A stretch of 53,491 nucleotides of DNA from a virus (IMGVR_UViG_3300048999_000117:1-53491); one strand, 5' to 3'. Positions 1-53,491 are shown, counted from the stretch's first letter. Program-made: numbers and translations. The notes: generated by a model from the sequence alone, not told the origin.

Positions 1-126
1 CCACCCGAACGGCACGCGGGCGCGACCCCAACCCATCACCCCATGGAGGGAGCGAGCCATGCTCGCCTACCTGCGCAAGCAGATGACAGCCGCGCTCGAA
101 GCCCGGGCCGCGCTGAAGACCGACCT
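1..126. repeat. Terminal direct repeat, left copy (identical to 53357-53482); circular-assembly overlap
   Basis: Base-by-base identity of 1-126 with 53357-53482; the next 9 nt differ at 3 positions. Confidence 0.95.
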
Positions 127-1429
127 TGACGGCATCGTGAAGACCGCCGAGGACGCCGGCCAGGAGAAGCTGTCTGCCGACGAGCAGACCGCGTTCGACG
201 CCAAGCGCGCGGAGATCCGCGCGAAGGACGGCGACATCGAGGAGCTGGACGGCCGGATCAAGGAGCTGGAGGAGGACGAGAAGCGGGAGCAGAAGGCAGC
301 CGAGATCCTCGCCGCGCAGAAGCAGACCGGCGAGCGGCGCGAGCGCGTCACCGTCGTCTCGGAGCCGGAGACCTACCGCAAGGACGGCCGGACGTCGTAC
401 TTCCGGGACCTGTTCCGTGCGCAGCAGCGTGGCGACCACGAGGCGATCGAGCGGCTGCAGCACAACGACCGCGAGGTCATGGAGAAGCGCGCCCTGACCA
501 CCACCGACGGCGCTATCGGCGAGTTCGTTCCGCCGCTGTGGATGGTCGACGAGTACGTGGCGCTCGCCCGCGCCGGCCGCGTCGTCGCCGACCAGATCGG
601 CCACCAGCCGCTGCCGGACGGCACCGACTCCATCAACCTGCCGAAGCTCACCGCCGGCACGTCTACCGCTGAGCAGACCACGCAGAACACGGGGGTCTCC
701 AACACGGACGCCACGTCGTCCAGTGTGACCGCGGCGGTGGCGACGATCGCGGGTCAGCAGGTCGTGTCGCAGCAGCTGCTGGAGCAGTCGCCCATCAACA
801 TGGACCCGATCCTCCTGGCCGACCTGGCTGCGGACTACGCGGTCCGGCTCGACACGTTCGTCATCAACAACAACGCGGCGAACAAGCGCGGTCTGCTCAA
901 CGCGTCGGGCATCAACGCCATCACCTACACGGACGCGTCGCCCACCGTCGGCGAGGCGTACAGCAAGGTCGGCGACGGCATCCAGCAGATCCACACGGGC
1001 CGCTTCCTGCCGCCCGACAAGATCTTCATGCACCCGCGCCGGTGGGCCTGGTACACGGTGTCCCTCGACACCGCGGGCCGGCCGCTGGTGGTGCCGGTGG
1101 CGAACATGCCGCAGAACGTCCTGGCCGCCATGTCCGACGTCAACTCCGAAGGGTTCGTCGGCACGCTCCAGGGCCTGCCGGTGTACGTCGACCCGAACAT
1201 CCCGATCAACCTCGGAGCGGGCACCAACGAGGACCGGATCATCATCGCCCGTTCCTCCGACGCGATCCTCTTCGAGGGCACGCCGCGTGCCGAGGCGTTC
1301 CGCGAGACCTACGCCAACCAGCTGTCCGTGCTGCTGCGGTTCTACAACTACGCCGCCCTGCACAGCGAGCGGTACCCGAAGTCGACCTCGGTCGTCTCCG
1401 GCACCGGCCTGGTCACCCCGACGTTCTAG
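59..1429 (+). CDS. Major capsid protein, HK97 fold, with N-terminal coiled-coil delta domain
   Basis: 456 aa; charged coiled-coil N-terminus, then GEFVPP, LxGLPV motifs; follows the prohead protease across the circular junction; GGAGGGAG RBS. Confidence 0.93.
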   Translation: MLAYLRKQMTAALEARAALKTDLDGIVKTAEDAGQEKLSADEQTAFDAKRAEIRAKDGDIEELDGRIKELEEDEKREQKAAEILAAQKQTGERRERVTVVSEPETYRKDGRTSYFRDLFRAQQRGDHEAIERLQHNDREVMEKRALTTTDGAIGEFVPPLWMVDEYVALARAGRVVADQIGHQPLPDGTDSINLPKLTAGTSTAEQTTQNTGVSNTDATSSSVTAAVATIAGQQVVSQQLLEQSPINMDPILLADLAADYAVRLDTFVINNNAANKRGLLNASGINAITYTDASPTVGEAYSKVGDGIQQIHTGRFLPPDKIFMHPRRWAWYTVSLDTAGRPLVVPVANMPQNVLAAMSDVNSEGFVGTLQGLPVYVDPNIPINLGAGTNEDRIIIARSSDAILFEGTPRAEAFRETYANQLSVLLRFYNYAALHSERYPKSTSVVSGTGLVTPTF

Positions 1430-1439
1430 TCCATCCACC

Positions 1440-1464
1440 GCCCCGGCCAGGTGCTGGCCGGGGC
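1440..1464 (+). terminator. GC-rich hairpin after the capsid gene (terminator or mRNA stabiliser)
   Basis: GCCCCGGCCAG-GTG-CTGGCCGGGGC inverted repeat. Confidence 0.55.
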
Positions 1465-1486
1465 GTGCTCGCAGGGAGGTTCGGCC

Positions 1487-1759
1487 ATGGCCGAGGAAGA
1501 CAACGTTGAAGAGCCCGAGACGGCTGCAGCCGAGCCGTCGGAGGCGGAGGACCCGAACCGCGAGGGAGTGATCGCTGCGCTCAAGCGGGAGCGCGCAGGG
1601 TACGTCGCGCGCGGCCTCGACGACCGAGTGGCAGGCGTGAACGCCGAGCTGAAGCGGCTCGGTGCCGACGGCGACGATCACGCGCAGTCGGCACCGCAGG
1701 AGGCGGCAGTGGAGTCGAAGCCGCGCAGTACCGCGACCCGCGGCAAGCGGGCTGACTGA
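1487..1759 (+). CDS. Small acidic phage protein (head module)
   Basis: ATG at 1487 with GGGAGG RBS; TGATG coupling to next gene. Confidence 0.75.
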   Translation: MAEEDNVEEPETAAAEPSEAEDPNREGVIAALKRERAGYVARGLDDRVAGVNAELKRLGADGDDHAQSAPQEAAVESKPRSTATRGKRAD

Positions 1760-2088
1760 TGGGTTCGCTCGTCACGGCCGTCGCCTCCGGAGCGCAGACC
1801 GCGTCCGGGAACTCCGGCACGCTACCCGGCTTCGGCGACTGGTCGAAGTTCCGAGCCCAGCTCAACGTGACTGCGGCAGCGGGCACCACGCCCACCCTGG
1901 ACGTGGTCATCGAGGACAGCCTCGACGGCACGAACTGGAACACGGTCGCCACGTTCACGCAGAAGACTGCGGCGGCCGTCCAGGCCGTTGACGTCGCGGG
2001 GCTGTTCGCCGACAAGCTGCGAGTGCGGTGGACGGTCGGCGGCACCACCCCGTCCTTCACTTTCGACGTGAAGCTCTACGGCAAGTAG
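1759..2088 (+). CDS. Putative virion/capsid decoration protein (beta-rich, Thr/Ala-rich)
   Basis: 109 aa, SxDGxNW motif, position in head module. Confidence 0.6.
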   Translation: MGSLVTAVASGAQTASGNSGTLPGFGDWSKFRAQLNVTAAAGTTPTLDVVIEDSLDGTNWNTVATFTQKTAAAVQAVDVAGLFADKLRVRWTVGGTTPSFTFDVKLYGK

Positions 2089-2096
2089 GGGGCACG

Positions 2097-2747
2097 GTGC
2101 CCGGGTTCGGGATGCTGCAGGACTCGTTCGCCGACAACTTCCGGGATCCGGTGCTGTGGTCGGGTTCCTACGGTGACGTCGCCGAGGTGGCGGGCCGGGC
2201 CCGGGTGCCGTGCACGACCGACTACTCCGGCTACGCGTCGGCTTCCATCTACAGCCTGGCCGGGGCACAGGTCGCCTGCCGCGTGTACGCGCCGGCGGCG
2301 GGCGGCGCCGTGGCGGAGGCACTGGCCGAGGTCCTCGTGCTGACCAGCACGGGCGGCACCGACGCAGGCTTCAGCCTCAACGCCGCTACCGGTCAGCTCC
2401 GCCTCGTCTCCCGGGTCGGGTACGCGGATCCGGGCGAGGTGGCACTGACCTACTCGCCCACGGAGCACGCATGGGTGCGCCTCCTCGAAGGCGACGGGTC
2501 TCTCTCCTGGGACACCAGCCCGGACGGCCGCCTATGGGCGACTCAGCGGACGACGGCTTCTCCGGCCTGGACCGCTGACTTGAACCTGGGTGTCGTCCTG
2601 GCCGGGCATCGCGACAGCGGCACGGGCGACTACTCGGAGTTCGACAACTTCAACATCGTCCGGCCCGGTAGCTGCGCCCCGCTCCAGCGCAGTCTGGCCG
2701 GGCCGGGCCCCTACCCGCGTGGGACATCTACGGTGAAGGGGGCCTGA
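2097..2747 (+). CDS. Putative virion protein, ConA/lectin-like beta-sandwich; paralogous to a domain of the tail-tip protein
   Basis: GTG 2097 with AGGGGG RBS; LTYSPTEHAWVRLLEGDGSLSWDTSPDG matches LTYSAIDHAWVRVRESSGTVYWETSGDG in 10245..12698. Confidence 0.65.
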   Translation: MPGFGMLQDSFADNFRDPVLWSGSYGDVAEVAGRARVPCTTDYSGYASASIYSLAGAQVACRVYAPAAGGAVAEALAEVLVLTSTGGTDAGFSLNAATGQLRLVSRVGYADPGEVALTYSPTEHAWVRLLEGDGSLSWDTSPDGRLWATQRTTASPAWTADLNLGVVLAGHRDSGTGDYSEFDNFNIVRPGSCAPLQRSLAGPGPYPRGTSTVKGA

Positions 2748-2748
2748 G

Positions 2749-3582
2749 GTGAGCTTCGACCTGGGCGCGGTCGTCCCGCTGGGCACGACCGTGCGGGACT
2801 CTGCTGGAGCGATGGCGAATGCCGGGGCGATGGCGCTGACCATCACCCTGCCTGACAACACCACAGTGTCCGTGCCAGCCGTGGCGCCGACGACGACAGG
2901 CATCTACGCCTACGACTACCCGACCGTGCAGCCCGGGCGGCATGCCGTGCGGTGGGTGGCATCTGGCCTCAACGCAGGCGCGTATACCGATGTGTTCGAC
3001 GTCCGCGAGGCCGCACCGCCCATGCTGTTCTCGCTGGCCGGCGCTAAGGCCAAGCTCGACATCCCTTCGACGAGCACGAGCGACGACGAGGAGCTGCGCG
3101 AGTTCATCGAAGCGACCACCCAGTGCGTCGAGTTCTTCGTGGGCCCCGTGGTTCGGCGGACCGTGCAGGAGGTCCTCCAGGGCGACCGGGAGATGTGGGT
3201 GCTGCACACGCTGCCCGTGATCGCCGTCTCGGCAATCACCCCTCTGCAGATCTGGCAGCAGGGCATCGACGTGGGCGTCCTCGACGTCGACACGGCCACG
3301 GGCATCCTGCGCCGCAAGGACGCTCTCTGGTTCTTCTCCGGCGAATACCGCATCACGTACACCGCCGGCCGGACCGCGGTCGCGCCGAACGTGTCCCTCG
3401 CGTCGAAGCTGATCCTCCAGCACCTGTGGCGTACCAACTACGGCGCGTCCCGCGGCCTCACGGGGATCGGCGGCGGCGAGGACTTCGCCGTCACTGAGCC
3501 CATCCCGGGCCTCGGCTACGCCATCCCCAACCGGGCGCTGCAGCTACTCCAGGCGGACCGGGATCCGGGAGGCTTCGCATGA
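2749..3582 (+). CDS. Head-to-tail adaptor with N-terminal Ig-like extension
   Basis: C-terminal LAGAKAKL..DDEEL..FIEAAT..VE..ITYTAG pattern typical of gp6/gp15-like adaptors; synteny. Confidence 0.75.
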   Translation: MSFDLGAVVPLGTTVRDSAGAMANAGAMALTITLPDNTTVSVPAVAPTTTGIYAYDYPTVQPGRHAVRWVASGLNAGAYTDVFDVREAAPPMLFSLAGAKAKLDIPSTSTSDDEELREFIEATTQCVEFFVGPVVRRTVQEVLQGDREMWVLHTLPVIAVSAITPLQIWQQGIDVGVLDVDTATGILRRKDALWFFSGEYRITYTAGRTAVAPNVSLASKLILQHLWRTNYGASRGLTGIGGGEDFAVTEPIPGLGYAIPNRALQLLQADRDPGGFA

Positions 3583-4043
3583 TGACCTCCCGCGTGCCCG
3601 CTGCCGTCGACGCGCTGCTCTCGATCCTGCGGGCCGCCCCGGGGCTGGCAGACGTCACGATCATCGACGGTCCGCCGGTGGTCAACCTGACTGCCAAGAA
3701 GCACCTGTTCGTCGGATGGCAGCCCAGCGCGGAAGTGGCTGTGGCCCTCACCCAGGACTTCAACTCGGCCGGCGCGAGAACGCGGGACGAGGCGTTCGCG
3801 ATCGCCTGCTACGCCGAGGCCCGCGCCGGCACCACCGTCATGAAGGACCGGCGCGACGAGGTGTTCGCGCTCGTCGGCGAGGTCGAGATCGCGCTTCGCG
3901 CCACCAACGACGCTCCGACCGCGCCCACATTGAACGGCGCGGTGCTGTGGGCGCACCTCACTGCAGGCAACCTGACCGAACTGCAGCAGGAGGGCAGCCT
4001 CGCCGGGCTCGCTTTCACGGTGACCTGCCAGGCCCGTATCTGA
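3579..4043 (+). CDS. Putative tail terminator / tail completion protein
   Basis: Size and position before the major tail protein; ATGA coupling. Confidence 0.6.
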   Translation: MMTSRVPAAVDALLSILRAAPGLADVTIIDGPPVVNLTAKKHLFVGWQPSAEVAVALTQDFNSAGARTRDEAFAIACYAEARAGTTVMKDRRDEVFALVGEVEIALRATNDAPTAPTLNGAVLWAHLTAGNLTELQQEGSLAGLAFTVTCQARI

Positions 4044-4070
4044 TCCACCCACCCGAGAAGGAGTACAGCC

Positions 4071-4277
4071 ATGGCGCGTGTGCGCTACCTGGGCCCGGAG
4101 CCGGTGACCGTGCCCGAACTCGGCGACCGCGAGGTCCAGCCGGACGAAGTGGTCGAGGTGCCCGACCAGCGGTTCGAGGGCTACGTCTGCCAGCCCGCGA
4201 ACTGGGAGTCCGTCGAGGAGCCCGGCGCGAAGAAGAAGACCAGCGCGGCCAAGGCGTCGCAGAACCAGGAGGGCTGA
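4071..4277 (+). CDS. Small hypothetical phage protein
   Basis: AGGAG RBS, 68 aa, typical codon usage. Confidence 0.7.
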   Translation: MARVRYLGPEPVTVPELGDREVQPDEVVEVPDQRFEGYVCQPANWESVEEPGAKKKTSAAKASQNQEG

Positions 4278-4280
4278 TCC

Positions 4281-5267
4281 ATGGCGATCGGATCCGGGCT
4301 CGGCGCCCAGCTCGGCATCAGCGCCGAGTCGACCTACGGCACGTTCGTGGCACCGACCAAGTTCGTCGAGTTCACCAAGGAATCGCTGGTCCTCAAGAAG
4401 ACGACAGCCCAGTCCGCGGGTATCGCCGCCGGACGTCTGCTGCCCCTGTCCTCGCGGCGCGTGGTGACCCAGACCGAAGGGTCCGGCACCGTCGACATGG
4501 AGGTCACCAACAAGGCCATGGGCCTGCTGCTCCAGGCGCTGATGGGAACCTCCGTCACCCCCGTACAGCAGGCCGCGTCGACGGCCTACCTGCAAACCCA
4601 CACCCTCGCGGACATCGCCGGCAAGAGCCTCACGATCCAGAAGGGCGTTCCCCTCACCAGCGGCACGGTGACCGACAAGACCTTCCTGGGCTGCAAGGTC
4701 ACCTCGGCCGAGTTCTCGTGCGAGGTCGGGCAGATGCTCACCGCCACCTACGAGTTCGACGCCAAGGCGTGCGACGAGGCGCAGACACTGGCGACAGCCT
4801 CGTACCCGTCGATGTCCCCGTTCCACTTCGGCCAGCTCGCGGTCAAGACGGGCACCTTCGGTACGGAGACCGCGCGGGACGGAATCCGCAAGATCTCGGT
4901 GAAGATCGAGCGCCCGCAGGCCGTCGACCGGTTCTATGCCGGGCAGGCCGGCACGAAGAAAGAGCCCATCTCCAACGACCAGGTGAAGATCACCGGATCG
5001 ATCGAGATGGACTACGTCGACACCGTCCTCGACGACCTGCACACCTCCGACGCCGCAACTTCACTCGTGGTCGAGTTCATCGGCCCGATCATCGCGTCGA
5101 CGTACACCGAGACGTTCCGGATCAAGCTGCCCGCGATCCGCTTCGACGACGCTCCGCCGACCGTCGAAGGGTTCGCTGTCGTCAAGCCGACGCTGAACTT
5201 CACGGGCCTGTACGACGGCACGAACCAGCCGGTCATCGAGTACATGTCGACCGACGTCACCGTGTGA
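4281..5267 (+). CDS. Major tail (tube) protein
   Basis: 328 aa; ESTYGT.VAP N-terminal motif of tail tube proteins; synteny. Confidence 0.85.
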   Translation: MAIGSGLGAQLGISAESTYGTFVAPTKFVEFTKESLVLKKTTAQSAGIAAGRLLPLSSRRVVTQTEGSGTVDMEVTNKAMGLLLQALMGTSVTPVQQAASTAYLQTHTLADIAGKSLTIQKGVPLTSGTVTDKTFLGCKVTSAEFSCEVGQMLTATYEFDAKACDEAQTLATASYPSMSPFHFGQLAVKTGTFGTETARDGIRKISVKIERPQAVDRFYAGQAGTKKEPISNDQVKITGSIEMDYVDTVLDDLHTSDAATSLVVEFIGPIIASTYTETFRIKLPAIRFDDAPPTVEGFAVVKPTLNFTGLYDGTNQPVIEYMSTDVTV

Positions 5268-5274
5268 GCCCACC

Positions 5275-5787
5275 GTGGTTCAGGACATCCGCATAGTCGG
5301 CACCGGCCAGCTGCTCGAACTCCAGCGGCGGCTGCGCCGGGCCGGCCACGAGAACATCCGATCCAGCATGCAGCGCCGCATCCGGCGTGCGGCCGAGCCG
5401 CTGCGCGACGACCTCCAGGACGCCATCGAGCACCTGGACATCCGCTCCCAGGGCCGGGGCTCCGGGAAGCGCGGCGGCCCCACCCTCACCACCCGCCCGC
5501 TGCGGGCGTCGATCGCTGCGGCGATCCGCATCTCGGTACGCACCACCGGCGACGTCGGCGCCCGCGTGTGGCTGGACCGCTCGCTGCTGCCGCCGGACAT
5601 CCCAATGAGCGTGGTCAACCGGCTCAACGAAGGCCGCCTGCGCCACCCGGTGTTCGGCAACAAGCGCCGCTGGGCGCAGCAGACCGCCACCCCTCTGTGG
5701 TGGGACAAGACCGAGCGCAATCACCTCGACCGCATCAACAGCGAGGTCGCCCGCGTCGCGGACGACGTGCGCCGTCACCTCGAATAG
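5275..5787 (+). CDS. HK97 gp10-like tail completion protein
   Basis: Basic protein with RLRHPVFGN..W.QQ motif. Confidence 0.65.
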   Translation: MVQDIRIVGTGQLLELQRRLRRAGHENIRSSMQRRIRRAAEPLRDDLQDAIEHLDIRSQGRGSGKRGGPTLTTRPLRASIAAAIRISVRTTGDVGARVWLDRSLLPPDIPMSVVNRLNEGRLRHPVFGNKRRWAQQTATPLWWDKTERNHLDRINSEVARVADDVRRHLE

Positions 5788-5795
5788 GAGCACCA

Positions 5796-6305
5796 GTGAT
5801 CATCGTCTACAGCCCGGCGGACGGCGAGAAGGAAGAGTTCGACGCCAGCACCCTGCGCGTCTCCGAGGTGTCGATCGTCCAGCGGACCGTCGATATGAAG
5901 TGGGACGAGATCAAGGCCGGGCTCGCCAACGACGACCCCGAAGCCATGCGCGGCGTGGCATGGGTGATCAAGAAGCGCAGTAATCCGCCCCTTCGCTACG
6001 CCGACTTCGACCCCAGCATCGACGAGATCGACACCCGCCTCGACAAGAAAGAGGTCAGGGCCTGGATCGAGGGAGCCCTCTCCCTGGCGGCCAGCAATCC
6101 GCAGGCCACCAGTGCCGACATCGCCGACGCCCTGAGTGGTCTGCCCGCCGTCGCACAGGATCCCGAGCACGCGCGCCAGCTCATCGCCGAGATGACGCAG
6201 GACCCAAAAGAGGAGCCGGCCACGCCACAGGAGGCGGCAGCGGAGGCGAGCGACTCGGACCAGAGCCAGACCCCGACGTCGACCACGCCCGCACCGACTA
6301 CCTAG
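5796..6305 (+). CDS. Tail assembly chaperone (short form)
   Basis: GTG 5796 with AGGAG RBS; directly before tape measure; contains slippery site at DPK. Confidence 0.8.
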   Translation: MIIVYSPADGEKEEFDASTLRVSEVSIVQRTVDMKWDEIKAGLANDDPEAMRGVAWVIKKRSNPPLRYADFDPSIDEIDTRLDKKEVRAWIEGALSLAASNPQATSADIADALSGLPAVAQDPEHARQLIAEMTQDPKEEPATPQEAAAEASDSDQSQTPTSTTPAPTT

Positions 6306-6427
6306 GACTCTTCGCCCACATCCTCCACATCCCGCCGCAAGGGGTCGACGACCTGAGGGTTGACGACTTCTACAGCCTCATCGCCTGGATCGACACCAAC
6401 CAGGCACGCGCTGCCGAAGGGGGATGA
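6203..6427 (+). CDS. Tail assembly chaperone -1 frameshift extension (long form 5796..6427)
   Basis: C CCA AAA heptamer at 6203-6209; the -1 frame is open to TGA 6425-6427 and reads ...DYLGLFAHILHIPPQGVDDLRVDDFYSLIAWID..., ending 3 nt before the TMP start. Confidence 0.8.
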   Translation, partial: PKRGAGHATGGGSGGERLGPEPDPDVDHARTDYLGLFAHILHIPPQGVDDLRVDDFYSLIAWIDTNQARAAEGG

Positions 6428-6430
6428 CCC

Positions 6431-9400
6431 GTGCGTCTCGACTTCACCCTCGTCGGCCGCGACCACCTTTCCCGCGTCCTGGACCGGGCAGGTGACGCCA
6501 GCAACCGGCTCGGCCGCCGCCTGCTGACCACCAGCATCAACGGCGACGCCGCGATGCGCCGCATGACCAACAACACGACCCGCTACCTCGCCGGGATGCA
6601 GCGGGACTCGGAGGCCGGCGGCAAGGCTCTTGAGGAGCTGAAGAAGGCCACGATGCTGCTGGCCCCGGCGGCGATCCCCGCCGCCGCCTCGCTCCTGCCG
6701 ATCGCGGCGGGCGCGGGCGCGGTGGCGGTGGCCTCCGGCGCCATGATCGCGGCGATGGTGCCGCAGATCGCCGCGCTCGGCGAGGCGGCCGACGCCGAGA
6801 AGAAGTACGAGACCGCCGTCACTCAGCACGGTGCCGCCTCCGCTCAGGCGTTCCAAGCGCAGATCGCCTACCAGCAGGCCGTGGCCAAGATGCCGCCGGC
6901 GACACGGGAGGCCGCCGCCTCTCTTGCGACGCTGAAGAAGGACTATCAGGGCTGGTCCGACAGTCTTGCCGGCGACACGATGCCCGTCTTCACCAAAGGT
7001 CTCGCGCTCGCCAACACGCTGCTGCCCAAGACGAGCGGCCTGGTCAAGGCGGCGAGCACGGAGGCCAGCCGGTTCGAGACGATCATCGGCGGCGAGATGG
7101 CCTCGCCAGGCCTCGACCGCCTGAACGGCAAGTTCACCAGCTTCGCCCAGAAGACGCTGCGCAGCGTCAACGACGAGATCGTCCACCTCCTCCGGGCCGG
7201 CCAGGGAACCAACGTCGGCGGTCCGGCACGCGAGTTCATGGACTGGGCGAAGGCTCAGGGCCCGACCGTCGCGGGCGTCCTCAAGAGCGTGGCCACAGCC
7301 CTGGTCCACCTGCTGCAGGCCGGAAGCGATGTCGGGGTCGGCCTGCTTCAGGCCGTCGAGGTGGTGTCGCGCCTGGTGTCGGCTGTGCCGCCCCAGGCCA
7401 TCGCCATCTTCCTGCAGCTGGCCCTGGCACTGAAGGTCACCAAGGCCGCCGCCCTGGGTCTCGTCGCCGCTCGCACGGCGGTGGCCGCGTTCGCCACTCA
7501 GGTCGTCGCGATGCAGACCGCCGCCGCCGGCGCACCGGGCCGCCTGCGTGCGGTGGGCGCAGCAATCGGTGCAATGTCCCGCAGTGCGAAGGTGGCGCTG
7601 GTCGGGACCGGAATCGGGCTGCTCATCCTCGCGCTGACGCAGCTGTCGTCGATGGGGAAGAAGGCGCCCCCGGACGTCGACAAGCTGACCACCTCGCTGG
7701 GCAAGCTCGCTCAGACCGGCAAGGTCACGGGCGAGGCGGCACGTGCGTTCGGCGCCAATCTCGGCGGACTTGCCGACTCGCTGCGGACCCTGAGCCGTCC
7801 GTCGAACCTGGACAAAACCCAGCAGTTCCTGACCTCCCTGGTCGGCATGGACTCGACGCCGGTCGCGGATGCCAAGAAGGATCTCGACGGCGTCGACCAG
7901 GCCCTCGCCGGGCTGGTGCAGGGCGGTAAGGCGGACCTGGCCAAGGCCGCCTTCGACAGGGTCGCGGCATCCATGCGCAAGCAGGGCATGTCCACCTCCG
8001 AGCTGCGGTCCCACCTCGGCGACTACACCTCTGCCCTCGACGACCAGGCCTTCGAGAGCCAGCTCGCGGCGCAGGCTCAGGGGCTGTTCGGACAGCAGGC
8101 GCAGAAGACGCAGGCCGCCCTCGCCGCGCAGAAGCAGAGCGCGGACGGACTGCGCCAGTCGATCCAGGCCCTCAACGACGTGAACCGCTCCGCACTGGGC
8201 GGCATGATCGGCTTCGAGGGTGCGATCGACGCGGCGGCCGATGCGGCGAAGAAGAACGCCGGCGCCTTGTCGATGACGCACGGCCAGCTGAACCTGAACT
8301 CGCAGAAGGCGCGCGATGCCGCGAGCGCGCTGTCCGACCTGGCGGCGAAGACCGACGAGGCTGCGGCGGCCGAGCGGGAGAACGGCTCGTCGTGGGAGCA
8401 GGTCAACGCGGTCTATACCCGCGGGCGTGCGGCGATCATCAAGAACGCCCAAGCCATGGGCCTGTCCAAGACCGAGGCGAAAGCCCTCGCGGACCAGATC
8501 CTCCGCATCCCGAACAAGACGTCCAAGGTCCAGATGGAGACCGAGGACGCGAAGCGTGATCTCACCGCGTTCAACGCAGCGGTGAAGCGCACGCCTGGCT
8601 CGAAGTCGGTGACGCTGACGACGCTCAGCAAGGCCGGCGAGCAGGTGCTGGAGTCGTTCGGGCTGAAGGTCAAGCGGCTGCCCAACGGCAGCGTGACGGT
8701 CAGCACGAAGGGCGGCGCGCTCTCCGCCATCGCCAACGTCGCGGCCGCGCTGCGCCGGTTGAACGGCAAGACGGCCACGACGTGGACGTACCACAACGTG
8801 CGGACGACCTACTCGACCGCAGGCAGCGTCTCGGGCGGCAAGAGCGTCCACGGCATGGTCGGCGCGACCGGCGGCCTGTACACGGGCGCCGGGTTCCGGC
8901 ACCGCGGGTACAGCGTCGGCGGCCTGGTCGACGGGCCCGGCACGGAGACGTCCGACTCGATCTTCGCGCCGTGGCTGAGCAAGAACGAGTTCGTCGTCAA
9001 CGCCCGCCGCACGCGCCAGTACCTGCCACTGCTGAAGGCCCTCAACTCCGGCAAGCTCGCGCTGGGTTCGCTGGGCGGGTCCGGCGGCGGTACGGCGTCA
9101 GCCGGCATGGAGGCCGGCCGCGGCCTGGCCGCAGGCATGACCGGGGCGGCCGGGCTCGTCGGCAGGGCGGCCCGGACGATGGCGTCCGCAGTCGAGGCCG
9201 GGATCAGGGACGAGCTGGAAATCCGGTCGCCGTCGAAGAAGACGAAAGCCTTGGCGGCGGACGTCGGCAAGGGCTTCATCGTCGGCTTGACCAGCACCCA
9301 AGCCAAGATCAAGTCCACGTCGAAGGACCTGGTCAAGGACATCAAGACGGCGTTCTCCGGTAAGAAGGAGTCCGGCCTGGTCGCGATGGTGGACCGGGAC

Positions 9401-10240
9401 ACGAAGAAGCTCCTCACCGCTGCGGCCAAGCGGGACAAGATTGCGGCCACGATCGCCGCCGCCAAGGCCTACGCGTCCGACGTCACCAAGAACGCGCGCG
9501 AGGGCGCGGGCCTGTCCAACCTCGGCATGGACGCCGACCAGGTCACGGCCGGCGGGATCAAGGCGGGGCTCGCGGGAAAGCTCGCGCAGGTCAAGCAGTT
9601 CACGAAGTACATCGACATCCTCGCGAAGAAGGGCCTCAACAAGGGGCTGCTGCGGCAGATCCTCAACATGGGCCCGGACGCCGGGTATGCCTACGCGAGC
9701 GCCCTCGTCGGCGCGGACAAGGGCACGTTCAAGTCGATCAACTCCCTGCAGTCCCAGCTCGACAAGAGCACGACGACGCTGGGACAGGTGGGCGCTGACC
9801 GGCTGTACGACAGCGGCAAGAACGCCTCGAAGGGCTTCCTCACTGGCCTTCTCTCGCAGGAGAAGGATCTTGAGAAGGTCATGGAGAAGCTGGCCAAGTC
9901 GATGCAGAAGAGTCTGAAGAAGGCTCTCGGCATCAAGTCGCCCGCGACCAAGATGATCCCCCACGGGATCAACACCGCCCGCGGTGTGGCCGTCGGCGTC
10001 CTCGCAGGCCTGCCCCACGTCGACCGCGCCATGGAGACGATGGCCGGCCGGATGGCGGGGCGTCCCGCAGTTGCCGGCCGCCCGGCTGTCGCGGGTGCGG
10101 GAGGCGGCACCGTCTACAACGTCCAGGTCGACGTGCACGACGCCATGGACCCCATCGCCGTAGGCCGTGAACTCCAGCGCGTCCTAGTGCAGTTCGGCCG
10201 CGCTCAGGGCACGACCGTCTCACTGAAGGTAGGGGGGTGA
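6431..10240 (+). CDS. Tape measure protein
   Basis: 1269 aa, Ala-rich helical; GPGTETSDSI..WLSKNEFVVNA and IxSP motifs; follows chaperone. Confidence 0.93.
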   Translation: MRLDFTLVGRDHLSRVLDRAGDASNRLGRRLLTTSINGDAAMRRMTNNTTRYLAGMQRDSEAGGKALEELKKATMLLAPAAIPAAASLLPIAAGAGAVAVASGAMIAAMVPQIAALGEAADAEKKYETAVTQHGAASAQAFQAQIAYQQAVAKMPPATREAAASLATLKKDYQGWSDSLAGDTMPVFTKGLALANTLLPKTSGLVKAASTEASRFETIIGGEMASPGLDRLNGKFTSFAQKTLRSVNDEIVHLLRAGQGTNVGGPAREFMDWAKAQGPTVAGVLKSVATALVHLLQAGSDVGVGLLQAVEVVSRLVSAVPPQAIAIFLQLALALKVTKAAALGLVAARTAVAAFATQVVAMQTAAAGAPGRLRAVGAAIGAMSRSAKVALVGTGIGLLILALTQLSSMGKKAPPDVDKLTTSLGKLAQTGKVTGEAARAFGANLGGLADSLRTLSRPSNLDKTQQFLTSLVGMDSTPVADAKKDLDGVDQALAGLVQGGKADLAKAAFDRVAASMRKQGMSTSELRSHLGDYTSALDDQAFESQLAAQAQGLFGQQAQKTQAALAAQKQSADGLRQSIQALNDVNRSALGGMIGFEGAIDAAADAAKKNAGALSMTHGQLNLNSQKARDAASALSDLAAKTDEAAAAERENGSSWEQVNAVYTRGRAAIIKNAQAMGLSKTEAKALADQILRIPNKTSKVQMETEDAKRDLTAFNAAVKRTPGSKSVTLTTLSKAGEQVLESFGLKVKRLPNGSVTVSTKGGALSAIANVAAALRRLNGKTATTWTYHNVRTTYSTAGSVSGGKSVHGMVGATGGLYTGAGFRHRGYSVGGLVDGPGTETSDSIFAPWLSKNEFVVNARRTRQYLPLLKALNSGKLALGSLGGSGGGTASAGMEAGRGLAAGMTGAAGLVGRAARTMASAVEAGIRDELEIRSPSKKTKALAADVGKGFIVGLTSTQAKIKSTSKDLVKDIKTAFSGKKESGLVAMVDRDTKKLLTAAAKRDKIAATIAAAKAYASDVTKNAREGAGLSNLGMDADQVTAGGIKAGLAGKLAQVKQFTKYIDILAKKGLNKGLLRQILNMGPDAGYAYASALVGADKGTFKSINSLQSQLDKSTTTLGQVGADRLYDSGKNASKGFLTGLLSQEKDLEKVMEKLAKSMQKSLKKALGIKSPATKMIPHGINTARGVAVGVLAGLPHVDRAMETMAGRMAGRPAVAGRPAVAGAGGGTVYNVQVDVHDAMDPIAVGRELQRVLVQFGRAQGTTVSLKVGG

Positions 10241-10244
10241 TCCC

Positions 10245-12698
10245 GTGGCCCTGCTAGCCGAGATGGGCTGGGGCGGCCTGATCCAGGCGCCCGCCACGAT
10301 CACGTGGACAGACATCAGCACCTACGTGGACACGGTCACGGGGGTGACCATCACCCGGGGCGCCTCCGACGAACTGTCGGAAACCCAGCCGGGCACGGCC
10401 TCCCTGAGGCTGGACAACCAGGACGGCAGGTTCACCCCTGGCAATTCGGGGTCGCTCTACTACCCCTACGTGCGCCGTAACGCGCCGATCCGGATCAGCG
10501 CGACCGTCATGCCCACGGTGTCCGGCTCGGCGCCCTACCCGCTCGCGATGCTGGGAGACGCGTTCGACGACGGCCGGGTCAACTCCACTCTCTGGGTGAC
10601 GAACACGGGCGGGGCCGGCGTCGAGACCAGCGAGGCCCGCCTGCGGATCACGCTGGCCCCGGGCGTCGACACGAACTTCACCAGCAGCCGACAGTGGAAG
10701 CTGCAGGGCAGCAAGCTCACCGCGAAGCTCGCGGCCGTGCCCGCGCTCAACGGCAGCTCCAACTGCGCCGCGTCGATGTGGGTGCTGGCCGTGACCTCCG
10801 GGACACGGATCGGCTGGCGCTACGACGCGAGCACCGGCGTGCTCGCCGCCATGTCGCAGGTGGGATCCACGGACGCCACCCCGACGAACCTCACGTACAG
10901 CGCGATCGACCACGCGTGGGTGAGGGTGCGTGAGTCGAGCGGCACCGTGTACTGGGAGACCTCCGGCGACGGCTACGCGTGGACGACCCGCCGCACCCTG
11001 GCCACCCCCGCCTGGGTCACGACCGACACCGTGGCGGCGGACTTCCCCACCACCCGCACCGGCGGCACATCCGGCTACATCGAGTGGGCGCTAGTCGGCG
11101 CCGAGATCAGGCCCCGCTTCTACGGCGTGGTCAACGAGTTCCCCGTCGACTGGGAGGGGCTGTCGTCCCACGTCACAATCTCGTGCACCGACCTGTTCAA
11201 GCGGCTCAACCGGCTGCCCACCCTGCGGTCGATGCTGACCGAGGAGATCGCCAACTTCCTCCCCGACGCGTACTACCCGCTCACCGAGCCGGACGATTCC
11301 ACCAGTGCCGGCGACGTGTCCGGCAACGGACTCTCGTCGATGGCCATCACCCAGGTCTCAACCGGCGGCACGCTCACCATGGGCACCGACACCGGGCCGG
11401 ACGCCACCGGCGACAGCACCCCCACGCTCACCCCGTCCACCGCCACCGCCGGGCTGTATCTGACGGTCGACCTGGGCGCCGCCACCCAACAGGCGCTCAC
11501 GAACAACCAGTTCTCCGTCGAAGGCTGGTTCAACACCACGACCACCGGCCGGGCCATCCTCGGCCTGTACTCACCCGACCTGCAGTGCGTGCAGGTCGTA
11601 TCGCTCTCGGCCAGCGGCGCCCTGCAGATTGAATGGACCGACTCCGGATCCAGCACCCTCACCGTGACAACGGTCGATGGCACCAGCGGCCTGGCCGACG
11701 GGAAGTGGCACCACTTCCAGTGGAGCCAGAGCCTCAGCGGGAGCGTCGCCGTCGACGGGGTCGGTGTCGACGCGTCCGTCCCGGTCACGGACGGATTCGA
11801 CCAGCGGTTCCTGCACATCGGCGGATACCGCGGCACGCGGCTGTGGTCCGGGTCCCTCGCCCACGTCGCGCTGTACGCACGCCCCTCGATCGGCAGCGTC
11901 CTCACCACCCACTACGCCTCGGGGATGACCGGAAACGCGGGCGAGGCCGCGGACAGCCGGATCGCCCGGTTCTGCTCATACGTGGGCCTGGTCGACGTCA
12001 TCGTCCAGGGATCCACCTTCGACCCGATCGCCTCCCAAGGACCAGGCGGTACAGGCGCGGTGGCGCGGATGCGGGAAGTGGAAAGCACCGAGTCCGCAAA
12101 ACTCTTCGCGGCCCGCGACCAGTACCTGATGACCATCCAGTCCCGCGACCTGCGCTACAACCCGTCGCTTGCCGGTGAAAGCTTCACCATTGCCTACGCC
12201 GATCTGGAGACCAAGAGCGTCGGGTTGTCCGACGACGACCAGAAGCTGATCAACAGTCTGGAGGCGTCCAGGCCGGGTGGCGCCACGCAGAAGGTGACCG
12301 CGCCCGAGAGCATCCTGGCGTTTGGCGTCTATGACCCTGGCGCTCTCTCCATCTTGAAGACCAGCGACAACTCCGTGCTGGACGCCGCGTACTGGCGGGT
12401 GTCCCGCTATGCCAACCCGGGGCCGGAGCTGCGTGAGGTGCCGGTCGAGGCCTACACGATGTCCACCTACCTGGGCATCCTCGCCGCCGACATCAGCAGC
12501 TACTTCTCCGTCACGTCGATGCCCGCGCAGGCGCCGTTCTCTTCGGTGCGCGTCACGGTCGAGGGCTACACCGAGACGATCAAGGAGAAGTCGCACCTCA
12601 TCCAGTTCCACACCAGCACCACCAACGGGGATTCCGTGTGGGTGCTGGACGACAGCACCTACTCCGTCCTCGACTCCACCACCCGCCTCGCCTACTAG
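10245..12698 (+). CDS. Minor tail / tail-tip protein with inserted lectin-like and LamG-like domains
   Basis: WTDIS..ITRG..LDNQDGRFTP N-terminus; SVEGWF..DGKWHH LamG-like motif. Confidence 0.8.
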   Translation: MALLAEMGWGGLIQAPATITWTDISTYVDTVTGVTITRGASDELSETQPGTASLRLDNQDGRFTPGNSGSLYYPYVRRNAPIRISATVMPTVSGSAPYPLAMLGDAFDDGRVNSTLWVTNTGGAGVETSEARLRITLAPGVDTNFTSSRQWKLQGSKLTAKLAAVPALNGSSNCAASMWVLAVTSGTRIGWRYDASTGVLAAMSQVGSTDATPTNLTYSAIDHAWVRVRESSGTVYWETSGDGYAWTTRRTLATPAWVTTDTVAADFPTTRTGGTSGYIEWALVGAEIRPRFYGVVNEFPVDWEGLSSHVTISCTDLFKRLNRLPTLRSMLTEEIANFLPDAYYPLTEPDDSTSAGDVSGNGLSSMAITQVSTGGTLTMGTDTGPDATGDSTPTLTPSTATAGLYLTVDLGAATQQALTNNQFSVEGWFNTTTTGRAILGLYSPDLQCVQVVSLSASGALQIEWTDSGSSTLTVTTVDGTSGLADGKWHHFQWSQSLSGSVAVDGVGVDASVPVTDGFDQRFLHIGGYRGTRLWSGSLAHVALYARPSIGSVLTTHYASGMTGNAGEAADSRIARFCSYVGLVDVIVQGSTFDPIASQGPGGTGAVARMREVESTESAKLFAARDQYLMTIQSRDLRYNPSLAGESFTIAYADLETKSVGLSDDDQKLINSLEASRPGGATQKVTAPESILAFGVYDPGALSILKTSDNSVLDAAYWRVSRYANPGPELREVPVEAYTMSTYLGILAADISSYFSVTSMPAQAPFSSVRVTVEGYTETIKEKSHLIQFHTSTTNGDSVWVLDDSTYSVLDSTTRLAY

Positions 12699-12706
12699 GA
12701 GCCCGC

Positions 12707-13210
12707 ATGATCGCCGTCGTCCGGGCGGAAACCTTCTACCTGCCCCCGTCCCAGCAGCAAGGCGCCTGGGATCTTGTGGCCCCCGCCGAGCGGGTGTTCC
12801 GCTGGGTCGAGCTGCGCCAGCAGCGCCGTCTCGTCCCGCCGGACGGGTACGTGATCGGGCAGAGCATCTACGCCCGCATCAACCACAACCGGTGGGTGGC
12901 CGACTGCCCCTGCGGCTCCGCGCAGGTCGTCACCCCCGCCGACCAGCGCATGGCCTGCACCGAGTGCGGCTACGGCTGGGTCCGGCTCATCTACCCCGAC
13001 GACCCGGCCGCCGCCGAAGCCAGCGTGGCGGACGAACTGCCGCACGAGCGGAACTGGTGGCACCCCGACGACCCGTCATGGGACCAACCGCCCGCCCCCG
13101 CGGAGCCTGAGCCCGAGGGCATGGAGCTCGCGAACGCTCTCGCCTCCGCACTGCTGGCTGGCACCCCGCCGACGTCGCTCGCATCAGTGGCCGAGGAGGC
13201 ATCCCGGTGA
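12707..13210 (+). CDS. Cys-rich tail-module protein (CPC...CxxC)
   Basis: ATG 12707 with AGGAG RBS; [14 protein letters not shown]. Confidence 0.7.
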
Positions 13211-13704
13211 CATTCGCCCCCCGGACCTGGGTCGTCGGCGAAGTGGTCAGCGCGGCCCTGATGAACCAGGAGATCCGCGACCAGTTCAACAGCATCTTCG
13301 CCGCCTGGTCGACGTACACCCCGAACTGGACCGCGGCCACCACCGCTCCGGTCCTCGGCAACGGGACCCTGGTCGGCCGGTACATGAAGATCGGCCGGAC
13401 CGTGATCATGCACGCAAACCTCACGATGGGGTCGACGACCACCTACGGCTCCGGCGGCTACTCCTTCGACCTGCCTGCCACCGCGTCCAACGCGGGCGCC
13501 GCCTACATCGGCAACGCGCATTTGCTGGGCGGCACCCGGTGGGCCGGGCAACTCGTCATCGCCCCCACCGCGACCAACACCTCGCCGTTCTTCCCGACCA
13601 ACACCACGACGACCAATCTTGCTCAGATGGCTGCGGCCGCGCCGGTCACCCTTGCCTCCACCCACCAGCTGCGGATGACCGCGGTCTACGAAGCCGCAGC
13701 CTGA
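13207..13704 (+). CDS. Minor tail protein
   Basis: [19 protein letters not shown]-terminus and [10 protein letters not shown] motif typical of actinophage tail proteins. Confidence 0.75.
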
Positions 13705-13714
13705 GGATCCCCGC

Positions 13715-13957
13715 ATGGACTTCACGACCCCCGTGCCCATCGGCACGGACACCAGCCCGCTCTACCAGATCACCGTCAACGACAACGGCCAGGATGGCGG
13801 CACCACCACCCAGCTCGTCGTCTCCGGGTTCCCTCCCACCGCCGACCTCACCGCCGCCGACACCGCAGTCCAGGCGCTGGCCGAGGCCTACGCGGCGGCC
13901 GCCGGCTACCGCGTCGTCGGCATCAGCCGGATCACGGTCACCAGCGCCGACCTGTAG
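13715..13957 (+). CDS. Small hypothetical protein (end of tail module)
   Basis: GAGG RBS, typical codon usage. Confidence 0.65.
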
Positions 13958-13983
13958 CCCCCACTCACGCCCGCACGTCGTCT

Positions 13984-14010
13984 GCCCTGAGCCACTTGGC
14001 CGGGGCTTTT
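13984..14010 (+). terminator. Possible intrinsic terminator between tail and lysis modules
   Basis: Imperfect GC hairpin followed by TTTT. Confidence 0.45.
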
Positions 14011-14030
14011 CTCATGCCCCGAGGAGCTTG

Positions 14031-14840
14031 ATGACCACGCACGTCTACGAGCCGACGGACCCCCGGCTCGGCCGCCACGTACACCACGACTCACGGTCCC
14101 TGGCCTATGCCCATGGTGTCCTGCCCCAGTCCGCGATCAAGTCCGTCGACTGGGTCCGTCGCGCCCCCGTCTTTGACCAGGGCCAGCTCGGCAGCTGCAC
14201 CGGCAACGCGGCGGCCGGCCTCGTCGGTACGGACTCCGCGGCCCGTAGCGGCTTCACCTCCGTCACCGTCGACAACAGCGTCCTGCCCGTCGACGAGGAC
14301 CTCGCCGTGAAGGTGTACTCGCTGGCCACACAGTTGGACGACTTCAAGGGCACCTACCCGCCCACCGACACCGGCTCGTCCGGACTCGGCGCGGCCAAGG
14401 CCCTCGTCAAGCTGGGCCTCGCCTCGAAGTACAGCCACGCGTTCAGCCTCGACGCCCTCAAGAGCGCACTGCAGTCCGGGCCGGTCATGGTCGGCACGGT
14501 GTGGCTGGAGTCGATGTTCGACGTCCGCTCGAACACCGGCTACGTCATCGTCGACCGCAAGTCCGCGGTGGCTGGCGGCCACGAGTACGTCATCTCCTCG
14601 TTCGATGCCTTCGCGCTCGCCTTCCGCATCGACAACTCGTGGTCGGAGTCATGGGGCGTGCGCGGCTCGGCCTGGATCACCGAGGCCGACATGCAGTGGC
14701 TCCTGTCCCAGGACGGCGATGTGACCGTACCCGCCTGGGCGACCGCCCCCGTGCCGACGCCGGTACCGAGCCCGTCGGCGCCGACGGGCGTGCAGGTCGC
14801 GACCGCTGTCCGAGACGCCCTGACCAAGCTGGAGGTGTGA
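14031..14840 (+). CDS. Papain-like cysteine peptidase (C1 family)
   Basis: [12 protein letters not shown] (oxyanion Q, catalytic C), GGHEY (H), NSW..SWG (N); GAGGAG RBS. Confidence 0.85.
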
Positions 14841-14841
14841 C

Positions 14842-15762
14842 ATGGCGACGCCCCTGACCGCCACCAAGATGCTCGCCGTACTGAAGGCCGAGGGACTCAC
14901 CGTCCACGAGCACACCGGCTGGACGACGCACAACCGCGAGGCCGCGACCGGCAAGACCTTCGGCCCCGTGATCGGCGTACTGATCCACCACACGGCCGGG
15001 CACGGCGACAAGGAGATCTGCTACAACGGCAGATCCGACCTGCCGGGCCCGCTCTGCCACTCCTGGCTCGGCAAGTCCGAAGGCCTGTGGATGATCGGCC
15101 ACGGCCGCGCCAACCATGCCGGCCTGGTAGACCTCGACGTCCTGAACGCGCTGCGTGCCGAGGCGAGCCCGCTGCCGCACGACGACCAAGCCAACGCCGA
15201 CGGCAACGACGTGCTGTACGGGCTGGAGATCGAGAACCTCGGCAACGGCAAGGACCCCTACCCGGACGCGCAGTACCGCCAGGCCGTGCTGTGGGCCGCC
15301 GCGCTGTGCCGGGCGCACGGGTGGACGGAGAAGTCCGTCGCCGGGCACAAGGAAGTCCAGCCCGGGAAGATCGACCCGAGCTTCGACATGGACGGCTTCC
15401 GCGCCGACGTGAAGAAGCAGCTTGCCACCAAGCCCGGCGGCGGCACGGTCACGCCGACGCCCGCCAAGCCGAAGGTCGACCTGTCCCAGCTCATCGCCGC
15501 CGCGAAGACCGACCCCGGCGCGAGGCAGGGCCACGTCAGCTACATGGCCGGCACGAACCTCACCGAGGCGGCCCTGGTGAAGCTGGGCTACCTCGCCAAG
15601 ACCTACGCGGGCGACGGCTCCTTCGGGTCGACCACGGTCAAGGCCTACGCCAAGTGGCAGCAGCACCTCGGCTACACGGGGACCGACGCCAACGGCATCC
15701 CCGGCAACGCCTCCCTCAGCAAGCTCGGCGCGCAGACCGGGCTGTTCACGGTGATCGCGTGA
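14842..15762 (+). CDS. Endolysin, N-acetylmuramoyl-L-alanine amidase with C-terminal peptidoglycan-binding domain
   Basis: IHHTAG, GRANHAG, GLEIEN, GHKE..KIDP motifs; GDGSFG..T..A..WQ..LG..ANGIPG binding domain. Confidence 0.92.
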   Translation: MATPLTATKMLAVLKAEGLTVHEHTGWTTHNREAATGKTFGPVIGVLIHHTAGHGDKEICYNGRSDLPGPLCHSWLGKSEGLWMIGHGRANHAGLVDLDVLNALRAEASPLPHDDQANADGNDVLYGLEIENLGNGKDPYPDAQYRQAVLWAAALCRAHGWTEKSVAGHKEVQPGKIDPSFDMDGFRADVKKQLATKPGGGTVTPTPAKPKVDLSQLIAAAKTDPGARQGHVSYMAGTNLTEAALVKLGYLAKTYAGDGSFGSTTVKAYAKWQQHLGYTGTDANGIPGNASLSKLGAQTGLFTVIA

Positions 15763-15851
15763 TCGGGCGCCTCTTCTGTAAGGAATGCGTGCTGCTGCGC
15801 TTCGGGGCGGCCCACGTGTTTCGCGTCGCGATCGGAGTGTGCGCCCTGTGA
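15759..15851 (+). CDS. Putative 30-aa micro-protein coupling the endolysin to the HAD gene
   Basis: GTGA overlaps at both ends; VIGRLFCKECVLLRFGAAHVFRVAIGVCAL. Confidence 0.45.
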   Translation: MIGRLFCKECVLLRFGAAHVFRVAIGVCAL

Positions 15852-16255
15852 CCGGAACCGTGGCGGTGGACTTCGACGGGGTCCTGCACTCATACGACAA
15901 GGGCTGGCACGACGGCACGATCTACGGCGACTGGGTCACCGATGCCGACGCCGCTCTGACCCAACTCATGCAGCGGTACGCCGTGTTCGTGCACACCACC
16001 CGCAACCCGAAGCAGGTGGCTCGTTGGATCGAGCAGCGGACGGGTTACGGCATTGAGTGCACAACACGGGTTCCGCGCACCTGGTACGGGCGGCGTAAGC
16101 CGTTCTGGAATACGCGAGGGCTGCTACTGGTCACGGACCGGAAGCTGGCCGCTGTCGCGTACATCGACGACCGCGCGGTGCGGTTCGCCAACTGGCACGA
16201 CGCGCTGGCTGCGGTCGACGTCGAGCCGTTCTTCAAGAAGGAGCCCTGCTCATGA
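15848..16255 (+). CDS. HAD-superfamily phosphatase-like protein
   Basis: VAVDFDGVLH motif I, TTR motif II, K..A..YIDDRA motifs III/IV; GGAG RBS. Confidence 0.8.
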   Translation: MTGTVAVDFDGVLHSYDKGWHDGTIYGDWVTDADAALTQLMQRYAVFVHTTRNPKQVARWIEQRTGYGIECTTRVPRTWYGRRKPFWNTRGLLLVTDRKLAAVAYIDDRAVRFANWHDALAAVDVEPFFKKEPCS

Positions 16256-16560
16256 ACGTCGACCTTCCGGCCGCCTACTGGCTTGGCCTGCTCACCTCCG
16301 TCGTACTGCCCGTCCTCGTCGGACTGGTGACCACGAGAGTCACCAACTCGGGATGGAAGGCAGTGCTCCTGCTCGCGCTCAGCACCGCGACCGGCTTCGT
16401 CACCGAGTACGCGGGCCCGCATGACGCCGGGTACAGCGTGGGTACCGCGGCAGTGCTCGCCCTCGTGTCGTTCGGCGCGGGCATCCTGTCTCACTTCGGC
16501 TTCTGGAAGCCGACCGGAGTGAGCGGGCTGGCGCAGGACAACTTCATCAAGGCAGCCTGA
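16252..16560 (+). CDS. Putative holin
   Basis: 102 aa with 3 hydrophobic segments, in lysis cassette. Confidence 0.7.
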   Translation: MNVDLPAAYWLGLLTSVVLPVLVGLVTTRVTNSGWKAVLLLALSTATGFVTEYAGPHDAGYSVGTAAVLALVSFGAGILSHFGFWKPTGVSGLAQDNFIKAA

Positions 16561-16596
16561 CCTGCCCCATGAGCGCGTCGGGGAGGTGGTGGTGGC

Positions 16597-16863
16597 GTGG
16601 ACGCGGCCATGGTCACGGCGATCGGCGCACTGATCGCCGGGCCCGTGGCCGCGGCGGCTGCCATGTACGGCAACCGCGGCGCGAACAGGGCGGCCCGGGA
16701 GGCCAGCGCAGTGACGGGATACGACAGCCTCACGAAACGGCTCGTCGCCGAGCGGGACAAAGCGGAGACGGACCAAGGGAAGGCGGAGCAGCGTGCCGAG
16801 GTGCTGGAGCTGGAGGTCGCGCGGCTCCGGCTTCTGGTGACCCAGCTCGGGGGGACACCATGA
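16597..16863 (+). CDS. Membrane protein with one TM and a coiled coil (lysis accessory)
   Basis: N-terminal hydrophobic segment then heptad-rich helix. Confidence 0.7.
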   Translation: MDAAMVTAIGALIAGPVAAAAAMYGNRGANRAAREASAVTGYDSLTKRLVAERDKAETDQGKAEQRAEVLELEVARLRLLVTQLGGTP

Positions 16864-17516
16864 CGAACACCGAGCTGGCCCTGTACCGCAGCCGACATCT
16901 GCTGTGGGTGACGGCGATCCTCCTGTTCATCGGCGGCGCCGTCGCGGTGTCGTGGCTCCTCGTCGACCGGGCTCAGCTGGCGGACCGACTGGCGCACGAG
17001 GCAGACCTCCGCGGCACCGCGGTGTCGACGCTGGCAGGGGACGTGCGGGCCCTACGTCAGCAGGTCCAGGCCGAAGGTGCGACACCGGTGGCGCCGGACC
17101 CGACGAAGGCGGTAGAGGATCTCCCGAAGCGCGCCGAAGTACCGGTACCCATCCCGGGCCCGCAGGGTGCCGCAGGAAGTCCGGGACCGTCAGGGTCGCC
17201 GGGGTCGCCGGGCGCGAGCGGCAGCCCGGGAACGGCAGGTTCACCAGGAACGATCGGCCCGTCTGGGCCGGTCGGTCCTACGGGACCGCAGGGCGAACAA
17301 GGGCCCGCCGGCCCCGCAGGCCAGGACGGGAAAGACGGCCAGGACGGGACGGACGGGCAGGCCTGTCCGGACGGCTACAGTCTGCAAGCCCCATCGTGGG
17401 ACGCGGACGCCCTGGTGTGCCGGAAGGACGGCGCGCCGCAACCGAGCGACTCACCCTCTCCGTCGCCGTCCACAGCGACGTTGGGACTGGATCCGCAGCG
17501 CCGCGTATACGTATGA
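16860..17516 (+). CDS. Membrane-anchored collagen-like protein
   Basis: ATGA-coupled start 16860; TM, coiled coil, 23 consecutive Gly-X-Y triplets, Cys pair, Ser/Pro tail. Confidence 0.85.
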   Translation: MTNTELALYRSRHLLWVTAILLFIGGAVAVSWLLVDRAQLADRLAHEADLRGTAVSTLAGDVRALRQQVQAEGATPVAPDPTKAVEDLPKRAEVPVPIPGPQGAAGSPGPSGSPGSPGASGSPGTAGSPGTIGPSGPVGPTGPQGEQGPAGPAGQDGKDGQDGTDGQACPDGYSLQAPSWDADALVCRKDGAPQPSDSPSPSPSTATLGLDPQRRVYV

Positions 17517-17521
17517 CGCAT

Positions 17522-17558
17522 GCCCCTGCTGCTCGCCTCCGCGGCGAGCGGTGGGGGC
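17522..17558. terminator. Bidirectional terminator hairpin ending the late operon
   Basis: GCCCCTGCTGCTCGCC...GGCGAGCGGTGGGGGC between convergent genes. Confidence 0.65.
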
Positions 17559-17700
17559 GCTTCGTCATGTCTGCAGGCCGCGCGCTGAACCCCGGCGTTG
17601 TCAGACCTCGCGGCTACGCTGGCGTCATCCAATTCAGCTACCTGCGGGAAGCTGCTGGCCGCGCCCCGCCGACATGGAACCCCGGCGGGGCGTGCTGCTG

Positions 17701-17895
17701 TCACGCCGCTTCGGTCAACTCGCTGCGCCAGCGCTCGACCGCGACCGCAACGGCCCACTCGGCAACGAGATCCGCGTACCGCCGGCGCGACTCCCCGTAC
17801 AACCATCCGCCCGCCGCCTCGACCAGCGCGCGGATCTCCTCGTTCACCACGGCAGCAGACCGCGCGGAACCAGCCGTGTTGGGGTTGGGGGACAT
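17701..17895 (-). CDS. Small hypothetical protein, probably leaderless
   Basis: 64 aa; promoter -10 lies 6 nt upstream of the ATG. Confidence 0.7.
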   Translation of the reverse strand: MSPNPNTAGSARSAAVVNEEIRALVEAAGGWLYGESRRRYADLVAEWAVAVAVERWRSELTEAA

Positions 17896-17901
17896 GCGAC
17901 A

Positions 17902-17923
17902 AGCCTATGGCCCGGCACTGACA
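17902..17923 (-). promoter_or_regulatory. RecA-NDp/PafBC-type DNA-damage promoter
   Basis: Minus strand TGTCAG-N10-TAGGCT-N6-ATG. Confidence 0.7.
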
Positions 17924-18005
17924 GTGCGCACTGGCGCAGGGGCAACGGCCGTGGTCCTCTACGACCCGAGTTGCTGAAACCCATCGAGGGAGTGAGGGGA
18001 ACACT

Positions 18006-18200
18006 GTGCCGGATATCCAAGACGGGCAACTGACCTGGAAGACGTCCACGTACACCGACACCGGGGCGTGCGTCGAATGGGCGCGGCCCACGGAAGGCGT
18101 CCTGGTCCGGGACACCAAGTGCCGCAAGCGGGCACGGATGGCGGTCGCACGACCCGCGTGGACGGGCTTCGTCGACTGGGCAAAGACCGCCACCGTCTGA
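18006..18200 (+). CDS. DUF397 domain protein
   Basis: WKTSTYT..GACVE....VLVRDTK.....AW..FV signature. Confidence 0.9.
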   Translation: MPDIQDGQLTWKTSTYTDTGACVEWARPTEGVLVRDTKCRKRARMAVARPAWTGFVDWAKTATV

Positions 18201-18207
18201 GCACCCA

Positions 18208-18250
18208 AAGGCCCCTGCCCGGTCCTCGTGACCTGGCAGGGGCACCTTCG
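18208..18250 (+). terminator. Hairpin after the DUF397 gene
   Basis: AGGCCCCTGCC..GGTC/GACC..GGCAGGGGCACCTT inverted repeat. Confidence 0.55.
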
Positions 18251-18343
18251 TTTGTACGCCCTCGTCCCAGCAGGGGCGCCCTGTTGCGGACGACGGCGAG
18301 ACGGCTACGGTGCCGCAGACCACCAACCAGGAGGGGAACACCA

Positions 18344-19072
18344 ATGACCCGACGCCTGTGGAAAGTTGGCACCAACAGCGGTAACGACGGATGCCCGACC
18401 CTGTACGAGATCCCCGGCACGGACCAGTACGTCGTCCAGGGCGACAGCGTCACTGACGCCGACGAACTCGGCCAGTTGGACAACCTCACCACGGAGGAGG
18501 GCGCCGTCACCGTCCCGCGCGCGCTGCTCGCAAACTTCGGCCCCAAGGAGCCCGTGCACGTGCCCCAGTTCATCAGCTTCGACGAGTTCGGCGGCATGTT
18601 CGCCAAGCTCAAGCACTCCGCCTGGAGGCTGGAGACCCGCCGCCGCTACGCCTCCGACGAGGAGACCGACACCTACCGCCAGTTCGTCGCGGGCGAACCC
18701 GTGACCTGGGATCTCGACGACCCGTGGTGCACCGGCCGCCGCGAACAGTCCGCGCTGGGCAAGCGGTTCGAGCGGGTCCGTATCCTCGACGAGCCGCCTA
18801 CGGAGGGGCAGCGCTACCTCCTCGACAACGCCCGCCGCAACACCGCAGTCGGCGAGGACATCCGTGTTCTGACCCGCAGCAAGGCGACCGAACTCGGCCT
18901 GCCCGACGAGGACTTCTGGCTCTTCGACTCCCGCGTTGTCGCCCTGCTCCACCACAACGACGCCGACGAGATGACCGGCGTCGAACTCATCACCAACCCA
19001 GTGGACGTCCTCCGCTACGCGCAGGCCCGCGAGGCTGCATGGCACCACGCCGTGCCCTACGACCAGGCCTGA
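18344..19072 (+). CDS. DUF6879-like protein
   Basis: HSAWRLETRRRY, RVRILDEPPT, GEDIR, DFWLFD motifs; adjacent to the XRE-DUF5753 gene. Confidence 0.75.
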   Translation: MTRRLWKVGTNSGNDGCPTLYEIPGTDQYVVQGDSVTDADELGQLDNLTTEEGAVTVPRALLANFGPKEPVHVPQFISFDEFGGMFAKLKHSAWRLETRRRYASDEETDTYRQFVAGEPVTWDLDDPWCTGRREQSALGKRFERVRILDEPPTEGQRYLLDNARRNTAVGEDIRVLTRSKATELGLPDEDFWLFDSRVVALLHHNDADEMTGVELITNPVDVLRYAQAREAAWHHAVPYDQA

Positions 19073-19087
19073 CGGTAACTTGCCCAT

Positions 19088-19927
19088 GTGACCACGGACT
19101 TCCAGCAGGCCCGCGAGGCCCTCGGCCGCCGTCTGCGCGAGCTGAGGGCCGGCCAGACACAGCGGGAACTGGCGGCCGTGCTGGGGTGGCCGCAGGCCAA
19201 GGTCTCGAAGCTGGAGACCGGACGCCAGACGGCCACCCCCGACGACCTCACCTCGTGGGCCCAGGCCGCCGGCCACCCTCAGACCGCCGAGGAACTGCTG
19301 TCCAGGCTTCAGGGCCTGGAGACCCACACGCGTTCGTGGCGGCGCCAGCTGCGTGCCGGCCACCGCCCCGTGCAAGACGTCCTCACCATCGAGTACGAGC
19401 AGACTGCGGAGTTCCGCGCGTGGCAGGGCGCCCTCGTCGTCGGCATCCTGCAAACCCCGGACTACGCCCGGAACATCTTCGCCCGGTACGCCGAGCTCCA
19501 GCAGTCACCCCGGGACATCGAGGACGCTGTTCGGGCCCGCGTCCGTCGGCAGGAGCTGCTCTACCAGCCCGGCCGGACCTTTCATCTCCTCATGTGGGAA
19601 GCCGCTCTTCACGCTGGTGTAGCGCCGCCCGACGTGCTCGCCGCGCAGCTGGACCGGCTGGCCAGCGTCATCGGGCTCGACACTGTGCGGCTCGGCATCA
19701 TCCCGTTCGGCGCGCAGTTCGCCATCCCTCCCGCTAACGGCTTCTGGCTGTACGACGACCGGTTGGCGATCGTCGAGGAGTGGCATGCCGAGCTGTGGCT
19801 GAACGACGCGGACACCGTCTCCCTGTACCGGCGCGTGTGGGACACCCTGGACAAGTCGGCGGTCTACGGGACCCAGGCACGGCGTCTGATCGCGCGCGCC
19901 CGGGCACAGGTCTCCGACCTCGCGTGA
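19088..19927 (+). CDS. XRE-family regulator with C-terminal DUF5753 (WhiJ/Scr1-like)
   Basis: LGRRLRELR..TQRELA..KVSKLETG HTH; GILQTPDYAR..EAAL..QLDRL motif. Confidence 0.9.
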   Translation: MTTDFQQAREALGRRLRELRAGQTQRELAAVLGWPQAKVSKLETGRQTATPDDLTSWAQAAGHPQTAEELLSRLQGLETHTRSWRRQLRAGHRPVQDVLTIEYEQTAEFRAWQGALVVGILQTPDYARNIFARYAELQQSPRDIEDAVRARVRRQELLYQPGRTFHLLMWEAALHAGVAPPDVLAAQLDRLASVIGLDTVRLGIIPFGAQFAIPPANGFWLYDDRLAIVEEWHAELWLNDADTVSLYRRVWDTLDKSAVYGTQARRLIARARAQVSDLA

Positions 19928-20007
19928 GAATCACAGCGAATCGCACGTAACAGCAGGCGAATATTCGAGACTCAGGCACCGTGCCGATTCGCGAACCTCC
20001 CTAACGT
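19926..20007 (+). promoter_or_regulatory. Repeated G(A/C)GAAT motif and -10 TAACGT upstream of a probable leaderless gene
   Basis: GAGAATCA 19926, GCGAATCG 19936, GCGAATAT 19957, inverted CGATTCGC 19985; TAACGT 20002-20007, ATG 20015. Confidence 0.5.
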
Positions 20008-20014
20008 GCTGGTC

Positions 20015-20482
20015 ATGGCCCACACGAGGATGCGGTTCGCCGAGGTGTACGAGGCCGGGGACGCGTGGCTCGCCGACTGCTCCGCGCACCCGACCCTCGT
20101 CCGCATGACGTGGAACAAGGAAGTCCTCGCCCCGATAGCCGTCGGCACGCACTGGCTGGCCGCCGAGACAGCGCTCATGCCCACGATGCAGGCCCTCAAC
20201 CGGATCCGGGGCGAACACCGTGGGCCGGTTCTCGCCGACGTCGAGACGGACACGGCCTGGTGGCTCGTCCCAACCGGCTCCGCAGCGGAACTGGCCGATC
20301 TTCGCCAAGTCACCGTCCAGCGCACGGGATGGACGCTGAGCTGCCCGCCCACTGGCTGGAGCCTGGAGGGCCGCCTGTGGCTGAACCGCCCGGACGGGTC
20401 TGGCCGGCTGACCGATCCCGCCCTACTCGCTGCCGCGCTCGGGCCGGGCGGGTACCGACTCCCTACGGAGGCCGCTGGATGA
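20015..20482 (+). CDS. Conserved Streptomyces hypothetical protein
   Basis: GPVLAD..WWLVP.G...WL..PDGSGRLTDP..L.AAL pattern. Confidence 0.75.
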   Translation: MAHTRMRFAEVYEAGDAWLADCSAHPTLVRMTWNKEVLAPIAVGTHWLAAETALMPTMQALNRIRGEHRGPVLADVETDTAWWLVPTGSAAELADLRQVTVQRTGWTLSCPPTGWSLEGRLWLNRPDGSGRLTDPALLAAALGPGGYRLPTEAAG

Positions 20483-20679
20483 GAACGGACATGGACCCTC
20501 CCATCACACTCGGGCTCCCGCTCGACGAGCCCGAGCCACCGCCGGACTGCGACGTGTGCGAGGCGCTTGCCCGGCGACGGGCCGAGGCCACGCAGGCCGG
20601 TGACCTCTCGCGCGTCTCGGACTGCAACGTCGAAATCCGCAACCACCACCTCGCGCGCCCCACCAAGGGGAAGCCGTGA
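20479..20679 (+). CDS. Small Cys/His protein (CxxC...C...H)
   Basis: ATGA coupling with GGAGG RBS; CDVCEAL...SDCNVEIRNH. Confidence 0.7.
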   Translation: MRTDMDPPITLGLPLDEPEPPPDCDVCEALARRRAEATQAGDLSRVSDCNVEIRNHHLARPTKGKP

Positions 20680-20885
20680 GCACGACCGGATGGCAATGGC
20701 GCGACGGGAGCGGCGGGGCCGGCCACATGCAGCGCGTCGCCACCAACGCCGCGTTCACCCAGACCCAGACGGCCTACCGCGCGTACATCGACCACAGCCG
20801 CGACTGCGCCACCTGCGCCGTGGACAGCGGCCAGTGCGCGACGGCCGAACAGTTCTGGGAGGCGTACCAAGCCGTTGTCACCTAG
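20676..20885 (+). CDS. Small Cys/His protein (H..C..C...C)
   Basis: GTGA coupling; HSRDCATC....CATA. Confidence 0.7.
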   Translation: MSTTGWQWRDGSGGAGHMQRVATNAAFTQTQTAYRAYIDHSRDCATCAVDSGQCATAEQFWEAYQAVVT

Positions 20886-20965
20886 GCCTCGTGACCAGCG
20901 CCCGCCGATCGCGCCGGTCACGGGATAGTGCGGCCGTCCCTGCATCCCCCGTCAGGGGCGGCCGC

Positions 20966-21202
20966 TCACTTGACCAACTCGGCGAGGGGTACGCCGATGG
21001 CGTCGGCGATCCGGATCAGCGTGTCGAGGAGCGGCGAGGAATGCCCCTGTTCGATCCGGCTGTATGTGGCGACGTCGATCCCGGACAGTCCGCATACGTC
21101 GGGCTGCGTCATGTTGTGCTGCTCGCGCACACGGCGGATCTGTTCTCCCACCTGGCGGCGGCGGGCGAGGACCCGTTCGTCGGGTGGAGTGGGGCGGGAC
21201 AC
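20966..21202 (-). CDS. Small XRE-family HTH protein
   Basis: IRRVR...MTQ......ATYSRIEQG..SP.LDTLIRIADAIGV. Confidence 0.9.
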   Translation of the reverse strand: MSRPTPPDERVLARRRQVGEQIRRVREQHNMTQPDVCGLSGIDVATYSRIEQGHSSPLLDTLIRIADAIGVPLAELVK

Positions 21203-21235
21203 CCGTCCACGCTGACGACCACATGATCAAATGTG

Positions 21236-21253
21236 ATTAGGGTCAACCCTAAT
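21236..21253. promoter_or_regulatory. Palindromic operator upstream of the small XRE gene
   Basis: ATTAGGGT-CA-ACCCTAAT perfect inverted repeat in AT-rich DNA. Confidence 0.65.
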
Positions 21254-21392
21254 TTGTGTGATCTTGAAGGCTGAGGGGAACCCGATCAGAATCGGCTCCC
21301 CCACCTACGGCCCTTCCTGTTCAGCCCCCAGGCAGAGGGAAGGTGCCGCGGCTCCCCCGGTCCCCAGACCGGGGGAGCCGTCACATGTGGCC

Positions 21393-21911
21393 CTAAACGG
21401 CCAGCAGGATCGCCGGCGGAACCCGGAGCGGGGTCGGTGAGAGAGCAATGCCGGGCCACGTCTTGTGCTCGTACCAGGCCTGAAGCCACAGCCCGTCACC
21501 GGCGATACGTTCCAGCATCCCGTTCATTTCGTTGCGCAGCGCACCGGTGCAGTAGCCGGAGCGAATGTTCCACACGCACACCCCGTCCTCCTCGGTGGGG
21601 AAGACGGTCCGGTCGCGCGGCATTTCGAGTGCCGGAACGATCTCCCATCGTGATTCGGCGATACCGAGACCCTCGATGGGCTGCTGCATGCGGCCTTCGT
21701 CGGTCCAGCGCTGTCGCCACAGGCCGTCACCGACCTGGTGACGGGTCAACCAGTTGAATTCCCGCACGAGCTGCCTGCGCGCGTGCAGGCGGTGGAGGAA
21801 GATGTCGGCCGTTGCACCATCGCGATCTTCGACGTGGACGAGACGACCCGAAGGAATCTGGCTGGATTCCCCCAGGTGGTACACGGCCGATGGGTGCTGC
21901 TCATTTGGCAT
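21393..21911 (-). CDS. Hypothetical protein with internal duplication
   Basis: ATG 21911 with AGGGGG RBS; two copies of E.N....GDGLW.Q.W. Confidence 0.7.
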   Translation of the reverse strand: MPNEQHPSAVYHLGESSQIPSGRLVHVEDRDGATADIFLHRLHARRQLVREFNWLTRHQVGDGLWRQRWTDEGRMQQPIEGLGIAESRWEIVPALEMPRDRTVFPTEEDGVCVWNIRSGYCTGALRNEMNGMLERIAGDGLWLQAWYEHKTWPGIALSPTPLRVPPAILLAV

Positions 21912-22103
21912 ATCGCCCCCTGTGTCCCGTGCTGCTCCCGCCAAAATGCGTGGCAGCGGCAGCACGGATCCGTCATCTCGCGCCCCCAGGCGGATGACCA
22001 TCATGCACCGGGCGATACTTTCAGCCAATAGGTTACGTACAGCGCGTAATCACCCTTCGCCAACTCCCTGCCGAATAATGGAAGTTGTGGCGAAAAAAGT
22101 TCG

Positions 22104-22517
22104 TCAGTCGGTTTGCGCCTTGCGCCTGGACTCCATCAGCCTCAGGACTTTCTCCTGGTCGTCGGCATCCATCTCGCTGAACCCGATCACGAGGGCCCGC
22201 ATCTTTCCGTCGGCTGTCCATACGGTGTCGATGCCAAGGAACTGCGAACCGGCCGCCTCTTGGACCATGCCCAGGGGGAGCTGCAGGCCGGCCGCCAGAG
22301 CTCGCAGTTGGGGGAACTCCGGGGCCTTGATCCGTCGCCCCTGTCGTAGGTTGTCGAGAGTGCCGCGGCTCCAGAGCGGGCCCTGCGCGGGGCCCTCTGG
22401 ATCGATGCAGGCCGCCGCGAGTGTGCGGGCCCCGTACTCCAGTTCTTCCATGCGTGCGCGCACGAGGTCGGACAGGTGGGTGCGTGGTGTCTCGCTGCCA
22501 GCCGCCATTGTCCTCAT
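22104..22517 (-). CDS. XRE-like transcriptional regulator
   Basis: LSDLVRARMEEL....RTLA...SRGTLDNL..G...P...LRALAAGL HTH-like pattern. Confidence 0.75.
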   Translation of the reverse strand: MRTMAAGSETPRTHLSDLVRARMEELEYGARTLAAACIDPEGPAQGPLWSRGTLDNLRQGRRIKAPEFPQLRALAAGLQLPLGMVQEAAGSQFLGIDTVWTADGKMRALVIGFSEMDADDQEKVLRLMESRRKAQTD

Positions 22518-22654
22518 CCTTCGATCCCAGTGGGCCGCCTAGATCGAGGCGTGCCGTGCACAGTGTCCAGGTTCTTGGCCAGTCCGCACCAGCCTGTGCC
22601 CGGAGGTCATCCTGCTCGCGGTCAGCGGCAGGCCGGAGTGCGCTATGCACTCAA

Positions 22655-23036
22655 GGTGGGAAACGAATGGGAAATGATCAAGCTCAGTAGACTCTATTCG
22701 TCTCTAATAATCTCTAGCTTTCCCTAGTTTCGCCCTTGGACTGCTCCGCCGCTCACGATCTCTGCCATCGACCCGCGATTGCGCCAGTCGAAGGACGATG
22801 AGCGGCGGAGGCCAGTCAACTACTGCCTGACCTGCTGTTTTTCACAGCGCTTGGGCGGCCGGCTTCACCATGCCGCGCACCGTGCGGGACTTCACGAAGT
22901 CGCCCATCGCGGTCATGTCCCACTCGCCGGAGAACTGCTTGACCAGCTTCGCCATGTTCAGGCTGGTACACGATCACCTGCGCTGAGCTGGGGAGTCTCT
23001 ACGCCCGGTTGATCAACTGGGAGAGGACTGGGAAAC
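22655..23036. other. attP region with arm-type repeats, phased accessory sites and core
   Basis: TGGGAAA pair at 22657/22668 and TGGGA(G/A)A pair at 23018/23029 (both 11-bp period); phased CTCTA at 22691-22730; host-like gene fragment next to the integrase stop. Confidence 0.8.
22842..22955 (-). pseudogene. 3' fragment of a host TerD-family gene carried in attP
   Basis: MAKLVKQFSGEWDMTAMGDFVKSRTVRGMVKPAAQAL*, recognised from memory as the C-terminus of Streptomyces TerD-family proteins. Confidence 0.75.
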
Positions 23037-24298
23037 GGCGGTATCCAGAGACCGCCCGCAGCCTGATGGAAGGTGTCCCACCGCTCCTGCTGCGACTCAA
23101 TGATATCCCTCTCCATCTTGATGGTGAGGTTGCTGTACAGGCCCCTGACGCCCGCGATCTCGTGGCCCATCCGCGTCTCGACGGCGACCTCGGAGTGCCC
23201 GTCCTCGTCGAGGCACTCCTTCATCCAGTGCCGGAGCCGGTAGATGGGCGTCGCCTCGAACTCCTTCACCGCGGGGATGGCCGGACGCAGGAAGTCCTTG
23301 CGGGCCTCGCGTGCCTCACCGCCGTCACGCGTCGGCCACCAGTAGTCCCGGTCGAACCGTGCGCTCAGCAGCGGGCCCCCGTTCATGGCGGGGAACGTCC
23401 ACGGTGCTGTGTGGGAGGACGCGAGCGCGGTGTGCATCCCGGTCAGGAACGGCGCCATGACGAGGCTCCGGTGCGACTCGTACTTCGGCGCGGTGAGGGT
23501 CGGCTTCCCGCCCACCCACTGGTGCTGGAACTCCACTCGCGTCGCCGGCATGTCCGCGTACCGCTCCAGCGACTCGGCCCGCTGCTGTGAGTCCGGGTCG
23601 GAGGCCGGCCAGAGCGGTGCGGCGTAGACCTTCTGCTGGCCGTACATCTCGCCGGGCCGTGTCCCTTGGAACGCCGCGTGCCAGATGTACGTCCACCCGG
23701 CGAAACCCCACACCGTGTAGGCGTTGACCGCCAGTTGGTACACCGGGCCCATGGCCAGGGGGCGCTTCTTCTTGACGGTCTTCTTCACGTACTTGCCGCG
23801 ACGCGGGGTCGGCGGCGGCAGAGGGGTGTCGGTCCGGTACTTGTACCGGGTCACCGCGTCCGCCATCAGCATGGCGAACACCATGAGGATGTCGTCGACA
23901 TAGGTGCGCGACAGCTCCTTCCTCTCGACCTTCTGATTCAGCGAGTTCTTCCAGGCGAGGTACTCGGGCGTCGTGATATCGCCGACGCGCCTTCTGCCCC
24001 ACTGCTTGTTGATCTGCGCTTTGATCATGGACCGGTACGTCTTGACGGATTCGAGCCTCAGATCCTGGTCCGGTAGCCAGATCGGCAGCGCATAGTCCTT
24101 CATCAGGATGTCGCCGCGGCTCTTGGGAACGTGCTTGTCGTGACGAACCTCGTATTCACGGTCCAGGCCGAAGTCGTAGGCGGAGTCGTAGTCGTTGAAG
24201 CCGGACTCGCTCTCGTACTTCTTACTGCCGCTGTCGAGGTATTCCCCGGCCCACCACTTCACGCGGAACTTGTTTCCGCGTTGCTCGACATAGGGCAT
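22958..24298 (-). CDS. int: Tyrosine integrase
   Basis: GTRPGE (R), YRLRH, MGH, LY catalytic motifs; N-terminal arm-binding domain. Confidence 0.88.
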   Translation of the reverse strand: MPYVEQRGNKFRVKWWAGEYLDSGSKKYESESGFNDYDSAYDFGLDREYEVRHDKHVPKSRGDILMKDYALPIWLPDQDLRLESVKTYRSMIKAQINKQWGRRRVGDITTPEYLAWKNSLNQKVERKELSRTYVDDILMVFAMLMADAVTRYKYRTDTPLPPPTPRRGKYVKKTVKKKRPLAMGPVYQLAVNAYTVWGFAGWTYIWHAAFQGTRPGEMYGQQKVYAAPLWPASDPDSQQRAESLERYADMPATRVEFQHQWVGGKPTLTAPKYESHRSLVMAPFLTGMHTALASSHTAPWTFPAMNGGPLLSARFDRDYWWPTRDGGEAREARKDFLRPAIPAVKEFEATPIYRLRHWMKECLDEDGHSEVAVETRMGHEIAGVRGLYSNLTIKMERDIIESQQERWDTFHQAAGGLWIPPFPSPLPVDQPGVETPQLSAGDRVPA

Positions 24299-24375
24299 GC
24301 GTCATCCCCCTGGGTGAGAATGCGAATTGAATGGCTGTGCTGACAGGCGTCCTGTCTTTGGGTGTTGAGCTGATC

Positions 24376-24573
24376 TCAGCCTGCTCGGCCGACCGGACAT
24401 CCACCGCACGCTCTGCAGTTGACGCCTTCGCCGTGCATGAGCCTGCGGACGAGAGCCTGAGTCTTCGGGTCGGAGGCCGCTGCCGACGGAAGGACGCAGA
24501 CGACCCGGCCGTCGATCTTCAACGCTTGGCCTATAAAGGCGGGCTCTCGATCGTAGGTAATCACCGTCGCCAC
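24376..24573 (-). CDS. Small Cys-tailed hypothetical protein between repressor and integrase
   Basis: 65 aa ending CRACGGCP; GAGG RBS. Confidence 0.6.
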   Translation of the reverse strand: MATVITYDREPAFIGQALKIDGRVVCVLPSAAASDPKTQALVRRLMHGEGVNCRACGGCPVGRAG

Positions 24574-24723
24574 ACTGCGCCTCGCTCACCCCTCGAAGAA
24601 CCCCCAGGTGAACGTCAGCGTTGCACGTGGGATGCGGCTCCGTGAGGGTAGATGGCCAAAAACTTGGCCACTACAGGTCACGATCGGGTAACGACAAAAA
24701 GGTTGTACGCCGATCGCGTTCGA

Positions 24724-25203
24724 TCAGTCTGAATCGCTAAGTAGTCCGTGCTTGCGCATGACTTCCAGGGCGTACTCGGCTACGCGTCTGCTCATTTCCT
24801 GGGCTTCTCCGAGAGGCACTTGCGGGCTGACCGCTGTCGCCACATCGAGGAACCCCTCTCTCATCTCCTCGCTCACGTCCGCCGCGCGTACCCGGCTGCG
24901 CTGGATCTGTGCGCCGGAGATCAGCTCGGTGCCGTCGGTCAGCGTGATGGAGTCCGCGCCGGCCAGGACGCTCGTGCAGGAGCCGGGCTGCATCCCGAAG
25001 CCTGCTTCGAGCTTGGCGTAACTCGTGGGGCCGACCGACTTGCCCTTCTCGACGTTCGAGTAAGTCGTGACCGAGAGACTGCACAGCTTGGCCGCGTCGC
25101 GCTTGTCCGTGATGCCGAGCGCGGTGCGCCGCTGAAGCACGAGTGTCCCGAGTTTCAGCAGGTGACGGCTGGTGTCGTCGCTGGTTGGCGCCATGCCGCC
25201 CAT
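24724..25203 (-). CDS. Probable immunity repressor (XRE HTH)
   Basis: RRTALG..K.DAA....LSVTTYSNVEKG HTH; divergent from cro-like gene, upstream of int. Confidence 0.75.
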   Translation of the reverse strand: MGGMAPTSDDTSRHLLKLGTLVLQRRTALGITDKRDAAKLCSLSVTTYSNVEKGKSVGPTSYAKLEAGFGMQPGSCTSVLAGADSITLTDGTELISGAQIQRSRVRAADVSEEMREGFLDVATAVSPQVPLGEAQEMSRRVAEYALEVMRKHGLLSDSD

Positions 25204-25210
25204 GATGACA

Positions 25211-25362
25211 GCTACCTCTAGCTACCGCCAGAAATCTCTAGGCCTGTGGCCAGTTCTTGGCGTCACCTTGGCGGACTGTGGTGCACGCGGCAGCGAGAAC
25301 TAGAGATTTCTAGAGATTACTCGCGAGTATCGCTAGAAGTCTCCATCGCGAGTCACTAGCTT
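25211..25362. promoter_or_regulatory. Lysis/lysogeny switch with 10-bp-phased CTCTAG repeats
   Basis: GCTACCTCTA-GCTACCGCCA-GAAATCTCTA-G; inverted CTAGAGATTT-CTAGAGATT; -10 TAGCTT 25357-25362, 7 nt before the cro ATG. Confidence 0.7.
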
Positions 25363-25369
25363 TCTCCAT

Positions 25370-25666
25370 ATGCACAGAACCCCAACCACCTTCCAGGTGG
25401 ACGGGGCGGCCATCCGCACACGCCGCAAGGAACTCGGTCTGTCCCTCGCCGAGTGCGCCGCCCGAGCCCGAATCAGCCGGCCGTACCTCAGCCAGCTCGA
25501 AAACGGCGACCGGCGCGACATGCGGCCCCCCACCTACAAGCGCCTGAACTCCGCCCTCAAGAGCCAGCGATCAAAGCGGCTGCTCCTCGCCCCTACCGAG
25601 GACGCGGCACGAGAGGAAACAGATGCCCGCCACGAAGGCGCCCCCCGCTCGGACCAGGACGGATGA
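25370..25666 (+). CDS. Cro-like HTH protein
   Basis: IRTRRKELGLSLAECAARARISRPYLSQLENG. Confidence 0.85.
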   Translation: MHRTPTTFQVDGAAIRTRRKELGLSLAECAARARISRPYLSQLENGDRRDMRPPTYKRLNSALKSQRSKRLLLAPTEDAAREETDARHEGAPRSDQDG

Positions 25667-25949
25667 GCCCGTCCTGCAGAACTTCCACAACCTGAAGCAG
25701 GCCACTGTCCGGCTCGGCCTCGCCACCGAAGACCCTGCCGACACCCGAGGTCAGGACTGGCTCCGCAGGGGTGTGAACCGTCCCGAGGACGGCAGCAAGG
25801 GACCCCGGTTCCCCTGCCACCGCATGGCCAGTCAGCTCATGTTCAGTGACTCGGACCTCGCCGTGATCGCGGAGATGCAGCGCAACAAGGTCGACGGCCG
25901 GTCGAAGCCCCGTCGAAGCCGCCGCACCCGCAGGTCGTCGAACGCCTGA
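25623..25949 (+). CDS. Putative excisionase / winged-helix DNA-binding protein
   Basis: LKQA...LG...WLR....FPCHRM...LMFS..DL pattern; position after cro. Confidence 0.55.
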   Translation: MPATKAPPARTRTDEPVLQNFHNLKQATVRLGLATEDPADTRGQDWLRRGVNRPEDGSKGPRFPCHRMASQLMFSDSDLAVIAEMQRNKVDGRSKPRRSRRTRRSSNA

Positions 25950-26049
25950 CATGGCGACGGCCCCGACAGCCGGTCTGCCAACCGCCCGTCGAGGCCTCCG
26001 AGTTCCACCGCTCTACCTGCAATCGGACTGCAAGAGAGAAGAGGACCAC

Positions 26050-26280
26050 GTGTCCGCATCATCCCAGACCCACCCGCCGGGAGCGTTGACCGCTCTCAGC
26101 GAGGCCCGGCCGGTGCGCCGGATCGCCGAGTTGGACGTGCCGCTGGCCCAGGTCGAGGCCGAGCTGGACGCGCTGCGTCAGCGACTCCCGCTCGACGACC
26201 CCGACCGGCACGCCCTCGACACCGCCGCCGACCGCGCCTTCGCGCAGCTGGTGTGCGAGCCGACGGGCGGTGCCGTGTGA
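26050..26280 (+). CDS. Hypothetical early protein
   Basis: GTG 26050 with GAGGA RBS; coupled chain. Confidence 0.65.
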   Translation: MSASSQTHPPGALTALSEARPVRRIAELDVPLAQVEAELDALRQRLPLDDPDRHALDTAADRAFAQLVCEPTGGAV

Positions 26281-26675
26281 GCGACCACATCACCAGCGAG
26301 GCCCTCGCCGACATCGCGGTGAGCACCGGCCCTGACTGGCAGGCCGGCCGCCACGAGCCGCACGACCCCGAGGCCGAGATCACCACCCCTTCCCTCGACG
26401 CGACACAGACCAAGTACCGCGTCACCTACGACCGCGTGGGCCGCCACGGCGGACGCAACGGCAGCAATCCCCCGGCCCCGCTCACCGTGTGGGCGGTCAC
26501 CGCCGATGGACTCGCCGAGCACATCGCGAAGGACGTCCGCCCGTACCTCCTCTCCCGGGGCGCCGAAGTCGTCGTCGACCTGGAGAAGATGAGCGGCTTC
26601 GTCCTCGCCCGGTTCCAGAACGCCGGCACCTTCACCATCGAGGCCGTGCAGGTCACCGAGGGCGGTGCCGCGTGA
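26277..26675 (+). CDS. Hypothetical early protein
   Basis: GTGA coupling at both ends. Confidence 0.7.
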   Translation: MSDHITSEALADIAVSTGPDWQAGRHEPHDPEAEITTPSLDATQTKYRVTYDRVGRHGGRNGSNPPAPLTVWAVTADGLAEHIAKDVRPYLLSRGAEVVVDLEKMSGFVLARFQNAGTFTIEAVQVTEGGAA

Positions 26676-27130
26676 GCGCCGACTCCACGAACTACCACGA
26701 GGCCAAGTACCTCGTCGGCCGGGCGCACCACTACACCTACGGCGACGGTGGCGACCCCGTGACCGGCTCGGCCCTGGCCACCGAGGCGCTGGCCTACGCC
26801 GTGCTTGCCCTCGTCGACACGCTCGCCCAGCCGCAGCCCGAGGAGAAGGCCACCGCTGAGGCGGCGACGGCCACTCCCGAGCTGACGATCTACCGGGCGG
26901 CGCACGAGTCGCTCGTCCTCGGCTGGTACACCAACGCCGCGGAGGCCCGCCGGCACTGCGCCACGCTCATGCTGCGCGAGCAGCCGTCCGCCGCCCTCGA
27001 CTGGATCGAGGACGAGGAGGACGACGTCGCCGAGCTGGCCGCCACTGTCGACGGCGAGGAGAACCCCACCGGCTACCTCGTGACCGCACTGACGGTCGCC
27101 TCCGAGTACGACGAGGGGGCCGACGAATGA
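26672..27130 (+). CDS. Hypothetical early protein
   Basis: Coupled start and stop. Confidence 0.7.
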   Translation: MSADSTNYHEAKYLVGRAHHYTYGDGGDPVTGSALATEALAYAVLALVDTLAQPQPEEKATAEAATATPELTIYRAAHESLVLGWYTNAAEARRHCATLMLREQPSAALDWIEDEEDDVAELAATVDGEENPTGYLVTALTVASEYDEGADE

Positions 27131-27522
27131 GCGCCCGTCAGCCCTACGGGCTCCTGTCCAAGGCGGCCGAGCAGGTCCGCGAGTTCAACCACACGTCCCG
27201 CAGTGCCCATGCGGGGTGGGAGTACCCGAGCCACTCCTACAGTGCGCTCGGCAACCTCTCCCACATGGTCGGCATGCTGCCGCAGGCCATCGAGCAGGCC
27301 ATCCGCCCGGTGATGCACACCTACGAGCACGGCCGCGTGGCCATCGACAACGGCGGCGATGCCGACGCGAAGGTGGCCGAGCTGGTCGCCGCCCGCGACG
27401 ACGCTATGAGGGCCGCCGCCGCGCTGACGGACGCCGTCCAGCGAATGCACAACGCCACCTCCCCGATGGGCTTGGACACGCGCGGTATCCCCGAGTTCGA
27501 GGACGACGGCGGTGACGAGTGA
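27127..27522 (+). CDS. Hypothetical early protein
   Basis: ATGA coupling. Confidence 0.7.
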   Translation: MSARQPYGLLSKAAEQVREFNHTSRSAHAGWEYPSHSYSALGNLSHMVGMLPQAIEQAIRPVMHTYEHGRVAIDNGGDADAKVAELVAARDDAMRAAAALTDAVQRMHNATSPMGLDTRGIPEFEDDGGDE

Positions 27523-27725
27523 TGGCGGCCGCCCTGGTGTCGCGCCCGCTCGCGGACTTGGAGATGGAATCGGTGCTCGCGGTCGAGGCCGCGTGGCAGC
27601 GCCGCGCGGGGGGCCGGAAGCCGCAGACCATCGCGGAGTTCCTCAACGCCGTGGACACCGTGCACGTCCGGTACGCGCTGCGCCGCGAGTGGCTGCGCCG
27701 GCACCCGCAGGGGGTGTCGTCGTGA
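27519..27725 (+). CDS. Hypothetical early protein
   Basis: Coupled chain. Confidence 0.65.
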   Translation: MMAAALVSRPLADLEMESVLAVEAAWQRRAGGRKPQTIAEFLNAVDTVHVRYALRREWLRRHPQGVSS

Positions 27726-27940
27726 CGACCGCCGCACGTCAGTCGAACCCGCTCGCCGACCTGCCGACGATGCCGGAGGCCGCGGCCCCGGTGCTGCTTC
27801 CGGGTCTGCTGTACGGCCTCGGCCTGCGCCCCCGCCCGGTCCCCAGGTGGATCACCGATCCGGAACTGATCGCCTCCATCGAGGCCGGCCTCATCGAAAT
27901 TCCCGACGACCTCAACACCAGCCAGGGGGACAGCAAGTGA
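27722..27940 (+). CDS. Hypothetical early protein
   Basis: GTGA coupling. Confidence 0.6.
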   Translation: MTTAARQSNPLADLPTMPEAAAPVLLPGLLYGLGLRPRPVPRWITDPELIASIEAGLIEIPDDLNTSQGDSK

Positions 27941-28308
27941 GCGACCTGCACGGGGTGCGCGTCGACACGGACGGCACCCGCACCGCCATCACGGTCCCGG
28001 CCGCGACGATGAACGAGTCCCTCCGTAAGGAGGTGGGCGGCGACATCGAGTTCGCGCACTACGGCACCGCTCAGTCGGCGGTCACCGCCGTGGTCCACGA
28101 GTCGGGGATGCCGGACGGCCTGCCCGTGAACGGGGACGCGGAGACGTTCGTCTGCCACATGCGCGGCGGCCAGCTCGGCTACCACCTGTACGGGCCCGTC
28201 GTGTTCTTCGGGTTCGACCCGGCACGCGTAGCCACCATCGACCTGACCGGAGACCAGCGCGCGATCCTCAACCGCCTGCCCGTGTACGGCAAGGGCGGTG
28301 CGCGATGA
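27937..28308 (+). CDS. DUF3846-like protein
   Basis: L...VGGDIE....V.E.G...GLPVN..A.....L.GPVVF.G. Confidence 0.65.
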   Translation: MSDLHGVRVDTDGTRTAITVPAATMNESLRKEVGGDIEFAHYGTAQSAVTAVVHESGMPDGLPVNGDAETFVCHMRGGQLGYHLYGPVVFFGFDPARVATIDLTGDQRAILNRLPVYGKGGAR

Positions 28309-28877
28309 AGTGCGGCGAGCCCAAGCCGGGCGGCAGTTACAAGGACTGCGACGAAGAGCTGAAGCATCGGGGGGACCACGGCTACCTCGGTGAGCGATGG
28401 CCGCGCGTACAGCCCGCTGAGCCGGACTGGGACGTACAGGAACTCCTGGACGACACCAGGCCCCGCGACACGTGGGGTGTGCTGGAGCGCAGCTTCCCGA
28501 TCGTCGTCACCGAGACGGTCACGCGGATCGTCTGGGTGACGGCCGAGTCTGAGGACGATGCCCTCTCCTACTGGGGCGACGACCCCACGGATCTGTCGAT
28601 GGACGGCGCCGAAGTCCTCGACGGGGACTTGGAGTTCTCGCGGCCGGACAAGTGGCAGCGGCAGGCGGCGTTCCGGGCGAACCGCTTCGAGTCGAAGGTC
28701 GGCCCGCTGGTTCCGTGCCCGGACTGCGGCGCGCAGGCCTTCCGGCGGGAGTGGTTCCACGACCCGTACCGGAAGTGCCACGGCCCGATCCAGTGGCGGC
28801 AGGGCCGTAGCGGGCGCGCGTTCCGCGAGCACCACCAGACCCCGGTCGGCGGAACGCGTGAGGCGGTGCGGTCATGA
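28305..28877 (+). CDS. Hypothetical protein with CxxC motif
   Basis: Coupled; CPDCG. Confidence 0.7.
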   Translation: MKCGEPKPGGSYKDCDEELKHRGDHGYLGERWPRVQPAEPDWDVQELLDDTRPRDTWGVLERSFPIVVTETVTRIVWVTAESEDDALSYWGDDPTDLSMDGAEVLDGDLEFSRPDKWQRQAAFRANRFESKVGPLVPCPDCGAQAFRREWFHDPYRKCHGPIQWRQGRSGRAFREHHQTPVGGTREAVRS

Positions 28878-29263
28878 AGAACCCGCTCGCCGGCACTGGC
28901 CTCCGTCGCTACACCCGCAAGCACCTGGTCCACGACCGTGACGCCGCCCGCGCCGAGGTCCTCCGCCTGGAGGGCGTCATCCGCCACCTGGACGGCGCCG
29001 CGATCGCACGCCACGAGCGGATCGCGCAGTTGGAGGCGGACGCCGTCGACGTCGGTGTCGAGCGCCAGCTGCGCGCGGCGGCCGAGGAGAAGGCCACGGA
29101 CCTGGAACGCCAACTGCGCGCCGCCAAGGCCCGGGTCGCCAACGAGACCGCGATCAGCCTCCCGCCGCCGTACCGCGACTTCAGCCCCGACGAGGCGGCC
29201 ACCCATCCCCGCGGGCTCGACGTCCGCACCCTCCGCGACGCCCTCAACCCCACCGCCGCCTGA
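28874..29263 (+). CDS. Coiled-coil hypothetical protein
   Basis: Coupled; heptad-rich. Confidence 0.7.
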   Translation: MKNPLAGTGLRRYTRKHLVHDRDAARAEVLRLEGVIRHLDGAAIARHERIAQLEADAVDVGVERQLRAAAEEKATDLERQLRAAKARVANETAISLPPPYRDFSPDEAATHPRGLDVRTLRDALNPTAA

Positions 29264-29333
29264 CCCCACGCTCGTCCGGCCCCGCGGGGGCCCCCCCCCC
29301 CCGGCCGGGGCCCCCGCCCCCCCCGAGCAGAAC

Positions 29334-29969
29334 GTGCCCGATCAACCCTTCACCGATGAGGACTTGAAGGCCGCCGCCGCGCTCATGCACTACGCGCTCA
29401 CCATCGAGCCGAACCCTGCCGACGCCAGCGCCGGACTGTCCGACAACCCTCGATGGCTCCTCGTTGAGCCCGGCAGCGAGCACGACGAGCAGCTGCGTGA
29501 GTCCGTCGTCGAACTCGTCTCCGGCGCCGCCGACATCTCGCGATGGGCCGTTGACCTCGGCGCGGACGGGCTGGAGCCCGAGGAGCACCAGTTCACCCTC
29601 AACGCCGGGCCCAAGCCCATCATCCGCGTGCACTTCGCGTTCGCCCCCGAGATGTCCGACGACTCCCGTGGCGCCTTCGTGCAGGGTCTCGGCGAGGCCG
29701 CCGCGCGCGAGATGCGCCTCGCCCTCGAAGAGGCGGCGAGCCCCACAATCTCCAGCGATGTCGCCGCACACGTCCTCTGGCACGAGGCGAAGGGCGGCTG
29801 GCCCCCCAGCACTTTCGCCTCGAAGCTGCTGCACCTGTGGACGTCGGCCGACACCGGCAACGCCGAGCACCTTGCCAACGCCTTCCCCGAGTACGCCGCC
29901 GCCATCGGCCTGATGCGGAGCGGCCAGCAGGGCATCGAGCAGCTGCTCGCCATCGCCGACGGCTCCTGA
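29334..29969 (+). CDS. Hypothetical protein; C-terminal domain paralogous to 30091..30342
   Basis: Shared HVLW..GG..P..F...L....AD..N...L..A.PE pattern; start uncertain. Confidence 0.7.
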   Translation: MPDQPFTDEDLKAAAALMHYALTIEPNPADASAGLSDNPRWLLVEPGSEHDEQLRESVVELVSGAADISRWAVDLGADGLEPEEHQFTLNAGPKPIIRVHFAFAPEMSDDSRGAFVQGLGEAAAREMRLALEEAASPTISSDVAAHVLWHEAKGGWPPSTFASKLLHLWTSADTGNAEHLANAFPEYAAAIGLMRSGQQGIEQLLAIADGS

Positions 29970-30090
29970 CCACCCGACCGGTCGCGTCGAGCCTTCCCCT
30001 GATTCGGGCTCCGCGGCCAGCCGGGGCCCCGCCCGCACGCCCCCCTCGGGCGGGCGGGGCCCCGGCACCCCACACCCGAAAGCGAGAACC

Positions 30091-30342
30091 ATGAGCACCA
30101 CCGAACCCACCGTCACCAGAGAGACGGCCGGTCACGTCCTCTGGTACTTCGAGCAGCCCGGCGGCATGCGGCCGGGCGCGTTCACCCAGCACCTCATCGC
30201 CGCGATCGAGAGCGCCGACCGCAAGAACGAGGCGATCCTCAAGGAGGCCTACCCCGAGCTGTCCGCCGCCGTCGACCTCGCCCGCCACGACGAGGACGGC
30301 ATCGCCAAGCTGCAGCAGATCGCCCGCGGGGTGTCAGCATGA
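30091..30342 (+). CDS. Hypothetical protein, paralog of the preceding C-terminal domain
   Basis: 83 aa; coupled to the exonuclease. Confidence 0.75.
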   Translation: MSTTEPTVTRETAGHVLWYFEQPGGMRPGAFTQHLIAAIESADRKNEAILKEAYPELSAAVDLARHDEDGIAKLQQIARGVSA

Positions 30343-30893
30343 GCCGCCTCGTCTTCCTCGACTGCGAGACCACCGGCCTGAACCCGGATCAGCACGTGCC
30401 CTGGGAGATCGCCTACATCGTCCGTGAATCCGGCTGGCTGGACCGCGAAGTCATCCACCACCTCAAGCCGAAGGGCGCTGAGATGGCGCTCGCCGACCCC
30501 AAAGGGCTGGAGATCTGCGGCTTCCACGAGCGGACCGCCGCACCGCAGTTCTCCTGGGATGAATGGAGCCCGGTACGGCGCGCGCTGTTGGACGACCTTG
30601 CGGGCGCCCACCTCGTTGGCAACGTCATCAGCTTCGACGCCGAAATGATCGCCCGCAACGTGCTCTTCGAGCCGTGGCCCCGGCCCTGGCACTACCACCT
30701 CATCGACGTCGAAGCCCTCGCCATCGGTGCCCTCACCGCGCGCGGCGCGAGCGTCTCCCTGCCGTGGAAGTCCGACGAGATCTCCGCCCAGCTCGGCGTG
30801 ATCCCGCCGCAGGGCGATGACCGGCACACCGCCCTCGCCGACGCCCGCTGGGCCCGCGACGTGTACGACGCCGTGATGGGTGGTGCCAAGTGA
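30339..30893 (+). CDS. DnaQ-like 3'-5' exonuclease (DEDDh)
   Basis: LDCETTGL, N..FD, HTALADA. Confidence 0.9.
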   Translation: MSRLVFLDCETTGLNPDQHVPWEIAYIVRESGWLDREVIHHLKPKGAEMALADPKGLEICGFHERTAAPQFSWDEWSPVRRALLDDLAGAHLVGNVISFDAEMIARNVLFEPWPRPWHYHLIDVEALAIGALTARGASVSLPWKSDEISAQLGVIPPQGDDRHTALADARWARDVYDAVMGGAK

Positions 30894-31792
30894 CTACCGC
30901 CATGGCGCCGACTGGCGTCCTCCTCGGCACCTTCCAGCCCGGCACCCCCGAGTGGAAGGCAGCCCGGGCCGGGCTGTGCATCACCGCCACCGAGATCGCC
31001 GCCGTCCTCGGCCTCTCACCGTGGATGAGCCGCTTCACGCTGTGGCACAAGAAGGCCGGCCTGCCGCACGCCCCGTTCACCGCCACCCCCGAGATGGAGT
31101 GGGGCGTCCGCCTCGAACCCGCCGTCGCCCTCAAGTGGGCCGACGAACACCAGGACTTCGGCGTCGAGGAGACCGGCACGTGGCGGCATACCGAGCGTGA
31201 GTGGCAGCGCGCCACCCCCGACCGGCTCCTCACCCAGCGCGCCCGCACCACCGCCCTCCTCGAAGTGAAGACGTCCCCGGTGGGCGACGAGTGGGGACCG
31301 TCCGGCAGCGACGTGATCCCGGTGCACTACCGCACCCAGGTGCAGTGGCAGCTCGACGTCCTCGGCGTGCAGGTCTGCCACGTCGCGCTCCTCGTCGGCG
31401 GCTGCGACTACCGCGAGTACGTCGTCGAGTACGACGAGACCGACGCCAAGGTCATGCGCGGCGCCGCCGAACGCTTCCTCGACGACGTCCGGCAGGGCAA
31501 CCGGCCACCCATCGACGGCGCCAACGACACGTACCAGACGATCCGCCTCCAGCACGAAGGCCGCGAGGACGTCGAGGTCGAGATCTCCGCCGAGCACACC
31601 GCCGACTTCGAGATCGCACAGCAGCAGGCGAAGGCCGCCGACGCCGAACTCGTCCGCGCCCGCGGCCAGCTCCTCGACGTGATCGGCACCGGCCGGTGGG
31701 CCGTCCACAACGGGCGTCGCATCGCCACCCGCACCGTCAACCCGGACGGCACCACCCACGCTCTCCAGCCCGCCAGGAGCCACGCCGCATGA
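30890..31792 (+). CDS. YqaJ/RecE-like exonuclease
   Basis: EW...R...ITATEIAAVLG.SPW, ATPD, LEVKT, Y..QVQWQL. Confidence 0.92.
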   Translation: MTTAMAPTGVLLGTFQPGTPEWKAARAGLCITATEIAAVLGLSPWMSRFTLWHKKAGLPHAPFTATPEMEWGVRLEPAVALKWADEHQDFGVEETGTWRHTEREWQRATPDRLLTQRARTTALLEVKTSPVGDEWGPSGSDVIPVHYRTQVQWQLDVLGVQVCHVALLVGGCDYREYVVEYDETDAKVMRGAAERFLDDVRQGNRPPIDGANDTYQTIRLQHEGREDVEVEISAEHTADFEIAQQQAKAADAELVRARGQLLDVIGTGRWAVHNGRRIATRTVNPDGTTHALQPARSHAA

Positions 31793-32610
31793 GCCAGATC
31801 AGCAACGCCATCGAGAAGCGCGACCAGGGTCCGGCCGCCGTCGTCGAGCAGTACCGCGGCGACCTCGAACTCGTGATGCCCAGCCACCTCACCAAGCGGG
31901 TCGGCGCCTGGATCCGCAACACCCAAGGCCTCCTGCGCCGCGACCCCAAGTTGATGGAGGCCGCGACCAACGACGTCGGCCAGTTCATCGCCGTCCTCAT
32001 GGACGCCGGACGCCTCGGCCTCGAACCCGGCACCGAGCAGTACTACCTCGTCCCGCGCTGGAACAAGAAGAAGCGGTGCACCGAAGTCACCGGTGTACGC
32101 GGCTACCAGGGCGAGATCGAGCTGATGTACCGGGCGGGCGCCGTGTCCTCCGTCATCGTCGAAGTCGTCCGCGCCAAGGACCAGTTCGCCTACCGGCCCG
32201 GCCGCGACGACCGCCCCGCCCACGACATCGACTGGGACCTCGACGACCGCGGCGACCTCCGCCTCGCCTACGCCTACGCCGTCATGAAGGACGGCGCCAC
32301 GAGCAAGGTCGTCGTCCTCAACAAGGGGCACATCGCCGGCGCCCGCGCCAAGTCCGACAGCGCCGGCAACGACTGGTCGCCGTGGACCACGGACGAAGAG
32401 GCGATGTGGCTGAAGACCGCCGCGCACCGCCTGTCCAAGTGGGTGCCGACCTCCGCCGAGTACATGCGCGAGCAGATCCGCGCCAAGGCCATCGTCGCCG
32501 CCGAGCAGCAGCCCGACCTACTGCCCGCGCGCATCCCCACCCCGGCGCCCGGCTCCGTCGACGAGGACTACGACGACGAGCCCGTCGACGCCGAGGTCGT
32601 CGAGGACTGA
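31789..32610 (+). CDS. recT: RecT-family ssDNA annealing protein
   Basis: LGLEP...YYLVP...GYQG.IEL.YR.G; SPW....EAMW.KT. Confidence 0.9.
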   Translation: MSQISNAIEKRDQGPAAVVEQYRGDLELVMPSHLTKRVGAWIRNTQGLLRRDPKLMEAATNDVGQFIAVLMDAGRLGLEPGTEQYYLVPRWNKKKRCTEVTGVRGYQGEIELMYRAGAVSSVIVEVVRAKDQFAYRPGRDDRPAHDIDWDLDDRGDLRLAYAYAVMKDGATSKVVVLNKGHIAGARAKSDSAGNDWSPWTTDEEAMWLKTAAHRLSKWVPTSAEYMREQIRAKAIVAAEQQPDLLPARIPTPAPGSVDEDYDDEPVDAEVVED

Positions 32611-32682
32611 CCGCCTGGGCCGCCGCGGCCCGAACCTGCGGCGGCCCAACTCCCAGCACACCACGCACGACCGGAGAACCTG

Positions 32683-33324
32683 ATGACCCGAACTCTCCCC
32701 GCACCCCCGCCGCGTGTCGCCCGCCTGCCCCGCAACAAGACTGGCTACCCCGTGCCCTGGTTCGTTGCCTGGATCGACGGCGAGCCCGAGTTCCGCGTCA
32801 TCGGCGAAGGCAAACTCGACGACGCCGTCCGCTTCCGCCAGTGCTGGATCTGCGGTCAGCACCTCGGCGCCAACGCCGCCTTCGTCATCGGCCCCATGTG
32901 CGCCCTCAACCACGTCTCCGCCGAACCCCCATCGCACCGCGACTGCGCCATCTACGCCGCGACCGCCTGCCCGTTCCTCACCACCCCCGGCATGCGCCGC
33001 CGCGACTCCAACCTGCCCGCCGACGCGACCGCCCCGGACGGCGAGATGATCACCCGCAACCCGGGCGTCGCCCTCGTGTGGGTCTCCCGCACCTGGCGCA
33101 TGTGGAGCGACCTCCGCCTGTTCAACATCGGCGCCCCCGTCGAGACCTACTGGTTCGCCCAGGGACGTGAAGCCACGCGAGACGAGGTCCTCGCCTCCAT
33201 CGACTCCGGCCTGCCCCAACTCCGCGCCAGGGCCGAGCAGGACCGGCGCCCCGAGGCCGCGCTCGCCCAGCTCAACCGCCAGCACCAGCGCGCCCTGGCA
33301 CTCATCCCCGGTGGTGCGGTGTGA
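32683..33324 (+). CDS. Cys/His-rich hypothetical protein
   Basis: GYPVPWFV, CWICG, EPP.H..CA.YA...CPFL. Confidence 0.75.
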   Translation: MTRTLPAPPPRVARLPRNKTGYPVPWFVAWIDGEPEFRVIGEGKLDDAVRFRQCWICGQHLGANAAFVIGPMCALNHVSAEPPSHRDCAIYAATACPFLTTPGMRRRDSNLPADATAPDGEMITRNPGVALVWVSRTWRMWSDLRLFNIGAPVETYWFAQGREATRDEVLASIDSGLPQLRARAEQDRRPEAALAQLNRQHQRALALIPGGAV

Positions 33325-33896
33325 CGGTCGCCCTGTTCCCGCCCGTCACGATGAGCTACGGCGTGATCGACGCCGAGCCGCTCGCCGAGGGCCCGCGGTT
33401 CGTCCGTACCCGCGCCATGTCCCGCTGGCACCGCGTCCGCTCCGGCATCCGGTACGCCACCGGCCGACTCGTCTACAACCTGTGGTGCAACGGCCACGTC
33501 CAGGGCGGCTTCCTCTCCTGCGACACCCCGCCCACCGACGAGCGCGTGTGCGGCATGTGCGACGGCAAGGCCGTCGGCGCCGGGCAGGAAACCGACGGAC
33601 CCGCCGGCCGGACCCTCGTCTTCCAGCCGCGCCACATCCACCCGCCGAAGAACTGCCCCGCCTCCCGCAGCTCCATGTTCGAGGAACTGCCCGGTGGTCG
33701 CGTCGGTCGCTGCCTCGCCTGCGGCGACATGCAGCCGCTGCGCGCCATGGGCGGCCCCTACAACCCGCGCTACGCCATCGTCCAGCACCCCACCGGCAGC
33801 GCCCTCGTCGAGCCCTGCCCGTTCCACCGCTGGCGCCAACTCACCGCGCAGGACGGCCGCGTCCTCTGCGCCTGCGGAAGGGGGACCACCCCGTGA
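33321..33896 (+). CDS. Cys-rich hypothetical protein
   Basis: Several CxxC motifs; coupled. Confidence 0.7.
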   Translation: MTVALFPPVTMSYGVIDAEPLAEGPRFVRTRAMSRWHRVRSGIRYATGRLVYNLWCNGHVQGGFLSCDTPPTDERVCGMCDGKAVGAGQETDGPAGRTLVFQPRHIHPPKNCPASRSSMFEELPGGRVGRCLACGDMQPLRAMGGPYNPRYAIVQHPTGSALVEPCPFHRWRQLTAQDGRVLCACGRGTTP

Positions 33897-34261
33897 CCGA
33901 GCAACTCCAGTTCACCGAACCCGCGCAGGGCGCCATCGACCCGGCCGCCGGCGAAGCCGCCAAGCAGGACGGCATCGCCCGCGTCGGCCAGCTCGCCCCC
34001 GACTGGGCCGCCCGCTGCGACAACGCCATCCGCACCATGGCCGCCCGCGGAACCGTCTTCCAGGCGGCCGACCTCATCGACCAGCAGCTCGTCGACGAAC
34101 CCCCGCACCCGAACTGCTGGGGCGCCCGCTTCGCCGCCGCCGCGAACGCCGGAGTCATCGAAGCCGCAGGCGTCGCACAGTCCAAGCGGGCCACCGTCCA
34201 CCGCTCCCTCTGCCGCACCTGGCAGGGCACCGCCGAGTACCGGCGGGAGGCAGCGGCATGA
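33893..34261 (+). CDS. Hypothetical protein (possible winged helix)
   Basis: PN.WGARF..AA..G.I pattern; coupled. Confidence 0.7.
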   Translation: MTEQLQFTEPAQGAIDPAAGEAAKQDGIARVGQLAPDWAARCDNAIRTMAARGTVFQAADLIDQQLVDEPPHPNCWGARFAAAANAGVIEAAGVAQSKRATVHRSLCRTWQGTAEYRREAAA

Positions 34262-34527
34262 CCGCCCTGTGGTGGGTGCTGTGGTGGGCCGTCGTGATCG
34301 GCATCGTCACCTTCCAGGTCCGCCGTGCCCTCAACGAGCCCCTCGAACGGGACCGCATCATCGCCGTGGCCTCCGCCATGGGCAGCCCTGTCAGCCCCGA
34401 GACCGAGCACGGCACCGACCTCGCGCTCCAGGACGAATGCGAACTCCTCTGGTCGGTCCCCGAGTTCACCGATCCCCGCTCGGCCGTCACCCGCGACGAG
34501 CAACAGGGGGAGGCCCGCGATGCGTGA
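34258..34527 (+). CDS. Small membrane protein
   Basis: Trp-rich N-terminal TM; ATGA coupling. Confidence 0.65.
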   Translation: MTALWWVLWWAVVIGIVTFQVRRALNEPLERDRIIAVASAMGSPVSPETEHGTDLALQDECELLWSVPEFTDPRSAVTRDEQQGEARDA

Positions 34528-34768
34528 CCTCACATGGATGGACGCCGCACTCTGCGCCCAGACCGACCCCGACCTGTTCCACCCCGACGGCCAGGGCTGC
34601 AGCTACCGCGACGCCCGCAGTGTCTGCGGCGCCTGCCCCGTCCAGGCGCAGTGCGAGGCCTTCGCGCAGGGCTTCGAAGGAGACATCTCCTACACCCACC
34701 GCCACGGAATGTGGGGCGCCCGAGTCCCCAGGGCCCGCGCCAACACCGCGAAGGGGCACGCGGCATGA
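34520..34768 (+). CDS. whiB: WhiB-family transcription factor
   Basis: W...ALC..DPDLF...C..CPV...C.....GMWG; four Cys. Confidence 0.92.
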   Translation: MRDLTWMDAALCAQTDPDLFHPDGQGCSYRDARSVCGACPVQAQCEAFAQGFEGDISYTHRHGMWGARVPRARANTAKGHAA

Positions 34769-35337
34769 ACCAGAACGCCACCCGCGAGCAGATCGTCGCA
34801 GCCCTGCACACCGGCAAATCCAACGGCGCCATCGCCCGCGAACTCCACGCCGACCGGGCCAGGGTGCGGCGCATCCGTGCCGAACTCGACCTCCCCGTCT
34901 TCGTCCCGGCCGAGCAGACGCGCACTCTCGAAGAGAAGTGGGCCACCTTCACCCGGCCCCTCGATGGCGGCCACCTGGAGTGGACGGGCGAACGCGGCAA
35001 CATCGCCAGCACTCCGGTCATGCGCCACAAGGAGGAGTCCCACAGCCCGGCTGCGGTCGCCTTCCGTATCAAGCACGGTCGCGACGCAGAGGGCTACGCC
35101 ATCGCCGACTGCGGACTGAAGCACTGCGTCGCCCCCGACCACGTCGAGGACGAGGCCGGCCGTCGCCGCAACCGCGAGCAGCTCCGCTACCTGATGGGCG
35201 GCCGCGAGCGGAAGCCGTTCTGCCCTCACGCCCACGACCAGGCCGAGCACGGCCGGTACGAGTCGGACGGCACGGCGTACTGCGAGGCCTGCAAGGCCGA
35301 CCGGAAGCGGGCTGAGCGGCAGGCGATCGCCGGATGA
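34765..35337 (+). CDS. HTH plus degenerate HNH-like/zinc-finger protein
   Basis: SNGAIARELH HTH; LEWTG...CG.KHCV.PDH; CPHAH...YCEAC. Confidence 0.65.
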   Translation: MNQNATREQIVAALHTGKSNGAIARELHADRARVRRIRAELDLPVFVPAEQTRTLEEKWATFTRPLDGGHLEWTGERGNIASTPVMRHKEESHSPAAVAFRIKHGRDAEGYAIADCGLKHCVAPDHVEDEAGRRRNREQLRYLMGGRERKPFCPHAHDQAEHGRYESDGTAYCEACKADRKRAERQAIAG

Positions 35338-35427
35338 ACGTTCCGCCGCCCGCGCGCGCCAGCCCCCGGCCCTCTCTCCGCCGAGCGTCCCGCACTCCCT
35401 GATCAGCACCAGCCGAAAGAAGCCCCG

Positions 35428-36414
35428 ATGTCCTGGTTCAAGGTCGACGACACGGCCCACACCCACCCCAAGCTCCGGGGGGCGGGCACGGCCGCGATCG
35501 GCCTGTGGACCCTCGGCGGCTCCTACGCGGCCCAGTACCTCACCGACGGCACGGTGCACGCCCACTTCGTCAAGACGACAGCCACCGCCCCGCAGCTCGC
35601 GAAGCTCGTCAAGGCCGGCCTGTGGCACCCCGCCGGACACGGCTGCCCACGCTGCCCGCAGCCCGCCGACGGCGACTACGTCATCCACGACTACCTCATC
35701 TACAACCCGCGCCGAACCAAGGTCATCGCCGAGCGGGAACGGGCCGCCGAGAAGAAGCGGAAGCAGCGGTCCGGGGGCGCGGACGACATGGATCCGGATG
35801 TGAACCGGCGCGGAAACGAAGACGATTCGAGCTCGAATCGAGGCCGATTGCATGATGCATCCGAGGGTAAAACGAGCACGATTCGTGACGGAATCTCAGA
35901 CGCAAATCCTGGTCAGAGCGATGTGTCCCCGGTGGACTCCCTCGGGACTCGTGCGCGCGCGGTAACCCGACCCGACCCGTCTGTTCTTCCTACGGAAGAA
36001 CAGACGGAAGAGACAGCTAGCTACGCGAGCGAGACCGCACACATCGGCGACCGCCCCCGCATCCCCACCGCCAGCCAGCCCCTCGTCGAAGCCCTCACCG
36101 CCGGCGGACTCGTCGTCGGCTGGGACCTGAAGCCCGCCGAGTGGTTCCTCGTCGAGGCGCTCATCCGGCGGTGCGGCATCCCCGCCCTCGTCGTCTCCGC
36201 CCGCGGCAGCTGGGAAGGCGCACGCGCCCAGCCCCGCTCGGCCCGCTACTTCCTCCCCGCCTGGCGCGCCCTGCCCGACATCGCGACCGCCACCCTGCCC
36301 GCCGCTGTCGGCGACGTCGTCCCCCTCACCAAGCCGCGCGGCCAGCAGGAGACCGACGACCTGTTCGACCGCGCCATGACACGCGCCCGCTCCCGCACCC
36401 AGGAGTCCTCATGA
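35428..36414 (+). CDS. Phage replication initiator protein
   Basis: MSWFKVDD..H.HPK N-terminus, IHDYL.YNP, low-complexity linker. Confidence 0.75.
   Translation: MSWFKVDDTAHTHPKLRGAGTAAIGLWTLGGSYAAQYLTDGTVHAHFVKTTATAPQLAKLVKAGLWHPAGHGCPRCPQPADGDYVIHDYLIYNPRRTKVIAERERAAEKKRKQRSGGADDMDPDVNRRGNEDDSSSNRGRLHDASEGKTSTIRDGISDANPGQSDVSPVDSLGTRARAVTRPDPSVLPTEEQTEETASYASETAHIGDRPRIPTASQPLVEALTAGGLVVGWDLKPAEWFLVEALIRRCGIPALVVSARGSWEGARAQPRSARYFLPAWRALPDIATATLPAAVGDVVPLTKPRGQQETDDLFDRAMTRARSRTQESS
35823..35896. promoter_or_regulatory. Putative replication origin inside the rep gene
   Basis: 18-bp palindrome CGATTCGAGCTCGAATCG and further CGATT/GAATC copies in a lower-GC linker. Confidence 0.5.
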
Positions 36415-37058
36415 AGCCCGAAGAGACCGTCGTCCTCGCCCGCTACGTGCGCGCCCTCTGCCCCCAGCAGCGGTTCGACGAGTACACGCCCGACGCCTGG
36501 CACGACGTCCTCGGCGACCTGCCCCTCGACGGCGCCCGCACCGCCGCTGCCACGGTGGCGCGCCGCCAACCCTGGGTCAGCCCCGCCGAGATCATCGCCG
36601 AGTACGAGCAGCGCCGCACCACGGCCGCCGTCGACATCCAAGGCCCCGGCCTCCCCGCCGAAATCCCCGACGCCGATCCCGACGACGTACCCGCCTACCT
36701 CGCCGCCGTCCGCGAACAACGCCACCGCGGCGCCGAGGGCCAGCCCCTCCGCCGACGGCCCGTCGCCGAACTCGTCGCCTCCGTCCGCGCGCAGCTACCC
36801 GACAGCGACGCGCCGCCCACCGTCCGCCGATCCGGCCCGCTCGGCATCACCTGCCCCCAGTGCTCCGCCGCCATCGGCCGCCCCTGCAAGGCGCCCTCCG
36901 TCGACAGCCGCCCGCCCCGCGAGCGCGCCCCCCACGCCGCCCGCCGCAACACCGCCGCCGGCCAACCCGCCGACCCCGCCGCCACCCGCGCCGATGAACA
37001 GCAACGCCGCGCCGCCTACCTCCGCCAGCTCGAACAGATGCAGGAGCCCACACCGTGA
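36411..37058 (+). CDS. Putative helicase loader/inhibitor-like protein with C-terminal zinc finger
   Basis: AWHDVL.D.....A...V......PAEI pattern after rep; CPQC.A..G.PC...H. Confidence 0.6.
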   Translation: MKPEETVVLARYVRALCPQQRFDEYTPDAWHDVLGDLPLDGARTAAATVARRQPWVSPAEIIAEYEQRRTTAAVDIQGPGLPAEIPDADPDDVPAYLAAVREQRHRGAEGQPLRRRPVAELVASVRAQLPDSDAPPTVRRSGPLGITCPQCSAAIGRPCKAPSVDSRPPRERAPHAARRNTAAGQPADPAATRADEQQRRAAYLRQLEQMQEPTP

Positions 37059-37189
37059 CCGACCGCGACACCCCGCCTGCCCCGCGCACCGCCGCCGAAG
37101 CCGCCCGCCAACTCGCCGACGAGGGCAAGCACGTGCACCTCGTGTCCGACGGCGACACCACCTGCGTCTCGAAGGACTGCCAGCCGTGA
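37055..37189 (+). CDS. 44-aa hypothetical protein
   Basis: GTGA coupling at both ends; AGGAG RBS. Confidence 0.55.
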   Translation: MTDRDTPPAPRTAAEAARQLADEGKHVHLVSDGDTTCVSKDCQP

Positions 37190-37788
37190 CCCAACTCCCG
37201 CGCCGCTTCCACCTCCAGCGCGACACCGACACCACCGGCATGTCCGGCACAGGCCGCGTCGCCGACGGCATCCGCTGGCGCGACGGCACCGCCTCCGTCA
37301 TATGGCTCAGCCCCCGCCCCAGCATCGCCTTCTGGTACCGCATCGGCGCCGGCATGACCGACGCCGAATGGATCCACACCCACGGCGGCGGACCCAACAC
37401 CCGCATCGTCTGGGACGACCCCGAACCAGAGCACACCGGCGGCAACGCCGAGGACTGCCCCGCCTGCGCAGGAACGAACCCGCCCTACCCATTCATCTGC
37501 CCGCGGCCTGCCGCCGCTCCATCCGCCGACTCTCAGCCCAGCCCACTGCCGGAGGTCTGGGTCGTCTGGCGCGAGGACGAAGCCGCCTACGGCTACTTCG
37601 CCACCGAGCAGGCCGGCAAGCAGGCCACGATCGACTACTGGGAAGAAGACGAACCGGCCTGCCCCGACTACAGCTGGCGGCCGGACGGCCCCCGCTGGGA
37701 ACTCCTCGTCGGCGCCGAACGGTCCGGCGTGTACGCGAGCCGCCACAAGGTCTACAGCCAGCCCGTCGCGACCGAGATGGGGGCCTGA
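37186..37788 (+). CDS. Hypothetical protein
   Basis: RRF.L.R..D.TG.SGTG.VA.G N-terminal phage motif. Confidence 0.7.
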   Translation: MTQLPRRFHLQRDTDTTGMSGTGRVADGIRWRDGTASVIWLSPRPSIAFWYRIGAGMTDAEWIHTHGGGPNTRIVWDDPEPEHTGGNAEDCPACAGTNPPYPFICPRPAAAPSADSQPSPLPEVWVVWREDEAAYGYFATEQAGKQATIDYWEEDEPACPDYSWRPDGPRWELLVGAERSGVYASRHKVYSQPVATEMGA

Positions 37789-37791
37789 CCC

Positions 37792-38337
37792 ATGGCCGAG
37801 CAGCACGCCCTCTTCGACTCCGAGCCCGCAACCGCACCGCCCACCGTGCTCGGCTCCGCGATCCTGTCCGACTGCGAGCGGTACCGGTACCTCCTCGGCC
37901 GCGAGTGGACGGACGGACCGACCGCCGTGTTCGTGATGCTCAACCCGTCCACCGCCGACGCCCTCCACAACGACCCGACGATCCGCCGCTGCCTGCGCTA
38001 CGCCCGCGACTGGGGTTGCGGCGCTCTCATGGTCGCCAACCTCTACGCCTGGCGCGCCACCGACCCCGCCGAACTCTGGACCGCCGCCGACCCCATAGGC
38101 CCGGAGAACGACGCGCACCTGTACGCCGCTGCCACGATCGCCGCCGAATCGGGCGGCCCGCTCGTCGGCGCATGGGGCGCCAGCGCCAGGCCGGACCGGA
38201 TAGCCGCCGTCCTCGCCCTGCCCGGCATGGACAGGCTGACGGCGCTCGCGGTGACGAAGGCCGGCCAGCCGAAGCATCCGCTGTACCTGAGCGCCGAGCT
38301 GACCCCGCAGCCGTGGGCGCCACCCAAGGAGGCCTGA
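37792..38337 (+). CDS. DUF1643 protein
   Basis: RYRY.L.R.W, VMLNPSTAD...DPTIRRC, NLYAWRATDP, G.PKHPLY. Confidence 0.9.
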   Translation: MAEQHALFDSEPATAPPTVLGSAILSDCERYRYLLGREWTDGPTAVFVMLNPSTADALHNDPTIRRCLRYARDWGCGALMVANLYAWRATDPAELWTAADPIGPENDAHLYAAATIAAESGGPLVGAWGASARPDRIAAVLALPGMDRLTALAVTKAGQPKHPLYLSAELTPQPWAPPKEA

Positions 38338-38340
38338 CCG

Positions 38341-38652
38341 ATGGGCCTTCATCAGGGGGCGCCGATGCCCGCCAGCCTCCGGCACGGTCTGCGCGCTCGC
38401 GCACACCCCGCGCGCTCCGTGCCCTGCCCGCACGAGCCGTGCCACGCCCGCGCACACCAGTCGTGCATCGTCCGCGTCAACGGGCGCGTGCTCGCGCAGC
38501 CGCACGACTCCCGCATCAACGCGTGGGCCCTCGCCATCGCCTGCTGCCCCGACTGCCAGGTCACGCCCGGCACCCCGTGCCACGACGACGGCACCCCGAT
38601 CGCCGAAGTCCACGACCGCCGTGTCCAGGAAGCGAAGGAGACGCTGGCATGA
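38341..38652 (+). CDS. Double zinc-finger protein
   Basis: Two CP..C.....C...H..R units. Confidence 0.7.
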   Translation: MGLHQGAPMPASLRHGLRARAHPARSVPCPHEPCHARAHQSCIVRVNGRVLAQPHDSRINAWALAIACCPDCQVTPGTPCHDDGTPIAEVHDRRVQEAKETLA

Positions 38653-38849
38653 CGCCTCTTGAACGCCTCCTCCAGGAGGCCATACCCGTCCGGCCCGAAC
38701 GGCCCGACGGAACCCACAGCGTGTGGACGAAGCAGGAGCAAGACCGGCACTGGGAGGAACTCGCCGACGCGATCGGCGTACCCGTCCGACCTCGGCCGGC
38801 GCATCCCGCACCGGTCCGCGAGGACGAGGACAGCGAGGCAGCAGCGTGA
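38649..38849 (+). CDS. Hypothetical protein
   Basis: ATGA/GTGA coupling. Confidence 0.6.
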   Translation: MTPLERLLQEAIPVRPERPDGTHSVWTKQEQDRHWEELADAIGVPVRPRPAHPAPVREDEDSEAAA

Positions 38850-39193
38850 CGGGCGGGGGCGGTGTGACTGGAGAGGCCCCGACGTGCATGGCCTGCGGCC
38901 GTCTCCTGCGCGACGAGGAGTCCAAGCGGCTCCGCCTCGGGCCCGTCTGCCGCAGGCGCCTGGCGGGCCTCCTGACGCCCCGCCCCCGCAACAGCCGTAC
39001 AACGCGATCAACCAGCACAACAGCGGATCAACTCACCCTCGACCTCGACGAGTACGACGACGAGGAGCCCGACGAGGACGAGTGGTTCGACAACGACCTC
39101 CGGATCCCGGACCCGGACCTCCGCGGGCAAGGTCTCACCGCCCGTCAGCTCAACACCCTCGCCGACGTACCCCTCACCGGGAGTTACCTGTGA
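38846..39193 (+). CDS. DUF6011-like zinc-finger protein
   Basis: CMACGRLL.D.ES....LGPVC. Confidence 0.7.
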   Translation: MTGGGGVTGEAPTCMACGRLLRDEESKRLRLGPVCRRRLAGLLTPRPRNSRTTRSTSTTADQLTLDLDEYDDEEPDEDEWFDNDLRIPDPDLRGQGLTARQLNTLADVPLTGSYL

Positions 39194-40215
39194 CCGACCA
39201 GATCACTGCCCACGGCCCTGCCGACTGGACGCCTGACCACTACCGCGGCGACGGCCTCCAGCCCTTCGACGTCATCAACGCATTCGGCCTCGACTTCTAC
39301 GAGGGCAACGCGATCAAGTACCTCCTGCGGTGGCGGAAGAAGAACGGCATTGAGGACCTCCGCAAGGCGCGCACCTACGTGCAGGTCCTCATCGACCGCG
39401 CCGAGCAGGAGTCCACCCGGACGCTCGACTGGATTGCGCGCGGCACCCGGGACCTGTCCATCCCCGAGCAGACCCCGGCCGCCGACGGGGACGCATGCCT
39501 GACCCACATCAAGGGCGCCTGCGACGGCACCACCCAAGGCTGCGTTCGCCCCACGAGCGACGACACCCTGCGCTTCCTGCGCCGCGAGTCCCTGCTCGTG
39601 CTCCTCACTCGCCTCCAGCGCGGCCGGACGCTCAGCGAGGAGGAAGCGGGCACGCTCCGGCACCACGTCGAGACCGAGATGTGCGAAGCCAACACCGCGC
39701 GGGAGGAGCGCGACGAGTACGCCCGGCGGTGCGGCGAGAGCGACGCCGAGGCGGACATCGCGCAGCACAAGCTGGAGCACGCCCGAGCGATCGCTCATCG
39801 TCTCGCTGCCCACGCGGTCGGCTTCCATGACGTGCTTGACGAGAGCGACCACGGTCCGTGGGGCAAGACGGTCGGCGCGGACATCGCCGACCTGGTAGCC
39901 GCCCTCGACGGCACCGAGCAACCCACCACGGAGACGGTCCCGTACACCCAACTGCGGGCCGCCTACGAGGAGTCATGGCAGCTCATCGAGATGCAGAAGG
40001 AGTTCATCGGCAAGCTGCGCCGCCTGATCATGACCGCGATCACCGACCGCGAGGACCGCCGCGTCCAGGCCGAGTCCTGCGTCCACTGCGGCCGGGACCA
40101 CATGAACGAGCTGTACGAGGCGATCATCGCGGCCGACAAGGAGTACGCCGAGGCGTTCCCGGCAACCGCCGAAGGACCCGCGCGCCCCGGGCGACTGCCC
40201 GAGACGGGGGCCTGA
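39190..40215 (+). CDS. DUF3310-domain protein with mosaic C-terminal extension
   Basis: PDHY....QPFDVI....F.EGNAIKYL.R..KKNG.EDL.KA..Y. Confidence 0.8.
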   Translation: MTDQITAHGPADWTPDHYRGDGLQPFDVINAFGLDFYEGNAIKYLLRWRKKNGIEDLRKARTYVQVLIDRAEQESTRTLDWIARGTRDLSIPEQTPAADGDACLTHIKGACDGTTQGCVRPTSDDTLRFLRRESLLVLLTRLQRGRTLSEEEAGTLRHHVETEMCEANTAREERDEYARRCGESDAEADIAQHKLEHARAIAHRLAAHAVGFHDVLDESDHGPWGKTVGADIADLVAALDGTEQPTTETVPYTQLRAAYEESWQLIEMQKEFIGKLRRLIMTAITDREDRRVQAESCVHCGRDHMNELYEAIIAADKEYAEAFPATAEGPARPGRLPETGA

Positions 40216-40217
40216 CG

Positions 40218-40520
40218 ATGACGGCGCACCCGATCCCCGAGAACGGCCACTGCTGGTGGCTGGTGAGCGGCAAGGAACGGCGGCTGCACGCCGTCGCTGG
40301 CCAGCGCATCAGCCCGGCCGCCATGCGTTCGGCGATCGACGAGTGCCGACTGCTCCCCGCCCGAGCCGTCTGCGGGCTGCGCCGCCGGTGGTGGATGCCC
40401 GGCCTCTTCAGCCGCCTCGGCCGCCGCCGCTGCGTCCCCTGCTGCCGTGCCCTCGCCATCCCGCCCGGTTGTGGCACCCCCGCCAACGAGACCGACCTCC
40501 AGAAGGACCAGGCCGCATGA
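40218..40520 (+). CDS. Cys-rich hypothetical protein
   Basis: RLHAV...AVCG...MPG..SRL...RC..CC. Confidence 0.6.
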   Translation: MTAHPIPENGHCWWLVSGKERRLHAVAGQRISPAAMRSAIDECRLLPARAVCGLRRRWWMPGLFSRLGRRRCVPCCRALAIPPGCGTPANETDLQKDQAA

Positions 40521-40873
40521 CTGACCAGTCGTTGCCCGCCGCCGAGTGGGGCGTCGTCGTCGACGAGGTCCTCCTCAACAGCCTCGGCACCACCGCGGGC
40601 GCCTGGTGGGCCGAGCAAGCCGCGCACTTCCACCGCGCCGGAAAGCTGCGTCACCTCGTCGCGCTGCCGATCGGAGGTATCACCGAGATCGGGCCGCTCC
40701 CCCGAGATGACGCCGAGTTCGCGCGGGACCACCTCATCGAGAACGGCGTCCACCCGCGAGCCGTGACCGCCCGCCGCTGGTCCGCGCAGCCCCATATGCC
40801 GAAGTGCCGCAGGGCCAAGCCCTGCCGCCTGTGCGCGCCGGCCTCCGCCGAGCCGCAACAGTCCGTCGCCTGA
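40517..40873 (+). CDS. Hypothetical protein
   Basis: ATGA coupling, AGGA RBS. Confidence 0.65.
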   Translation: MTDQSLPAAEWGVVVDEVLLNSLGTTAGAWWAEQAAHFHRAGKLRHLVALPIGGITEIGPLPRDDAEFARDHLIENGVHPRAVTARRWSAQPHMPKCRRAKPCRLCAPASAEPQQSVA

Positions 40874-40903
40874 CCCACCCCGCACGCCCGCAAGGAGCCC
40901 GCC

Positions 40904-41590
40904 GTGAACGACGCCGCCCGCACCTGGCCCTGCGCCGCCGCGACCTGCCAGCGCACCCTCCGCGACTACGAACTCGACGGAGAACAAACCATCTGCACAC
41001 CTTGCGTCTCCGCCATCCGCACCTGGCTGCACGAGATCCCCCTCCAGCTCGTCGTCATCGGCGGCAGCCGCCAGCGCGAGACCGTCGGAGCCGTCGGCGG
41101 CAGCGGCACCCGCACCCCGCCTCTGCCCGGCCGCGAGGACGTCCTCAACCTCGTCGGCCCCTCGGCTTGGACCGCCGTCCGTGACGAGCACGGCGACCAG
41201 CACGGGCCCGTGCCCATCGTGGGAGTCCTCACCGGCTGGGTCCGGCTCGTCGGTGAGGAACGCACCTGGAACGGGCCCGCGATCGTCACCCCGGAGGCGC
41301 TCGCCCTGTGGCTCGGGCGGGACCGCGTCCTCGACTGGGTGTGCCGGCGCCCGTGGGCGGGTGAGTACCGCGACGAGTTGCACGCGCTGATGCGCACCAT
41401 CCGCAGCGTCACCCGCCTCCGGCCGCAGCGTCGGCCCGTCCCGCAGCCCTGCCCCCGCTGCGACTCGCTCACCCTCGTCGAGACCGACCACGAGATCTAC
41501 ATCGACTGCGGCACCTGCGAGAACCGGTTCACCCGCGAGGAGTTGAAGCTCGCCGCGCGCATCGCGACTGCGGCCATGGACGCAGCATGA
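40904..41590 (+). CDS. Zinc-finger protein at the end of the early region (candidate late-gene regulator)
   Basis: N- and C-terminal CxxC clusters; AGGAG RBS; function inferred from position only. Confidence 0.6.
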   Translation: MNDAARTWPCAAATCQRTLRDYELDGEQTICTPCVSAIRTWLHEIPLQLVVIGGSRQRETVGAVGGSGTRTPPLPGREDVLNLVGPSAWTAVRDEHGDQHGPVPIVGVLTGWVRLVGEERTWNGPAIVTPEALALWLGRDRVLDWVCRRPWAGEYRDELHALMRTIRSVTRLRPQRRPVPQPCPRCDSLTLVETDHEIYIDCGTCENRFTREELKLAARIATAAMDAA

Positions 41591-41591
41591 T

Positions 41592-41618
41592 GCGGCCCCC
41601 GCCACAGGCGGGGGCCGT
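41592..41618. terminator. Bidirectional terminator at the left border of the conjugation module
   Basis: GCGGCCCCCGCC-ACA-GGCGGGGGCCGT between convergent genes. Confidence 0.75.
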
Positions 41619-41798
41619 CTACTCGGTGCCGCCCTCGGGGGGCCTGTCTGGTAGTTCGTCCGTCTCGTGTACAAGCCAGCGGAGGAAGTCGCGGATCGCC
41701 GCGCCTCGGTTCCGTGGTCCGACTGCCTGCCCGGCCTTGTCCCACAGCTCTTTCTCGACGCGGACGGTCTGGCGGGGCGTCTTCTCAACGTTCGGCAT
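41619..41798 (-). CDS. 59-aa ribbon-helix-helix (Kor/Arc/CopG-like) repressor; missing from the ORF track
   Basis: MPNVEKTPRQTVRVEKELWDKAGQAVGPRNRGAAIRDFLRWLVHE...; GGAG RBS; divergent from the spd-tra operon. Confidence 0.8.
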   Translation of the reverse strand: MPNVEKTPRQTVRVEKELWDKAGQAVGPRNRGAAIRDFLRWLVHETDELPDRPPEGGTE

Positions 41799-41812
41799 CG
41801 GCGCTCCAGTTC

Positions 41813-41881
41813 GTCATGACACCGTGAGGTTACCCATTGCGGTGTCATGACACCAGGGTCTAGGGTGGGTGTCATGACACC
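41813..41881. promoter_or_regulatory. Promoter TTGCGG-N18-TAGGGT with palindromic GGTGTCATGACACC operators
   Basis: Perfect palindromes at 41841-41854 and 41868-41881, partial copy at 41813-41823; -35 at 41837, -10 at 41861. Confidence 0.85.
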
Positions 41882-41982
41882 GGGCCCCAGGGCCCGACAA
41901 CAGAAGACAGCCCATGCCCGGGATTCCCGTCCCAGGCATGGGCCTAACCGAACCTTCCTGATCAGACCAGGAGGCATCAGCT

Positions 41983-42336
41983 GTGGCTGATCATTCCGCG
42001 CGCCCCGACGCGCCCGCAAGTTCCCCGACCATCGCCGAGCTGCTCCGCCTCTGCGCGGAGGACTACGCCAGCACCGCACACCTGCGCCACCCCAGCGAAC
42101 ACACGGCCCCGGAACGCCCCTGCCCCGCCACGTTCCCCACCGACCCGACGCCCTGCCGCGGCCCGATCGCCGTCACCGTCCTCGACACCGAGAACGCCGG
42201 CGCCGACGGCTGCGAGTACCACGCCGCCCGCCTCCTCGCCTCGCTCAACGGCGGACGCGTCCACGCCCGGCCGGACGCCCCCGACGGCGCCGCCCTCCGC
42301 GTCTTCAAGGCCGCCGCCGGCGGTGAGCGCCAGTGA
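41983..42336 (+). CDS. Hypothetical plasmid-type protein with Cys/His motif
   Basis: AGGAGG RBS; CPA....DPTPC.G.......GCE.HAARLLASL. Confidence 0.7.
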   Translation: MADHSARPDAPASSPTIAELLRLCAEDYASTAHLRHPSEHTAPERPCPATFPTDPTPCRGPIAVTVLDTENAGADGCEYHAARLLASLNGGRVHARPDAPDGAALRVFKAAAGGERQ

Positions 42337-43196
42337 GCCGCACCCGCCGCGTCCTGGCCAAGCTGACCGCACCCTTCCGCACCAAGGCCCCCGCCGTCGG
42401 CCGTCGCTCGGCCGCCCCGCTGTGGGTCCGCGGACTCACAGCCGGCGGACGCCCCATCGTCCTCGGAGTCGCCCTCCTCATGTGCGCACCCGGCGAGTAC
42501 CACCTCGCCGAGACCGCCGGATGGAACGACCCCTTCACCTACGGCATGCCGGTCGTCCTCTCCGCCTACGCGGGCATCGCCGCCGCCGTCGCCTCCACCC
42601 GCCGCCGAGGCGACCGGGGCCGCTGGTCCGCGATCATCGGCGCCTGCCTCGCCCTCGGCCTCGCCATGGCCGCCCAGGTCGTCAGCCACCTCATCACCAC
42701 CGGGCACGTCATCGCCGACCAGCCCATCCTGATCGCCGTCACCAGCCTCGTCCCGCCCGCCGTCGTCGGTCACCTCCTACACCTCGCGGCCAGCCCGCCG
42801 GACGCACACCAGGACGCACAGGACACCCAGGACGCGACCGCGTCCACCCCCGTCCCGAGCGTCCCGGCTATGCGGGACGTGGTCCCGCCCGATGCCCGGC
42901 TGCTGCCGCTCGTCGCCCGCCCGGTGCCAGTCGTAACCCTCGAACGCGAGGACCGACAGGACGACGACAGGACGCGCGAACTCCCGCCCGGGACGGGCCA
43001 GGACGCCGAGGACGGGCCGCCGCCCGAGCCGCCCCTCATGACGTCCGCCCAGGTCGCCGAGCGGTACGGCATCGCGATGTCCACCGTCCGCTCCTGGGTC
43101 GACACAGGACGCCTCACCGTCCACAGCAAGGACGGCCGGAACCGGAGCTTCTTCCACCCGGACGCCCTTCCCGAGCTGGAGGCGGTGCGCTCATGA
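42333..43196 (+). CDS. SpdB-like spread protein: 4 TM segments, linker, C-terminal HTH
   Basis: Four hydrophobic segments; MTSAQVAERYGIAMSTVRSWV HTH. Confidence 0.75.
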   Translation: MSRTRRVLAKLTAPFRTKAPAVGRRSAAPLWVRGLTAGGRPIVLGVALLMCAPGEYHLAETAGWNDPFTYGMPVVLSAYAGIAAAVASTRRRGDRGRWSAIIGACLALGLAMAAQVVSHLITTGHVIADQPILIAVTSLVPPAVVGHLLHLAASPPDAHQDAQDTQDATASTPVPSVPAMRDVVPPDARLLPLVARPVPVVTLEREDRQDDDRTRELPPGTGQDAEDGPPPEPPLMTSAQVAERYGIAMSTVRSWVDTGRLTVHSKDGRNRSFFHPDALPELEAVRS

Positions 43197-43369
43197 CCCG
43201 CCTCGCCTTCGGCGCCGTCCTCGGACTCCTCGTCGCCTGCCCGACTCTGCTCGCCGTCGTCCTGGCCGTCGTCGCTGCGGTCGTCTCGCAGCCCGCCGTC
43301 CTCGCCTTCGCGGCCGGCGTCCTGCTCTGGCCGCGCCTCGCTCGTCGCGTCCGGGGGTGGACCCGATGA
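43193..43369 (+). CDS. Small hydrophobic Spd-like protein
   Basis: 58 aa, almost entirely hydrophobic; ATGA coupling at both ends. Confidence 0.7.
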   Translation: MTRLAFGAVLGLLVACPTLLAVVLAVVAAVVSQPAVLAFAAGVLLWPRLARRVRGWTR

Positions 43370-43683
43370 GCGACGCCCTGCGAAAGGCGGAGGACGCCGT
43401 CCGGGACGCCACCGCCAACACCGACGTCGTCCGCATCGTCGCCGCCGTCCTCGCCACCCAGCAGGCCGCCCAGCAGCAGGCGCCCGCCCCGCCGTCCGCG
43501 CCGACGACAGACCGACGCCCTGTCGGCCTGTACATCGCCGGCGGCATCGGCGCCGCGGTCGCTCTCGCCTTCCTGGCCATGGCCGCCGCGGTCCTCGCGG
43601 TCGCGGTCGCCGTCGGCGCGATCTGCGCCACCGCCTGCGTGCTCGTGCTCCGCAGCATGTGGCGCGACTTCACCAATCGCTGA
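43366..43683 (+). CDS. SpdD-like membrane protein
   Basis: Pro/Gln linker, then a long hydrophobic hairpin ending VLRSMW. Confidence 0.7.
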   Translation: MSDALRKAEDAVRDATANTDVVRIVAAVLATQQAAQQQAPAPPSAPTTDRRPVGLYIAGGIGAAVALAFLAMAAAVLAVAVAVGAICATACVLVLRSMWRDFTNR

Positions 43684-43697
43684 CCAGGGGGAACCCC

Positions 43698-43934
43698 ATG
43701 AACAAGACCACCCAAGAGCAGTACGTCCAGCTTGCGTGGAGCGCCACCGCCAAGGCCGAGCAGCTGGCCCGCGACGCCGAACGGGCCGCCCGCAACGAGG
43801 ACTTGCGGCACAAGGTCGAGCCGCTCGCCGCCGCTGGCCGCCTGTGGGCCGAGGTCGCGCAGGCCTACAGCTCCATCGCCGCCGTGCTGCCCGAGCCGCT
43901 GCCCGAACTGCCCACCGCCGGAACGGAGTACTGA
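43698..43934 (+). CDS. Small helical protein in the transfer operon
   Basis: AGGGGG RBS; Ala-rich helices. Confidence 0.65.
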   Translation: MNKTTQEQYVQLAWSATAKAEQLARDAERAARNEDLRHKVEPLAAAGRLWAEVAQAYSSIAAVLPEPLPELPTAGTEY

Positions 43935-43936
43935 CC

Positions 43937-44272
43937 ATGCGTAGCTCCTACACGCGCGGCGAGAAGCTGCGCCTGGCGTACCTCGTGGCCAAGGCCGCGA
44001 AACAGTCAATGGCTGGTGACCGCAACGTCGACACCATCGACCCGCGGGTGAAGGCTGCGGCCGACCGCATCGAGGAGCGGGCCGCCGAGCGCGGCAAGAG
44101 CGAGGCCAAGGCGCTAGGCGAGCAGCTGGCGAAAGCCCGCAGCGACGCCGCGACCGCCAAGGCGACCATGCGCGCCAGCCGTGGCCAGGACCGGGCCGCA
44201 GCCCGACGCGAGATGCACGAGCGCGAGGCCGCCGGCCGCCGCCTCGAACGCGAGCTACGCAAGTACCAGTAA
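43937..44272 (+). CDS. DUF6257-like plasmid protein with coiled-coil tail
   Basis: T.GEK..LA..VA..AK...A....D.....DRI...A; GGAG RBS. Confidence 0.6.
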   Translation: MRSSYTRGEKLRLAYLVAKAAKQSMAGDRNVDTIDPRVKAAADRIEERAAERGKSEAKALGEQLAKARSDAATAKATMRASRGQDRAAARREMHEREAAGRRLERELRKYQ

Positions 44273-44356
44273 CAACGCCCGGGGACGGCGTCCACCGCCA
44301 AGCAGACCGCCGTCCCCGGACCCCGGACCGCCCAACAGAACGACCGGAGACCCAGC

Positions 44357-46483
44357 ATGACAGTCGACCTGATCAAGGCGTCACCGGACGCACCCTCGGA
44401 CGCGCAGGACGCTCCGGCCCCTGAGGCGTCCTCGGACCGTCCCGAGGCGTCCCGTCCGCCGCGTCGCATCCGCATCGCCCACCTCCGCCGCGTCGTCGTC
44501 GACATCCGCCAGAACCCCGCCTACCGCCTGGCGGTCCGCCACGGCGCCTACACGTGGGGCGGCATGCGCATCCTGACCCGCCGCGCGTGGGAGGCCCGCA
44601 CCACCGCCACGCACCAGCGGATGATGCGCATCGCCGAGGCCGCGGGCAACGAGGAGATGGTGCAGAAGTGGGAACAGCGCGCCTACGCCTACCGGTTCGC
44701 CCGGCACAAGCGGCGCATGGACCTGCTCCAGCTCGCCATCAACCTGCCCAAGGCCGTGTTCACCACGGTCGTCGCCGGGGCGGGCGTGCTCCTGATGCTG
44801 GGCATCCTCATCGCCTGGCACAACCACGACGTCGCCGACGTCCTCGCGCCGCTCGACGCCGTCATTCAGCTGGTGGCGTGGCTGGGGTTCATCGCCTCCG
44901 TCATCTGGGACCCGCTCCTGTACTCGCTGCCCCTGCTCGCCATGGCCGGCGCCTGGGCCGTCGGCAAGAACCAGAAGGCGGCACCCACCTGGGCCCTGCC
45001 CGCCGACGATGCCGCGCTCGACGTCATCCCGGACGAGAACGCCATCCTGAGAGCCCTCGGCAACCTGGGCCTCTCACCCCTGAACAAGGCGATCAAGGAG
45101 GGCTGGAAGCCGCGCTGGGTACAGCCCACGGTCCGCCTCGGCAACGGGTACCACACACAGGTCCAACTGCCCCTCGGCGTCACCGTCGAGATGGTCAACG
45201 GCAAGAAGAACGTCCTCGCCCACAACCTGCTCCGCAAGCCCGTCGAGACCTGGCCGACCGAGCCGCCCAAGCAGCCCGGCGTCCTCGACCTGTGGGTAGC
45301 CGACCAGGGCTCCCTCAACGGACCCGTACCACCGTGGCCCCTGCTCACGGAGGGCACGACCGACTACTTCAAGGGCGTACCCGTCGCCCTGTCGCAGCGC
45401 GGCGAGCCGATCATCGGCAAGCTCATGGCCGCGAACTGGATCGTCGGCGGCATCATGGGCTCCGGCAAGACGTCCATCGTCGTCTCGCTGCTCCTCGGCG
45501 CGATCCTCGACCCGCTCGTCGAGGCCGAGGTGTACGTCATGGCGACGAACATCGACTACGACCCGCTCAAGCCGCGCCTGAAGGCCCTCGTCAAGGGCGA
45601 CGACCCCGAGCAGCTGAAGGCCGCCCTCGACCGGCTGCGCAGCCTCACCAACGAGGTCACCGAGCGCGGCAAGCTGCTGGAGGAACTCGGCGGCGAGTCG
45701 CCCAAGCTCACCCGTGAACTGGCCCTGAAAGACCCGCGCATGCGGCCCCGGGTCATCGTCTTCGACGAGGTCCACGAGCTGTTCATGAGCAAGGAGTACG
45801 GCAAAGAGGCCGCCGAGCTGGCCATCCGCGTCATGAAGAAGGCCCGCAAGGTCGGCATCACCCTCATCTGGGTCACCGTCTCCCCGACCGCCGACAGCAT
45901 CCCGCGCGACGTCACCCGCAACACCAGCCACCGCGTCGCGTTCGCAGTCGGCGACCAGGTCGCCAACGACGGCCTGCTCGGCTCCGGCAAGTACAAGGCC
46001 GGCATCCGCGCGACCGAACTCGTTCCCGGCCAGGACATCGGCACCGCGGTCACCTACGGCTTCACCAGCAAGCCCTTCGAGGTCATCCGCTCCTACTACG
46101 TCGCCCGCGACCCCGAGAAGGGCATCGACGAGGTCACGCCCGTCGTCGAGCGGGCCATGGGCCTCTACGAGGGCACCGGGCCCGTGGACACACCCACCTT
46201 CGACGTGGCCGACCCGCTCACGGACATCGCGGCCGTCCTCGGCCACGAGCCGCGGATGCGGACACAGGACGTGCTGCGCGGCCTCCAAGACCGCGCCCCG
46301 GTCGCCTACGGCAGCTGGTCGTTCCGCGACCTCAAGAGCGTCCTCGACGACGCCGGCCACGGCGTCTACAAGACGGACGGCGGCAAGATGCACGTCAGCC
46401 TCGACCGCATCCTCGACGCCATCGCCGCCCGCGACGAGGACACCCCGGACGACGAAGACGACGAGGGAGGCACCGAAGACTGA
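44357..46483 (+). CDS. traB: TraB conjugative dsDNA translocase (FtsK/SpoIIIE family)
   Basis: N-terminal TMs, Walker A GIMGSGKT, Walker B VIVFDEVHE, ARKVGI, C-terminal winged-helix-like domain; spd context. Confidence 0.88.
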   Translation: MTVDLIKASPDAPSDAQDAPAPEASSDRPEASRPPRRIRIAHLRRVVVDIRQNPAYRLAVRHGAYTWGGMRILTRRAWEARTTATHQRMMRIAEAAGNEEMVQKWEQRAYAYRFARHKRRMDLLQLAINLPKAVFTTVVAGAGVLLMLGILIAWHNHDVADVLAPLDAVIQLVAWLGFIASVIWDPLLYSLPLLAMAGAWAVGKNQKAAPTWALPADDAALDVIPDENAILRALGNLGLSPLNKAIKEGWKPRWVQPTVRLGNGYHTQVQLPLGVTVEMVNGKKNVLAHNLLRKPVETWPTEPPKQPGVLDLWVADQGSLNGPVPPWPLLTEGTTDYFKGVPVALSQRGEPIIGKLMAANWIVGGIMGSGKTSIVVSLLLGAILDPLVEAEVYVMATNIDYDPLKPRLKALVKGDDPEQLKAALDRLRSLTNEVTERGKLLEELGGESPKLTRELALKDPRMRPRVIVFDEVHELFMSKEYGKEAAELAIRVMKKARKVGITLIWVTVSPTADSIPRDVTRNTSHRVAFAVGDQVANDGLLGSGKYKAGIRATELVPGQDIGTAVTYGFTSKPFEVIRSYYVARDPEKGIDEVTPVVERAMGLYEGTGPVDTPTFDVADPLTDIAAVLGHEPRMRTQDVLRGLQDRAPVAYGSWSFRDLKSVLDDAGHGVYKTDGGKMHVSLDRILDAIAARDEDTPDDEDDEGGTED

Positions 46484-46631
46484 GGGAGTTCTCCCTACCC
46501 GCCTCCCTGCCCTGCATCCCCATGGTTGACCTGGGGAAACAGTGGTTTAGGGAGGCAGGGGAGGCAGACCCACGAGGACGAGGGAAACGGGAAACAGGGA
46601 CTTCAGCATCCCTCGCGCCGCCTCCCTCCCC
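46463..46631. repeat. clt-like cluster of AGGGAGGC-type repeats in both orientations
   Basis: GAGGGAGG 46463, GAGGGAGT 46482, CTCCCT 46491, GCCTCCCTG 46501, TAGGGAGGC 46548, AGGGGAGGC 46557, GAGGGAAAC 46580, GCCTCCCTC 46620. Confidence 0.65.
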
Positions 46632-46656
46632 ACCACGCCCACGAGAGGATGCACAC

Positions 46657-46938
46657 ATGATCAGGCCCGTGTACCGAGTCCAGTGCGACGGCCCCGGCAA
46701 GGAGTGGCTGTCCCTCCCCGACGGCTACGTACCCGGCACAGACCTGCCGGCGGACGCCCTGGTCGCCGCCGACACCGCCGAGAAGGCAGGCAACTGGCCC
46801 GGCGAGCGTGAGGCGAAGCGCGCGGCCATCGGCGCCGGATGGCGCCACCCCATGGACTCCTCGGACTTCAAGGACTGGCTGTGTCCGGCCTGCCAGACAT
46901 CGGTCTCCGCGCAGACCGATGCCGCTACGAGCGGATGA
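46657..46938 (+). CDS. Small zinc-ribbon-like protein
   Basis: GAGGA RBS; V.CDG...A...GW......LCPAC. Confidence 0.65.
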   Translation: MIRPVYRVQCDGPGKEWLSLPDGYVPGTDLPADALVAADTAEKAGNWPGEREAKRAAIGAGWRHPMDSSDFKDWLCPACQTSVSAQTDAATSG

Positions 46939-47079
46939 CCATACGAAGGAAGGGGTGCAATGCCTTCGAAGGCTCAGCAGCTGACCCGGAGTACGCGACC
47001 ATGGGGCCACGGAACCGATCTACGCGCCGCCCGGCCACGTCACCGCCGCACGGATCTGGGACGTCCTCGGCTGTGTTGC

Positions 47080-47172
47080 TGGACACGCGAACGATCACGG
47101 CTGCATACTCTGGTGTCAGCGCCACACGTGCGCCCACACACCACACGAGCCCCCGCCAACGCGGGGGCTTTC
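47080..47172 (+). promoter_or_regulatory. Putative late promoter followed by a terminator-like hairpin
   Basis: TGGACA-N18-CATACT; AGCCCCCGC-CAAC-GCGGGGGCT-TT. Confidence 0.5.
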
Positions 47173-47191
47173 GCCGTTGCAGGGGGTGACC

Positions 47192-47449
47192 ATGGGCCGC
47201 CCCGGAGACCGCGAAGCCGCCCACGGCCGCGAAGACGCCGACGGCACCATCTGGTTCACCGTGGCGGAAGCCGCCGCCTTCACCGGCCGCAACCGGCAGA
47301 CCATCTACAGCTGGGAACGCCGAGGTCACCTAAAGGAACCCCGGCACGACGAGCACGGTCGGCGCATCTACACCCAGGCCCAGATCGCTGCCGCCGAACG
47401 CCTCGCGCGCCACAACGCCGCCGCCACACGCCGCGTCGCCGTCGTTTGA
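47192..47449 (+). CDS. MerR-like HTH protein
   Basis: TVAEAA..TG..RQTIYSWERRG.L......GRRIY. Confidence 0.8.
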   Translation: MGRPGDREAAHGREDADGTIWFTVAEAAAFTGRNRQTIYSWERRGHLKEPRHDEHGRRIYTQAQIAAAERLARHNAAATRRVAVV

Positions 47450-47467
47450 CGACCAGACCGAGGAGCC

Positions 47468-47716
47468 ATGCGCCGCACCCTCACCATCGCCGCGACTACC
47501 GCCGTGCTCCTGCTCGGTCCCGTCGCCTGCAGCAGCAACGACCCCAAGCCCGCGCCGAGCACCACCCGGCCACCGGCAACCACATCGGCCCCGAGCAGCC
47601 CGACGCCCACCACGGCTGCGCCGAGCCCCAGCCCGACCGACCCGCAGGCGAGCCCCACGGCCAGCGACGAGCCCAGCAGCCCACCGTCCAGCCCCCTGGG
47701 CCACGACGGCGCCTGA
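47468..47716 (+). CDS. Small Pro/Ser/Thr-rich lipoprotein
   Basis: MRR, hydrophobic stretch, VAC lipobox-like site. Confidence 0.75.
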   Translation: MRRTLTIAATTAVLLLGPVACSSNDPKPAPSTTRPPATTSAPSSPTPTTAAPSPSPTDPQASPTASDEPSSPPSSPLGHDGA

Positions 47717-47801
47717 CGGTCACAACACGGACACACCGGCCCCGCGCGGCCCCCGCGCGACAGATGATGCCCCCTCAGCGTCAGACGTCCTTGGGGGGAC
47801 C

Positions 47802-48053
47802 ATGAGCGACTACAGAGCCGTCCAGACCGCCGTCCGCGTCGAGAAACTCCGCATCTGGTTCGCCTGGGCCTGCGGGAACTTCATCCTCCTCGCCATCGCC
47901 CTCGCCACCCAGCACGTCCACATCGTCAGCGTCGTCACCCAGGTGCTGCTCCTCGCCGGCTTCCTCGCCCTCACGGTCGCCCTCTTCCGCATGACCGGCG
48001 CCCTCAACCGCAAGGCCGCAGCCGCCCGCAACGAGGTCCTCGGCGACCTGTAG
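47802..48053 (+). CDS. Two-TM membrane protein
   Basis: Two hydrophobic segments. Confidence 0.75.
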   Translation: MSDYRAVQTAVRVEKLRIWFAWACGNFILLAIALATQHVHIVSVVTQVLLLAGFLALTVALFRMTGALNRKAAAARNEVLGDL

Positions 48054-48068
48054 CGCGAGGAGGCGCCC

Positions 48069-48353
48069 GTGGCCGGCAACCCACGCAACGGGCGCCCCTA
48101 CCGCAGGCTGTGCGCCTGGCTCCGCGCCCAACGCCTCCCGTGCGCACGGTGCGGCCACAACATCGGATACGAGCTGGACGCCCGGCACCCGCTGTCCTTC
48201 ACCGTCGACCACGTCATCCCGCTGTCCAAGGGCGGCAACCTCCTCGACCGTGACAACGCCCGCCCGATGCATCGGCGTTGCAACTCGGCCAAGGGCAACC
48301 GCACGCCAGCACTACCGAAGCCAGCACCACATCGCGCCTCACGGCGGTGGTGA
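48069..48353 (+). CDS. Packaging-associated HNH endonuclease
   Basis: CARCG...TVDHVIPLSKGG....N....HRRCNSAKG. Confidence 0.92.
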   Translation: MAGNPRNGRPYRRLCAWLRAQRLPCARCGHNIGYELDARHPLSFTVDHVIPLSKGGNLLDRDNARPMHRRCNSAKGNRTPALPKPAPHRASRRW

Positions 48354-48495
48354 TCCCAGATGTCCCGACACGTGCCCAGGTCCCTCCCGTGCAGCATGGT
48401 GCACACCTGGACAACGGCGGGATGCGGCAACCGTGAGGCCCGCACCGGCGCCCCGTCCTAGGCAACGGGGCGCCGCTCACACGGAGGTGGTGACC

Positions 48496-48693
48496 GTGCG
48501 CGAGCTGCTTCACCGCATCGCCCGGCGCTGCCCGACCCACGACCGGGCCTCGTACAGCAAGACACGCCAGCTGGAGCAGAGCGTCGGCATGACGCCTAGC
48601 CCGCCGCCCGACAGCTTCACCGACGAGTACAGCGACCCCGACCTGATCGAGTGCGGCAACTCCTGGTGCCAGCGCGCCTCACGGAAGTGGTGA
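48496..48693 (+). CDS. Small hypothetical protein ending ASRKW
   Basis: GGAGG RBS. Confidence 0.6.
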   Translation: MRELLHRIARRCPTHDRASYSKTRQLEQSVGMTPSPPPDSFTDEYSDPDLIECGNSWCQRASRKW

Positions 48694-48695
48694 CC

Positions 48696-48902
48696 ATGGC
48701 CGTACCCGCAACGCCCACCCCGTTCCTCGTCCGCCTGACAGACGGCCGCACCTGGAGAGGCGTCGAGTTCGAGACCGGCGGGTTCGTCTGCGTCCATCAC
48801 CCCGACGAGATCAACCTCTGCTCCATCGCCGTGACGCTGACGGACCTACTCAACGTCCCCCAGGGGCACCCGATGTACGGCGCCAAGGTCGAGGAGAGGT
48901 AG
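48696..48902 (+). CDS. Small hypothetical protein
   Basis: Typical codon usage; between coupled genes. Confidence 0.6.
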   Translation: MAVPATPTPFLVRLTDGRTWRGVEFETGGFVCVHHPDEINLCSIAVTLTDLLNVPQGHPMYGAKVEER

Positions 48903-48909
48903 GGGCGGC

Positions 48910-49347
48910 GTGCTCTACGTCGTCACCGGGCCGCCGGCCTCCGGCAAGAGCACATGGATCGACGCGCACGCCACCGCCCGCGACATCGTCATCGACCTCG
49001 ACCGCATAACCCGCGCACTCACCGGGCCAGGCGCACCGCAGTGGAACCAGGACCCCACCATCCTGCGCGTCGCTCACCGCGCTCGGTACGCGGCCATGGA
49101 CGAGGCCTTCGAGCTACGCGACACGGTTGACGTCTACCTGATCCACACCATGCCCAGCCCCAAGGCCTTGGCCAAGTACAGGCGCATGGAAGCACGCATC
49201 GTGGTCGTGGACCCCGGACGCGAGGTGACCATGCAGCGCATCGCGGCCATGCGCGACACGGACATGCAGCGGGTCGCCACCCGCTGGTACCGGTCCCGGC
49301 CGGCCGCCGCCCGCGAGCCGATGCCGCAGGCCTCGCGCACTTGGTGA
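48910..49347 (+). CDS. P-loop kinase-like (AAA) protein
   Basis: VVTGPPASGKST Walker A; IVID.D. Confidence 0.8.
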   Translation: MLYVVTGPPASGKSTWIDAHATARDIVIDLDRITRALTGPGAPQWNQDPTILRVAHRARYAAMDEAFELRDTVDVYLIHTMPSPKALAKYRRMEARIVVVDPGREVTMQRIAAMRDTDMQRVATRWYRSRPAAAREPMPQASRTW

Positions 49348-49509
49348 TCAAGAGCCGCACCCATTTTTAGGGACATTCCCGGGCGACCCAAACGCCCTTG
49401 TCGCCCGATTTTTTGCGCGGCGATTTTGAAAGATCAATTCGCGCGAACTCAGTTCGACCATTTTAGTGGCGGTCACTCTGCGTGATGTGACGCTGCGTGA
49501 CGGCTGGCG
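49348..49509. other. Probable cos/packaging-initiation region
   Basis: Non-coding, T-tracts, inverted repeats, directly upstream of terS; the cut site itself cannot be identified. Confidence 0.5.
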
Positions 49510-49515
49510 GTGATC

Positions 49516-49782
49516 ATGGACGTTGCCGACAACATCGCCGCCGAGCTTGGCGCGGATCAGACGTCGCCCGGCATGGCGGCCGTCGCCCGTTCCCTCGCCA
49601 AGGCGATCGACGAATCGGACGCACCGACCGCGAAGGCCGTTGTCGCCGACAAGCTCCGGGCGATCATGGCGGACCTCCGCAGGCTCGCCCCGGTCGAAAT
49701 GAAGGGGGATGCCGTCGATGACATTGCTGAGCAGCGAGAGAAGCGCCGCGCCGCAGCCCGACAGCAGGCCTCCGACGGCTGA
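49516..49782 (+). CDS. terS: Terminase small subunit
   Basis: A..LAKAID...L......D.VDDIA..R..RR; precedes and overlaps terL. Confidence 0.8.
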   Translation: MDVADNIAAELGADQTSPGMAAVARSLAKAIDESDAPTAKAVVADKLRAIMADLRRLAPVEMKGDAVDDIAEQREKRRAAARQQASDG

Positions 49783-51244
49783 CGGCCGCGTGTACGGCTG
49801 GCAGGAACCCCCGATCCAGATCACGCCCCCGGCCGTGTCCAGCGCGGGCCAGGAGGCGATCGACCTCGCCGCGAGTGCCGGGCTGCACCTGGACCCGTGG
49901 CAGCAGCACGTCCTGTGCGTCGGCATGGGTGAGAAGCCGGACGGTAGTTGGGCGTCGTTCGAGGTCGCGGTGAACGTGCCGCGCCAGAACGGCAAGGGCG
50001 GAGTGATCGAAGCCCGCGAGTTGTGGGGCCTGTTCATCGGCGGCGAGGAGCTGATCCTCCACAGCGCGCACGAGTTCAAGACGGCGAAGAACGCGTTCCG
50101 CCGGATCGAGCGCCTGATCCGTAGCACTCCTGACCTGCACAGACGCGTCAAGCGGTACTGGCAGACCACGGGTGAGGAGAGCATCGAGCTGTACTCCGGG
50201 CAGCTGCTGCGGTTCATCGCGAGGAGCAAGGGTTCCGGCCGTGGCTTCACCGGCTGGTGCAACATCATGGACGAGGACATGATCCTCGGCGACAACGAGA
50301 TGGACGCCCTGCTGCCCACCATGGCAGCGGTCCAGGATCCGCAGATCTGGTATCTCGGATCGGCGGGCATCGGCGGTCCGTCCGTACAACTGGGGCGCCT
50401 GCGCCGCCGTGCACTGGCTGCGATCGAGGCTGGCACGTCGGATCCGTCACTTACGTACTTCGAGTGGTCCGTGGACCCGCACGTGGATGAGTGCCCGAAG
50501 GACTGCACCGTGCACGACGATGCGGCCTCCAACGAGGCAGTACTGAAGTCCAACCCCGGCATCGGCTACCGGCTGACGCTGGAGAAAGTCGCCAATGAGC
50601 GGTCCACTCTCAGCAAGGACGGCTACGCCCGCGAGCGCCTCGGGGTCGGTGACTACCCGTCCGACACGGCGGAGACGTGGCAAGTCGTCGGCGAGGACGC
50701 GTGGCGGGCGCTGGCGGCTGCGGAGTCGTCGCCGTCGGACCCAGTGGCGTTCGCGATCGACATGACCCCGGAGCGCTCGCACGCGGCGATCGCCGTGGCG
50801 GGGGACTGGCGGGGCGGCACGCACGTCGAGGTGGTCGACCATCGGCCCGGTACGGGCTGGATCCTCGACCGGGCTGCCGAGCTGCATGAGAAGTGGAAGC
50901 CGCGGTGCTGGGTCGTCGATGCCGGTGGTCCTGCGGGATCGCTCATCGCCGACCTGGAAGAGCGCCTCGGCGTCGAGGTCGTCTCGCCGAAGACACGCGA
51001 AGTCGCCTCGGCCTGCGGCCAGTTCTACGACGCGGTGACCGAGCAGACCCTCAGCCACCTCGATCAGGCGCCCCTCGCGTCCGCGCTGGCGGGCGCACAG
51101 AAGCGCCCACTCGGCGATGCGTGGGCGTGGGCGCGGCGGATCGTCTCGGTGGACATCAGCCCGCTGGTCGCCGCCACGCTCGCCAAGTGGGGGCTCGGCG
51201 CCGAGGTCGAGGACACGGTCGATCCGCTGGACAACATCCTGTGA
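49709..51244 (+). CDS. terL: Terminase large subunit (start may be 49718)
   Basis: LDPWQ, VPRQNGKG Walker A, IMDE Walker B, FAID nuclease motif, DISPLVA. Confidence 0.93.
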   Translation: MPSMTLLSSERSAAPQPDSRPPTADGRVYGWQEPPIQITPPAVSSAGQEAIDLAASAGLHLDPWQQHVLCVGMGEKPDGSWASFEVAVNVPRQNGKGGVIEARELWGLFIGGEELILHSAHEFKTAKNAFRRIERLIRSTPDLHRRVKRYWQTTGEESIELYSGQLLRFIARSKGSGRGFTGWCNIMDEDMILGDNEMDALLPTMAAVQDPQIWYLGSAGIGGPSVQLGRLRRRALAAIEAGTSDPSLTYFEWSVDPHVDECPKDCTVHDDAASNEAVLKSNPGIGYRLTLEKVANERSTLSKDGYARERLGVGDYPSDTAETWQVVGEDAWRALAAAESSPSDPVAFAIDMTPERSHAAIAVAGDWRGGTHVEVVDHRPGTGWILDRAAELHEKWKPRCWVVDAGGPAGSLIADLEERLGVEVVSPKTREVASACGQFYDAVTEQTLSHLDQAPLASALAGAQKRPLGDAWAWARRIVSVDISPLVAATLAKWGLGAEVEDTVDPLDNIL

Positions 51245-51255
51245 GGGAGGCTCCC

Positions 51256-51432
51256 ATGACCAGGGCAAACATGGTCGGCGCCCTGGCGTCAGCGTGCGGG
51301 TGGGTGGCCGCCCGCCTGCCCGGGGCGGCTGGGGCCGTGCTGCTGTCGGCCGCGGCCTGGCAGGTCTACACGCCCGCTGGGATGGCGGTCGCCGGGGCCT
51401 TCTGCCTGTCCGTGGACTGGAGGAAGCGGTGA
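51256..51432 (+). CDS. Small membrane protein before the portal
   Basis: GGGAGG RBS; hydrophobic. Confidence 0.7.
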   Translation: MTRANMVGALASACGWVAARLPGAAGAVLLSAAAWQVYTPAGMAVAGAFCLSVDWRKR

Positions 51433-52580
51433 GCCTCTTCTTCGGACGGCGTGAGCGCCGGGGCCCGTTCCCCGAGCCGCCGATCCCACCGCCGCTTCGG
51501 TCGATGACGTTCGCGCGCGTCAGCCTCGCGCAGACCGAGGCGAGCCTGCAGAAGGTTGCCGTGTGGGCGGCCGTGGACCTGATTGCCTCTCTGGGATCGC
51601 TGCTGCCCATCGACGTCTTCGAGGGCACAGGGGCTGCTCGCCGTGAGCTGCCTACGCCGAAGATCCTGGAGGACCCGTCGGGCGAGGGCTACGGCACTGC
51701 GGACTGGATCTACCAATACCTGATGTCGCTGCTGCTGCGCGGCAACACCAACGGCCGAGTCGGCGACCGGGACCGGCTTGGCAATCCGACGCAGATCGTG
51801 CTGTACCACCCAGACGATGTGCAGGGTTGGCGCGACGATGAGTCGGGGCTGCCGAAGTGGCGGGTGTGCGGCCAGGATGTGCCGGCGGATGAGATGTGGC
51901 ACCAGAGGGCGTACACGATTCCCGGGCGGCTGCTGGGCTTGTCGCCCGTGCGCCACCACGCCACGACGATCGGCCTGGGTATCGCGGCCGAGCGGTTCGG
52001 CCGGCAGTGGTTCGAGGACGGCGCGCACCCCTCGGGGCTGCTGACGAACGAGCAGGCGCTGACTCCGGGCCAGGCCAAGACCGCGAAGGAACGGTTCATG
52101 GCCGCGCTGCGCGGCACACGGGAACCGGTGGTGCTGGGGCAGGGCTGGAAGTTCCAAGCGATCCAGGTCGCTCCGGAAGAGTCGCAGTTCCTGGAGACGC
52201 AGAAGTACACGGCTGCGGAGTGCGCGCGGATCTACGGGCCCGGTGTACCGGAGATCCTCGGCTACGAGACCGGCGGCTCGATGACCTACGCCAACGTCGA
52301 GCAGCGCAGCCTCGACCTGCTGACGTACTCGCTCGACCGGTGGCTGGTGCGTACCGAGCGCATGTTCACCGCGCTCCTGCCCGCCGGCCAGTACGTGAAG
52401 ATCAACCGTGGTGCTCTGGCCCGCACCGACCTGCTGACCAGGTTCAAGGCGCACGCCCTGTCCCTGCAGAACAGGTGGGCGGTACCCAACGAAGTACGCG
52501 ACCTGGAAGACCAGGCGCCGGTGCCCTGGGGCAACGATCCGCTCGTTGAGGCCGCGCCGAAGGTGCGGCTCAGTGAATGA
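51429..52580 (+). CDS. Portal protein, HK97 family
   Basis: LLLRGN, GLSPV, F..GA.PSG.L, QFLET, YANVEQ, NEVR.LE. Confidence 0.93.
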   Translation: MSLFFGRRERRGPFPEPPIPPPLRSMTFARVSLAQTEASLQKVAVWAAVDLIASLGSLLPIDVFEGTGAARRELPTPKILEDPSGEGYGTADWIYQYLMSLLLRGNTNGRVGDRDRLGNPTQIVLYHPDDVQGWRDDESGLPKWRVCGQDVPADEMWHQRAYTIPGRLLGLSPVRHHATTIGLGIAAERFGRQWFEDGAHPSGLLTNEQALTPGQAKTAKERFMAALRGTREPVVLGQGWKFQAIQVAPEESQFLETQKYTAAECARIYGPGVPEILGYETGGSMTYANVEQRSLDLLTYSLDRWLVRTERMFTALLPAGQYVKINRGALARTDLLTRFKAHALSLQNRWAVPNEVRDLEDQAPVPWGNDPLVEAAPKVRLSE

Positions 52581-52595
52581 CAGGAAGGGGACGCT

Positions 52596-53267
52596 GTGAG
52601 CGTCAAGAGCGACCGGGCGAAGATGTCCGGGACCGAGCGGCGTGCGTTCCCGGTGCAGCTCGAAGTGCGCGCCAAGAAGGGCGTCAGCAACGTGTCCACG
52701 ATCGAGGGCTACGCCTCGGTCACTGAGACCCCGTTCGAGATGTGGGACTGGCTGGGCCCCTACTCGGAGGTTGTGCGGACGGGGGCGTTCGGCAAGACCC
52801 TCGCGGAGAATCCGCAGGTGCAGCTGCTGCTGAACCATGGCGGGCTGGCGATGGCGTACACGAAGGCGGGCTCGCTGCGCCTGGCGGAGGACGCGACGGG
52901 CCTGCACATGGAGGCCGACGTCAACGTCTCCCGCTCCGATGTCGGCGACATGGTCACGGCCATCGAGGACCAGGCCGTCGACGAGATGTCGTTCGCGTTC
53001 CGGGTGACCCGCCAGCAGTGGTCTCCGGACTACGACCAGCGGGACATCCTCGAAGTGGACCTGCACCGGGGCGACGTGTCCGTCGTCAACTTCGGTGCGA
53101 ACCCTGCTACTTCGGTCGGCGCGATGCGCGCGGCCGATTTCGACCACCTCGAAGAGGTGGACGCACGGGCGCTGTACGAGCGCCTGCAGCGTCGGTTCCA
53201 GCCCGTTGAGGCGGAGCCGCAGACGCTGTCGTTGTTCCAGGCTCAGGCCGCCCTTCTGGGCCTGTAG
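52596..53267 (+). CDS. HK97-family prohead protease
   Basis: IEGYASV, GAF.KTL, LLNH, L.EDATGL, MSFAF, VSVVNFGANP.T. Confidence 0.93.
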   Translation: MSVKSDRAKMSGTERRAFPVQLEVRAKKGVSNVSTIEGYASVTETPFEMWDWLGPYSEVVRTGAFGKTLAENPQVQLLLNHGGLAMAYTKAGSLRLAEDATGLHMEADVNVSRSDVGDMVTAIEDQAVDEMSFAFRVTRQQWSPDYDQRDILEVDLHRGDVSVVNFGANPATSVGAMRAADFDHLEEVDARALYERLQRRFQPVEAEPQTLSLFQAQAALLGL

Positions 53268-53356
53268 CCACACCTGACGCCTGCACCACCTGACGCGCCG
53301 GAGTCCACGCCGGAGCGCTCGTCGGCATGCCCGCACGAGCGCCACCACCTGGGCCA

Positions 53357-53482
53357 CCACCCGAACGGCACGCGGGCGCGACCCCAACCCATCACCCCAT
53401 GGAGGGAGCGAGCCATGCTCGCCTACCTGCGCAAGCAGATGACAGCCGCGCTCGAAGCCCGGGCCGCGCTGAAGACCGACCT
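53357..53482. repeat. Terminal direct repeat, right copy
   Basis: Identical to 1-126. Confidence 0.95.
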
Positions 53483-53491
53483 CGACGCCGT

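Follow-up and report, generated by a model that had tools for sequence, protein, structure and literature searches.

The window, by which we mean the whole 53,491-nucleotide stretch of DNA analyzed here, comes from a bulk soil metagenome and is a self-closing phage contig of 53.4 kb: its first 126 bases recur exactly near its end, and the closure junction is collinear with the related loci L012 and L010. CheckV completeness is 100%, and PHROG and Pfam matches identify capsid, portal, protease, TerL, tape measure, endolysin, holin, RecE/RecT and a replication initiator. The complete temperate siphophage that had been claimed at first sight is borne out by this gene content and by the contig closing on itself. 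A 446-aa protein is tyrosine-integrase-like, with integrase motifs read by eye, an atlas score of 0.99 to clusters named integrase and Phage_int_SAM_3 at E 0.014 only; it gave no match in phage records or the PDB. ParA and ParB were absent among the ORFs of the window covered by general family scans. Between the phage replication genes and the terminase genes lies a cassette (41619-46640) made up of a divergent 59-aa ORF, palindromes, six small genes, a gene for a 708-aa TraB and a repeat array at the 3' end (Table 1). No frameshift or internal stop was seen in it and all seven genes of the run are intact, in agreement with the earlier description of a self-contained module.

Table 1. Features of the transfer cassette and of the surrounding phage genome (positions in the window)
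Feature	Position	Strand	Remarks
Major capsid protein (MCP, 59-1429), adaptor, tail genes (tape measure 6431-10240), endolysin (14842-15762), holin (16252-16560)	59..16560	+	
Tyrosine-integrase-like protein, 446 aa	22958..24298	-	divergent; lower-GC regulatory region
Hairpin, left cassette border	41593..41617		perfect 11-bp stem, 3-nt loop
Candidate repressor, 59 aa	41619..41798	-	divergent from cassette; ORF and GC3
Candidate operators, three GTCATGACACC sites	41813..41881		two are full 14-bp palindromes GGTGTCATGACACC; over divergent promoter region
Leader hairpin	41909..41944		14-15-bp stem, upstream of first cassette gene
117-aa protein	41983..42336	+	no Pfam, PHROG or NCBIfam match
287-aa membrane protein	42333..43196	+	DUF2637-like N-terminal part, C-terminal HTH_17/MerR-type helix-turn-helix
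58-aa hydrophobic protein	43193..43369	+	start overlaps preceding stop (ATGA)
105-aa protein	43366..43683	+	C-terminal hydrophobic stretch; start overlaps preceding stop
78-aa soluble protein	43698..43934	+	
111-aa DUF6257 protein	43937..44272	+	directly upstream of traB
Inverted repeat	44279..44319		perfect 12 bp, 17-nt loop; between DUF6257 gene and traB; read from sequence
TraB, 708 aa	44357..46483	+	putative membrane-anchored FtsK-like dsDNA translocase, Streptomyces plasmid/AICE type
clt-like array	46465..46640		GGGAGTTCTCCC palindrome directly after traB stop, then inverted and direct GGGAGG(C) at fixed spacing
Packaging/head region	48069..53267	+	directly downstream of cassette; Pfam/PHROG matches
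HNH	48069-48353	+	downstream of cassette
P-loop/terminase-small-like	48910-49347	+	downstream of cassette
TerL	49709-51244	+	downstream of cassette
Portal	51117-52580	+	downstream of cassette
Prohead protease	52596-53267	+	downstream of cassette
Terminal repeat	53357..53482		repeats window bases 1-126 exactly; closed unit 53,356 bp

At the left border a hairpin separates two convergent genes, one on the plus strand (40904-41590) and that of the 59-aa protein. A terminator had been placed here; the hairpin stands, but it has no T-run and is absent from the terminator listing, so the border is described as a hairpin only. The 59-aa protein found no family match in Pfam, PHROG and further family scans. 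The divergent minus-strand ORF expected for a ribbon-helix-helix repressor is present, but the fold is not confirmed by any family; only as a reading of the sequence pattern might the protein be called ribbon-helix-helix-like. The proposed operator sites at the divergent promoter were found: GTCATGACACC has five matches, all at 41813-41881 and nowhere else in the window, and none of 100 shuffles reached five. Among the 28 other places where related traB genes occur, the 59-aa protein was met in L044 only, plus a weak match in L011. In L044 the orthologue is 85% identical and likewise divergent from a traB cassette, and two identical copies of the palindrome are kept beside it. The regulators annotated in the Kor position on pIJ101, pSG5 and a 13.5-kb AICE-like plasmid (NZ_CP108827) are GntR-type. 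With Kor repressors the 59-aa candidate shares the divergent position and the operators but not the GntR family; we rejected it as a GntR-type Kor repressor, given that neither GntR nor any other family matched.

The six small genes mostly overlap (4-bp overlaps at 42333/42336, 43193/43196 and 43366/43369; the remaining gaps, up to traB, are 14, 2 and 84 nt), and three encode membrane segments. Homologues of the 117-aa protein lie 5' of traB in five other loci (L007, L009, L017, L045, L052; 49-75% identity), those of the 58-aa protein beside traB in L008, L043 and L051, those of the 78-aa protein in the same position in L004, L008, L010, L011, L042 and L054 (38-85% identity), and those of the 105-aa protein adjoin traB in 15 other loci. 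In the 287-aa protein hydropathy places hydrophobic segments in the N-terminal part, HTH_17 is matched at E 1e-4, below the cut-off, and the atlas places it with DUF2637+HTH_17 clusters; its L012 orthologue (55% identity) matches DUF2637 at E 4e-16. The 111-aa protein matches DUF6257 at E 4.8e-9 (36.3 bits, cut-off 26.2), and the order DUF6257-traB-array is identical on NZ_CP108827. Are these genes spd genes? Small size, membrane segments and a place before traB are features they have in common with Spd proteins, and the largely overlapping run is as the first-pass annotation described it. A similarity to named Spd proteins, however, did not emerge: BLASTP of the 287-aa protein, the only small protein so compared, against pIJ101 SpdB, pSG5 SpdB2 and the SpdB of the plasmid gave E values of 3.1-6.6, tblastn against plasmids gave nothing at E 1e-3, and for the named Spd proteins no Pfam family is available for comparison.

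The 708-aa ATPase carries everything that had been ascribed to it: hydrophobic segments at residues ~130-156 and ~161-188 (Kyte-Doolittle windows >=1.6, hydropathy only), and Walker A (GSGKTS, ~368-373) and Walker B (VIVFDE, ~466-471) motifs read by eye from the sequence. Residues 215-708 match Pfam FtsK_SpoIIIE at E 3e-5, right at the 24-bit cut-off, a model that is matched by 43 of 66 members of the TraB family. Profile matches in the PDB are to FtsK (2IUS, 2IUU, 2IUT), and an AF2 model (pLDDT 92) resembles the FtsK motor with a Foldseek E of 1e-17 and a VIA Z of 30 (348 residues, rmsd 3.7). The protein matches 43 plasmid records (37 from Streptomyces), and a profile of 66 relatives aligns with pSG5 TraB at 100% hhalign probability (E 3.5e-40, 416 columns) as far as residue 705 of 738, and with pIJ101 Tra at 98.1% (E 6.7e-14). 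In a tree from a quick search only, with the broken row L013 left out, two chromosomal FtsK rows form a long branch of their own (support 100), the window TraB is placed among AICE and phage TraBs, and a very long branch leads to pIJ101 Tra, which is placed on the FtsK side. Profiles and tree thus support the view that the ATPase belongs to the plasmid/AICE TraB family rather than to chromosomal FtsK, which answers the question of its grouping in the sense first proposed. Residues 620-695 are modeled as H-strand-H-H-strand-strand-H (pLDDT mostly 79-96), and the pSG5 TraB alignment passes through this region; the predicted topology suggests that it might be a C-terminal DNA-binding fold like the winged-helix domain with which TraB proteins read 8-bp repeats. 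The cassette is not only intact but under selection, with a dN/dS of 0.15-0.54 in 11 pairs and of 0.19 between two phage-borne copies. Among 50,697 phage records, TraB gave a single weak match at E 1e-5, with 28% coverage, in a Staphylococcus jumbo phage.

Directly behind traB stands the repeat cluster that had been noted at the 3' end of the cassette, with 5 of the 21 GGGAGGC copies of the window inside 162 bp (46465-46626). Fourteen related loci, AICEs and the 13.5-kb plasmid included, were registered to their traB stop, and in 13 of them the hexamers sit at near-identical offsets from it. The motif blocks are invariant in 13 sequences, where third codon positions of traB are 66% identical and the following 165 nt 41%. 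The window array is without two of the eight usual hexamer positions. The array is thus conserved in cis, and its presence, position and conservation support the reading that it is a clt-like array tied to traB. Could ATPase and array instead be a packaging or replication accessory, a helper motor with a pac-like site for terminase? The terminase-small-like gene and TerL follow ~2.3-3 kb after the array, and TraB has a weak PHROG match to the terminase large subunit family (E 1.4e-8), which we attribute to the shared P-loop. But the phage has its own TerL and HNH, TraB has membrane segments, and traB and array also occur on the 13.5-kb plasmid and in the AICE-type loci L005 and L006, where no terminase was found among the ORFs scanned within 10 kb. 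We regard such a role as highly improbable.

Is the cassette truly part of the phage? Logan contigs of the run X1 match without mismatches and span 38038-43916 and 46450-48197 at an even depth of 10-14, so that independently assembled contigs of the probable source run cross both cassette borders. The linkage also recurs. In 7 of the 28 other places a traB of this clade closely precedes genes for terminase, portal and capsid: it lies directly upstream of TerL, portal and capsid genes in L004, L010, L012 and L014 (4 of 14 loci), and in L046, L047 and L051 as well (with L010, 4 of the 15 places fetched in a Streptomyces survey that gave 16 places in 14 of 301 genomes). A chimeric join is thereby contradicted, and the synteny of terL, capsid gene and traB suggested at the outset exists in several phage lineages, the position upstream of terminase being shared by at least three different head modules. 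As stated in the first-pass annotation, this is not simply a co-integrated plasmid, since no RepSA, relaxase or second integrase was found: the RepSA and Relaxase models had no match in the window (the controls of the RepSA search itself gave nothing, while the same Pfam model caught the RepSA of L009 by hmmscan at E 2.5e-152), and ORF family scans gave no second integrase.

The cassette has, on the other hand, a history of its own. TerL of the window is 94% identical to that of L010 and L012, whereas TraB is only 74% and 68% identical; the phage-context label changes at least three times on the TraB tree; and TraB of L005 and L006, which are AICE-type with prim-pol, DUF927, NUDIX and integrase, is 80-82% identical to that of the window. 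The data show that the TraB-clt cassette circulates among AICEs, small islands bearing capsid or tape-measure genes and full phages of at least three kinds. Such a modular, mobile cassette might be a passenger, left by an AICE that once inserted in or recombined with the phage and of no use to it. We think this quite unlikely: in the Pfam and PHROG scans of ORFs phage genes lie on both sides, with no flanking AICE integrase, Rep or att remnant, the seven genes are intact with dN/dS well below 1 and invariant non-coding motif blocks, and the same position upstream of terminase is kept in the seven other places with their different head modules. It might also be possible that TraB and array serve other DNA, by mobilizing the host chromosome or resident small elements, or by hindering AICEs or plasmids that share their specificity, through exclusion or hijacking. 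Within the genus, integrative elements that are AICE-like, or small and equipped with capsid or tape-measure genes, carry this GGGAGG(C) array and 66-87% identical TraBs, a phage-borne copy and an AICE-like one are separated by 45 kb in genome G254, and in the quick tree the window allele is closer to AICE alleles than to those of sibling phages, which makes cross-recognition plausible. Yet the phage DNA itself carries the array, in cis and immediately behind traB, a layout that makes the replicon its own substrate, as excerpts of PMC3583192 describe for pWTY27 and pSVH1, and nothing here shows array copies elsewhere in a host. Pumping of other DNA therefore appears unlikely to us, though worth keeping in mind.

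We thus favor, at a probability of roughly 60% for the genome and the transfer mechanism taken jointly, the reading that a temperate siphophage of the Streptomyces type is represented in the window by its complete, non-integrated genome, which has the DNA-transfer cassette as a native module. How might such a module work? The small divergent repressor would hold the operon off by sitting on the three palindromic operators. Upon derepression, membrane-anchored TraB could assemble as a ring and use its C-terminal DNA-binding domain to dock at the GGGAGG(C) array 3' of its own gene on circular phage DNA. It would then pump phage dsDNA through the hyphal envelope or cross-walls into neighboring compartments or contacting mycelium, possibly assisted by the DUF2637-HTH protein, the two tiny hydrophobic proteins and DUF6257 in the role of plasmid Spd proteins, and the incoming phage circle would integrate or replicate. 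That TraB binds DNA and forms a ring, that the operon is regulated in this way and that the 53-kb phage DNA is transferred at all are inferences. More tentatively, at a chance somewhat short of even, there might be a recurrent class of integrating Streptomyces siphophages that are dual-mode replicons, swapping TraB-clt with AICEs and small capsid-bearing islands and passing a naked dsDNA circle between compartments or mycelia.

Provided that the cassette works, mating-type DNA pumping could give a temperate phage a way into new hyphae and strains besides infection, receptor-based resistance would be bypassed, and estimates of host range and gene flow in Streptomyces would change. If the dual-mode reading is true, lysogeny gains a receptor-independent route and the line between prophage and conjugative element blurs. 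The shared cassette also bears on the kinship of AICEs, small islands and full phages. Near relatives are prophages in cultured strains and therefore the hypothesis is directly testable.

A hybrid of phage and conjugation is not unprecedented, and the novelty of a candidate conjugative phage had been overrated, because the Streptomyces plasmid-phage pZL12 (GQ919031; Zhong et al. 2010, J Bacteriol 192:3747) is already published, with a conjugal transfer locus according to excerpts of PMC3583192, and is cited in passages of PMC4487206 and PMC7157519 as well. Its record annotates pZL12.71c as FtsK/SpoIIIE-like. This protein aligns with the window TraB by hhalign (93%, E 3e-7, 268 columns) and lies below tblastn detection at E 1e-5; the pZL12 pump is thus only distantly related. 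Whereas pZL12, at 90 kb, is an extrachromosomal prophage and has ParA/ParB, the phage of the window encodes an integrase-like protein and a TraB of the AICE type, accompanied by its array. FtsK/SpoIIIE-like proteins are also encoded by the virulent Streptomyces phages Jaresh, AndoPrime and Geonosis, and in the parts of PMC13587820 and PMC11536984 consulted they are discussed for development or replication, not transfer. Phage-encoded FtsK-like ATPases are thus common to these phages and the window, but among the 50,697 phage records no Streptomyces phage matches the window TraB at E 1e-5.

AICEs of the pSAM2/SLP1 class share with the window a tyrosine-integrase-like gene and a single Tra translocase. 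They measure 9-24 kb, are compact assemblies of int/xis, replication (RepSA, RepAM or prim-pol) and tra modules, and are not known to carry capsid, tail or lysis genes. We rejected the window as an AICE, as its 53.4 kb include genes for capsid, portal, tail and lysis and RepSA was not found. No virion-gene-bearing element is described in the consulted portions of an AICE review (PMC2440964) and a survey (PMC3218068). Compared with Streptomyces TraB/clt plasmids, the window is a 53-kb genome with virion, lysis and recombination modules, its regulator is a 59-aa non-GntR protein, no RepSA-type replicase was found in it and no relationship of its small proteins to SpdB or SpdB2 is detectable. Small TraB substrates have been characterized in pIJ101 (8.8 kb) and pSG5 (12.2 kb), in contrast to a 53-kb phage that is also able to kill the recipient. 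With these plasmids the window nevertheless has in common an array 3' of traB, small membrane proteins encoded before traB in one operon and a divergent regulator; DUF6257 directly upstream of traB is shared with NZ_CP108827, and TraB of pSG5 (NC_008792) is, as in the window, an FtsK-like motor that is anchored in the membrane and extended at its C terminus.

We found the gene set of a full siphophage in family scans of the window ORFs, and CheckV rates the completeness of this 53,491-bp IMG/VR contig at 100%. An exact copy of bases 1-126 stands at 53357-53482, after which the contig ends in 9 bases that differ, and two related prophages run collinear across the end junction. The contig thus forms a closed unit of 53,356 bp. 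Despite its linear class in the collection, the window is a closed circle or a concatemer of this unit, and because the integrase-like gene lies inside the unit it represents the non-integrated form. For the integrase-like protein the sole Pfam match, to Phage_int_SAM_3, is weak (E 0.014); a protein atlas groups it, with a score of 0.99, among clusters named integrase, and recombinase-like motifs can be read by eye from its sequence. Searches of phage records and the PDB gave no match to this protein, and used as a query it found no orthologue beside the related prophages. ARAGORN detected no tRNA genes in the window, and megablast against phage records returned the endolysin stretch of phage Dryad only. 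The G+C content of the window ranges from 63 to 75%, with a minimum of 63-65% at 21000-25300 compared to 68-75% elsewhere; this stretch holds the integrase-like gene and divergent HTH regulators.

Coordinates of the phage genes and of the cassette features in the window
Feature	Position	Strand	Remark
Major capsid protein	59-1429		family scan; head-tail adaptor and tail genes also present
Tape measure	6431-10240		family scan
Endolysin	14842-15762		family scan
Holin	16252-16560		family scan
Regulators	about 19-21 and 24.7-25.7 kb		family scan
Tyrosine-integrase-like protein, divergent, 446 aa	22958-24298	-	weak Phage_int_SAM_3 match, atlas, motifs read
RecE/RecT-like genes	30890-32610		family scan
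Replication initiator	35428-36414		family scan
Hairpin, 11-bp perfect stem	41593-41617		between convergent genes
Candidate repressor ORF, 59 aa	41619-41798	-	divergent from cassette
Six small genes	41983-44272		three junctions with 4-bp start/stop overlap; gaps of 14, 2 and 84 nt
TraB ORF, 708 aa	44357-46483		two or three hydrophobic segments at about 130-205
HNH	48069-48353		3' of cassette; family scan
P-loop/terminase-small-like gene	48910-49347		family scan
TerL	49709-51244		family scan
Portal	51117-52580		family scan
Prohead protease	52596-53267		family scan

As the first-pass annotation had proposed, the ATPase of the cassette is a TraB of the plasmid and AICE type and not a chromosomal FtsK; both profile alignments and tree placement lead to this assignment. 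By our own reading of the printed sequence the Walker A motif is GSGKTS and the Walker B motif VIVFDE. Among 50,697 phage records the only match was a weak one covering 28%, in a Staphylococcus jumbo phage. Of the plasmids, 43 records were matched, including pSG5, and 37 of them come from Streptomyces; the best match was the TraB of the 13.5-kb plasmid NZ_CP108827 (31% identical). With 2,295 cluster representatives at E 0.001 and 333 at 1e-30, this is a large family. A 66-row TraB profile aligned to pSG5 TraB with 100% probability (E 3.5e-40, 416 columns, to residue 705 of 738) and to pIJ101 Tra with 98.1% probability (E 6.7e-14). A quick maximum-likelihood tree was built from 20 rows, without the frameshifted copy in L013. 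There the two rows of chromosomal FtsK split off on a long branch of their own (support 100), and the window TraB is nested in a clade whose TraBs come from AICEs, small islands and phages. Folding with 13 close relatives reached a pLDDT of 53, and the 66-row alignment was used instead; in the resulting AF2 model residues 215-708 have a mean pLDDT of 92. Structural comparison of this model points first to the FtsK motor (Foldseek E 1e-17; VIA Z 30 over 348 residues, rmsd 3.7), next to TcpA, a conjugation coupling protein, and then to EccC. In the model, residues 620-695 are predicted, mostly at high confidence, as helix-strand-helix-helix-hairpin-helix, a unit that would fit the winged helix described for the C terminus of pSVH1 TraB (PMC3583192).

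The cassette is intact, and all features described in the first-pass annotation lie at their coordinates, with the exception of two labels. The candidate repressor had been called an RHH protein, and it matches no Pfam, PHROG or NCBIfam family. All five window matches of GTCATGACACC lie at 41813-41881, where they group into three sites, of which two are full palindromes; five matches were reached in none of 100 shuffles. An orthologue of the candidate repressor was found in L044 only (85% identity), likewise divergent from the cassette and adjoined by two identical palindromes, while L011 gave a weak match. The second label, "spd-like", lacks sequence support, and the 287-aa protein has no similarity to SpdB or SpdB2. 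Hydrophobic stretches are present in the 287-, 58- and 105-aa products, the last small gene before traB encodes a DUF6257 protein (36.3 bits, cut-off 26.2), and homologues of every small cassette gene adjoin traB in some other elements. In the 84 nt that separate traB from the DUF6257 gene lies an inverted repeat (44279-44319) with perfect 12-bp arms and a loop of 17 nt, possibly an attenuator or processing site.

Five of the 21 GGGAGGC copies of the window lie within 46465-46626. The count in the whole window is at chance, so that it is the clustering and not the number that is non-random. In 13 of 14 related loci registered to the traB stop, GGGAGG/CCTCCC occurs at nearly fixed offsets from it (-19, +18, +31, +66, +75, +124, +138 and +142). 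The window has six of these eight, missing +31 and +124, and the 13.5-kb plasmid has the same arrangement displaced further downstream. When 13 arrays were aligned, the palindrome GGGAGTTCTCCC and the GCCTCC, GACCTG, paired AGGGAGG and TCCCTCCC blocks proved invariant or nearly so; for comparison, the third codon positions of traB are 66% identical and the following 165 nt only 41%. Of 14 places in another set, 13 likewise have their densest GGGAGG cluster directly at the traB stop. The plasmid pCM32, whose TraB is 33% identical, has different repeats at that site. Judged from this conservation, the array is a cis element tied to traB. Its layout matches that of the published clt loci: according to PMC3583192, the clt of pWTY27 consists of 16 bp within traA and the following 159 bp and is bound by TraA, and in pSVH1 the C-terminal winged helix reads 8-bp repeats. 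As the same repeats are found in other elements, the cassette might instead be directed at other DNA, or against rival elements carrying them, which we regard as unlikely.

Downstream of the array, the stretch 46657-47716, which lies before the packaging genes and varies among related phages, encodes three proteins. One of 93 aa has a CxxC pair, one of 90 aa (47177-47449) is excisionase-like and of the MerR/HTH_17 type, and the third, of 82 aa (47468-47716), is lipoprotein-like with many Pro, Ser and Thr residues.

The linkage of traB to phage genes is real and recurrent. A pattern search returned one viral and 13 genome loci whose TraBs share 66-87% identity with that of the window, and in four of these 14 virion genes follow traB: in L010, L012 and L014 HNH, TerL, portal, protease and capsid genes begin within 1-2 kb, and in L004 the genes after traB encode a portal of the SPP1 type and a different capsid. 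Furthermore, 14 of 301 Streptomyces species genomes carry 16 traB places at E 1e-100 or better; 15 of these were examined, leaving out a contig fragment in genome G035, and TerL, portal and capsid genes lie 3' of traB in four (L010, L046, L047 and L051). Taking both sets together and not counting the window, virion genes follow traB in seven of 28 distinct places, and the head modules there are of at least three different kinds. Logan contigs of the probable source run, X1, span 38038-43916 and 46450-48197 without mismatches at an even depth of 10-14, being another assembly of the same data and hence not an independent sample. Runs X2-X4 yielded short pieces only, none of which bridges the cassette borders. 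With virion genes so near, traB and its array might be thought a packaging accessory; however, the same pair occurs in AICE-type loci and on the plasmid, where terminase was not seen, and we consider such a role very improbable. In the Streptomyces genome G254 two copies of this TraB clade, L047 and L049, lie 45 kb apart on one contig; a full phage head module follows one of them, and the other belongs to an integrase-bearing element that has none.

The remaining places are of two sorts: AICE-like, with prim-pol, DUF927, NUDIX, RepSA and integrase genes, and small integrative elements with a tape-measure-like protein, capsid, ClpP-type protease or small terminase. On the TraB tree the phage-context label requires at least three changes. 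With the TerLs of L010 and L012 that of the window shares 94% identity, but its TraB shares only 74% and 68% with theirs; identity to the TraBs of L005, an AICE, and L015, a small island, is 82%. These comparisons indicate that the cassette moves between element types. The dN/dS of traB (0.15-0.54 in 11 pairs) indicates that it is under selection. Among the 28 places the only clearly decayed copy is L013:10001-11408, where traB is split by a frameshift and the N-terminal third is missing from the match. That the cassette is an unused passenger is in our view decidedly unlikely.

Elements of the second sort include L007:5679-13804, L015:12208-21694, L044:2072-12826, L054:8240-18243 and L017:13028-20009. 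They encode a long protein resembling a tape measure (identity to that of the window up to 47%) and variously a capsid, ClpP-type protease, small terminase, primase and integrase. Within the stretches examined none has a full tail or lysis set, and they may be phage satellites or reduced prophages retaining the DNA pump. Between its lysis and integration genes the window holds a trio of DUF6879 (18068-19072), HTH_31+DUF5753 (19088-19927) and PHROG 38395 (20006-20482) proteins. HTH_31/DUF5753 relatives adjoin traB in six small integrative elements (L016, L017, L042, L043, L054 and L055), accompanied by DUF6879 in L017 and PHROG 38395 in L054; thus the phage and such elements share more than the tra cassette.

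The most likely working of the cassette, to which we give a probability of about 0.6, is a transfer of the circular double-stranded phage genome. Release of the repressor would turn the cassette on, the membrane proteins and TraB would be expressed, and TraB would dock in cis on the array of the phage circle and pump it into adjacent hyphal compartments or contacting mycelium, where it would integrate or replicate. DNA binding, ring formation, regulation and transfer are proposed here by analogy with pSVH1, pIJ101 and pWTY27. The cassette is frequent enough, and near enough to cultured strains, for this to be testable.

In our literature searches, mostly of titles and abstracts, we found no description of an integrating phage that combines a clt with a TraB of the AICE type, and titles and abstracts on conjugative phages, prophages and phage-ICE hybrids concerned streptococcal and other cases only. 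Virulent Streptomyces phages have published FtsK-like genes, yet these are not close relatives of the window TraB. The plasmid-phage pZL12, a published precedent with a conjugal transfer locus (cited in PMC3583192), also encodes an FtsK-like protein, pZL12.71c, but it aligns to the 66-row profile with only 93% probability and far more weakly than pSG5 TraB (E 3e-7 versus 3.5e-40). The 13.5-kb plasmid, annotated in the order GntR, DUF6284, spdB, ..., DUF6257, FtsK/SpoIIIE, prim-pol, DUF3631, HTH and integrase, has an AICE-like layout with the DUF6257-traB order of the window.
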